Below, piece after piece: positions 1-60,000 of a DNA stretch of 60,000 nt; position 1 is the stretch's first letter; every line of letters starts with the position of its first letter. A program made the position numbers and the translations under genes. Origin of the DNA: Amphiscolops sp. MND2022 (lineage: Eukaryota); assembly GCA_964187785.1 (NCBI GenBank), contig OZ076409.1:42658001-42718000 (forward strand). The letters are read 5' to 3'. Below the pieces are notes generated by a model. The model did not search any database. It was not told the DNA's origin and was given only the letters and a program-made list of their open reading frames with translations.

Positions 1-449
1 GTACCTTCGTTTTTACCAGCAGCTGCAAACTATGACCTACCGTTTTTTATTTCGAATGTCCTTGTACTGAATAAAAAGTTAATGTTTTCTGCACCATGTA
101 TGGTTTTTGTACCATTACATGCTGTATGTGCATTATGGCAGTGCTTTTACAGTGTTGGGTTTCTCCGAAGCTCTCGCAATAAGTTTCAATGACTTCGGAA
201 CTCCGAAACTCTCAATATTATGGCTTCGTGTAAGATTGCCTTCGCTTCCGTTATTGAGACCTTTTTCACCTCAATATGAGTTAAATAGATTAAGAGAACA
301 GTGAAACAATAATCCTGTCACTTGGTTCGACTGATGTAGTTCCAATTATCTTGTTGGTCTTTGGTATCAAACTAACAGCTACCTACATTTGTTAGCTATT
401 CTTATCTATCATGAACGTAACCAGGTAGAAAATATTGAGTGAATTCTCA

Positions 450-972
450 TTTTTAGTCGGCGCATTTTAGTAGAAAATGTGCCCGACTCTTACAGTGGGT
501 AGTTTTTATTTTTATTTTTTTAGACGCGTAAGGTCCACTTTTTTGTTCATTTGTTCAACAACTTGAACTATGGAGGTTCAAAACAATCGAACCTCAGAAG
601 CACGTCCAAATCGAAAAGATAAAACAAAACACGTCCAGAACCTCGAAAACACACTAAGGATCCCACCTTAGCCCCACTTTTTTCGGCACTATGCGACATT
701 CTTGGAAATTTTTTAGATTGCACCAAAGGGTCCCCCTTTCATTTCTTTCGATATTTTGCAACACAATGGATGTCAAAAAATCCCAAAGGGTCCCCTTTTA
801 CATTTTTCGGCAATGTGACACTGTTCAAAAATCACTTTTTTCAAAATTTTTTGGGAAATTTTTTAAAGTCACCAAAGGGTCCCCCCTTCAATTTTCATAT
901 TTTGCAACCAGCTGGAGTTTCACAAAGCCCGAAGGCCCCCCCCCCCTTTAACAATTTTGAGCCTTAGATATA
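450..972 (+). mobile_element. Non-autonomous Helentron/DINE-1-like element, 3'-truncated
   Basis: Starts ttttAGTCGGCGC followed by a hairpin (agtcgg...ccgact). Has internal aaagggtcccc and tttcggcact repeats and ends at gagccttagata, like the complete copy at 7592-8133. Confidence 0.6.
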
Positions 973-989
973 GGCTTCGACAGTTGTTT

Positions 990-1520
990 GCCGGGATTTT
1001 TTTAAAATTTTGGTTTCAAGTCAATTGTGACTACATCGTCTAAAATCTTTCAAACGTTTACCTCCGAGATCTGTTCCTTGAAAATGGCTACGAGTTTATC
1101 CATTTAACCTCACCAGATTAGTAAGCGAACTGCCAATTTTGTTGATTTTATCAGGAGTATCAAAGAAATGGAATAGTGTACGTATTCCACCACTGTCGTA
1201 GTTTTCTTCCGAGCTTGACTGTCTTCGTTCACATCCAGATTTTGCGTTCAGTAAGGTCTCAGTATTTAATGTACGTTTCATTGAATTCGCTTTTTGGGAT
1301 TGAGGTAACCGGAGAAACCCGGAGGTAACAGGAGAAACCCGGAGGACACCGGGTAATTGGTTAGATTTTTAACCTCTTTTTATCAGTTTGGTGCTTCAAT
1401 TTTGTTTCTTCGTCCTTTGTTGACTTGTTCAACGTTTCATACTCGCATGCGGATTTTTAAAAAATTTTGCTTTCAAGTCAAATGTGACTACATCGTCAAA
1501 ACTGTTTCGAACGTTTCGTC
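990..1520. repeat. ~70-bp direct repeat pair (about 990-1060 and 1449-1516) enclosing a 20-bp tandem repeat (about 1302-1352)
   Basis: ggattttt..aaaatttt..tttcaagtcaa.tgtgactacatcgtc occurs twice; gaggtaaccggagaaacccg is repeated about 2.5 times. Confidence 0.7.
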
Positions 1521-3449
1521 GACCTGATCCAGACTTTAATTGCTATCGGTAGCGTGAATTACGCTTTTCTGTCGATATTACCAATCAGATAGCCTTTGAA
1601 AAAGACGGTAGTGGCAAAGGTAAATTTCTTCATCACAGGACATGCTAATTTGACACGGTAATTGGTAATTTACGGCATAATTAACATAGCTAGGCAACAA
1701 TTAGCAGGGAACACAAGCACGGATGCTTGCTTAAGCAAACTGACTCATTTTAAGTCATTGCAACAGTTAATAGCAATTTGCTAAAGAAAGCGAAGGTTGA
1801 AACGCTAGTCCGTATTGGCGTAATGAGCAGTATTGAGTCTATTTTCTGGCGTGTTTCGCACATTCTCGGTTCGCTCTTTTTCCGTCTTCGTTTTATGGGT
1901 CTGCTATTCGCACTGTGTCGCTGTAGGCTTTTTAATTCAGCTGGCAGGTCTTTTTTAATGACACGAAAGCGATCGGCGGAATATAACCAAAATCGTCAAA
2001 ATCTAGTCCCCTGAACGAAAATTTCAAAATTTCAGACGTCGATGTTGGGTGGTCGTTACAATTACAATGTTATGTGGCAGGCAGCAAAAAACAATCTGAA
2101 ACAACTGGAATATAGAAATGTAGTAAAATCGTTCTTTTAAGCCCTGCTGTGTTCGTCAAAATCTATTGAGAGACGTTTGGCACATTCAGATGGTTTAGTT
2201 AAACTGGACGGAAGAGCATTCACAACAGTTCAGCTAATTAAAATTGATAAACATGTTACTTGTGTATGGCTCACTACAACTCCATTTTGTAAAACATTCC
2301 AACTACAGACGATATTATCAAATGTTGGGCGCAACTTTTTGGCAAGAACGGTTGAAGGAAGTACTGAACCCCACAGGATTTGCAAATAGACATCTCTAAA
2401 ATACCAAAAAAGAACGAAACAAAAGACCTCACATTTACGGTGACATTATAAAACAAATAACCGATCACGAAGCTTCTGAACTGTTGATGGAACGTAACAG
2501 TTCTCTTGCAACGTACAGCATCAAATTAACTAGATGCTTCACCGTCTAGCACACTTTAATATCATCACAAGACGCCCGCTAAGCACCAGGATAACTTCAT
2601 CCACAAACATTTCAGGCTTCAGTCATGATTCCAACCCACAACCTCCTGTATGCCATATGGACACACTACCAACCGGGCCACAGTGGCTAAAGAATTCACA
2701 TATTAAATGGAGTAAAAAAGTGAAGATTTGGCAAACTTTAGAAAAAAAGACTACACATAAGGTGATTCTCCACTCTATATACAAACAAAATTGTTAGGTG
2801 GAAACTAATAAACCTCATATCTCGCAAGCTCATCGCGGAGTACTTGAGTAGAAATCCTGTTTCAGAACGTCAATCAAAAGACGTTTACGATCAAGAATAA
2901 GTAATGAAGTTTCAACGATTAATTATTGAATACGGTTGTATTATCAACGAAAAAAAGAACATGACTACATCAGCAAATGAAATTGATAGTGCAACTTGAC
3001 GCGGCGCGAAAAACATATCATGACTGCCAATGGATCGGTGTGAAAAAAGTTTGATTCAATCGCGATCTGCTACGTGAAACATCCAATGCTCATAGATGCT
3101 CGCACCATTGATTATTTGAAAAAAAAAATACTTCACTCGCTGAAACGAGAAAACAAAATCTGCATATTGTGGCGTTGTAAAAACTCCGAATCTTTACAGT
3201 AACGGGATCTAACCAACGGGGAAAAAGTGCCACGCGCCACGTTTCTTAAGTCATGGGAGACAAACCGAAGAAATATTTGAACAAAAACTACACAAAATCA
3301 GCAACAAAATAGCCAAAGTACCAACGACTGCAACTTAACGAAAACATTGGTCCGTCGATAGCGCTATCAACTGAAATTATTCCCTGAACATTTTGCTCAG
3401 CACAAAAAGAAATTTTCAACACAATTTTTGACCGTCTACTTTGAGGACA

Positions 3450-4150
3450 AAATCGTCTATCCCCAAAACCTCCGGAATACAATCATCGTCTTTCTTCACT
3501 ACTCAGCCTCTAATAGGATAACGGTGGCAACAAGATCTTCCTGGTGGCTTTGCTTACGAGAAGCCGAATGTTGGAATGGGAGAATTGTCAGCCTCGCAGA
3601 ATGTCCACAATGAATGTTAAACCTTTTCTACAAAGAACGAAGTAATATTCTTTGCCGCCCTATAATAGGACAAATGAGGAAAAACAATTTAATTTTGTCG
3701 GACTAATCACCGAACAAGACAAACGATTTTATACACAACTGTCTTTTGATCGGTTTAGCAAATGCCCGGCCGCCTGTTTCAGTAAAGTGCCCGTTGGTAC
3801 AACGCCATTAAAATTCTCAGACTAGTACAAAAAACTAAATTCTATTCCCAAAACCATTAGCACGGTTGAAGGATCATCTTTTGCAGGTGAAGTAACTAGA
3901 TCCATTCGCAGAAAAAAATTGAATTAATAGATATGATCTACGGAACGCGGGGAAGATTTAGAAGAACGCGCTATATGGAGACGAAAAAAAGTCTGTGAAC
4001 AAATCTATATCAAAGCTTGCGAAATACTTGGTAAAAGTCTCGATTGACGACCACTAGAGGTAATGAGAAAAAAAACCCACACTCGTATACGGTTGAACGC
4101 ATTCGAGTTACACGACAGTTGAAAACCGAAAATGGAATTATATAAAACTG
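3450..4150 (+). pseudogene. Highly decayed Ty3/gypsy integrase fragment
   Basis: Frameshifted translations give LH..(S)WW.., SFDRFSKCPAAC and IPKTIST.EGSSF, resembling the integrase Zn-finger, DRFSKW and PKTIRTD.G..F motifs. Confidence 0.5.
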
Positions 4151-5134
4151 CGACATAGGAAATTGCCCCAAGAAAAGATTACTCGACAAAAAATTACATA
4201 GAGGCGAATCCTGAAAAGTTGCATATCAAATCTTTCTCGTGAGATGGTAGTGCGTTTCATCACCTGCTGAAGGATCAAAAACTGAGAAGTCTTGAAGTTG
4301 GAATTAGAAATTATCCATTATTTTATACAAGATAAAACACTCGAAGAACAAATTCGAGGGTGCTTATCAAACCACACTGAATTCAGCAGTGGAAGGAAAT
4401 GAACCGATTTAAAAACTTGTGATAACACAACAATACATAAAAGGCTGATTAGTAAACCTGTTGTCTATACCTCACAAAAACCTACGTGGTACGAGACCCT
4501 GCGGAAAGGGGGGGCAACGATCGAACACCCTGTCACAGCGATGACATCATCGCTCATTTGACCGATAGAATCGGCAAGCAACTCTCCAATCACAGGTGCT
4601 ATGCCCATTGGCGAAGCAGTGAGTGACACATTTCCAATCACAAAACGACGGAATGGGACGGGGACGCCGTTCATGAACCAGAAACAGTTCCACAATAACT
4701 GCACGTTTAAATTCACACCGGAAGCAGTCGGAACAAATAGCTGGACCTACAATGGTGGCAAGCAATATTAATGCCAATCAAATAAACCAATTCCTAAGGT
4801 AGTGCGTGGAACGAAGAGGTACAAAAATCCGATACTGGAACAGTAATAGAAGTTGGTTTTTCTTCGCTCCAAAAAGAAATAAAGTACAACAGATGTTTCA
4901 TTTAATCTAGATAATTCAAATTTGAACTGAAAAAGCATATTAGCACCTGCATCGAAACAAAAACCGAAAGACGGGCCGGAAACTGAAATAAGCTTCCGCA
5001 GATCTAAATGGCATAGAAAAATTAATCCAGCGCTATAGTAACCCGGTTCCTCATGATTATTGCAGAAAAAACCCTAGAACAGGTGAACAAAGACAAGACC
5101 ACAGTATGAATGGTTGAGCTTCCGATCAAGAAGA

Positions 5135-5212
5135 AAAAAGCCGGCCCAAGTCGGCGCCATATTTAAGGCTCAAAAATAGCAAAAGGACTTCAAAATGTCA
5201 AACTATTCAAAA
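5135..5212 (-). mobile_element. 3' end of Helentron/DINE-like element
   Basis: Reverse complement reads gagccttaaatatggcgccgacttgggccggc, matching the terminus at 8091-8120. Confidence 0.65.
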
Positions 5213-6518
5213 CTTTGCACGCCTCGTGTCTCTGACTGCATTTCAACATGTTTGAAAACATGTTAGGCGCACTTTGACCCAATCTTGATACCAGTGGGAT
5301 AAAGTGGCCCCAAACGAAAACTAGAAAAACCGGACAATCTGCGTTCAATTTTTTAAATTATTTTTGGCCCGTTTTCTTGATTTCGGAGACATCGTGTCAA
5401 TATTACGTAAAAGGCATATAATGCTATGTAATACCGTCTGAAAATCTCATTCAAGAGTTTTCTTTACTATTGCGGTCAGCTGGTTCATTTAGAAGTTTGC
5501 AGAAACTAACTGGTACGAACGGATTTGTACCAATTGTCGATTTAGGGTTAAAGAATAAAATAAATTCTCTTTTTATAGGAATACAATACAACATTCAATA
5601 CATTCATGTTCAATATACCCAATGACTTGGTACTAAATGCAGTTGATGTTGTTTTCCTTTGAAAAGGTTCAGACAAATCCTTTTTTGAGAAAGTAGCTAC
5701 TTTTTTGTGCTGTTTTCCTGAACAAATCATGTTTACAAACTACAAGAATTTGATTGCCAAAAAATCCATTAGACAATGTATTTTACAAGGCATGGAGCCA
5801 AAAAGCTTATTTCAATGGAATGTAGTCACAAAAAAATCAATTCTATGAGCTTATTTGAAATGGCAAGGCCATCGGTTAAATTTCTGAGCGGCTTGCACGC
5901 TGACCAAACGAAGGCCGGAGTCCAATTTTATTGATAAATCAACAATCAGTTAATTCTAGCGGTTGTCATTTCGATCTCAGCTCCGACAAGTTGGGTCAAT
6001 AGGAATTTTCGTCCAGTAGTAGTCAGTAGAAAGTAATTGGAAGTTCTCCATGCATTTATAGTTATTTTCTGCCGAAATTTCATGAGCTCAAAAAAGGAAA
6101 ATCAAAAAATCAGGTCTTGAAGTTGTGGAGAAGGTATTTCAAATCTTTTGTCAAGCTGAAAAAGTTTTGATTACTGCAGATCTGACTACGTGAGTACGAT
6201 GAACTACTTTTTTGTATTCCGCACAATGTAATCCATTTGGGTAAGGAAAATTATTTTGTCAGCCAGATTTTTTTTCAACTTGAGAGATTAATTATTACAC
6301 GATTTCAATGACCGTTTAGTTTAATTCAAGCTTTTATTGCATTTTCTGAACGTTTCTCCTAAACATGGGTTTCCACAAAGCTCAACGACAAAGCCTAATT
6401 AAGGCCAGTGCTCAGCGAACCAACCCACATTTTGAACATAATCCTGTTGCCGATGTCTTTTCTATCACAGGGTGATTTTATCGTTTATTTGATCATCCAA
6501 ATAAGGCTGCTGAAAATT

Positions 6519-6659
6519 CCCAGTGTACGAAGCCATGGTACCCTTGCCAAGATCCATGGCAAGATCTTGGCAAGGATACCATGGCCATGCAAGATCGTGC
6601 AAAGGCTAACCATGATTTACCATGATCATGGCAAGGGTTCCATGGCTTCGAACACTGGG
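6519..6659. mobile_element. 141-bp MITE with CCC...GGG termini
   Basis: TIR CCCAGTGTACGAAGCCATGG / CCATGGCTTCGAACACTGGG with internal CCATGG and caagatc repeats. Confidence 0.8.
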
Positions 6660-7591
6660 GGTTAATTACTCTGGATAAAACAATGACCATTGAAAAAACA
6701 GGAACTTGCAACAATCGCCCAGCTTCCTGACTTGATGGCTAACAAATATGTTTGATTTTGTTTCTTCATATTTCACAGGTCAGATTGATTTTGAAAATTA
6801 CTTTTTTTTTGCTAGTTTTCTTCTTTGTTTTTTATTTGCTCTCATCTTGTTACTGAAAGCAGGAAGAAAGATTGGGGTGTGAAGTTGTCTTTCCAGAACA
6901 CATGTGATATCTGATGGTGATGAAATTTCCCTGGAATTGCAACTTCAATATAGGGATTCATTAACGCAATCGTTTTCAATAAGCAACCACTACTTTGGAT
7001 AATGCATTTCCATTGAAGCTTACTTCAGTTTCATTTTGATATGGGTTTTCTCCGAATACAAAAGTTTTGAAAAACTAGATTAAAGTTTTTAATTGAAACT
7101 TTTATGAGGTAGTTTATGCAAACAAAGTTTTCAACGATTTTTCATTTGGGTATTTGTTTTCAAAATTCAGTCTCCTTTTGATTAATTGAAAATTCAGGGA
7201 AACTATCAATTTGAAGCACTTTTGTATATTTTTCCAGACTAAACAGTCTTTGCAAAATGAAAGACGGCTCCAAAGAATATTAAGAAAATGGGAACCTATG
7301 ATCAAAGTTATAGTGGCCAGTGTTTTGCCATATTACTTCTCTCTTTTTTGTTTGTGAAGTCCTCGCAAGAAAATGGTTTTATCTTTCCGCATCAAGACCA
7401 GAAAAACAGTTTCTGGATTTCAGACAAAGGCCAGCTAATGTATTTTTCATTTCATTTGCCGCTGTATAGCTGCTTAAACCCACGTTTACGGATAGAGAGC
7501 TTCTGATAAACGTAAACGAATCCAGTATATTTATCGCAAATTTGTGTCACTACGTGAGGCGTCTAAACCTTAGTATGAATCAATTTGTTGA

Positions 7592-8133
7592 TTTTTAGTC
7601 GGCGTTTTCGAAGAAAATCCCGACTCTTACAATGGCTAGTTTTTTTTCGTCAGTTCAACGCGATCGGTCCACTTTTTGTGCATTAATGCACATTTACCAA
7701 CTTTTACCATATGTACTTAGTACTTCATTTTCAACGCACTCAAAGCCTCTAACATGAGATAAAAAGCCATTCCAAAGCAGAAGGGTCCACTTTTTTCGAC
7801 ACTATGAGACTTTATTCCTTTTTTCGGCACTGTGAGACTGTTCAAAATTCTGATTTTTTTTCCGAAATGTTTTTTTATTGTTCCCCCCATCATTTTTTGA
7901 TATTTTGCAACAGAATGGATGTTCGAAAAATCCCGAAGGGTCCCCCCTTTTACATTTTTCGGCACTATGCGACTTACCGGAAACTTCAAAAAAAATTCGA
8001 AAAAAATCGAAATTTTTTTTCTCAATTTTTAGTTTCTTGAGAGCTTTTGTTGTCTCCAGTTGTAGAAAAAAGTGGTTTGCGAGTCTTTTTGAGCCTTAGA
8101 TATGGCGCCGACTTGGGCCGTTCTCGGCTTGTT
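7592..8133 (+). mobile_element. Complete non-autonomous Helentron/DINE-1-like element
   Basis: 5' subTIR AGTCGGCG (7597-7604) with adjacent inverted repeat ccgact, 3' subTIR CGCCGACT (8106-8113), 3' stem-loop gccg-ttct-cggc then ttgtt; T-rich ends and no TSD. Confidence 0.7.
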
Positions 8134-8899
8134 ATTTCAAAATGAAACTCATTAAACGCTCCATAGGTGTCATGAAGAACGCTTCGCGCACAACTTATGC
8201 ATATCTACCCAAATTCATAAGGCTTCCAAGCAAATCCATGCATGGAAGCATATGATCCGTATGATATCATACAATTCCATGCATGGAACCATGACCTAGA
8301 GACCTTCCATGCAATTCCACGCATGGAATCATATGATTCCATACATGGAAGTGCATAGAACCATACGATTCCATGCATGGAAAGGTATGGAACGAAAAGC
8401 AAGAATTCGAAATTCTCAAAATTTCAAATTTTCGTTCAATTTGGGTGCCAGTTTCTGGAAACAACAGGAAAACAACTGGATTTGATTTGATTTGAACTGG
8501 AAAACGAAAAACGATACAATAAAACCGAAAATTCGAAGTGCTTCCAAACTGGTAGGTATAAGGACTTGGGTTTCCAGCTTCTTGAATTACTCCACTGACA
8601 ATTCAATTCATTCACAGTTTGTGTGAGGAATAAAAGCTAGCTTAGTTTACAAATTCGGCTGCAACAAAATGTTTATTCAGAGTTCGTATTCAAAGCTCTA
8701 AAAATAATTCATTTCACGGGATTTATTATTGAAACAATTAAACCTGGCTACATATGTCTTCGGCTCATTCAGGCAAAAATTATGTCCGTATTTCGTGCTC
8801 GCTATGAGAGACAAGTTTAGGTTAGTTTTTTTCAAGATAAAACATGTTTTGCCAAAAATTCCAATACTTTATGTATGAAATGTATTCCAATACTTTATG

Positions 8900-9110
8900 T
8901 AGAGCTATGAAATTTATTATTTAATGATATTCAGAGCTATGATATTCAGATCTATGAAATTAATTATTTTCAGAGCTAAGAAATTTATTATTTCATGATA
9001 TTCAGATCTATGAAAATTATTATTTTCAGAGCTATGAAATTCATTAATTCATGATATTCAGAGCTATGATCTTCAGATCTATGAAGTTTATTATTTTCAG
9101 AGCTATGAAT
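8900..9110. repeat. Minisatellite of cagagctatgaaatttattatt / gatattcaga units
   Basis: About 10 degenerate tandem copies of agagctatga/agatctatga. Confidence 0.85.
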
Positions 9111-9686
9111 ATTTGTTCATTTCTTGAATTTTATTTATTATACCTACCAAAACAAAATCAATGAACAGTGTTGCCATTTCAAAGTATTACACAAACAAGT
9201 CTGGTAATTTTCATTCTTGAGTTTGTGGGGTCGTGCGAACCCAGTGACCAAATACAGGCTATTCTAACTTGACAGGTCATTTGGATAACCAACACACGGG
9301 CTGGAAACAAACAAAACATGTAGTATTATCGGTGTACCGAATGTTCATTGTTCGCTTTACCCGATCGTTCATAAGAATTCATGGTGTTAAAATATGAACC
9401 AAACTTTCAAACCTGTTTAGGATTCGAGCAAGAACCAGAAACGCAAAGAAGTCATTTATTGTCATTTAGTCATTTTGGGACTAATTTTGGCTATGTTTCC
9501 GAGATCCCAGTCATTTGTTCCCAACTGTTAGGTATAAGGACTTGGGTTTTCAGCTTCTGCTAACTATGTTTGCAATTTGGAACCGAGCCCGACATTTTCT
9601 GATGTGATGTCGGTTTTTTCTCAGATCTTGTCCCAGTTGTTTTTTCAGTAATTTTATATCTTACATGCATGGAAACAGCATGAAAT

Positions 9687-10748
9687 TGTTGTATTCTCTA
9701 GATCTAGATTAAGATGGAAAAGAATAAAAGTTATATCTCTAGTTTCGACTGCTCTATATCAAATCAAATTGTACATATGTATCAAACGTAATTTAATGTA
9801 GATTGAGTTTGTTAGTAAACAACTCTAGTATCTAGACTAGATAGTTTGTAGACCGAATCTCGGTAGAGGTTAAATGGTAGTCTGAACCGGTTTGAACCGA
9901 ATATAACATTTCTCCCCTATTCTTTTCACATCTTCTTCAGTTCTAATGTTTTTTCTTTCATTATTTTGTCCCGTAATTTTTTGTCGGTGATTGCTGTCAT
10001 ATATTTTGATATCAACAATTCTTCTGCTGAAATAGTGTTAAAGTTACATTCTTTTTCGATTTCGATTAGTCGTCTCCAGAAGTCTTCCGGTGTTTCCTCT
10101 TCTGTTTGATTCGCCCAGAAGAAATCTCCACGATTATTGTATGTATTTCTTTTTGGCATGGAGAATTCGGTGAATAACCGGATTAAATCTTTCACTTTTA
10201 TGCTGTCGGGTTCCGTTTTATATTCGGCCCTGGTTATCTGGTATAGTGCTTCCGGTCCCACTCCCCACAAGAAATCTTCTTGGATTGCTTGTTCTTTTGC
10301 GGACCATCCGGAATCTGTCATGTTTTCTCCTTTCACTAGTGGTGTGATGTCCATCTTGTGTTCCCGTTTGCAAAACTGCCGGAATCTTTCTAGCCACTGT
10401 CTCGGTGTAAATACCGGATTCCCGTCTGTGGCTTTTGCTTCGAGATTTGGGACTGTATTTTTCTCTGCCATTCCGTTTTCTATGTTAAGAAATTTGTTAC
10501 AGTTTAAAAATTGGCTGACTGCGCCATGTTGTATTCTCTAGATCTAGGTTAAGATGGAAAAGAATAAAAGTTATATCTCTAGTTTCGACTGCTCTATATC
10601 AAATCAAATTGTACATATGTATCAAATGTAATTTAATGTAGATTGAGTTTGTTAGTAAACAACTCTAGTATCTAGACTAGATAGTTTGTAGACTGAATCT
10701 CGGTAGAGGTTAAATGGTAGTCTGAACCGGTTTGAACCGAATATAACA
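9687..10748 (-). mobile_element. Gag-only miniature LTR retrotransposon (1062 bp)
   Basis: Nearly identical 222-bp TG...CA LTRs at 9687-9908 and 10527-10748; 5-bp TSD GAAAT (9682-9686 and 10749-10753); minus-strand PBS TGGCGCAGTCAG and PPT ATAGGGGAGAAA. Confidence 0.93.
9926..10471 (-). CDS. gag: Truncated retrotransposon Gag (N-terminal/capsid part, 181 aa)
   Basis: Intact ATG-to-stop ORF between PBS and PPT; highly similar to the Gag remnant at 41786-42403 (RGDxFWAxQ...EFWRR.IEIEKECNFN.ISAEELLISKYMTAI). Confidence 0.85.
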   Translation of the reverse strand: MAEKNTVPNLEAKATDGNPVFTPRQWLERFRQFCKREHKMDITPLVKGENMTDSGWSAKEQAIQEDFLWGVGPEALYQITRAEYKTEPDSIKVKDLIRLFTEFSMPKRNTYNNRGDFFWANQTEEETPEDFWRRLIEIEKECNFNTISAEELLISKYMTAITDKKLRDKIMKEKTLELKKM

Positions 10749-11987
10749 GAAATTATCTTATGGAACCATATGGTTCCATGCATGGAATCGCATGGAAGAA
10801 TTATGATTTTGGATCCGGGTATGGCTGATGATATTGTTTTCTTTTCATTTGGAAGCTTTCAAATTTAACCAATCGATGGAATATTTTTTATTTTGAGCCT
10901 TCCATATCGCTTTAATCAAATTAGAGGAAAGCGCTTTTCATAACAGAAAAAATGAGTTGTTTGGAAATAATGAAGCACACTTAATCTCGTTTCTGACGCA
11001 GAGTTCTTTCTGTCTCTTTGGTGGTTTTTCCTCTATTAGGCAGAAACGGAGAAATAAGGCATTTTAATTCGATAATCCTTTGGGCCCTTAAGCCCACATC
11101 AATTGACTCGGAGATTTGTTTGGCCAAATGAACTGAAGGCAAGACCGTACAAAGAGTAACCCTTTGAAGCGCTGTGCTGGAATTAAAGCTCTCCTGCATC
11201 GGGCACGTGCAATCTTTCATACCTTTTGGTCATAAAGCCAATTTCGCACTCATCAAGAAATCAAAAATAAAAGGAGCAAAGGTGTTGAAATTATTTGAAC
11301 AGCCATTATCTTTCGACTTATTCAGCTTGTCCTCCAAATTGGAATAATCAAGTGCTGACTTAGTTCAAACACTCCCTTTATATTATTTGCCAGCAATCTG
11401 AGCAATTCCGTTTTATATTTTCATCAATATTATTTGTTTGCATGCTTTTTCACTTTATTTCAGAACATTTCTCTTTGCCATTGTTTTGTTGAATTCAGGT
11501 GTAAAAACTCGCCTCCAAAAAAAACAAATCCGCTATACATATTTCCACAAGTAATTAGTCACGAGAAACTATTCCTGAAATTTTGTTTGGATTTGATTTT
11601 TTCCTTAAATCAAAACAGATTTTTCGAAATGCAAAAAAACCACAAAACCAAAAATGCTAAATGTTTTGTTTTGCAATTTCTTAAATGATCTCAAATTTGA
11701 TTTGCGGTAAATGAATCTAGGAAAATTCATCGAGAACAACTCGTCGGAAACAACTCGCCAAAAACAACTGGTCGAAAATACTAGGCGGAAAACTTGTCGG
11801 AAAGAAACTCGCCGAAATTTCTCCGGCGGAAAAATCGTCGAAAGAACAGAAAATAATCTCAGACAAATATAGTGCTAACTTTATGATCGTACTGTGTTAC
11901 TAAGTTCCAACCTATTATGAAGTATTACACTGTTAAGTATAAAAGTGAAATATTTAAAGCAATTTTATAATTTGATGTAAGCTAAAC

Positions 11988-12832
11988 GGGGAGCAATGGC
12001 GTAGGGTGCCGTTGTAAGTTCGCCATATTTAAGTTCGCCACGTATAAGTTAGCCCGTAAAACTTAGCCACGTTTAAGTTAGCCACCATAAAAGATCGCCA
12101 CGTTTATTTTCGCCACATTTCAGCTAATGAAAGAATTTCATATCAGCGATTATTTTCATTTGGTTATATTTAGTGGCGATTAGCATACTTGTTGTATGGC
12201 TCGGTCGCTTCGCTCCCTTCGCCAAGTAGCAACATTGAGGCATGGCCATATGGCACGTCGCTCCGCTTCGCTTCGCTCCTGCATTTAGGGCACTAGGGGT
12301 ATGTGTACATATCTGACTACGTTATCGTAATTTTGAATGCTCGAATTTGATTGGCCGAAAATGTGGCGAACTTGCATGTGGCGAACATATATGGTGGCTA
12401 AATTAAATATGGCTAAGATTTACGGGCTAACTTATATGTGGCGAACTTAAAAGTGGCGAACTTAAACGGACACGTGGCGTAGTGGTTAGAGCATTCGGAC
12501 TGTTCTGGGAGGAAGCAGGTTCGAATCTCTCTCAACTCACCATTGTTGGTCCTTAAGGAATTCTTTTATCCCTAGCTTACTGGTATGGTCAATGACAAAC
12601 AATAACGCATTTGGCGGAGAAAAAGCAAACCAAAAAGAGCAACGGTGAGTCAGACCTTTGTGACCTTGAGCAAGTCACTTTGAAACTACAGCTTCAAGTC
12701 CACCATTGCTTGACCACTTGGCTGCAAATATGGTACCATAGCTTGCTATGGAAGGGCGCCGACTTAGAAAAGCAGAATTGCTTATTCAGCGTCCACCCCA
12801 CGGTAATGAGGAAATTAACTACTCCTACTCCT
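11988..12832 (+). mobile_element. tRNA-derived SINE interrupted by a MITE inside its A box
   Basis: ggggagcaaTGGCGTAG | insertion | TGGCGTAGTGGttagagc, B box GGTTCGAATC; body collinear with 43935-44321. Confidence 0.85.
12005..12474. mobile_element. 470-bp MITE with 8-bp TSD
   Basis: TSD TGGCGTAG at 11997-12004 and 12475-12482; imperfect TIR GGTGCCGTTGTAAGTTCGCCA / TGGCGAACTTAAACGGACACG; inverted arrays of aagttcgccac. Confidence 0.88.
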
Positions 12833-13611
12833 ATAACTAGAAAAGCTATAATATGCGCGAAACTGAAAATTTCATGCATCAATTAACAACAATTAATCCA
12901 TAATTAGCACTGTGGGTAATCTCTAATTATTCGACGAGTTAACACTCAGTTATTATTCGAAGAGTTAATTTTCGACCAGTTTTCCGCCCCTTATTTTCGA
13001 CGAGTTATTTCTACGAGTTGCATTCGGCGAGTTGTTTTGGACGAGTTTTCCGCATACCGCAGTAAATACTAAACTCCAGAAATGCAAAACAAATCATGCA
13101 AACTTTTTTCTTCCTTATAATGGTTCCATGATAAGGCATTACGACACGGAATGTTGGATTAGGTAGCTGTATGTCATCATGATTGATTGTACGAAATTAA
13201 TTTTCTTTAAAAAATGATGTTTGCGCGTGTAAAAAGTTCGGTTCTAAGTGAGAGACTCACCGTGAACAAACAATCTGACACGAGTCTTCATATGTTTCTT
13301 TGACCTTAATCACTTCCAGCCTCTTGCCTTAACGAACCTAATCATTTTCGTCTCTTCTCCGAAATGAAAAGCTGCGAAGATAAACCTGAGTAAAATAAAC
13401 CTGTCTCAAGAAATCAAACGAAATCAAATCATGAGCGTCAAATTTTGTAGTTTTCCATTGATGAGTAAACTGCCAACCATTTGTAGATAATCCTTTTGTG
13501 ATGTTGAGATGTAATAAAAAATTAATGCATTTCAATGGTAACCAACACGCAATCATGTGTTTCAATCAGATTTTCGCAAAAAACTAAAAAACTAACATAG
13601 GAAAAAGTAAT

Positions 13612-13815
13612 TCCCTGCAAAATATTATCCATCTGACAAAATAGAAAAGCATAGTTTTTTGGAAATTCATGTTTTTTTTCGATGATCTTTCGCCTGTTAA
13701 TAGGAACTTTGATGGCTATCGAAGTTCCTAATGACAGGTGAAATATCATAAAAAAACATAAATTTCCAAGAAAAATTATGCTTTGCTATTTTGTGAGATG
13801 GATAATTTTTTGCAT
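13612..13815. repeat. ~200-bp imperfect palindrome (MITE-like)
   Basis: tgcaaaatattatccatctgacaaaatag.. pairs with ..ctattttgtgagatggataattttttgca; central cctgtt.taggaact..agttccta.tgacagg. Confidence 0.7.
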
Positions 13816-14147
13816 AGAGAAAGAGAAGGTAAGACTAATTACGGAAATAAAAAACTAGAAAAAAAACAGGAGGACATCAACATTTTGCTACTGTCACAGA
13901 TGCAAACGCTTCAACGACCTAAAAGGCAAATTAGTTGAGCACCTAAAATTGAGCATTTGGGGGGTCGACTTACACCACTTCCAGTGCTTATTGCTGGAAA
14001 TCCAGGGGAGATACAAGATCGGGTGACCCGAGTGAAAAGTTGAGTTAGCGCCGCTAGTGTATGCATGCCAAGTTTCGGGGTGATTGAAAAGGTGCTTCTT
14101 AGAAAAGGGGATGGTGTTTTTTGGGTACATAGCCATTTTGCTAAAAG

Positions 14148-14308
14148 TGGTAATTTTCAACTGCAATCTTGACAAAGCTTCAAAGTGTTTTGAGTTAGAA
14201 GTTTCATCACATTATAAGTTCAGTCACGTTTGAATTTGAGTTTCCGAATTTGCAATTGACTGGCGCCAACAATAGTAATATAAGAAGCACGAAAGTTTAA
14301 TTTAAAGG
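14148..14308 (+). repeat. ~160-bp dispersed repeat, second copy at about 15716-15875
   Basis: ggtaattttcaactg.aatcttgacaaag...aagaagcacgaaagtttaatttaaa occurs twice with few mismatches. Confidence 0.85.
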
Positions 14309-14714
14309 TCTTTTTCTGAGTTGTTGTATCCGCACTAGGTTTTTGCAGTTCAAAAATCTGGTAACAGATTGTATCCTTCCAAAATTCACTGCTTTGAGAT
14401 TCAAACTAAGATAAACTGAACTGATGACGTGTGTTTTGTTCGAAGATCTTGCGCTGCTTTGGTTTTATACGTATTGAAGCGCCTTCACTCACTAATTAAT
14501 TTCTCCAACCCGTTGAAAAACAATTGAATGAAACTATTCCATGATACGGAAATACTCAGCAGTGTGAAAAACAAAGGTAATAAAGTCCGATAAAGCAATC
14601 CTAAATTTGATGTGTTGGGATCTCAAAGAATTTAAAGGTAGGTTATTCGGAATTTAGCGAACTATATATACTTGACCGATAGATGTTTAATTATTTAAAA
14701 AATATTAGATCATC

Positions 14715-15521
14715 CCCATGTTGAGCTTTCCTTGAGAATCTGTAAAGATCTGTGAGCCAATTTTCCTTGAGGATCTGTAAAGATCGTGCCACTGCTACGT
14801 AAGGACAACTGCAGATCTGCAAGGATCTTTACAGATGTTCAAAGATTTTCTGTACAGATTTCTCAGGAAAATGTTTCCGCGCCTTCTAGTGAAACTATGC
14901 ATTTCATTTTTTAGCTTCTTCAGTAGATATTTTTGCTGACCAAGGCTCAGTCAGTTGAAACTCTCCATCACTCAAAATTCTTGAGCAGGAAATCTTGTCC
15001 CCATCACGGTAATTTTGGTGTCTAGGGAATGTTCGGTGTTGGTTATACACTGTTTTTTATCCATTTCACTTGAACTTTCCAGAAGTGGTTTTTCAACTTT
15101 GAGAGGCTCGTTTGCCATATTGACTTCGTTTTGACGGATGAAATTTGACATGTGACAACCTTCTGAGCTGGTAGAGGTGTTGATAGAGTGCTGTGGTTGT
15201 AATATTTCGGGAACATGGTTTGCTGGAGTAGTTTTAGTAATTGCTGGAAACTCGGAATACGTTATAGTAATTTATTGGTATGGTTAATTTTTAACAAATC
15301 CTGGAATATCTGCAAGGATCTGTACAGATCTGTACAGATTCGCACAGAAACTTTTTTCAAAACTTCAAATAAGAGGCGTGTTTTTTTCGTAGAGCACTTT
15401 TAACCAACTAACTTCTTTTTCGAAAATTGAATTTATGACTATTTAATTTTCGAACAATCCTGGAATATCTGTCAGGATCTGTGCAGATCTGTACAGATTC
15501 GCAGGGAGAGCTCAACATGGG
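14715..15521. mobile_element. 807-bp non-autonomous DNA transposon with CCC termini and 2-bp TSD (CMC/EnSpm-like)
   Basis: TIR CCCATGTTGAGCTTTCCTTGAGAATCTGTAAAGATCTG vs reverse complement CCCATGTTGAGCTCTCCCTGCGAATCTGTACAGATCTG; TC on both flanks; subterminal gatctg repeats. Confidence 0.75.
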
Positions 15522-15881
15522 TCAACAGCTTCTATTTCACTTCATCAATTTGGCATTTTGTTCTTTTTTAAAGTTCTGATACTCTGAAACTATTCAGTCA
15601 CGTCTTTTAAAGTTGACTATTTTTCAGAATGTTGTTGATTTTCCATAGGGCTGTGAATAAATTAGAGCATATGGTGGGGCTATAGCTTGTTATCTCTTTC
15701 TTTATGCTTGAAAAATGGTAATTTTCAACTGAAATCTTGACAAAGTTTCAAAGTGTTTTCAGTGATAAGTTTCATCACGTTATAAGTTCAGTCACGTTCG
15801 AATTTGAGTTTCTGAACTTGCAATTGACTGGTGCCAACAATAGTAATATAAGAAGCACGAAAGTTTAATTTAAACGCCTTT

Positions 15882-15976
15882 TTGCTGCGATAGTATCCGA
15901 AAGGGTGCCGACTTAAAAAAACAAAACTGCTTATTCGGCGTCCACCCCGCGGAATTGGGGAAAATAAACTTTCTTT
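15882..15976 (+). mobile_element. 3' fragment of the tRNA-derived SINE
   Basis: gatagtatccgaaagggtgccgactta...ggcgtccaccccgcggaattgggg.aaataaactttct matches 44226-44310. Confidence 0.85.
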
Positions 15977-17279
15977 ATACATTATCGTGAATCACCGGCA
16001 ACGGTTAACACCGATACCTTACCCTCTCGACAGCCGGGTACATCATTGAATCCCCAAAAAACATTCAAAGCGACAAATATCGGTGCGTCAAAACGCAGCC
16101 CCTGCAGAAACAAGTACATTATACTCCAAGATGACTTGCATTTTTGAGTTTCGGTTTTCCGAAAGCATCCACACTAGTTCCCCAAGCATCCGCTTTTTTG
16201 TAGCGCCAGTATAGGAGTACCTTCACTTATAGGCAAATCCTTCCTACCCTGGGTAACAGTCACTTGTTTCCATCTCAATGTGCACTTCACTTTCAGATCG
16301 AATTGATGGAAAAATTTGTGAATGAAAGGGGCTTGTCTACTATGAGATTTTTCAACTTTCCAGATTAACCAGTCCGTTGAGAAAACTTTCCTATAAATAG
16401 AGTCTCATTCTCTGTGTTTAGCCCTGGGGACAACTGATACTGCGATTCACGCTATCACTGACCATGTTGCCGCCACTCTGCTGAGCAGAGCTGAGTGGCA
16501 AAATCCCGGTCCTCCTTTAAGGAGCAAACATTGCAACCAGTTTTATTGATGAGTCCCCGTTATCAGAATTCTGAGATATTCAACTCCAGGCATTGTCTAA
16601 CTGAGCAACTTTTGGGAATCGTAGTTGACAAGTATCAGGAAGTTGTTCACAGCTTTACCGGGAGGCGAGATGTATACACCCGAGGTAGTACTTTTACCCA
16701 ACTAGTGGAGGCAACTCCTGCAGGACTTCATAATTCGGGCACCAAGGTTGACAATCTTTCAGTCCTGCGCGTAACCAAAAGGTCCTCAGCGATATAGGAG
16801 AGCCGATTGAAAGTTACTTTTTCATCACCCTAAATTATTGCAGATGACTGGCAACAAAGCTATTTCAAAGGAACTTTTTGGATTTTGTTCTGGTTGCCTA
16901 GCTAAAAAGCCTATTGGTTCCAATATGATTCCTTAGCTGAGATTTGTATGCTCAAGCGATAATAATGTCCTCACACTTTCCAACATTTTCTCCTAACTGC
17001 ACTCTAATCACACCTCAAGAACAATATTCTAGAATTGAAAAGCATGCTAACTGCAGCTAGAACGCGATGCTTTATGCACGAATAATAACATTGCAACCCC
17101 TGGCATTTCGTTTTTTTTTTTCGTTTTTGTGTTCACGAACGACATAATCGATTGACACGTTCAAAATGCCTTGTAGCACCCATTATCTATGACTAGACTT
17201 TGTGGTTTAACCCTGAGAACTTTGTAATCTAATTTTCATTATACAAGACGCCCGCTGACAACCAGGATAATTTCCGTCC

Positions 17280-20200
17280 AGACTGTTCTAGCAATGACAC
17301 ATTTTTGAGGCTCAAGAGTAGCCATTACACTATGAAAACCAATAGAAGTTTGATGAAACAAGTTTTGACATGTTTTGAGTAATGTCATTCCATTTCGGAA
17401 GGAAAGACTTTAAAAACACACTGAACACCTGTTTAGTTTGTTGTCTGCCTCTGTGGATACTAAAACCTAACAGACCAATTCCTTATAACGACCAATTTCT
17501 TGACGTCACCGAAAACGTCAAAATTTGGAACATTTTGCTTTTTCGACAACTTTGCGGTCATTTGCGGAATTTTTCTAAGAAACTGCAGATGTCTTTTCGC
17601 TTACTGGAGAGCGGGTCCAGTCATTCTTGAATTACAAAAATGCTCGGAAGGTTCACAAAAAAGTATCTAAACATTCCATAACAAAAAAAATGGATTTTTT
17701 CACTTTTTTGAAAGTCGTTCTGACGAACTTTTCACATACAAAGTTGACAATTTATAAACTTCATCAAACTTCATGCCTATTTCAAAAATATTTCCAATAT
17801 TTTGGTAACTTTTATCAAACTTCACTAGTTTGTCAAACAACTACCAATGTTTTTTTCGACTATTTTGGGGTCATTTTGAGGCTTTTTCTAACGTGAAACT
17901 GCAATTGACCTTCGAAAAGTCTACTGGATTACGCAATTGTTTGCTGTTGAACGTTTTCATTCTTCCAACGATGGAAACTTCCTAAAATTTCAAATTTTTG
18001 TATGAGAAACGTTGAATTTAGATTCATTCCAGACTCATCAGGGTCATTTGTGAAGTGCTTTTGAAACAAAATCCTGTAACTCTCTCTTCCAAATAGCAAA
18101 ATTCATAACTAGTTTAATCGTTTCTGAGTGTTGTGAGTTGTCGTAACCACAAAAACTTTCGAAAATTGTACACAAACTGCAGGAAAAACGACAAACTGGA
18201 AAGATTTGGATTTTGACGTTTTGGGGTGAAATTTAGGCATATTTCCTATGATAACACTTGTTTATTTTTGCCAAAAAGTTCCTTGATATAATATTCAAAA
18301 CTTAATTCAATGATTCAAAATTCTAATTTACCAATTCTTTCGAAATTTCGAAAAATGGGGTAAAAACGTCAAAAAATTTCAAAGACTTCTTGGTTATTCT
18401 GGGTCAATTTGAGGCTCTTTTCGAACCTGAAACTGCAACTGATTTCCAAACCGTCTCCCCTATTGAATGTTTACTCTTTGTTTGCTGTTGAATGTTTTCT
18501 ATTTTCTAGTATTCGAAATTTTTAAAAAACCTAACAGAATTGTTTTTCAGAAAAATTTTGGACTTCCGAAACATTCGGCTCATTCTGAGAACATGTTCTA
18601 CCTTCCTTCAAAAAGCGTACTGCATAGCTTGATAAGACGTCTGGAGCTTTAGGGACCCTAGTTCACGAAAACTTCCACAAACAATTACTAAAATCTTCAA
18701 AAAAGGGAAACTTTCGAAATTTTATAACCATTTCGTTTCATTTTGAGATATTTTCCGGACACGAATCTGCAAATACCTCCCAAAAAAGCAAAGTGGGTAT
18801 CGATGGCCTTGGTTGTTGAACTATTCTGTTATTCCTACGCTCGAAACATTTCCAAAAGTTCACAGACTTTGCACAAATTTTCAATTTTTCCATTTCTGCT
18901 GAAAAACTTTGTACTTTTCTCATCAAAAATGGACACTACAAACCTGATTCGATCACCTTTGGTTGTTTTGTACCTCTTAATCAAAAAAATTCTCAAACAT
19001 TGTTCTCAAATAACATGAAGAAGCAACATCAATTGGAAATTTTCGGACGATTCGTCAATTTTTGTGTCAAATTGAAGCACATTCATTTTAGAAACCGGAA
19101 TTTATCCCTTCAAAAAGCTTACTGGACAACGCATTCAGTTGTTGTTGAACAGTTTCAGAGTTCTAATCCATGAAATTGTTGAAAACAATATAAAAACTGT
19201 GAACTGGGAAATCAAAAATAGTAGAAAAATGATTGTTTTGACTATTTTGGGGTCATTGTGACTATATTTTCTTCCAAAACTGCATTCATCTCCCCGAACA
19301 ACCCTCATGAACAACAAATTCATTCATTGTTGAACGTTTTGTTTTCAACGTTCTGATCCCTGAAATCTTTTGAAAATTTGACAAAGGTTGCATAAAAATG
19401 TGAAAAATCAGCTTACTTTAACGTTTTTGTCGTTTTGGTCGCAATTTCAGCCTTTTTTCATTAGAAAACGGCGTTAATTTCTTGACAAATCCTCTCGGAT
19501 AACGAAATATTTCTTGTTGAACGTCTTGAACAATCTATGCCACCAAGTCTCTGGAAAAACACAGAAAAAATGCATGAAAACTCTAAAAATCTGATTTTTA
19601 AGAATTTTTGGTAATTTCGGTCTGACTTTAAGGCATTTTTTGAAAACAAATTGCATTTTTCAATGCGTAGTTTTTTCAATTGGTAAAAAGACTTACACAT
19701 TTTTTGAGTTTTCGGCGACATGGATATCCACAGACTTCAACGGAAAATCAATTGTCTACTTTGCATACTTTTTGAATTTAAAAAACGTTTTAAAAAACCA
19801 AAAGGTGCATGATCTAGAGCTGGGCGATCGCTCAGGTTGCCTATACAGGAAAACGTTGTCCTGTAGAGTTCTAAACATTAGTTGTTACTCAAAAAGTGGT
19901 CTCCTGGGAGGATTTTCCGAATTTCGACGAGGCAAAGTGGGTATCGATGGCCTTGGTTGTTGAACTATTCTGTTATTCCTACGCTCGAAACATTTCCAAA
20001 AGTTCACAGACTTTGCACAAATTTTCAATTTTTCTATTTCTGCTGAAAAACTTTGTACTTTTCTCATCAAAAACGGACACTACAAACCTGATTCGATCAC
20101 CTTTGGTTGTTTTGTACCCCTTAGTCAAAAAAACTCTCAAACATTGTTCTCAAATAACATGACGAAGCAATATCAATTGGAAATTTTTGGACGATTCGTA

Positions 20201-22727
20201 AATTTTTGTGTCAAATTGAAGCACATTTATTTTAGAAACCGGAATTTATCCCTTCAAAAAGCTTACTGGACAACGCATTCAGTTGTTGTTGAACAGTTTC
20301 AGAGTTCTATTCCATGAAATTGTTGAAAACAATATAAAAACTGTGAACTGGGAAATCAAAAATAGTAGAAAAATGATTGTTTTGACTATTTCGGGGTCAT
20401 TGTGACTATATTTTCTTCCAAAACTGCATTCATCTCCCCGAACAACCCTCATGAACAACAAATTCATTCATTGTTGAACGTTTTGTTTTCAACGTTTTAA
20501 TCCATGAAATCTCTTGAAATTTTGACAAAGGTTGCATAAAAGTGTGAAAAATCAGCTTACTTTAACGTTTTTGTCGTTTTGGTCGCAATTTCAGCCTTTT
20601 ATAGTTAGAAAACGGCGTTAATTTCTTGACAAATCCTCTCGGATAACGAAATATTTCTTGTTGAACGTCTTGAACAATCTATGCCACCAAGTCTCTGGAA
20701 AAACACAGAAAAAATGCATGAAAACTCTAAAAATCTGATTTTTAAGAATTTTTGTTAGTTTCGGTCTGACTTTAAGGCATTTTTTGAAAACAAATTGCAT
20801 TTTTCAATGCGTAGTTTTTTCAATTGGTAAAAAGACTCACACATTTTTTGAGTTTTCGGCGACATGGATATCCACAGACTTCAACGGAAAATCAATTGTC
20901 TACTTTGTGACTATATTTTCTTCCAAAACTGCATTCATCTCCCCGAACAACCCTCATGAACAACAAATTCATTCATTGTTGAACGTTTTGTTTTCAACGT
21001 TCTGATCCCTGAAATCTTTTGAAAATTTGACAAAGGTTGCATAAAAATGTGAAAAATCAGCTTACTTTAACGTTTTTGTCGTTTTGGTCGCAATTTCAGC
21101 CTTTTTTCATTAGAAAACGGCGTTAATTTCTTGACAAATCCTCTCGGATAACGAAATATTTCTTGTTGAACGTCTTGAACAATCTATGCCACCAAGTCTC
21201 TGGAAAAACACAGAAAAAATGCATGAAAACTCTAAAAATCTGATTTTTAAGAATTTTTGGTAATTTCGGTCTGACTTTAAGGCATTTTTTGAAAACAAAT
21301 TGCATTTTTCAATGCGTAGTTTTTTCAATTGGTAAAAAGACTTACACATTTTTTGAGTTTTCGGCGACATGGATATCCACAGACTTCAACGGAAAATCAA
21401 TTGTCTACTTTGCATACTTTTTGAATTTAAAAAACGTTTTAAAAAACCAAAAGGTGCATGATCTAGAGCTGGGCGATCGCTCAGGTTGCCTATACAGGAA
21501 AACGTTGTCCTGTAGAGTTCTAAACATTAGTTGTTACTCAAAAAGTGGTCTCCTGGGAGGATTTTCCAAATTTCGACGAGGCAAAGTGGGTATCGATGGC
21601 CTTGGTTGTTGAACTATTCTGTTATTCCTACGCTCGAAACATTTCCAAAAGTTCACAGACTTTGCACAAATTTTCAATTTTTCTATTTCTGCTGAAAAAC
21701 TTTGTACTTTTCTCATCAAAAACGGACACTACAAACCTGATTCGATCACCTTTGGTTGTTTTGTACCCCTTAGTCAAAAAAACTCTCAAACATTGTTCTC
21801 AAATAACATGACGAAGCAATATCAATTGGAAATTTTTGGACGATTCGTAAATTTTTGTGTCAAATTGAAGCACATTTATTTTAGAAACCGGAATTTATCC
21901 CTTCAAAAAGCTTACTGGACAACGCATTCAGTTGTTGTTGAACAGTTTCAGAGTTCTATTCCATGAAATTGTTGAAAACAATATAAAAACTGTGAACTGG
22001 GAAATCAAAAATAGTAGAAAAATGATTGTTTTGACTATTTCGGGGTCATTGTGACTATATTTTCTTCCAAAACTGCATTCATCTCCCCGAACAACCCTCA
22101 TGAACAACAAATTCATTCATTGTTGAACGTTTTGTTTTCAACGTTTTGATCCATGAAATCTCTTGAAATTTTGACAAAGGTTGCATAAAAATGTGAAAAA
22201 TCAGCTTACTTTAACGTTTTTGTCGTTTTGGTCGCAATTTCAGCCTTTTATAGTTAGAAAACGGCGTTAATTTCTTGACAAATCCTCTCGGATAACGAAA
22301 TATTTCTTGTTGAACGTCTTGAACAATCTATGCCACCAAGTCTCTGGAAAAACACAGAAAAAATGCATGAAAACTCTAAAAATCTGATTTTTAAGAATTT
22401 TTGTTTAGTTTCGGTCTGACTTTAAGGCATTTTTTGAAAACAAATTGCATTTTTCAATGCGTAGTTTTTTCAATTGGTAAAAAGACTCACACATTTTTTG
22501 AGTTTTCGGCGACATGGATATCCACAGACTTCAACGGAAAATCAATTGTCTACTTTGCATACTTTTTGAATTTAAAAAACGTTTTTAAAAACCAAAAGGT
22601 GCATGATCTAGAGCTGGGCGATCGCTCAGGTTGCCTATACAGGAAAACGTTGTCCTGTAGAGTTCTAAACATTAGTTGTTACTCAAAAAGTGGCCTCCTG
22701 GAAGGATTTTCCAAATTTCGACGAGGC
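17280..22727. repeat. Tandem array: diverged subrepeats (about 17280-18790) then ~1144-bp units with a superimposed 1649-bp duplication
   Basis: gcaaagtgggtatcgatggcc recurs at about 18789, 19932 and 21581; ORF-track duplicates are offset by 1144 and 1649; 19258-20906 is almost identical to 20907-22555. Confidence 0.92.
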
Positions 22728-22739
22728 TCCTCAATTCAG

Positions 22740-22925
22740 TTCCGCTACAACAGTCCGGAAATGTCCCTCAAGCACGTTAAAACGGCTCCTATTGTTCCTC
22801 AGCGTTCCTACACACTTCCGAGGTCTGAGGATGGTAACAAAGCAAGATCAATTGAAGAAGACATCTCATTGAAAAATATCAGATCTCCAAGATCAAACAT
22901 TCACAAAATACATGAATACCTTTAA
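22740..22925 (+). other. Possible terminal coding exon of an unidentified gene (FRYNSPEM...IHEYL*)
   Basis: Unique sequence right after the array, with acceptor-like tcaattcag and an open 61-codon frame; no homology recognised. Confidence 0.2.
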
Positions 22926-24420
22926 AATAGCACAATATAGTCTTCTTTGTGGTTATTCCAGAGAATACACAATAGGTCAAAGGAATTTCAGTCACAATTT
23001 TTGTAGGTTTTCCATAATTATATGTTTCATCTAGTTACCTGCTTCGGTTGAAGGGATATCTCGGGATAGTGATTGGGTGTGCATTCTCTTTTACCGTCTT
23101 CTGTATTGATTTTAGGTACCTGCCAAGCTGAAAGGACACGCTACATGACTTATCCGTGCGTGGCATGTGTTGGTCAAATTTTTGGTTTCGAATTTGTTTT
23201 TTTTGTCACCAAGATGGTTGACATACAGATTATAAGAGCGGAAGCTGTAAAAGTTGAGAAGTGAGATTTTTAGCTTTTGCGACATGAATGAAAGACGAGA
23301 CATCACATGTATTGTTTTGCATAATGACATTTTGTCCCTTAGAATAGCTGCTTAATTTCATGTCTTTGGGGGCAAGGGGTCTATTTTTATTAGGGCACCA
23401 TTCAAGACTCTGATTAGATTAGCATTCCTTTTTTCCTGCTTAAAATTGCTTTTTGCTTTTCTTAACAGCCAAGCAACGCCAACAGATCCATTTTCAGAAC
23501 GTACTTGGCTAAAAGCCTTGGACTCAAATACTAACAGTTTACGCCAAATTCAACGTATCTAATTACTACATGCCCAGAACGCAATACTTTGAAAGATGAA
23601 GAAATCTAATAGGTGTCTAATCAATTTTACGACACTCTTGAATGTTGCCGAGGCCCTTTTCATTAATTCCAAAGCCATTGCTAATGACCTGTTCAGAATG
23701 CCCATCGCCATTATGACTAAATGTCATTTTTTCAGTCTCTTTTGTTGTTACCGCAGTTAGGCTAGTTTATCAAAGCTCTCTAGTTTCTCAAAAATGTCAC
23801 CTGATGAATTGTAACTTCACCAGAGCTGAGGCATTTTTGGTCGGTATTTTTTGGGAGAAAAAGTGCCAAATTTAACTTTTTTCCAATCAAGATTATTCAT
23901 AAGATTACAATTTCCACTCCGGAAATTTCACTTTTTATTATCTTCTGTTAACCAAAACTTCGCTTCAATCACGACTAGAGGTTCCTCTCTTTGAAGTTCC
24001 GATATTTTTACTTGATCTAGGAAACTACAAGAGTGCAAAGGGTTCCCTTTTAGGTTTTTTGATACTGTGTGACCATTTTGAATTTTTTAATTCATCAAAG
24101 TATTTCACTTTAGTTTTTTGACACTTTGAGTTCGGAGAAGCCCTTCTGAGACTAAAGGGCCTTCTCTAGGTAGCTGTCGGCACTGTAAATTTGAAAAACA
24201 ATATTTTACAATTGTGTCCTTTTGCATATTAAAAAAAACTTTGTTTTCTAAACTTGGGCTGGATTATTTTTATCGCTGTAATGATATCCACTGTAGGTAT
24301 CCCCACATAATATGTATGAGTATGATAAAACACGTGAGACCAAAAATCAGACTAAGATGCTTTTCGGAGATGACTTTCCGCAAGCTGTGTTGCAAATTTG
24401 AAATTTTCAAACTGTCTTGA

Positions 24421-24796
24421 AGTAGAACACGGTGGAGTAATTAGCGAATTTGACCTGTTGGCAGTATAGGGTTCGAATCTCTCTTCATTCACAATTGTTG
24501 GGCATTGGGCAAGTCCTTCATCCCTAGCTTGAGACATAATCATGAAAAACACATTTGGCGCAGAGAGCAAACATAAAAGGAGCAACTGTGAGCATTCAGA
24601 ACTTTGTGATCTTGAGCGGGTTACTTCAAAAACAAAGCTTCAAGTCGACCATTGCTGGCGCAATTGAATGAAAATAAAGTACCGTAGGTTGCTATGGGGA
24701 TATGGTATCCAAAGTGGAGAGTGGTGCGGACTCAGAAAAGCAGATGCGCATATTCGGTGCCTAGCAGAAACAAACTTGTTTTCGTTCTTCGTTCTT
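24421..24796 (+). mobile_element. Diverged copy of the tRNA-derived SINE
   Basis: GGTTCGAATCTCTC B box, gcaagtccttcatccctagctt, agcttcaagtcgaccattgct and a ttcgttctt tail. Confidence 0.75.
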
Positions 24797-25186
24797 GAAA
24801 TATTGAGATAATTTCTATTGTATTTTGACATAATTTAAGAATTGCATTCATTAAACGTCTGTAAAGCCTTTTTGTTACTTTGTCAGTACTTATCACAGGA
24901 GACCAGCGTGATTCTTTTTTAAGGGTAAGAAAAAAGGGTACTTTTTAGAGATGCTAGCTGCAATGACACAAGTATCAATTTGGTATACCAACTGAAAAAT
25001 TAATTTTAAAATCTTTTAAATTCTATATTGTGCTCTCAGCTCCTTGAATGTTGGTGGAACTTTCTTTAGGTGAAAGATGGTAACACTTTTAAAAAATTTA
25101 AAAATCGCTTTATAAACCTACAATACTCCTGTGTTTCAGGTACAAGAAAAGCATTCCCAAATAAACTCAAACGACGCTGATCAAAC

Positions 25187-26833
25187 ATGAAACCTTTGTC
25201 TCTATCTCCACCCGGGGGCGGCAAAAAGAAATGGATGCTGAACTTTTGTTTGTTCATCTTCATTCTCTGCTTATTCACATCTGCCATTTGGTCCAAAAAA
25301 TTATCACAATTTTTTGATTGGATTCTACAGTCTTCCTTTCCCGCATTATTCCAGTGGAATTCTTCGTTCAGTAAAAACTCCAAAAGTGCTTTCTACCAAA
25401 GAATCCACGATGAAGATAGACGGAGAGAGCTCAACAGTGATCGCAAATCTCCCAATTGTACCCGTCTTTTGAGACATCTAGGGTCAGAAGATGACCTTTA
25501 TGATTGTCCCAATTGCAGATATTTCACTTATTGCCATCGTTTAGGCGTCTTATTGGACAACTGCCTAGCCAATGAAATCTCACAAAACAATTTTATCAGT
25601 CGCTCTTCAATGATGACTAATACAGTTTCCGGTTTAGACAACCAGTCTATAGAAGGGTCAAATTTATTATTTATCAGCTTTGACCCAATTGGCAGCAACC
25701 GACATATTTTCACCAAAAAATTATTATCAAATTTTGTCTCCTCTCTGCAAAAAACAGAGAGAAAAGAACCAGTACTACATACTCCAGCAGTATCTTGCCA
25801 AAGCTTTGTTTCCGCCGTGAATTTGGAATCGAAAAAGTCCAGAGTATTAATTTACGGACCCAAAACGTTCGGAATTCATGAAGTTTTGTCGCAAGACAGG
25901 TCCAACATGTACGTTTTATGGGCCAAACATCCTTTTCAGCAGGTGAAGGACACTTATGAGTTCCTTTACCACAACTGGAATTATATCCTAAACGCTTTCC
26001 CTAAAAAATTAGACGACAGATCTCGCAATTTCACAGCTTATTTTACAAGCATAGAAAAGTTCATAAAAAGCTCCAATGGAAGTTTGGAACATTTTTTGTT
26101 TTCTGTTCGAAATGTTAGTGTGGCTTTTTTGGATAATCAAATGATCAGAAGTCTGCTTTATTCTATGCCTGTTTTTCCTTCTTACGTCAATTTTTCCCAG
26201 CAGCTAAATTTCCCGCCAAATTCTTCTTCTCCCACTCCCTTCGTTTATCCCAACAGTAGGGGTGGGGTGAAAGGAAAAGGGCCAGGCGAAAAAGAGGGAA
26301 TTGAAAATAACGATTTGAACTTTTTCCAATCACATGAACAATCGATAACGCTGCGAGAACCACCACTTATAACACAAGTGCATTACGCACGTGCCGTTTC
26401 CAATGTGAGGAAATACATAGCTTATGTAGGAGTCAACGAGCAATTTGAAGAATCAACAGAACTGTTGTGCCACTTGCTCAACCTATCGCAAGACTGCTTC
26501 GGGGGCCCAACGATGGGTGCGATGGGGACACACAGAAACAGCAGGTCCCCTACTCCTGTGGCGGCCGCTGCTGGTGCTCCTGTTTCTGCAACTGCTAACG
26601 CTTCCTACCCGTCAGTTTTCCCTGATCCGTCATCTCCCGAGTGGATGAAAGCGGTTGCGGAGAAGACAAGTCTATCTGCGTCAGTCATTGATATTCTACA
26701 GCAAAGGAACTTTTGGGATTTGAAGCTGTATGCACATCTGAGCGAGCTTTCACACTATCAGTTACAAACTCCATTAGCTAACCATTTTTTCCACACAACT
26801 TCAACCTCGGCTTCAGAGAGAAATACAAACTGA
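25187..26833 (+). CDS. Type II membrane (Golgi-type) sulfotransferase-like protein, 548 aa, single exon
   Basis: Long intact ORF; basic N-terminus plus hydrophobic anchor (MLNFCLFIFILCLFTSAIW); C-terminal motifs AVSNVRKYIAYVGVNEQFEESTELL and ILQQRNFWDLKLY typical of HS2ST/HS6ST/Gal3ST-like sulfotransferases. Confidence 0.72.
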   Translation: MKPLSLSPPGGGKKKWMLNFCLFIFILCLFTSAIWSKKLSQFFDWILQSSFPALFQWNSSFSKNSKSAFYQRIHDEDRRRELNSDRKSPNCTRLLRHLGSEDDLYDCPNCRYFTYCHRLGVLLDNCLANEISQNNFISRSSMMTNTVSGLDNQSIEGSNLLFISFDPIGSNRHIFTKKLLSNFVSSLQKTERKEPVLHTPAVSCQSFVSAVNLESKKSRVLIYGPKTFGIHEVLSQDRSNMYVLWAKHPFQQVKDTYEFLYHNWNYILNAFPKKLDDRSRNFTAYFTSIEKFIKSSNGSLEHFLFSVRNVSVAFLDNQMIRSLLYSMPVFPSYVNFSQQLNFPPNSSSPTPFVYPNSRGGVKGKGPGEKEGIENNDLNFFQSHEQSITLREPPLITQVHYARAVSNVRKYIAYVGVNEQFEESTELLCHLLNLSQDCFGGPTMGAMGTHRNSRSPTPVAAAAGAPVSATANASYPSVFPDPSSPEWMKAVAEKTSLSASVIDILQQRNFWDLKLYAHLSELSHYQLQTPLANHFFHTTSTSASERNTN

Positions 26834-28051
26834 GTTACAGCAACTACAACCCAGCAACCCCCACCTTCAAGAATACCCACTCAGTCCGCTTTCGCAACCG
26901 AACCTCCTTAAGCCTCCACTACTGTTGTTGCTTTATGTTGACCCAGATAGCTAAAAATACGTTAGCAGTATTTTTGTAAGCAACTTTATATGTGTATCAA
27001 TCTTTTTTCTCATAATGTTCAATTTTGCGAATTTGAATTCAAAGTTACACAAGAGTGGCTTGCCGTTGCACGCATAGCATCATCCATTATTGAAATGACG
27101 TCATTTCTGAGACGATACTCGAGGCACTTTAGGAAGAAAGGAAAAATCCCTACTGACTTTTGATAAGTCTGAGTTTTCAATTTGAGGCAGAAAGACAAGC
27201 AAGATCTGATTAAAATGCAATAGGACAACTTTGTCCCCTCGGAGGCTAATGTCTTGAAATTCCAAATCTTTCCAAAATATCAATTTTTCTGACGCTTCAT
27301 TCTTAGATTTACTTTTAGAATAATTTAACCGTAAGCTGAAATTCAAAAAGTAGCAACATTAGCAAGATGTAGAAATTCAGTTCCAAGTCTCAGTGGGAAA
27401 TGCAATTCCGGAAGAGACCAAGGAATCAGGCGCCAATATATTGACGTTAATTTACATCTTAAAAGTAACAATTGGTTCGGCGACACAGGGAAAGCCACTT
27501 TCCTCGAATGTCAATGTGAAGTAGAATATTTGAAGTTTCTTGTTATTCTTTTCCTCTGAACATCTCAGAATTAGGTATATTTTCAGCATTCATAATGCGA
27601 GCAAGACTGATTAATTATGACTTACCATCAAAAGAAAAATCGTCCTAGAAATTACCCTGAAAAACCCAATTCTGATTGAGGAGAATTTTGAAGAGTGTCA
27701 CAGTGCAGTTATAACGATTGAAAGCTGTAATGCCAACACTCTGCAGCATTTCTATTGTAATCGAGTCGGTCGGTCGGATTTCGAAAAGAAGGATCAAATA
27801 CAAAATCAAGTAGATCCGCGAATGCAGTTCTTTTCGAGGCAGCAATCGTAGTCTTCCACAACAGTAAAATCAGGCCGATTGATTCGAAATTTCGTCATGT
27901 GCATCTTCGTTGGCTTACTTCCGTTTGGTTACTTCTTCTGTCTCAAAAATTCTGATTCTTTGTGTTTGGCGACCTTGTTGTTCGAAAAAATTACAAACGT
28001 GGAGCATTTGAATTGACGAGAGTATCAGCGCATCCAGTGTGTAGTGGTATA

Positions 28052-29615
28052 TGTCGCAGGCTGCCACCTGTGATCTTATTTTATTTTATGTCCCTTTGTG
28101 TCGTCTTGGACAGCCAGTCCGGTTTAATTTAGACCAATCATATTGCAGTATTAGTATGAGTGCTCTGATTTAGTGCTTTTAATTAATGGACGTGATGGCC
28201 GTTCACCGATTGTCAACTAATAAACCAGTACGTTTGCGGCAGTCGGACATTGAGTCCTAATTTGCATTTTAAGTGCTGTTAACTTTCATTTAAAGGCCAT
28301 TCACGGCTGTCCACCTAAATAAATCTCTCACTTATGGCTAGTGGACAGCTAGTCCGGTTAAATATTAACCAATCAGAGCGCAGTATTACTTTCATTTGTT
28401 GCTGTACTGAGTTATTTAATCAAAGGATTAGACGGCCATATGTCGCTTGTCAATAAAGCGCTTGTCCGTTCATGTCTATGGGACGCTGAGTCCGTAACTA
28501 AATTAAAAGCGCTAGCTGGTGAATATTATCAATTGCATAATTGTTGGTGCTTTAATTTCCCATATGATGCATTATTAGTCCTCAAAGGACTTATGAACTA
28601 CGACAGACAACGTGCTATCAGTGCATCTTCATATAATTCATGCAATCCTAACGAGTGTTGAAATACATGTATCCTGTTTAGTTTTATGCATGTAAATCGT
28701 TTATTGTCCGTATGGACTCACGGGCTTCCCGCCATGTTAACTGTCGGAAAGGCCCTTTGATGTATATAGCGTCATGATGATGCTTGTTACTATTTATAGC
28801 ATTGGCTATATTTAGAAAGCCCTTAAGGCTATTTTCAGTTCATGACTGTTAAAATATTGAGTGTCATGCAGTGTTGCATATAAATAACCGGGACTCGTAG
28901 TCCCGGGGAACACAATTGTTCTGACGCTGTTATAAACTGTTTGATAAATCCGTTCAAATAAACTGTGTTTGCAAGCTTAAGAAAATTAATTTAAATTCTT
29001 ACCTCTTGCAATAATCTCTTATGCCTTCCACTAGAAAACAAAGAGCGAAAGGAAGGAGCTGAAGGCAAGTGGACTTGATGTCTGGTGTAGAGAATCTAGA
29101 CGTAATGTTGGGTTCATACTCAAGAAATCAATTAGAAGTTAATTCCGACGATAGAAATGATGAAGTGGACCTTGGGTATGACAGGACTAGACAGGACGTA
29201 GTCCAAAATAGCGAGGATTTCAGATCGCTTTCAAATTCAAATAGTAGGGAAAACAGTGAATCTACTATTGAGACCGTGAGGCTAGTAAATTCAGAAGTTT
29301 CCAGGAAAATGGAGGAATTGAAAAGGGACTTAAATTCCCAAATAGCTGAGACTATAAATTCACTAATCAATGAGAGAAACCTTCCAAATATCCAAAATAC
29401 CATGACTAATCAAAATTCTGTGTTTCGGGAAGAAATGGACCAGAGGTCCGGTAGACTAAACAGGACCGCCGGAGAGAAAAATGCTAGAAATGCATTGAAA
29501 ATGAACTCAAAGCCTATTTTGGCTAATAGTAGTCGACGAGACTACTTTAGTGGAAACTCTGATGTTTCCCAATCAAGTGACGAAGATCATGACATATTGA
29601 CCAAGAGTCACGACA
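28052..29615 (+). repeat. 5' LTR (1564 bp)
   Basis: Nearly identical to 36236-37799; contains repeated ggacagc.agtccggtt...CCAATCA modules and the gag start. Confidence 0.95.
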
Positions 29616-30735
29616 TGGTAACAGGAGCCAAACCTACCCCTCGTACAGTTCCTGAATTTCTTACTGGACGGCCCATGCACTGCCAAATCGACACACAGAA
29701 TCCAAATCCCCCACTTGGTCAGTCTTCGGAGAATAACCCTCCGGTCCAAGGGACAAGTGCCAACGATAACTCAGACCCTATCAGACGCCTTGCGGATATG
29801 CTGGTCGGAATGAATAGCAAATTATCACCACAAACACTGATGGTACGACCGGTCAGCACCACCACACTGACGTTTGATGGCAAGTCGGAGAAATTCGAAC
29901 TCTTTGAAGATCTTTTTCATACCATGATAAAGATGCAGCCGGAAATGACAGAAACGATGAAAATCAATCATTTTCACTCCCTATTAAGGAAAAATGCCTT
30001 ACAAACATTCCGCAATATTAGCACTGCTAATAGGCAAACCTTGGAAGATGTACTGGCAGTCTTCAGACGAAAGTACGTCAAACCAGAATCTCAGGCAACT
30101 GCCAAGCACAAATGGCATAAATTAGTGTTTGATCCAAACACTATGAAATTGCCGGACTTTCTTGAAGAATTAAATCAGGGTGCGGAAAAGGCGTTCGGTG
30201 AAAACGCCCAGGCGATGATAGACAGCCTATTGTACGCCAAATTGCCCCCAAGACTCAAAAGGTCCGTCAATATGGCACGACTGGAAAACGCTTCATATGA
30301 GGAAATTGTCACCCACTTGGAGCGAGAATTAGAGCTTAATGGACTTGAGGAAGGTAACGACATTCCAGTACCCACAATGTCAACTGCCCCTACAGCAACA
30401 CGACCGGGAACTGGCCTTCTTTCTTCGCGTATTGACCCAAATATCACCTGCAACTATTGCAAAAAACCCGGGCACGTCAAGGACGACTGCCGGAACTCAA
30501 AAGAAAGGAGGAACAAAAACGCAACGAAGGGCAGGATACCAAGAAAGAATATCCCAAATGTCCGACTTGTGACAAAATAAACCACCCGGCGGAACGGTGT
30601 TGGAAAGGCGCCGGAGCCCACCTCAAGCGCAAAAACCTCAAATTGGAGGACGCAAAACAGGACGATGCGTCCACTAGCCCACATGATGCTAACAACAAGC
30701 AACCCACCTCTATCTTAAAAAACTCAAAAAACTAA
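29021..30735 (+). pseudogene. gag: gag with two CCHC knuckles; premature TGA at 29060 and a frameshift near 30490
   Basis: ATG 29021 MPSTRKQRAKGRS* is in frame with the 503-aa ORF; knuckles CNYCKKPGHVKDDC and, in a shifted frame, CPTCDKINHPAERC; ends SKN*. Confidence 0.85.
30726..30735 (+). promoter_or_regulatory. Putative -1 ribosomal frameshift site A AAA AAC at the gag/pol junction
   Basis: AAAAAAC lies directly before the gag TAA and a -1 shift enters the pol frame (LILPRLQF); the same context is conserved at 57879-57888 on the minus strand. Confidence 0.7.
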
Positions 30736-30737
30736 TT

Positions 30738-33020
30738 TTGCCACGACTCCAATTTAATGAAGAACTACGTGTCAGACAGTATATAATTTCTGACCCTTCT
30801 ACTGTATTTTGTTTCGAATATTATTCTTCACTTAAGGGAGACTCATCAGGTGACTGGCAGCAGCCAATGAGCACCACCCCTACTCATTTTCGCACGTTGG
30901 ACAACTGGTCCGACGGACGTGACTTGACTACGGACTATATCCGTCCTCTACCAGCAATACCCGATTATAACCCCTACTATATGGACCCTGACTACGGTGT
31001 TGACCCCTATTGGGACATTCAAATCTACAATCAGCATGAGTTACAATTCCATGAAGATTTCAACAAACAAGACACCGAAATCGAACCTGGCTGTCGCGTA
31101 ACTGACAGGACATTAAACCATGCTCTGACTAAAGCTCTAGTTGACCCGTTACAAACAAGAACTAATTCTTACGTGTCACCGGCACACGATGAGTCAGCAG
31201 ACGAATTCTACCATACTGGACCGCAAGTCTCTTTGACCACGGCCGTCGAAGCACGAATTCTGAACACCCTGGTCAACAGAAATGACGAGCCAGATTATGT
31301 ACCGCTGACAACCAACCTTGGACTCAATTATAAACGACGAATGCTCTATTTTTTTATGGATTTTGGCGAACTTACATTAAATGGCCTTGTAGACACGGGA
31401 GCCCTATCTAGCGCGATCCCAGAAGCTGATCTATGTAAAATCCGATTGTTAGCCCCTCAGTCAATTGACAAAGAGGGCCCAGCACCCAATTTCCAATTAA
31501 TGGTAGCGAATGGGCAGTTGGAAACTCCAAAGAGCACTGTCGAACTGAAATTTGAAGTCAGCGATATAGATTTTCACGAGATTTTCATAGTTATGGAAAA
31601 CCCCACAAGTCCGTTAATTGGTTTTTCGTACCTTCAGCGGAACGATACCATTTTGGATATGAGACAAGGACTCTTAAATTTCCCCTTTTTCTCGATGCAA
31701 TTAAAGACAGCGTATCACAAGTATACGAAAGTCATGGAGCCTATCAGTACAAAGGAGGACATCACAATTCCCCCAAATGGCAGGCAATTGATCTCCATAA
31801 ATTTCCAAATGTATGCAGACACTACGGTCACAGCCATACTTCAGCCGAGCTCTACCATCGCTGAGGATGATGATGTTGCACTTTGTGCTGCCTTGGTCAG
31901 ATTGACACAAGGTCGAACCATGATCCATGTGAACAATTTCACGGATCATCCTTATACCCTAGAACGGGGTTCGCAAATTTCTGTTCTCACGCCGAAACAA
32001 ATGAAATTCGTCAAACCTATAGACCCGGTGATCACATGGCACCCTCTACAGGACTATCCTGAAAATGCTGATTTCTATGCCAGCAGTTTATCAAATCTAC
32101 AAAGCCTGAGGATTTTAAGGAGGGCTATTCGTTCCTACTCCGGAAGACCCCGGGGGCCCTCAGCAACATGCGCCCATTCAGAAACAAGTTAGTTATTCAG
32201 AAACACATTCTGAACTAGTTACAGAACATTCAAGAACTCAACCTCCAGGACGACCCCGAGTCCAGGCGGAAATTCTTGACCAACTTCGACAGTTCAGAAT
32301 GCATGCTCCAACAGGACGAGGGTGCACGTATAGAAGACCTTTTAGTCGAGCTTTACAATATTTGTCCTCGACATCGATTCGACATAGGAATGAATGAGGA
32401 ATTTAAGGTTAAATTGACTCCAAAAGACGATTCCCCTATCTATAGCCAAAGTCTACCAACGACAATCAACATCAAGGAGGATATTCTTGTCGAATTGGCG
32501 TTTCTCCATTGCTACGGGATAATCACAACACTTCTCGACTACGGAAATACATGCCAAATGTTCCACTAAAGGACGCTCGACCGGAAGGAATTTGCAGCCT
32601 GATGACGAAATTGACATTCCTCAAGACGATTTATACGTAATTACGTGGGAAACGAACTTTGGAGACTTTGAGTCTGGTCGACGTAATGCGACCTACGAGC
32701 TACCGACTGAACGAGCAGAGACTACGAGCGACGCTGCTGACATTGCTGAGCAACCAGATAAAATTCTGACCGATGTGGACCTACGGTCCACCAGACGCGA
32801 CGTGACTGCAGAAAGTCTTCCTGATCAAATAATGCACGAAAGTGACAATGAATCAACTCCTGATGTTAAAACATCCTCAGGGGGGAGAGATACTATCGTG
32901 CCCGAAGTATTACAAAGTGAAGAAGACGGAGTGTTTGTAGAAAATGAAAGCCCTAGGGGAAGAAGAAACAACCTTCGCCCTAACCCCACCCCCAACTACT
33001 CTGAAGAATACAGATACTAG
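30738..33020 (+). pseudogene. pol: pol remnant: aspartic protease, dUTPase-like segment, RT start fused by deletion to integrase C-terminal tail
   Basis: LVDTGA protease motif; TIPPNGRQLI...VNNFTDHPYTLERGSQI; the RT-proximal sequence stops at GIITTL (about 32533) and jumps to RLRKYMP and an acidic tail ending NLRPNPTPNYSEEYRY*. Confidence 0.85.
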
Positions 33021-36000
33021 TCAGAATATTAAATTGCGAAGTCTTTTTCTTGCTATCTGTCTTCAAGGACATGTATTTTTACTTGGGACTATTCTGACTT
33101 CTTTTGAAATAAATACCCGTCGACAAAGCAACTTAGTGGCGTACAATATAAAGGCCACAAATGGCAACTGCAAATAATGATTTAGCTTTATCCTGTTCTG
33201 GGATTTGTCCCTCAATTACGGCTGGGATCCGTTCTTCAGCTCCTAATGACTCCATCTTTCTTGTGAAGTATGCCCCACAACTTTCAGTGTTGCTCGTTGA
33301 TGACAGCTCAACTAAGGACCTCGTGTCTACTGGGCGTCCAGCGACCTCTGGTTCGGGGATTGACTCAATTTGTTGGGACTCATCTCTATTACCTCAGTTG
33401 ATTTTGGATTCGGTTGGCCACTCATTTCTTTGCCTAAACGGAAAGAAATAAATTCATGCGATCTACTTCCGCTATAAAAATCCATCTTATCGCGTTTGAA
33501 AGCCTTTCGAAAGCAAATTCATTATCTGTTCATACCTATGGGTGAATATTTTACGATGGAGGAAGTGAAAACTTAGTCAATGGGAAGCCCTGATCAAGCT
33601 CAAAATTGACAAAATATTTTAAAGAACCAACCTGATGTTTGTCTAAATTGGCAAGCAGAATTTGTCTGTCGAACTTCAACTGTTGGACTGGAAGGCTGAC
33701 GTCCATGATTTGGAAAGATTACTATTATGTTGGAATTGGTGATCGGGAAACAGCTAAGGGACAAATACTGACTCAGGTCAAGCAGGGTCTGATAGACTTG
33801 AAGTCCAAGAAATGCAAAACTGCGTGAGGATGCTGCTGATGAGACAAAACTGTCACAAAATTAACCTGTTGTGGTCTAATCGGCTAAACTGACCCTGGAG
33901 AATGATAATCAAAGATTCGAATACAAAATGTAACAAGGAAGATAAAGAATTTGAGTGCTATACTGTTGACTGTGTTAGTTATCAAATTGGTTTAAGGTGC
34001 TCTACGACAATTCGACTACAAGTCCCATTTTCATATACTTACTTGTTACTACCAAATTCGACTATTGAGGAGGTTAATTATCTAGTTATTGCATTCTTTA
34101 ATATGACTTTCATTAAAGGACGTCGTGGCTACATGCAAACTATTTCATTACTACCGAAGTTACTATTTATTTCAACTAAACTTTCAGCATGATTTTCGGT
34201 GTTTCGGAACCTGCCAGTGATGTACACTGGACCACTATTCCTTCTTACCATTTTCTTATTAAAATTACCATCATTACAATTTCTATATTTCATCGATCTT
34301 CGCCATTTTGATATTCCATTCAGAAAATTCATTTATTTAATGGCAGAATTTGATTGGCTAGTTAGTCGAAGCTAGATGCGTAGACCGCTGGTCTTTGAAG
34401 TACACAGTGTATTTATTCATCATAACATCTTGATTTCGTTCATCTCAATTTCATCCGACCGATCAGTCGACTCACTTAAATTTCGACATTTGCAAAGAAA
34501 TTCTTTCTGAATATACATAAAGTTGAAAAGTCTCTACAATTCTCTGATGACTGTGGTCCTATCTGGCTGTATAGACAACGGATCTTTTGCTAGCACACTA
34601 TGCAGCCAAGGAAGCTTCTTTGATTCCGAGCTAAATAGTGAACGAATCGACCGGGCAGGAGAATCCTACACAACAAGACAACGCAGAATAGATGCTTCTC
34701 AGGCTGGGTTGCGAGCGGGCTCAATTTTCCTCGTACCCAGGGGAGTGTCGCAGGCTGCCGTCTGCGATGAGAATTTGTACCAAGTGATGGCAAACGATAG
34801 AGGAGTTTTGCCTCTATAGACCACGTGGACCGCCAGTCCACGTTTGAACGACTTTTATAAATATCTAGTCTTTATAAACTGTCTATTTATACAATTTTAA
34901 AATTTTACGGACCGTCGGTCCATTCGCCTAATTGCGACTTATAGTTAAAATTGTTTTCCTGTGCTTAACATGCAAAATATTGTACAATTATAGTTCATTC
35001 ATTAATTTATTATGATTGGTATCTATTTCACAGGTAAACCAGAAAGCTAGAAGCTTGAAATATCAATTTGCAGTATAAAAGTAACTGGAACGTTGAAAGG
35101 AAACGCGTTCCAATGGACGCCTCAACTAGTCAAATCGACGTGTGGTCCTTTTACTTTATTATCCAATCAGCGTTTATTATTCATTCACTTGTGCTATTAT
35201 TGTGCTAATTATTTGTTGCCTTCAAATAAAAGGCCGGATACGGCAGACAGCCGGCTACGGCCTTAATCGTCATTCAAAAGTTGGTGCTGTTCACTTGTAT
35301 TTTTGAATGCTAGTATTATGCAGTATTTCATTCATTTACTATTGCTGTAATTCAATGACCGAGTACGGCCATGCGCCGTAGACAGCTTGGCAGTAGAGGG
35401 CGCTTGGACGACAAGGCCTTATTATTACAAAACTTTGATGCTACTGTTCCAGCGCTGTACTATTATTGCTCAAATGTCTTTTGGCTTGGCGCGGTGGACC
35501 ACAGGTCCAAATTTAGACTGACCAATCAGAAGCGCTTACATATTTATATTATTAGTGCTGTGATTAAATACGTGTACGTGCTCAATTAAATTAAATGTAC
35601 GAGTACGGTCACGCGCTGTAGTCAGCCTGTCGTAGCGGACCACAGGGCCTTATTTCAAATCATCCCATCATATGCCGCCATTCAGTGCTCTTATTAATTG
35701 TACGCAGTAAACAGAGTTAAAAACCACGCTGGCCATGCAGTATTTAGAGACGTACTAATACGACAGACAGCCATTGTGGCTTTCCTTTATTTAAAGCAAT
35801 TCTATTAACTTGACAATCTTGCGCTAATATGAAGCAGTTGAAATGTATTTTAATCAATACTTATCGATGCTTTGACACCAGTCCTTGGTGTCCCCTGACC
35901 AAGGACAGTCCACGAATCCTTGATGTTAGTAAAATAGTCCCCACCCGATATTTTATCCACTAACGAAGATTATTATGTAACCATGTCACATGTATTATGA

Positions 36001-36235
36001 GTGTTGCAAAATGTTGTGGACATGAAGGCCATATAGTTTGTTGCTTCTATACATGTAAAATGTTCTCGTTACAGCATATAAAATGATTGCAATGTGTTTC
36101 GGACATCATTCAAGAGACCTATTGTCCTAATAACCAAAGTTGGACGGCACAGTAATCTATCAAGCGATGAAGACAACCACATGGACCGTTTCAGTGTGGG
36201 GTCAGCAGGGACGTTTCTCCTTATGCCAGGGGGAG

Positions 36236-37799
36236 TGTCGCAGGCTGCCACCTGTGATCTTATTTTATTTTATGTCCCTTTGTGTCGTCTTGGACAGCCA
36301 GTCCGGTTTAATTTAGACCAATCATATTGCAGTATTAGTATGAGTGCTCTGATTTAGTGCTTTTAATTAATGGACGTGATGGCCGTTCACCGATTGTCAA
36401 CTAATAAACCAGTACGTTTGCGGCAGTCGGACATTGAGTCCTAATTTGCATTTTAAGTGCTGTTAACTTTCATTTAAAGGCCATTCACGGCTGTCCACCT
36501 AAATAAATCTCTCACTTATGGCTAGTGGACAGCTAGTCCGGTTAAATATTAACCAATCAGAGCGCAGTATTACTTTCATTTGTTGCTGTACTGAGTTATT
36601 TAATCAAAGGATTAGACGGCCATATGTCGCTTGTCAATAAAGCGCTTGTCCGTTCATGTCTATGGGACGCTGAGTCCGTAACTAAATTAAAAGCGCTAGC
36701 TGGTGAATATTATCAATTGCATAATTGTTGGTGCTTTAATTTCCCATATGATGCATTATTAGTCCTCAAAGGACTTATGAACTACGACAGACAACGTGCT
36801 ATCAGTGCATCTTCATATAATTCATGCAATCCTAACGAGTGTTGAAATACATGTATCCTGTTTAGTTTTATGCATGTAAATCGTTTATTGTCCGTATGGA
36901 CTCACGGGCTTCCCGCCATGTTAACTGTCGGAAAGGCCCTTTGATGTATATAGCGTCATGATGATGCTTGTTACTATTTATAGCATTGGCTATATTTAGA
37001 AAGCCCTTAAGGCTATTTTCAGTTCATGACTGTTAAAATATTGAGTGTCATGCAGTGTTGCATATAAATAACCGGGACTCGTAGTCCCGGGGAACACAAT
37101 TGTTCTGACGCTGTTATAAACTGTTTGATAAATCCGTTCAAATAAACTGTGTTTGCAAGCTTAAGAAAATTAATTTAAATTCTTACCTCTTGCAATAATC
37201 TCTTATGCCTTCCACTAGAAAACAAAGAGCGAAAGGAAGGAGCTGAAGGCAAGTGGACTTGATGTCTGGTGTAGAGAATCTAGACGTAATGTTGGGTTCA
37301 TACTCAAGAAATCAATTAGAAGTTAATTCCGACGATAGAAATGATGAAGTGGACCTTGGGTCTGACAGGACTAGACAGGACGTAGTCCAAAATAGCGAGG
37401 ATTTCAGATCGCTTTCAAATTCAAATAGTAGGGAAAACAGTGAATCTACTATTGAGACCGTGAGGCTAGTAAATTCAGAAGTTTCCAGGAAAATGGAGGA
37501 ATTGAAAAGGGACTTAAATTCCCAAATAGCTGAGACTATAAATTCACTAATCAATGAGAGAAACCTTCCAAATATCCAAAATACCATGACTAATCAAAAT
37601 TCTGTGTTTCGGGAAGAAATGGACCAGAGGTCCGGTAGACTAAACAGGACCGCCGGAGAGAAAAATGCTAGAAAAGCATTGAAAATGAACTCAAAGCCTA
37701 TTTTGGCTAATAGTAGTCGACGAGACTACTTTAGTGGAAACTCTGATGTTTCCCAATCAAGTGACGAAGATCATGACATATTGACCAAGAGTCACGACA
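36236..37799 (+). repeat. 3' LTR (1564 bp), carrying a second copy of the gag N-terminal coding region
   Basis: Direct repeat of 28052-29615; ORF 37253-37933 matches Gag up to LTKSHD and then runs into flanking DNA. Confidence 0.95.
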
Positions 37800-38007
37800 G
37801 TATACGTTTCTTGATTCTTTATAAAATCGTTACCTTCAAAAACGAGAGTTGCACAACCTGCATAGGACGTGCCAAATTGCTAGCGTTTTTGCTATTTGCA
37901 GTATATTTTCACAAATTATGTCAGGTTCAATGATCAAATTTTGTATTTCCAATTCGTCACCCGCATTTTTATTTGAATCATAATAGCTCATTTCGTGGAT
38001 TTATGTC

Positions 38008-41000
38008 TGTTGTATTCTAGACTTGTAAGGTAAAACAGTTTTCTAAAATAATTTCTCTATATATCAAACGAATAGCATCGTTATAAAACATAAAGTGATA
38101 TAATAAAGTTTTTTATCAAATGTCTATTGTTTGTAAATATGGCAGGTAATTGTCTATGACCGAAACTCTGTAGAGGTTAAATATCTAGTCCGGTATTTGA
38201 CAGGTGAACCGTATAGCATTTCCTCTTCTCCCTCGGGCTTCTTCAAAATTGGGATGAGGGCCCGGGTGCTGTCATGTCGCCCGGGAGGAAATCCTGTGAA
38301 TTATGTACCAGTTCCGACAGCGGTTGTGGGGTGCCTTTTGTGCGGTTCCAAAATGGTCCTGTAACAACAATGTTTTAGTCACATGTAAAAGATTCCTTTG
38401 TGTGGTACACTAACGTATCTATTCGGTTTATTTATGTTTCGGTTTGACCGTCTAATATTAGATTTTGAATTCTCAACATGAAGTATCCTTCCGTCAGTAT
38501 GCAATTGCAGGGAATCATTCTCGGGATCAGTCCGGATTGGCTCGTAACTGCCGTCTCTCTCCGACGTATCATACACTCTTCCGGTTCACTCCGGTATCTC
38601 TTCTTCTTCCTCGTCATCATCATCATCGTCTTCCGACTTTGTTTTGATGCGTTTTTGGTTTGGGACGATTCGGAGCTTCCCGTTCAGAATGTCACGCAGT
38701 ATCTTGTCCCAGTTCCCGTATTTGCCGTCTAGTCCTTTCAGGCAATGACGGCTCTTTGAGGTTATCTCCGCTGATACCGCTGGTACCGTCTCTCTTCGGT
38801 GTCTTTTCTCACTTTGAAACAGGTCCCGAAATTAGTTTTCAGTGTATAACTTTTCCCGTATCTGTTTTACGGTATTTTCGGCCCCGCTTATAGCAGTTTG
38901 TGTTTTTGATTGAAGTCTCCCTTCTAGGGATTTTCAGTTGTGTCTCTTTTAAACAAAGTTGAAAGAATACCTAACCGGGATTTTCTTCTTCGGTGATTTG
39001 GTCTTTTGTTTTACCGGCCATTTGCTAAACCGATCTATTGCTATTAGTATTTGTGATTCTTCGTTTCAATTTTTGTTGAATAATTTTCCGGTAAAATCTA
39101 TTTGTAATTCTTGGTTGGGTTAGTTTTCCTAATTTCTCGTGTTGTGTTGATTTTTGGAACTTGGTAATTAGGGTTCTTACCTGTGGCGAGGCATCCCGTG
39201 CAGTCTTTAACTTTCTGCTCTATATCTTTCCGCATCCCCGGCCACCTGAAAAGTTTTGCGTCGAATAGCATTTTTGTTGTGCCGGAATGACCAAAATGTA
39301 ATATCTTGATCAGTCTTCTTTCCAAATCGATGGGTACGGCATTTTGATACATAAACTAGACCCCACTGGATTGATAGATTGTCGAAACCGGTCTGTATCC
39401 TTCCGGTGCCGTGTCTCTTTTTTCTCTCCGCATGCTTGGGCTGTTGTCATCTCCGAATCGATCACCGTTTTTGAAACAAGAGTCTTTAGGTCCATCTTGT
39501 TCTCCGTTAGTTTGCCCACCATATGATTGATTTGTATGTAGTGAGCCATTTGTCCATCTGTGTGGTATTTGCTCAAATCGACGATCGGTAGGTTATCGCT
39601 CCGCATAATTACACTGTCTTCTTCGGTGTCCACCGTATTTTGGTGAGCTTGTACTTCTCCATTTTCCGGAGCTTCTGTTTCTTCTTCTTCTTTGGTGATT
39701 TCTAGCGGTTGGTAGCCCCACCTATCGGGTTCGCTCGGTGTGTAAGTTTTTCATCGATTTCTGCAATCTCTTCCCGTCTACTCTTGTTTGGCCTTGACGG
39801 TGCAAATATAATTCTTTGTGATTGTGGATCATATCTTCTCCGCATAGTTCCCAATCTAACAAGATTTTCTCTCCTTTCCACAAGTCTTCTGGTCTCCGGG
39901 CTTTTATTTCTTCTCCGAATAAGTTCCATTATCTCGCGGGAGGCTCCCCAGTGAAGTAAATTTTCTCGGTTCAATCCGTATTCAGTATAGCGATTTTTGA
40001 ATTTAAACTGCTTTTCACGGTGTTAATATATTCGTTGACGTGGTTTTTGTTCTCGAATGTTCTATTTGTTTGTGATTCTTTTGCTCATTTTCATTTCGGT
40101 TTTCCTTTCGAACGACTCTTCGGTATCTTCTGTTCTTGAATTTGATTGGTTGTCGAACAGCGAACTATATTTTGCGTTCAGTGCGGCGTAATCAGTAAGG
40201 ACGTTGATCACATAATCTTCGTCGTATTTGTTTTCTATCGCGGCTCCCCCTGCCGGATTTCTGCTGATAAAATTGGTAAATTTTAGGTTTCTGCCTGTGA
40301 TATGCTGAACTGCGATGTCAAAGTGTGCCAATTTATCCAGCCACCGGGTTAACCTTGCGCTATTTTGTTGATTGCTTTGGTTGCGTTTTATTATTGATTC
40401 TAATGCTTGGTGGATGGTGTACGAGTGTATTTTCTTTCCGTAAAGATAAAATCGGAATTTTTCTAAACCCCAAACTACTGCTATCAGTTCCAATTCACCG
40501 AGAGAATAATTCTTTTCGGTATCATTCAGACATCTGCTACCGAATGCAATCGGTTTTATGTTTCGGATGCCTTGTTTTTGCCAAAGGAAAATCACGAGTC
40601 CGGTTTTACTTGCGTCCGTTTTAACAAAAATTTTGGCTGAATTTTGCCCCGCTGATTGCGAATACGCATTGTTGGCTTGTTTTTTTTCGATAATTTCATT
40701 TGTCCGTATGCGTAATCTAAATCAATTTTTGACATGAATAATTGGGCTGTTCGGTCGCGGGTAATTTCTACCGATATCTGATTCAATAATTTCTCAATGT
40801 TCGGCATGTGTGGTCTTCGCTTTATACAACTATCGTTTAAATTTCGGGAATCGAGTGCTATTTTCACCAAATTATCGTTTTTCACCGTTATAGCTATCGG
40901 TGACACAAAGCAGTCCTCATCCATCGTTATTTACCATTTCAAGGTGTCCAGCTTTTATCAGTTTCTCCAGTTTTGTACCCTACATCGTCCTGTAGGTGCA

Positions 41001-42665
41001 GTGGGATGGGTCTGGCCTTTTGCTTCACCGGAAATTGTCCCTGTTTTAGCTGTATATTTATTTGGGAGTCTTTTATTGTTCGGTTGTTCTCAAACAAGTC
41101 CGGAAATTTGTTGAGTATTCTCTCTTCTTCTAATTGATTAATCTCGGCAAAATGAATTCTTCCGATTGTTAATTTGAATCTTTTCATCCAGTCTATTCCC
41201 AAGAGTGGTGTTATATCCGTTCTTTCGGTAATCAGGATCTCCATCTTCTCTTTGTTATTTCCGTATTCTATGTTCGCCGGTATCTTTCCCCGGATTGCCA
41301 CTTCGTTGTTATTAACGTCTTGGTATCGGTTCGTATTTTCTGTAATTCGGTTCGTTTCGGTATCTGTTCATCGAAGGGCATTATTGTTACCGGTGATCCG
41401 GTATCAATTATGAATTCTTTTTGTATCACATTTATTTTTACCTTCGCTGTGTAATGTTTCTGTTTTGTTTTCGATATTCTTTATTTCTTCTGTATGGTCT
41501 ATACTTTCATCGGATTCGCTGAGAGATTCATTTGGTTCTTCCTCTGTTTCTTCGGTAAGTTTTTTCACTGTTCGGTTGTTGTTTTGTCTTTGCCGGCATG
41601 CCCTTGCGTAGTGTCCCTTTTTTCCGCAATTGTTGCAATTCGACTCCGATTCCGGACACTTATGTAGTGGGTTGTTGCAAAATCTGAATGGTCGGGTTCC
41701 CATAAAGTTTGTTTTTGGTCTAGAACCGAATGTTTCCATTCTGTGTATCGGTTCATCTATCATCAATTGTTTTTTTTCCTTGTGATCAAAGCTTCGGGTC
41801 TTGTGTTCTTTCTGTTCTTCTTCTCATATGTGTTTTCTTTTCTCTGTTCAATTGCTTTTTTTGTTTTTTCATTTCGAGGGTTTTTTCCTCCATCATCTTG
41901 TCCCGTAACTTTTTATCGATGATCGCCGTCATATATTTTGAAATCAATAACTCTTCGGCTGATATGATGTTAAAGTTGCATTCTTTCTCAATTTCGAATA
42001 TTCTTCTCCAGAACTCTTCCGGTGAACCATTTTCCGATTGTTTTGCCCAAAAAACATCGCCTCGATTGTCGTATGTGTTACGCTTCGGTAGGTAGTGTTC
42101 GGTATATAACCTATTTAGGTCTTTCATTTTTATACTGTCCGGTTCCGTTCTTTATTCGGCTCGGGTTATTTGGTATAGGGCTTCTGGCCCCACTCCCCAA
42201 ATAAAATCTTCTTGGAAGGCTGTTTCTTTTCCGGTCCATGTGTTATCTGTAATATCTTCTCCTTTCAATAATGGTGTAATGTCGATTTTATGTTCCCGTT
42301 TCGTAAACTGCCGGAATTTTTCTAGCCACTGCCTCGGTGTGAATATTGGATTTCCGTCTGATGCTTTTGCTTCTAAGTTCGGTACGATGTTTTTCTATGT
42401 CATGGTTTCAGTTTAGGAAATTTCAATTTGGTTAAAATCTCGCTTACTGTGCCATGTTGTATTCTAGACTTGTAAGGTAAAACAGTTTTCTAAAATAACT
42501 TCTTTCTATAACAAACGTATAGCATCGTAACAAAACATAAAGTGATATATTGAAGTTTCATATCAAATATCTTTTGTTTGTAAATATGGCAGGTAATTGT
42601 CTTTGACCGAAACTCGGTAGAAGTTAAATATCTAGTCCGGTATTAGACAGTTGAACCGTATAACA
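38008..42665 (-). mobile_element. Decayed Ty3/gypsy LTR retrotransposon, short-LTR lineage
   Basis: 211-bp LTRs at 38008-38218 and 42455-42665, visibly diverged; TSD ATGTC; minus-strand PBS TGGCACAGTAAG and PPT GGGAGAAGAGGAAA. Confidence 0.92.
38379..42403 (-). pseudogene. Fragmented gag-pol
   Basis: Gag MT*KNIVPNLEAKASDG; CCHC CNNCGKKGHYARAC; protease IDTGSP; RT KIALDSRNLN and IDLDYAYGQM; RNase H ELELIAVVWGLEKFRFYLYG; integrase HFGHSG..CTGC; many frameshifts and deletions. Confidence 0.85.
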
Positions 42666-42827
42666 ATGTCGAACGGTTTATGAAAGTAATATTTGCGGGA
42701 AGTGAGCTGTTAGTTTTCATGAGCGCCGTACTCGGGGTTCTTGCAATATCTGGTTGTAAAAATTAGCAGTTAAACATTTAGCATCTACCCTTTTCCAAAA
42801 AGTGCCAGTAGCATACTATTTACTATG

Positions 42828-42948
42828 AAAAGTGAAAAGTTGAGATCACTAAGAGTTGAATGCTGGGATACTTAGATGCTACTGGCCTGCATGATGGGTA
42901 TTTTATTGAAAAACCTACAAAGTTCAGTGATCTCAACTTTTCACTTTT
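42828..42948. repeat. Perfect 23-bp inverted repeat pair (small MITE-like unit)
   Basis: aaaagtgaaaagttgagatcact (42828-42850) / agtgatctcaacttttcactttt (42926-42948). Confidence 0.75.
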
Positions 42949-43934
42949 AAAAGTAAAATTGGAGGAAAAATCTCATTTCCAAACCGACACAATCACAATG
43001 TTTGCACCCTTTGATTTCTCAACTACTCATCTGATGAATAAACACTTCTCGGATAACACGCTAAAGATGACGCTAGTTTGTCCTTCATATTGCGATGAAG
43101 TCAATTCGCCATAAAACGGCCATAAAAATATTACCTTTTTGATAACGTTATTTGCTTATAAAAATAGAACTGTTTCCTAAAAATTTCAAGGCTTCAAATC
43201 GCCGCCAATTTTAGAGTGCGTCTTTCAAGCAGCTTCATAAAAGTCGAATATAGCAGGGAAATCTTTTCATATAAAGAGTTTTATATAGTCGTAATAAAAA
43301 AGATAATTGCAACTTGAAAGAGTATGCAGAAAGTTCAACAAAGTCCAGCATTCTTCCTCATATGATATTGCTTTTCAGCAAGGTTTTTCAGAGCTCAACC
43401 AAAGCTGGATTTTTGTCTCTGGCCTCACTAATCTTTTGGGATCGACTTTGTTGAACTCTAGTCGGGTTATTGATAAAAGTTGCGAACTTTTGTTTACAGC
43501 TGGAAAATTGGTAAATGACCGAAGTATTCCCACGAGAAGCATCGGGGTCTAGACGTAAAGAACAAGCGAAAAATTCTTCGTGATGAGTGTGAATGTATGG
43601 GACTAAGTCTTTGCTCAACAACAAAAATCTAATTGTCTGCAAAAAAATTCCGACTCAGGGAGTCAGCTTTCTTGATGTCCATTTCGAACCAATCTTCGAT
43701 TTAAAAATGACAGCTATATTTTCAAAACCACTGCCTAACTAGCTTTTGAAAACAGCTCTGGAAAAAAACCATGACGTTAGGAAAAATCCCATTTCCCAAT
43801 CTTAAGACGATCCCCGAGCGGGGTTCAAATAAATTACACATTCTTTCAAACCACGCAATCGACCCAAGTTGACATTGGTGGTTCATTCTCGGCCTTTCAT
43901 CCATGATCATAGCTACTACATGGGGGCATAGCTC

Positions 43935-44321
43935 GGGGAGCATGGCGTAGTGGTTAGAGCATTCGGCATGTACTGGGGCGGTATCAGGATCGAATCTCTC
44001 TCAACTCACCATTGTTGGGCCTTGAGCAAGTCTTTCATCCCTAGCTTAGTGGTATGGTCAGTGACAAAAAATAACGCATTTGGTGGAGAAAAGCAAAATA
44101 AAAAGAGCAACGGTGAGAAGTCAGACCTTTGAGACCTTGAGCAAATCACTCTGAAACCACAGCTTCAAGTCCACCATTGCTTGACCACTTGGCTGCAAAT
44201 ATGGTACCGTAGCTTGCTATGGGGAGATAGTATCCGAAAGGGCGCCGACTTAGAAAAGCAGAACTGCTTATTTGGCGTCCACCCCGCGAAATTGGGGAAA
44301 TAAACTTTCTTCTTCTTCTTC
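43935..44321 (+). mobile_element. Full-length tRNA-derived SINE (~385 bp)
   Basis: A box TGGCGTAGTGG, B-box-like GGATCGAATC, two ccttgagcaa motifs, and aataaac followed by a (TTC)n tail; three further copies in the window. Confidence 0.88.
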
Positions 44322-44864
44322 GTGGCATTACATTCGAACATTCGAATCATGGCCAACAATACATGGTGTTTTTCATAACTTTCGAATCATGGCTAATCAT
44401 ACATGATCAAAAACATGATAAGAACTTTCAGTTCACCAATATACTATTCAAGTGGTGTTGAAGAGCGTCACTTTCATCAAAATAAATGAAAGTTTAGGCC
44501 ATGAAAGATTGAGGGTTTTTCACGATCATTCAATAATTACCGGCATGGCGGCCCCATGATTCATGGATGAACCATGGATGGAAAATCATGACCTACCCAA
44601 TTTAAACAATCATGACCTACCAAGTTTGGACAGTTTACAGGTTTTTGTGGATTGTTAAGTTAGGTTATCATGATTTTAAAAATCTCTCAAGGAAACGTCT
44701 ATGCATCAAATTTCACTGATTTAATTGAACTCTATCAAACTGCCTGAAAGATGCATCCTAAAGATGGCGGCAATTCAGAGCCATGAAGTTTTACAAGTAG
44801 GGCACTAGGGGTATTTGAACATAGCTGACTACGTTATAATAATTATTCCGACAAAATATGCAGG

Positions 44865-44930
44865 GACCACACTTACACTATAGGGACCACACTTAGTAAG
44901 GAGAAATCGCTTGGGACCACACTTAGTCAG
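44865..44930 (+). repeat. Three copies of GGGACCACACTTA (probable transposon subterminal repeats)
   Basis: Exact 13-mer at about 44863, 44883 and 44913. Confidence 0.7.
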
Positions 44931-47900
44931 GAGTACCGAAATGAATGTTCACTCAACTTCGAAAACAAATTCAGCTTTATGATGTCTTGAAATTTCGAAG
45001 TAGAAGAATCCGAAGATGACCGGTTAGTCATTATAAACATGCCTTTGCCCATTCATTTGACCGTATCTACATCTACATTGATCTTATTCCGGAAAAAAAT
45101 AGCTTACAATCAAGATTTCTCAAGAAAATCGCATTGATTTCCGAATTCAAGTCGATTTCACGCCCTTGTTTCACTGAAAAAAAAAGAAGACCAAAGATGA
45201 AGATTTTTCCAAAGAAGCCTTTCAGGCTCATTTTATTGAATTTCTGCGAAAAGGTTTTGCACTGAATTTATTCAAAATTTTTACTCCACTTTATTCATTG
45301 ACAAAAAGAATGGCTGACTTTCCCCATGTTTTTGTTATGAAAGTGTGCCATTTTATGCCATGTGAAGGATATGACGTAATTTACCAAGAGTGACGCATTC
45401 ATATTCATTGGCTTCCATTGAAAGGACGACAGGAGCAAAGATTAATAGATCTGTAAGGAGAAAGAACTAGAGGCGAGAATTAGCTTTTCCGCGCATAGGC
45501 ACCCAAGAAGGATTAAATGTTGAATGCAAAATTAAAGACAGTATGCAGAGAATTATTGAATTACATGCTCAAAAGTGGGCGCCATTATTCCTCCCATTTG
45601 CGGCATTGATTGCGCAATGTGTTCACTGCCCCCGCAGAGACTAGGGACGGGTTACAGACTTCAACTCCTCCGGCCGCTAACTGGTACTTTACGCCGAGTA
45701 GTTTTGAGACTTTTTTTCCCCTACGGACTTATATCATCTTTTTCTGAAAATACGTGATGAAAGCTATAACTATGAACACTTATGTCGATAGCTTATTTCG
45801 GAATTTCTTAGATTTTAATAATAGTCAATTTTATCATTCCAGACGCAGTTTTCCAATTTTTCGTTTTTTAAACAACTTTGGTCGTCGTGGAATTGTGGAA
45901 AAGAGGCCCAGTAATATCTATAGGGGGAGGAGTAAAATGACGCTGGTATGTGCAAGGGATTGAGATTAGAATGCTACAGCTAAGATAGAAGCTGTTTTGT
46001 TTGAATTGTCAGAATATCTTGCTGTTTATAAAGTCATAAATGGTGATGAATTGTTTAACGAGCGGGCAGGGGTCATTCGATTGCATCCATAATCCACTCA
46101 CAACCAAGATTGATTGTTTTCTAAACAACCACGTCAAACACATCTTCATAAATTAATGAAAAGAACCATGCAAAATTTTTACAAGTGAAGAGCGTGAAAA
46201 TGATCACAAACAATACCATAGCTTTTCATGTGACGTCGCAGTTCTGGTCGTCAAAAACGGAAGGATCGAAATTTGAAGGTCGAGTCTGTAGATTGCTTGA
46301 CATGGGAAGATTAATTATTCTGTGCGTGGTTTAATAATAATCTGGATTAATCCACAGAGGAAGAGAAAATTGAGAGTGAAAATCCTTCAAAGGTTGCATA
46401 TTTTTGAGGATCTGGTTAAAATGTTTCCCAATTTTCTTGAAATGACACCAAGGTTTTTGATTTCCGAATTGTTTCAATGCTTCGAAAAATATATGGGCAT
46501 TATTTATTATTTTCTTTTCCGAATACCTTCTGCGTACTCCCAAAAAATCGCAACTTTTTAGATTTGTATCAGAAGCACAGCTACTTGATTAGAAGTCAGA
46601 TGGTGATCAATATGCAGCAAATTATGCAGTACTACGTAGTATTTCACCAGTTCGAATAACTCTTCTACTTTGCTTGCTTACTTTTAGCTTCATTTTTGTT
46701 GCTTGAAAAGTACCCACTAACCAAAATCTGGTTCCTTAGAGGGGGCGGTGCTTTCGAGACGGCTGGCCATCCATTCATAGCCTAAAGGCGAGACAGGAAA
46801 GAAAACTTGCGGATAAATTTGAATGAAAGATAATGAACCTTGAAAGTTGAACGCAACATCGAAAGTGCTTCATTAAAATTTCTTTTCAGCAACGGCATAA
46901 TCGCAGACGTGTCCCTAAAAGCAGAAGACTTCGCAGTCTCTCTTCTGTGGGTTGATTAAAATAAATGAGGCGAATGTGCTGCGAGCGAGTTGCACACATC
47001 AGCCAGTGGATTGTTCTCTTCTTGTGTGTGCCTTTTTCACACTGTCTTCTAATTAGGTTAATTACGTCCAGAACAACGGATCCCACAAAGCTATGATTGA
47101 GCCACTGAAGGCATCAGGGTACAGGGGCTATTCTTTCACCCCACCCCTACCTTATTCTAATTTTGATGGAAAATTACAGAAAAATGACCGAAAAAGAACG
47201 TTTTTTGTTACAAGTTAGATATTCTCAAAACCTTTATGATATGCTGAATACACGAGAAAAAAGCGTGGAGTCAAAACATTAACAAAAATATTGGACGATA
47301 ACATCACTGAAAATGTTCAATTCATATAATACGCCAGCTATGCAGTCGGCATTTTTCCACCATGGATAACTTCAGTTTTGAGCAAGCTCTGATGTGTTTA
47401 GGACCTGCAGAAAGATAATCAAACAATATTGAATGTTATATTATTAGGCACTATTTGCAATTTTGAGTGATTCTGTTTTGGGAATTTTTCAACTATTTGA
47501 AGTGATGAAAGTTGACAATGAATAACGACTGGATAATGACTTATCAAGGGCTAAGCACTCGAAGACAAGTTTCACATCTTCCATTACTAATTGCCCGCAC
47601 GGCATTTAAAAATTTGTTCAATTCGAACAGCACTATAAGTGTTTCTTGCATATTGGAAAAATAGCCAAAACGAAAAAGAGGACTCGACTGCTATAATAAC
47701 AACTGTTTCCACGTCTTTCAAAATTTTGGGTTGATATCTAGTCCAAACTTTGACAGACTCAGTGTCCCTGTTTCCTAAATATAACGAACTCATGATATTT
47801 TGTATCTCTGAGATTACTCTATCAGTAATGACTGAATTGATAACTCTATTGTAGGAAACTGGCCTTCATGGTTGAAGTCCCGAATTTCAATTTCATGGTC

Positions 47901-49810
47901 CTAGAACGAGAGTCGGACTCAGGGTCATTATGACTGATTGAACCATTGATTGTGTTAGATAATTACTTTTCTATGGGGTTTGCATTTTCACTCCCAAGTA
48001 AAACGTCCATGTTTTCAAAATCGGACATCAAGTCCAACTCTCTTGACCTTCTATCTTTCGCCTTTTGTTTTTTTGTAGACGGCATTGAAATTATGCGAGA
48101 GAGTAATATTGAATTATTTCTCGAAATTTATGATTGTACCATTTTCAACATTAACAATTCGTTATGAAAGTAGCAGTGTGTCACAGCCCCTCGACAAGCC
48201 ATATTTATACTCCTAGGAAGATGACATTCCAAATTGGGAGAGCCATGTTACTGAAAATAGCGGAATTCTATTTAAAAAATGACACACTCCTATAAATAGC
48301 AATATGACATCATCAACATTATCATCATGAAAGTGCGAGCTGTTAATTTTGTTTACGAGGCCTTGAGGTCCACATAAACATGGCATATATACATGCATCA
48401 GCATATGGGTATGAATCCCTATTAATATGATATCACATGTATGGTGTATGTGCGCAACATGACAAAGGCCATGGAGGCCGAAATACATATTGTTACATGG
48501 GAGCTAATGTAACAGATGAATTTCATCATTAGGGCTGGTTGTTTTGTATTTAGGGTGATACAAGGGCATTACCACGTTGTACAGCATTAAGTCCTTTTCA
48601 ATCAATCAAGGGGACTGGTGGTCTACCTGTCATCAATTGTACAGCACACTAGTATGCGTGGCCGTGCGAAGCCTTTAATTAATAACAGCGAGCAAATATT
48701 ACACTTGCTTGGATGTAGTCCTCTGATTGGCCACGAAATTAATCGGACAGCTAGGCCAAGACGACAGGCGAGAAAACACTTGAACAGGTTTCCTTTGCTT
48801 GTACGCCTTGGCGTCCAATTCCTAATATAATGCACGTATTTTACATGTTAAAATGTACAAATCGTAAAAGCAACAGTATTAACTAATGGTTTGCAAGTCC
48901 TTTTATGGCCAAAATGGCCAACTAAGTGTTAAAGTCCATATAAGGGACAAAATGATATGGCCTTGAATTATTAAAATAAAGATGAAAATAATAAAAGAAT
49001 TGTATGAAATAACAAAGATTTCGAGATAAACTAAAGTAATCTAGATATTGCTGGCAGACACTTTCTATATGTCGACGTAACTTCTAAGTAACTAAAAGTG
49101 ACACCAAATTGTATAGCCACGAACTCCAATTTCGACATTTTGTCTAATCGTTGATTCACCTTCCAATTCTTCCAACTTGATTCGTCTACAGTTATCCTCT
49201 TTTTTGCAGTATTTAGTCACCATTTTTCAAAGTCAACCGTTAGTCTTTGAACTGTATTATTTGTAACCTCCATTTATATCACTTCTTTGGGACAATCTGT
49301 CCTGCTTCCCACCTTCGGGAGATGCTTCTGATTATCCCCAGAATATCGACGCTCTAGTCCCAATTAGCAGCTTGCTTCTACTCGTCTGCACTTTTGCTGT
49401 CCCGGAAAAGAACAATACAGCCTCCCAAATTCGGACACTGAGTCAACCTTCCTCAAGATCACGCAGACGGCAATCATTCTTCGGACATTGCGACAGCTGG
49501 TCTGTTCTATTACCAACTGCGCTCCCCAATCACCTACATCAAATTCTAGAAACCTCCGAGTTGCTACTATTGCCCCACAGTCGATTCGACGTAGATCAGT
49601 ACACTTTAAAAATTTACTTAGGCTTGAAGGTTTTGATTCGAACTACTCCGGGGCCTAATCAGGGCTCTCATTTCATGCACGTATTTCCTGACAAAATAAC
49701 ACAAAAATACTCAAGTGGTCAGCTTTGTCCACTTTCTGAAGACTTTTGAATGCGGCACGTTGGTTTACACAGGAAGTTCACCGCTAATTATAATCTCTCT
49801 GTGTTTAGAC

Positions 49811-52800
49811 ATGACGTCTAACGAAAACCTTGAACTCGTGCAAGTTGAACCAACGAAGACGCAGGCTTCCATTCAATAAGTTGCTACAGAGAGTACTCAA
49901 GCCGAGAAAACTCTTGCAGAGTCAATTACACCCGCATCTGCCTCCACCGGGTCAGCCACAGAAAGTTTGCCAGCTTACGCTGAACGAACCGTTGAAGCAA
50001 ATTTTGCTCGAGACGGCTCCAACATTACATCTCATCTCCGCTTCCCAATCAAACTGCGGTACCGCCAGGGACTATTCTGAAAGCTTCAGAGTCAAAAGAG
50101 GTTGGCATCAACACAAAAAGAGAATACCTACCCACCCAGGGTGAGCCAGAGAGTGGTCACCCAATCTTGTATAGACGATGATGTGATGAACCCAGCGTTA
50201 TCAGCTTTTCAGCCGCCAGGGGCCCAGTTGATCCTTCATCCTATTTTACTGATACAAGCAAAGTTGAAAAGTTAATGGATAGCTCTGGAGTCGACGGAAC
50301 TGTTAGCCCGCAGGGTAAGGGCACTTCCACTTTCATAAGGGGGCCCACCCGAGGAGAAGATACCCCAAGCGGTAATGACTCCCCCAATGCACAACCAGGG
50401 CCCAGTCAGGGACACACTCTGGTGCCGCGACAGCTCTCAGCTAGTAGGCACACATTGCTTCGGAAGTATTTAACTGAAAAAGATATGATTAATTTACCCC
50501 GAGGTCGTCCCACCATGGCTCTCACTAAGGGACAGATGCACACTAAGCTAAAAACCATTTCTGATGAGAACATCTTGTCCACTTTCCATCTGATGAAGTC
50601 CCTACTCCTGCAGGTCACATTAGGAAAAATTCTAAGTAAAGAACAGTGTAGACACCTGGGACGAGCCACATCTACTGCCAACCAATACTCGAACAGTTCA
50701 GGAGATGAGACTACAGATGTGGACCCACCAGTGATGGGTATACTAGTGGAGCCAACAACATGGACGATGAGCCGGACAGTCTGTCTTTTTGTTTAGGGAT
50801 GGGAGAAACAAGCCAACAATGAACCGCCGCAACTGCAACTTAGCAATGCACTGACCCAAATGACTTCGGAGCATTATGTGATGGAGCATTAAGCCCTGGC
50901 AGCGAATATAGTTTGGGTGATTATGGCCCCTTTCCACTCTCATTCCGAACCAGGCCAGTCGGCTACCCAAAAAGTCTCCCCCGTAAGCGCAGAAGACTAG
51001 TGCGACGACCTGGGGAGGTGATGAAGGAGGCTTATTTTAACGGCATCCGCTGGACAAAGACCTTTGTGACTGGCCCACTTGACCCTGCGCACTATCAATT
51101 TAAGTTTTAATGCAAGATCTGCGAAACCAATGTCTCTTTCTAATCTAAGGGAGCCAGAGAAATGATACATCATTTCCTGGCCGCGTCTCGCTTAAGGAGA
51201 GATCAGTTCTGGAGATACAACCACCTCAGTCAACCGGACAAGATCACTGGTGTCGTGACACACCAAGTGCGAGGGAAGAATGGAGTCCTGTTAACTCCGC
51301 TAGAGCTCGAAAAGGAAAATCTTCTATTTGAGCCTGCTCACTTAGTGGATATTGGAGGGAAATTCCCTTTTTACGAGGACTACCTCGCGCAACTAGAAGG
51401 ACGACAGTCCACCAGAGACGCGCGGGACAATAATCAGATTCCTTTGATCGGAAACAAAGTCCCACTCAGTGGCGATATTGGACTTCTTCACACGCTCTGG
51501 ACTCGAATTGGCATACATATGAACCACCGGGAAGCTTTCTCTCCTTTTGATTGGGAGTCTGCGAGGCTGACTGTGTGTCATTTTCCATGGACTAATTTGT
51601 AGGATATTACTTTCTGGAGAAACTATTTTCCTTTTTGTGTTTAGGCAAATTTCCACATTTTTTCATTTGTGGAGTAGAAGACCTTTCCAGGCAAATTGTA
51701 TCCAGCGACATGTATTCGCTAGAGTTTGAGACAGCTGGCCGTTCTCGATTGATGTCTGTCCGTTTCTGGAAGGATGATACGCTAGTGCGGGTCCTGATGG
51801 ACCGCTGCCCCCTGTCCATCGAGATCCCTGGAAGTTACTATGCTGGAGCTTCATGATTGCTCTCAGTCACTTCAGCCAAGCCCAAACTAGTCAGCGTGTC
51901 CCGGTGTCCAACCTCAGTAGTACAGGCTTTCGATGACACTGGGCAGCTTCTTTACGGAGTGCAGTATCCCTTTCGGTTTGGCGACTTCTCTCTTTCAACT
52001 CTCATGCATCAATCCGAGGCAAACGTCTTTGGTACCAATGAATTCTTCTCCCAATTCAAATTCCTGATTGTGACCCTCATCGGAATTCTCATCCAATCTT
52101 TGACTATACAGGCGCCTGAGCTGACTAAGGTTAACATCCCTTTTTGTCTTTCTCAGACTTGGACAACTCTTTGAACGTCATTGAGACTTGTATTTCCAGG
52201 CAGTCGAGACTTGTAATTTTGAAATACAAAACATCCCAGCCATTTGTTCCGAGTTGATAATCCACTGGCAGACAGTGTTGGATTACCTTACCAGGATTGC
52301 GCCCTCGAATAACAGGCAAGGACTGGAGGGTACGGTGAGCATTTCAATTTTCGTCCTCTCAGCGCGTCAGCGATAGATCCAGTAGGGTTCATAAATTATC
52401 AGTACTTGGTTCCTATGATAAATATTGTCTTGTCTTAATTCAGCCGCAGAGTCTTGAGTGGGCAATCATCGCCGATGACTTATTCCCCGTCACGTTGGAA
52501 CTTTTCGGTTGCCTAGTCCGGGACTGTAAGTAATCCCAGTTAGTCCTGATCCAAGCATGTTTTATATAATGTAGTCTTCGAACATACATGTACAGCATAG
52601 ATCTAACATTGACGCGATCTTTTGATCATCTCCAAAATGCTATTTGTTGGATTCTAACCAGTTGCCATCTGCTTTGTTTAGACAACAAGTGCTTCGATCG
52701 AAGTCTGTTGAGACGTAGAGATTCTGGTTTTTCACCTTCGGCGAACTGTGTGGGTGGGTGGCTTCATCCGCAGATTGTGCAGCTGAGGTATATTAACATA

Positions 52801-53735
52801 CTCTGCTGACACTGACAGTCCGGACCTTACAGTTTTCTCTGATGAATACCGAAGTTGAATAGCCGTGACTTCTCCTTCGCTTCAAATTGAAGTTCAACAT
52901 TAACGAAACCGCTCGGGCAAAAACTTGGAAGGAGAACAGCTGGAAAAATATCCTGAACTCTATTATCGAAGGGCTTACGGAGACTGTAAAAGACAATTTT
53001 GCCATCCAAGCTCGGAGTTACGTCGTGTACATCTTGGACTCCTTGTTGAGAGTAATCGGACTGACAGCTGGCGTAGTTCGAGGAATGGCAAGTTTGATCT
53101 TACCGTCCTATTAACGCAGCCCATGGAACAAATCCCTGTTTTGCTTTAGAGCATTATTCCATAGCTTTCAGCTGCGCAGATGGGTCCTGGAGTCCAACGA
53201 GTCCGAGTATCGAGCGGAATAAATCGAGTTCAGTGACCACTTTCGAAATTCTTGAGGGAATTTTAGAACCTCAGAGTTGGTCACTGACGTAGTCGATTTA
53301 CTGATTCCAATGCCAGCCCTACAAAGTAGACCTCGGCTTCTCCATTTGTTTAGACTCAATTGCCTTTGCCTAACTGAGTTTAGTCACAACCTGGCAGCTA
53401 TCCAATTATAAGGCACTGATTCCACTGATTCAAATTGCCGATTATCAAGTGTTCTTCGTTCTTTTACCTGCTCAGTCTTACCTAGCGACAGTACCTCAAT
53501 CCGTGATTTCTTGTGCATCGGAAACTGCTTTGGCCGAGTTTCATGAACTCGAATCTCGCTTTGATTCAAGGGACGTCCCTGGAGTCCCTTGGAACCATGT
53601 TGACTCAATTGGACAAAGAAAAATTTGAAAAATTCTACAAGGTATGTTGACCGGCTACAAGTCTCAAGGCAGTGATGCTTGCACGGCCAAAGTCGTTCGT
53701 AGTCGTTCCTCCTCCGTTGTTAATGAAAATCAGCG
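49811..53735 (+). pseudogene. Decayed antisense gene: low-complexity N-terminus, C2H2/BED-like zinc finger, hAT-transposase-like remainder; candidate introns
   Basis: Chain of plus-strand ORF fragments from ATG 49811; KF*CKICETNVSF*SKGAREMIHH at 51102-51173; YSLEFETAGRSRLMSVRFW; GT..AG segments 51573-51644 and 52335-52443. Confidence 0.55.
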
Positions 53736-56700
53736 ACAGCTTTCCGGTCCCCTGGAAAAACTGTCAAACTCGCGGCCACCAGCCATTCTCGACATTATTT
53801 CATTTTCAGTGACGTCATTTTCACTCCTTTCGCTGCTGCTTTCATCTTCGTGAGCGCTGCTGCGTTCATCTTCAGTGACGTAATCGTCTACTTCGCCGCT
53901 CCTGTCGTCATCCGGTAGATGTGTGGCTGTATCTGGCCAATAATTTTTTCTCGTCTCAATTAGCTCGTAATCAAACTCCACTTCCCATTATAGATTATAA
54001 AAGTCGTCTTGCGGTATTACTATCTCGTCGTCAGGCTGTAATGTTTCACCGGAAAAATTGTCCTAAAGGGGCGTGTTTGTTACAGTTTTTTTATAGTCCA
54101 ATTCGGTGTAATGTCGTTTGGCAAAACGTTTTGAATGACAAAAGGACCTATCAACCGGTTGCCTTTAAATGGAGTTCTGGATGCTTGACTGTCAGCTTTA
54201 GGCTGTAGGACAAAACAATAATCCTTTTCTCTAAAAGGAGCAGTTTTGACATTTCGTTCATAATAGTCCTTGTACTTCAAGTACGACTGCATAACCTTTT
54301 TTTATGTTTCTTCTTCTTTGTTTGATCCATAAGGATTGGCGTCCTCTGCTGTACTGCTTCCGCAAATTCTGTGATTGGCAAAAAATTTTTATTAGGGTTA
54401 TTCCCTAATTTATGGTCCACGACATTGTAGGAGATGCGTTTATGAATTACTTTGCTCGGCTCACATCCAGTAGTAGTTCTTTTACAAACTTCCTGTAACA
54501 ATTTAGATGTGCCAGGGTGTTTGTTTGCCGTGCCATGTAGGGCGTGTAACAATTCTTTTAGCAAGTGCTTTGGCAGTAGTATTTGTTGATATTTGCTTTG
54601 ACCAGTTTCATTATAGTATTGCTGTGTCATTACTTCGTCCTTGAGTACTATGCGGTTCAGATTATTAAAATAATTTTTGTACTGAATTTCCTGTTGGAGA
54701 ACTTCCTCCGAATGCTCTTCTTTCTGGATGTTTGCTTCAAGTTGGAGCGAAATTGGATCTCCAGCCTGCTCCAACAGTATCTGATTAGTTCGTCGCAGTT
54801 TCTGGGTGAAACTAGTGCTTTCATCCACGTGGATTTCAGATATTGCATCTATTTGTATTACGGTGTCATCGACCTTATGTTCCTTTTTGGACAATTTCTT
54901 GCGCTCCCAAATCTGTTCCTCTGTTTCGTCTCCTTCTTCAGTGAAGAATACTTGTTCTTCCTCTGACACGCCGGTCGATTGGACATTCACCTCAATGGGT
55001 CTGGTTTCAACATCTTTACGTATTTTTAGGATCAGTTTTTCGTTGGGATTCATTTCCATACGGGACGGATAGTCCGCCGCTGTGTTGATTTTGCCTGGAA
55101 TGTGAGCTATGATAAAATGATAAAAAAATATGAGTTACGTAGTGATTGCATTCCAGAGTGGCGATGGTATGATTTTTGTCTGGAAAAACCTCGTGACCAG
55201 TTTATTGTCTGTAAGAATATTATTTGGTTTTGGCATTCCTCAGAAAATATGTCCAAACATTTTGAAAGCGTATTATATGGCTAAGAATTCCTTTGCATAT
55301 ATTGACATTTTCTGCTGCAAAGTAGTGAAAGTTTTTGATCCGTAGGCTACAGGCGCATAGGACTTTTTGACATAAGTGAACTTTTGATTTGGATCGTCTT
55401 CAGTCAGAATGGCAAAACCGGCTGCCGTGAAACTTGCATCTGACATTAAGACCAGTTGTTCATTTGGCAATGGTGCTTTAGGGCCAGCTGGCTACACCTG
55501 TCAATGTCCTGGTTGATTTCTTTGAATTCTTGTACCAGCTCCGTGGTCACTAAGACTTTCTCATCGTTTTTAAGGAGTTGGAGGAATGGTAGCAATTTTT
55601 ATGATAATCATGGAATTTCATTTCTCTAGTAATTGAGGAAACCAAGATAACGCTACAGGGCTTTCTTAGCTTTCGGGAATTATGTTTCTTCCAAAAATTT
55701 TTTTTCTTTCTTCCGGGGAGTGGGGAGGGGCTTAACACCTTCTTGGGTTATAGTCCTTCCCAAGAAATCAATTTCACTTGCGCGGAAGGAGCACTTGTGC
55801 ATCGTTAGTTTTATCCCAGCTTCTCTGATGCATTCAAAAGTTGCCCTCAAAATTGTCGGCGTCGTTGGCTGCAAGGCCTATGTCGTCGATATATTGGATG
55901 CATTGATCTGCTTTAATTAACTCGATCGAAGTATACCCTCATAAAGCTAGAGAAGGCCCATAGGGCTCTGCTGAGTCCCTGAGCCAGTTGTCTATAGGCA
56001 AAAAACCTGCTTGCAAACTTAAATGCTAGCATTTCTATGGATCTTTGGTCCGCCATTTGAAAAGTTTCTTTCCAGACAAATGTAGCGCGGCATCCGTGAG
56101 TGTACTGACTGGTGATTATTATTAAAATAATCAACTGAGATAAGAATTTTAATTTTTCTCAGGTCGCTAGTAGTCTGAGTTTCCCATTAGGTTTTTTCTG
56201 GGGGGCTGGCGTATTTAGAAAAAGGCAGGGTTGTACTGATGTCACTTTCATGGATTGACGGCAGCTCGACCAGTATGTCTTCTTCTAAGTTAATTGGGGT
56301 GGGCAAACATTGACTATAAGCTGTTGAATCATCCTTTGGGGTCAGTTTGACAGTGAATTCTTCTTTAATGCCAATGTTAAATTTATGACGAGCGAACAAG
56401 TCATGAAATTCTATCAAAAGTGATTCAATTCTTTTGATCTCATGCTGTTATACCATCGAGTCCTTCCGGTCAAAGTTGCTGAAGAATTTTCGACGAGAAT
56501 CTTCGTCGTCATTCGGTTTCAGTTTCTCCGCTTCTTGCAGGTTGCCCAATTCTCTGAGTATTCGTTTTTGTGTAGGTGTATGGGACTCCTCGTCTCCTGG
56601 ATTTTCAGGTGTCGGGAACCAATATTGTTCGTGTTCGTCATTGTTTCTGTTCGCTTGAAGAAGACTGCTGAGGTAGTAGACGGCGTGCTCTCCCTTTTCG

Positions 56701-57875
56701 TTTAGTACGTGCTAGGTAGACACTTGGTCAATTAGTCTGACGTGTTTATTTTGTTCAGGGGTCATCACTGAGAAATTTGCAATATGCAATCCTATTTAGG
56801 TTTGTAAAGTTGGTCAGTGAAATTGTTGACGCGTATCCCCATGGTCCCTTTATTCAGTGTGATTGTTGCTGCGCAAAATTTTACGTCGCTTTCTTCGTGC
56901 AAAAGGTCCTCAGATTGTAATATTCCTTTGACTGCGTTCTATGCATAAGTTTGGGATTGTATTGTAAGGACCGTGTGGTAATTTGGTGGAATGGTCACGT
57001 CCTTGGGACTAAGTAGTAGTCCCATGACGTTTGAGTCTTTGTAGTCAGCCGTTTTCAGTTGCATAGAGAAATAGAGAAAATTGAGGTTACCTTGACGCAA
57101 GTCCAGGACTGTGTGGTTTATTCGGAGGAACATTAATCCGACTCTGGTACTGGATAACTTCTCCAATAATATAAAAAATTCATGAAACTCAATGTCCCCT
57201 ACTTCAAATTTCAATTCAACTGTACTCTTTGGGGTTTCTAAATCTCCATTTGCGACCAGTCTATGGAATGATGGGACAGGTCAGTCTTTGATTATGGGTT
57301 GAGGCGCTAGTAGGCGTATTTTCTTGAGGTCTGCTTCGGGTATTGCACTGGAGTGGGCCGCAGTATCTATCAGGCCGTCTAGTATTAGTTCTCCAAAGTC
57401 CATTGGGAAGTCTAGCATCCGTCGTTTGAACTTAGGGCCAAGGTTTGTTGAAAGGGGAATATATGCTGGTTCTCCCTCCTTGGTGACCAGAACATGCAAG
57501 AAAACCTTTTCGTCTAATCGGCTGTTTGTAACGTTGTGTAATTCTTGCCTTTGAAATTCTTCTATTTCCTCCGGGTGATTTGCTTCTGAATTCGGCTGCC
57601 AAATTCTATGAGGGCCCTGAATAATTTGTTGTTTTCAATCTCAAGGTCGTCCGCGTCGTCTGTTGGAGGATAGTCGTTATGTCTAAAGTGTAAACCTTCC
57701 TTGTCAATGTGTACTTTTTTATATATCTTGATGTAGGCTTTTTCCATCTGTTGCTACCATACAACGGACGGGGTGCCATTGGTGTCTTTGATAAATTGGG
57801 GAAGTTTGGTTGTGGGAGGATCTGATATGACATGCTGTCGGACCGACATGTAGTCTTGTATTTGGAGTCATGGCA
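53730..57875 (-). pseudogene. pol: Decayed pol (protease, dUTPase-like segment, RT, RNase H, partial integrase)
   Basis: LIDTAA; VTIPPNYHTVL; RT QGLS and YIDD (about 55880-55895), IDFLG; RNase H MSDASF and KEFLAI; integrase LHGTANKHPG; acidic tail. Confidence 0.88.
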
Positions 57876-57878
57876 AAG

Positions 57879-59542
57879 TTAGTTTTTTGAATCAGGCTGC
57901 TTTAAGTTTGGTTGGCTTGAGGTAGACGTTTCAGGATTATTTTCTTTCTTGGCTGTTCCTTCATCACCTGAGGCATCATTTGCTTTGTCGTCAGGTCGGG
58001 TTCTCTCAGGACGTAGATGAGCACCAGCGCCTTGCCAACATCTTTCTGGTGGGTGATTCTTTCGCCCACGGGTTTCACATGGTGGATATGTTTGTATCAG
58101 TGGTTTTTTGCCATTTTCTCTTCCATTTCTTGCTTTAAAGTAACAGCATTGAGCATCTTCATTGGTGTCATTGCCATTGGACAGCAAGTTGCCGGTATTT
58201 GTGGACACTGAGGCCGTTGTGGCAATTGGTAGGTCGTCTGATTCCCCCAATGCGTTGAGTTCTAGCTCTCTTTCAAGATGAGCTACGATCTTTTCATATG
58301 TCCCATTCTGCAGACGGGCAATGTTGACGGATCGTTTCAATTTTGGAGGCAGTTTAGCACACAACACGCTGTCAATCATTCTTTTCGCGTTCTCACTAAA
58401 GGCTTTTCAGCTCTTTGGTTTTACTCTTCCAAGAAGTCCAGCAGTTTCGCGGTATTAGAATAGGAACTGAGCCTATGCCATTTATGTTTTGCAATAGCTT
58501 GTGACTCCGGTTTTACATACTTTCTCCGGAAGATGACCAGTACGTCCTCCAAAGTTTGGCGATATTTTGAGTTTATGTTCTTGAATGTCTGCAAGGATCC
58601 TTTTTGTAACAATGAGTGGAAATGATTAATTTTCATTTGTTCTTCAATGCTGGTTGCATTATAATCGTTTGGAACAAGTCCTCAAAGAGTTCAAAATTTT
58701 CGCTCTTTTCATCGAACGTCATCGGAGTGACTGTAATTGGTCGGATCGTCATTGATTGTGGTTTATTCTACATGTTGACCAGTAAATCGGCCAGTCTGTT
58801 GATAGGGTCCTGGGGTGTTTCAGGCACCTCGGGTTTTGGGGCTGGCAGAGTCGTGTCCAGAGAGACATTATAGATCAATTCTTGTCGCTCCAGGTTCGGG
58901 GTTGAGTGGATTCGTCTTTTCAGGAATTCAAGAATTTGCCGTTGGGTGTCGGTAGCTCCTGTCACCATGTAAGAACTAAAGTCTTCCCTGTATCTTAGAT
59001 CACAGGCAGACCTACAGTCCTTCTTTGCAAATTTAGTTTACAACCCATTCGCACCAGTATTGTTTTCCTGAATATTTGATGACAAACGAGATTCAGTGTC
59101 CCTGTTTCTTGAAAATATCCTGAACATTAACTCATGATAATTTGTATCTCTGGGATTACTCTTTCAGAAATCGCTGAGATGATAACTCTCTTAAAATGTG
59201 AGTGCATCAATAACATCATGGCGTCCATATCCTGAGAGAGTCTAATATTAATCTCATTAGAGAATGTTTGCGTTGAGTCCAAGATTGCAGCTTGTCTAGG
59301 AAATTGACCTTCATGGTTGAAGTCGCGATTTTCATTTTCATCAGAAGGAATAGTCCTCTAGTACGAGAGTCGGACTCGTGGTCATTATACCTGATTGAAC
59401 CCTTGATTGTGCTAGATAATTCCTATTCTATGGGGTTTGCATTTTCACTCCCAAGAAAAACGTTCATGTTTTCAAAATTGGACATCACGATCATCTCTCT
59501 TGATCTTCTAGCTTTCGCCTTTTGTCTTCTTGTAGACGGCAT
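57879..59542 (-). pseudogene. gag: Decayed gag starting inside the 5' LTR
   Basis: ATG at 59542 MPSTRRQKAKARRSRE; KINHFHSLL, VFRRKYVKPESQA and AKLPPKLKRSVN shared with the gag at 29021; ends SKN*. Confidence 0.85.
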
Positions 59543-59919
59543 CAAAATTATGCGAGAAAGTACTATTGAATTATTTTTCTATATTGATGATTGTAACATT
59601 TTCAATATTAACAATTCGTTATCAAAGAATCATTGTGTCAGAGACCCCCTGAGAAGCCATAGTTATACACCTAGGAGGATGACATTCCGAATTGGAAGAG
59701 TCATGTTACTAAAAATAACAGAATTCTATCTGAAAATAGACACACCTCTATAAGTATATGACATCTTCAACTTTATCATCATCAAATTGCGAGCGGTAAA
59801 AATTGTTTACGTGGCCTTGAGGTCCACTTCAACATGACATATATACATGCATATGTGAATGAATCCTGAATAATATGATACTACATGTAAGGTGTATGTG
59901 CGCAACATGACAAAACGCC

Positions 59920-60000
59920 ATTTTTCATTTTTTTCCTCATGCGGGTACTGTAGAAGAGACTACTTGACACTTTGAAATCCTTTCGCTATTTTTGAGCCTT
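59920..60000 (+). mobile_element. Helentron/DINE-like 3' region running off the window end
   Basis: ttgacactttgaaatcctttcgctatttttgagcctt resembles the reverse complement of 5165-5202. Confidence 0.55.

Follow-up and report, generated by a model that had tools for sequence, protein, structure and literature searches.

A family-wide antisense gene with four introns, likely derived from a hAT transposase, in a Ty3/gypsy retrotransposon of Amphiscolops sp.

In the genome of Amphiscolops sp. MND2022 (contig OZ076409.1), some 3.9 kb of coding-like sequence runs antisense to a gypsy-type retrotransposon, between the end of pol and the 3' LTR. The locus raises the question whether this is a gene of the element or a passenger, what it descends from and what it might do for its carrier. 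We analysed the surrounding 60,000 nucleotides (the window; positions 42,658,001 to 42,718,000 of the contig) together with related loci of the same genome.

An old and broken copy of a ~16-kb Ty3/gypsy element lies on the minus strand of the window; the order in such elements is LTR, gag, pol, antisense gene, ORF4, LTR. The arrangement described in an earlier note, a minus-strand gypsy element with opposite-strand coding between pol and the 3' LTR, was borne out by the remnants of gag, pol and both LTRs (Table 1). The LTR remnants are 83.6% identical between 47852-48466 and 59297-59914; 47755-47850 pairs with 59089-59192, and 48721-48861 matches the LTR of relatives. No target site duplication (TSD) was found at the decayed ends of this copy. 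ORF4, a second extra reading frame that normally lies between the antisense gene and the 3' LTR and does so in intact relatives, has no coverage in the window copy. Pfam analysis of an intact relative gave the pol order protease, dUTPase-like, RT, RNase H, integrase, which is that of Ty3/gypsy, and no chromodomain on the integrase. Primer-binding site and purine tract are common to family members. With these features, TG..CA LTRs and 5-bp TSDs, the host element is a Ty3/gypsy LTR retrotransposon.

Table 1. Features of the element and its antisense gene in the window.
Feature	Position	Strand	Basis or remark
3' LTR remnant	47755..48861	-	decayed, partly deleted; ends approximate
Non-coding region 5' of antisense gene, two conserved blocks, likely promoter	48911..49810	+	matches relatives
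Exon 1, broken	49811..51572	+	tblastn with natural exon 1: three frames, 6 stops
BED-like zinc finger, C-x2-C-x16-H-x5-H	51111..51194	+	fourth ligand absent in window copy
Intron 1, GT-AG, phase 0	51573..51644	+	splice sites conserved across subfamilies
Exon 2, RNase H-like core (predicted)	51645..52129	+	1 nt shorter than in relatives, one stop
Intron 2, GT-AG, phase 0	52130..52199	+	precisely absent in L171
Exon 3, 45 codons, open	52200..52334	+	comparison with relatives
Intron 3, GT-AG, phase 0	52335..52443	+	precisely absent in L181, L183, L185, L187, L195
Exon 4, 82 nt, open	52444..52525	+	comparison with relatives
Intron 4, GT-AG, phase 1	52526..52681	+	precisely absent in L167, L171, L175
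Exon 5, broken, all-helical domain aligning to Hermes 367-608	52682..53774	+	tblastn, predicted structure
pol, decayed	53760..57705	-	tblastn; Pfam on intact relative
gag, decayed, begins inside 5' LTR	57882..59620	-	sequence match
Primer-binding site, begins TGGTGACAGGAG, common to family	58950..58967	-	comparison with relatives
5' LTR remnant	58968..59914	-	LTR match

Relatives of the antisense gene (40 scored of 215 candidates, window itself excluded) showed 67-73% DNA identity; for the last exon, 130 of 7,694 candidates were scored. From the high-scoring matches, 51 loci were picked by similarity to the gene. In 49 of them an antisense pol of at least 300 amino acids adjoins the gene in the same position and orientation, over a range of 30-100% protein identity. 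The two remaining loci sit in LTR remnants, so that all 51 lie in an element context. An LTR pair was present in 44 loci, and TG..CA ends with 5-bp TSDs in 28. The note had set against its own reading the case of a nested insertion with its own terminal inverted repeats. In 18 elements, the longest inverted match at the gene borders was 11-14 nt, compared to shuffled maxima of 13-16 nt; the gene is not flanked by terminal inverted repeats and is therefore not a nested insertion. These data support an antisense gene of the spliced type that is integral to the element and sits, family-wide, between the end of pol and the 3' LTR.

The antisense gene has four GT-AG introns. Introns 1 and 3 had been recognized before and have conserved homologous splice sites; introns 2 and 4 had been overlooked. 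All introns present are GT..AG in 29/51 loci, and in 8/51 one or two are missing exactly at the predicted junction. The splice model is supported because three of the four introns are precisely absent in some subfamilies. In six pairs, exons were 58-79% identical and introns 33-55%. Exon 1, which is open for 585-680 codons in intact copies and in most relatives starts ~17 codons further upstream than 49811, encodes a disordered N-terminus, a basic NLS-like patch, a C2H2 finger and a helical region. Within it, the frame 50913-51572 contains exactly the two TAA stops noted previously (51108 and 51141), and the peptides CKICETNVSF, YSLEFETAGRSRLMSVRFW and VVDLLIPMPALQSRPRLLHLFRL are likewise present in the window. 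Similarity to relatives extends to ~53774, a little beyond the previous limit of 53735. The window copy is a pseudogene: exons 1, 2 and 5 carry stops and frameshifts.

Upstream of the gene, blocks from 48911 or 48972 to 49224 and from 49628 to 49755 match relatives. The palindrome CTTCCGGAAG lies 20-30 nt before the ATG in 40/47 loci; it resembles host ETS/STAT sites as well. YY1/CCAAT promoter elements were not conserved. Gene-body methylation specific to the antisense gene was considered and rejected: the gene and pol showed similar CpG depletion relative to synonymous shuffles.

Intact copies encode about 1,230-1,280 residues, in the order disordered N-terminus, basic patch, C2H2 finger, RNase H-like core and helical domain. 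The finger previously read as C-x2-C-x15-HH is present, but its spacing is C-x2-C-x16-H-x5-H in 36/36 copies where a regular expression found CxxC. Pfam gave a weak generic C2H2 match (PF25420, E=0.002-0.01, below the cut-off) and not zf-BED. No other part is as well conserved as the finger region (mean identity 0.64 versus 0.42-0.46). The finger's recognition helix is similar between cassettes, at odds with strong divergence in specificity. For the core in exon 2, the predicted topology is helix, b1-b2-b3, helix, b4, helix, without catalytic Asp residues. Catalytic positions were inferred by motif register against local hATs and Hermes. Among 31 exon-2 copies, Asp is absent at b1 and b4 in all, the b4 position is always Ser/Thr, and neither CxxH nor RW motifs occur; at the third position, about 90 aligned rows contained no conserved acidic residue. 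Two of the three inferred catalytic positions have thus lost both Asp and Glu, and the remaining one has no Asp. The earlier note had named only the first catalytic Asp as apparently lost, and b1 indeed has no Asp, but all inferred catalytic motifs appear degenerate and the DDE triad, CxxH and RW of active hATs are apparently all lacking.

Does this protein descend from a hAT transposase, as had been suggested? Predicted structures point in this direction, whereas sequence profiles detect no hAT. The model of the N-terminal half (mean pLDDT only 54.5) had Hermes 8edg at Foldseek rank 1 (E=4.8e-3, above 1e-3; prob 0.82), and VIA aligned it to Hermes 133-266 and beyond (Z 6.7-7.1). The C-terminal half (pLDDT 88) matched Hermes 367-608 over 169 residues at Z 5.1, the longest alignment among 50 rows. 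The two halves thus match Hermes in collinear order, at weak scores (Z 5-7). In ESM Atlas, 23/30 matches belonged to a set in which the best cluster (score 0.92, 144 shared features) has Dimer_Tnp_hAT in 60% of its members; language-model features alone point to PF05699. Exon 2 gave no usable match there. Foldseek searches with the C-terminal half against PDB and viral structures gave no match, and a second look by VIA at its Foldseek rows revealed nothing relevant. Pfam found a hAT family in 0/106 members, hhalign against hAT profiles reached probabilities of 0.1-0.8%, a local hmmsearch for hAT was no better than reversed controls, and PDB sequence and profile-profile tests for hAT were negative. 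A PF14291 search matched nowhere, controls likewise, and the databases yielded no longer homologue of exon 5, full-length or fused, at E<=0.01, which is weak evidence. The RNase H fold of the core is clear in the models, and the gene likely comes from a hAT transposase that kept its finger and lost its active site.

The earlier note had also called for a dN/dS check among copies; pairs with measurable dS gave 0.03-0.26, indicating purifying selection. The gene is exchanged en bloc among gag-pol backbones that are themselves near-identical. It is retained in most of the full-length copies that inserted recently. Near-identical derivatives without the gene number at least 15; they have nonetheless multiplied, and one of these is present in the window (LTRs 99.9% identical, with TSD). 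Such derivatives fit a dispensable gene and a trans-acting gene equally well.

We propose, with about even confidence, that this is a selected, intron-split accessory gene, likely a catalysis-dead hAT descendant, and that its product is a trans-acting nuclear DNA-binding regulator which would keep element promoters active. Antisense transcription would start from the gene's own promoter near the element's 3' end, opposite to the genomic RNA. Because of this orientation, splicing of the genomic RNA would not recognize the introns, and these would persist through reverse transcription. Precise intron absences would be accounted for if recombination took place now and then with cDNA made from the spliced antisense mRNA. 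The protein may enter the nucleus through its basic patch and bind element DNA by its finger, the palindrome before the gene's own ATG being a candidate site. The disordered N-terminus and helical domain could recruit host transcription or chromatin factors, and cognate copies would be activated or de-silenced. Whole cassettes are probably swapped between co-packaged RNAs by template switching at conserved flanks. In the non-coding cassette DNA of 17 elements, no cassette-specific repeated motif like the VANC targets was found (no 8-mer above 3-4 copies) and no tandem target repeats, but one shared palindrome. Precedents are dead transposases acting as sequence-specific activators (bioRxiv 10.64898/2026.08.24.746577, accessible part) and VANC (PMC5735166, likewise).

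Alternatively, the antisense transcript and/or protein could repress the element as a copy-number control, or compete with host hAT-derived factors, which we consider rather improbable. An antisense transcript would pair with the genomic RNA into double-stranded RNA, a role considered in PMC7264820; ZBED6 is described as a repressor, and gene-less derivatives have multiplied recently. An RNA effect, however, does not need protein-level purifying selection over about 1,230 codons, and retention in most full-length, recent copies is harder to explain for a pure repressor.

An integration-targeting factor that anchors the integrase complex to selected host DNA or chromatin would suit the DNA-binding finger and NLS-like patch, and a separate tether is conceivable since Pfam finds no chromodomain on the integrase. 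This role, also raised in the earlier note, is improbable: 28 TSD-flanked sites (a small sample of mixed cassette types) had no common target sequence and a weak T bias only, just 3/28 shared a repeat, two lay within family-related sequence, and cassettes are swapped onto near-identical integrases without co-variation.

The core could also act in the manner of an inactive PIWI/Maelstrom-type domain, binding the RNA of the element or shielding it against silencing by small RNAs. Argonaute PIWI domains were indeed the top VIA rows for the core (Z 7.3-7.6), all scores being below Z 8 and tied between Hermes, PIWI domains and retroviral integrases, and the accessible text on rotifer LTR elements with extra nuclease-fold ORF3s mentions inactive nuclease derivatives in piRNA biogenesis (PMC5408684). 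But the PIWI matches are limited to the generic core, Hermes alone also aligns, in the proper order, with the helix before the core and with the C-terminal half, and BED-like finger and NLS suggest DNA in the nucleus; we judge such a decoy quite unlikely. That the protein is still a nuclease or recombinase with a shifted acidic active site is very unlikely. The invariant Glu at b1+3 (31/31), the Glu two residues later at the first inferred catalytic position (b1+5, 26/31) and a near-invariant Arg on b2 would allow it, but the invariant Ser/Thr at b4, the third position and the absent CxxH and RW motifs speak against it. A nested hAT insertion or passenger pseudogene without function for the element is largely refuted and hardly credible: the window copy is broken, free hAT transposases abound in the genome (150 scored PF05699 matches) and gene-less derivatives multiply, but position and orientation are conserved in 49/51 loci across 30-100% protein identity, border inverted repeats do not exceed the shuffled background, dN/dS is far below 1 and splice sites are conserved.

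How does the proposed regulator compare with known systems? The antisense ORFs of plant Ty3/gypsy Retand/Tat elements (Grande gene23, RIRE2, Retand TRP28/PF04195) also lie between pol and the 3' LTR and are family-wide; the accessible parts of PMC7264820 and PMC11963269 describe an own promoter, nuclear localization, a transposase-labelled domain and unknown function. Own promoter and nuclear localization are likewise predicted here. Pfam found no match to Transposase_28 (PF04195) in the present family, which differs in its four conserved introns ('intron' is absent from PMC11963269), in a predicted near full-length hAT-like architecture and in block swapping between backbones. With Hermes and domesticated hAT proteins (ZBED, DREF, GTF2IRD2/FAM200-like) it shares the N-terminal CCHH BED-like finger, as defined in PMC10368747; according to the models, an RNase H-like core precedes a large helical region, in a collinear but weak structural match with Hermes. 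Unlike those proteins, the present gene has no TIRs, degenerate catalytic motifs, no detected sequence-level similarity, and a retrotransposon instead of a DNA transposon or host as carrier.

VANC (VANDAL) and TnpA (Spm), the latter derived from a transposase, are accessory, trans-acting, DNA-binding proteins (accessible parts of bioRxiv 10.64898/2026.08.24.746577 and PMC5735166), as is predicted here. In those sources, however, they are products of DNA transposons from plants, their activity has been tested and their targets are tandem repeats, while the activity of the present gene is a prediction and no such repeats were found in the non-coding cassette DNA of 17 elements. Bdelloid rotifer LTR elements provide an animal case of interchangeable accessory ORFs: their ORF3s, common to several element types, encode a DEDDy exonuclease or a GDSL esterase, which are other protein families, and PMC5408684 mentions neither intron, hAT nor transposase. 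A literature search, largely without subscription journals, Repbase Reports and supplements, found no description of such an arrangement.

According to PMC7264820, neither an origin nor a function has been known for the antisense extra ORFs that LTR retrotransposons carry. The present gene has a traceable likely ancestor (hAT transposase) and defined introns with natural precise losses; intact young copies are numerous, and the genome also offers cassettes swapped on near-identical backbones as well as derivatives from which the gene has been deleted. Owing to these properties, the function of an accessory gene becomes testable in one genome. The finding suggests a transfer of genes from class II into class I transposons. 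A further-reaching version of our proposal is possible, if on the doubtful side: a DNA-transposon transposase would have been domesticated, introns included, as an exchangeable trans-acting anti-silencing or activator module of a retrotransposon lineage, with dozens of deeply diverged cassette alleles block-swapped on shared gag-pol backbones, introns lost via the element's own reverse transcriptase, and gene-less cheater elements exploiting it. If true, an LTR retrotransposon outside plants would possess a counter-defence system of the VANC kind.

Antisense-gene loci were collected by searching the 1.07-Gb Amphiscolops genome with the finger region as DNA (40 scored of 215 candidates) and with protein queries (130 scored of 7,694 candidates; further searches gave 114 and 127 matches). 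Stretches of 17-19 kb were fetched around 50 matches, 20 from the DNA search and 10 from each of three protein searches, a choice biased to high-scoring, diverse matches; with the window they make 51 loci. In 49 of these an antisense pol of at least 300 residues directly follows the antisense gene, and the two others are internally deleted or interrupted elements. An LTR pair was present in 44 loci and a 5-bp TSD with TG..CA ends in 28. Intact elements are ~16 kb long, many with LTRs 98-100% identical, and read LTR-gag-pol-[antisense gene]-ORF4-LTR on the genomic strand. In 18 elements the borders of the antisense gene showed no inverted repeats beyond background, which together with the adjoining pol argues against the nested insertion raised as an alternative in the earlier note. 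Among representatives clustered at 50% identity, a last-exon profile picked up 589 relatives. Since 64 of the best 150 are less than 50% identical to every fetched locus, and all 10 clusters looked up are ENA records, the family is broader than our sample and probably also occurs in other genomes.

ORF4, the second extra ORF, encodes ~290 aa in sense to gag-pol and head-to-head with the antisense gene. Its N-terminus is acidic, and it bears GGVSQAxACDG and a conserved CxxCG motif. It shows a dN/dS of 0.06-0.41, is swapped along with the LTR, and gave no Pfam match. In the element at L066 gag starts inside the LTR.

Coordinates of the features described (window positions unless a fetched locus is named)
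Feature	Position	Strand
gag, Ty3/gypsy element at the window's right end	59620-57882	-
pol, same element	57705-53760	-
PBS, same element	ends at 58967	-
Frame with two TAA stops	50913-51572	+
17 first codons of antisense gene, window	49760-49810	+
17 first codons of antisense gene, L065	3867-3920	
Relative lacking nearly all of the antisense gene (also L201-L212)	28052-37799	+
550-codon open frame	25181-26830	+
Other LTR element family	38008-42665	-
Short derivative of other LTR family	9687-10748	-
Segmental tandem duplications	18788-22688	
ORF4, L065	1837-2808	-
Tandem duplication in antisense gene, L043	1897-6436	
pol with dUTPase-like domain between protease and RT (PF00692, 22.8 bits, cut-off 22), L066	283-3012	-

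The window's gypsy copy is old. Its two LTR remnants are 83.6% identical, no TSD was found around it, ORF4 is absent, and its antisense gene is broken by frameshifts and stops in exons 1, 2 and 5. The interrupted frame and the peptides first reported for it were both recovered from the sequence. Elsewhere in the window, the 550-codon frame, perhaps sulfotransferase-like, gave no Pfam match; it has a hydrophobic stretch at the N-terminus and resembles a retrocopy or a host gene. The other LTR element (211-nt repeats, 91% alike) and the short derivative (222-nt repeats, 99% alike) yielded no trace of the antisense gene in a profile search of the window. The tandem duplications are spaced 1,144 and 1,649 bp (97-100% identity).

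In an alignment of 25 loci, four GT-AG introns, of phases 0, 0, 0 and 1, always sit at the same positions; the spliced-type structure proposed earlier thus holds, with four introns and not two. When 51 loci were scored assuming fixed exon lengths, every intron present read GT..AG in 29, the others being decayed, truncated or indel-shifted. Eight loci lack one or two introns, in each case exactly where the junction is predicted: five lack intron 3 and three lack intron 4, one of the three lacking intron 2 as well. P0013 and P0078, two database proteins, likewise have exon 4 continuous with exon 5. Introns that lie antisense to genomic RNA persist through reverse transcription. Because the introns are common to both deep clades, loss is the simpler reading of these differences than gain. 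Precise loss would require the copying back of a spliced antisense RNA and so points, indirectly, to transcription of the antisense gene. In six pairs exons were 58-79% identical and introns 33-55%. The gene spans 1,226-1,280 codons (exon lengths summed, six intact copies), and dN/dS among copies, proposed earlier as a check, was 0.03-0.26 in pairs with measurable dS (14 pairs tried, many saturated), as under purifying selection. The 17 first codons encode a conserved peptide, MD(S/F)Y.GS.P..FISF.L, and at the DNA level they resemble a branch point with a TTTAG acceptor; in the window copy and in the L111/L199 type the gene starts only at the next ATG. This stretch may serve as a short interaction motif, or else as an alternative splice site. 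In one element, at L043, the gene's 5' half is tandemly duplicated over 2.27 kb (99%).

The gene is exchanged as a block. L161 and L165 are 88-99% identical in LTR, ORF4, pol and gag and 45-68% in the antisense gene, as also seen for L169/L177; E57/L115 show the opposite pattern (antisense gene 86-96%, pol 70-84%), and between L115 and L117 the main differences are in LTR and ORF4. The breakpoints map to the non-coding region upstream of the gene and to pol's end. RT and accessory trees, built from 25 of 36 offered loci, share their deep clades but disagree inside them, and AU tests on 13 loci, with groups named after the trees were seen, rejected the clade of either gene when it was imposed on the alignment of the other (p at or below about 1e-4). 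Homology-dependent template switching would explain the exchange without special selection, though not the persistence of many old cassette lineages on common backbones. A recently inserted, non-autonomous relative in the window (LTRs 99.9% identical, TSD GTATA) lacks most of pol and the antisense gene except a 52-codon N-terminal stub, and keeps that gene's putative promoter block. At least 15 copies carry the same junction at 99% identity or more, and several other junction types exist; the gene is therefore dispensable in cis.

S/T/P/E/D/G make up 44-54% of the protein's N-terminal ~400 residues, which close with a basic patch. After it lies the best-conserved stretch, a C-x2-C-x16-H-x5-H zinc finger (36/36 matched copies). 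An AlphaFold model of the N-terminal half, from the natural L181 frame reading through intron 1, had a mean pLDDT of 54.5 with a core at 62-76 of RNase H topology. Foldseek ranked the hAT transposase Hermes first (E=4.8e-3), and its top 17 included five Hermes chains. In VIA Hermes scored Z 6.7-7.1, level with Argonautes and integrases, but its alignments also took in the helix before the core and part of the insertion. The last-exon model was confident (pLDDT 88.4); its match to Hermes 367-608 was the longest among 50 rows, at 169 residues, but had a Z of 5.1, within the noise range. ESM Atlas features pointed to clusters of hAT-dimerisation and GTF2IRD2-like type. The hAT derivation suggested earlier is thus likely, although sequence-profile searches detected no hAT similarity. 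Several free hAT transposase frames without introns (L142-L155, L213; 500-700 aa) also occur in the genome; their DDE motifs look intact, and none is detectably like the accessory protein in sequence. Catalytic positions were inferred by setting motifs in register with local hATs and with Hermes, whose catalytic residues are D180/D248/E572. The first Asp, previously thought missing, is indeed replaced by E/A/V, but the loss extends further: the second position holds S/T and the third no conserved acid. CxxH and RW motifs are absent.

Thus the antisense gene is integral, selected, of spliced type and exchanged as a module. In 40 of 47 loci the palindrome CTTCCGGAAG lies ahead of the ATG; it is ~20-fold enriched in the intergenic region, suggesting that the gene has its own promoter. 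Its protein would enter the nucleus and bind DNA without catalysis. We give about even odds to an activator of the element. That the protein or its transcript restrains its own element is unlikely, and integration targeting, a role proposed earlier, slightly more so, as 28 insertion sites revealed no target preference. An RNA-silencing decoy is improbable. A nuclease with a shifted active site is more doubtful still, and a functionless passenger hardly credible. Dead transposases are known as sequence-specific regulators (bioRxiv 10.64898/2026.08.24.746577, PMC5735166; see also PMC3606216 and PMC2780926), and rotifer LTR elements exchange extra ORF3s (PMC5408684). In the main-text literature searched, Repbase-type sources aside, we found no account of an LTR retrotransposon with an antisense gene that bears introns and derives from a hAT. 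The antisense gene may work like an accessory regulator of known kind, while belonging neither to active hATs nor to TRP28, the plant Retand antisense ORF class (PF04195). In LTR pairs, CpG transitions occur at 2.8x the rate elsewhere (41 of 3,751 vs 225 of about 58,000 sites). Methylation of these elements by the host is therefore probable and would provide a motive for counter-silencing: as an activator, the protein may switch on or de-silence cognate copies.
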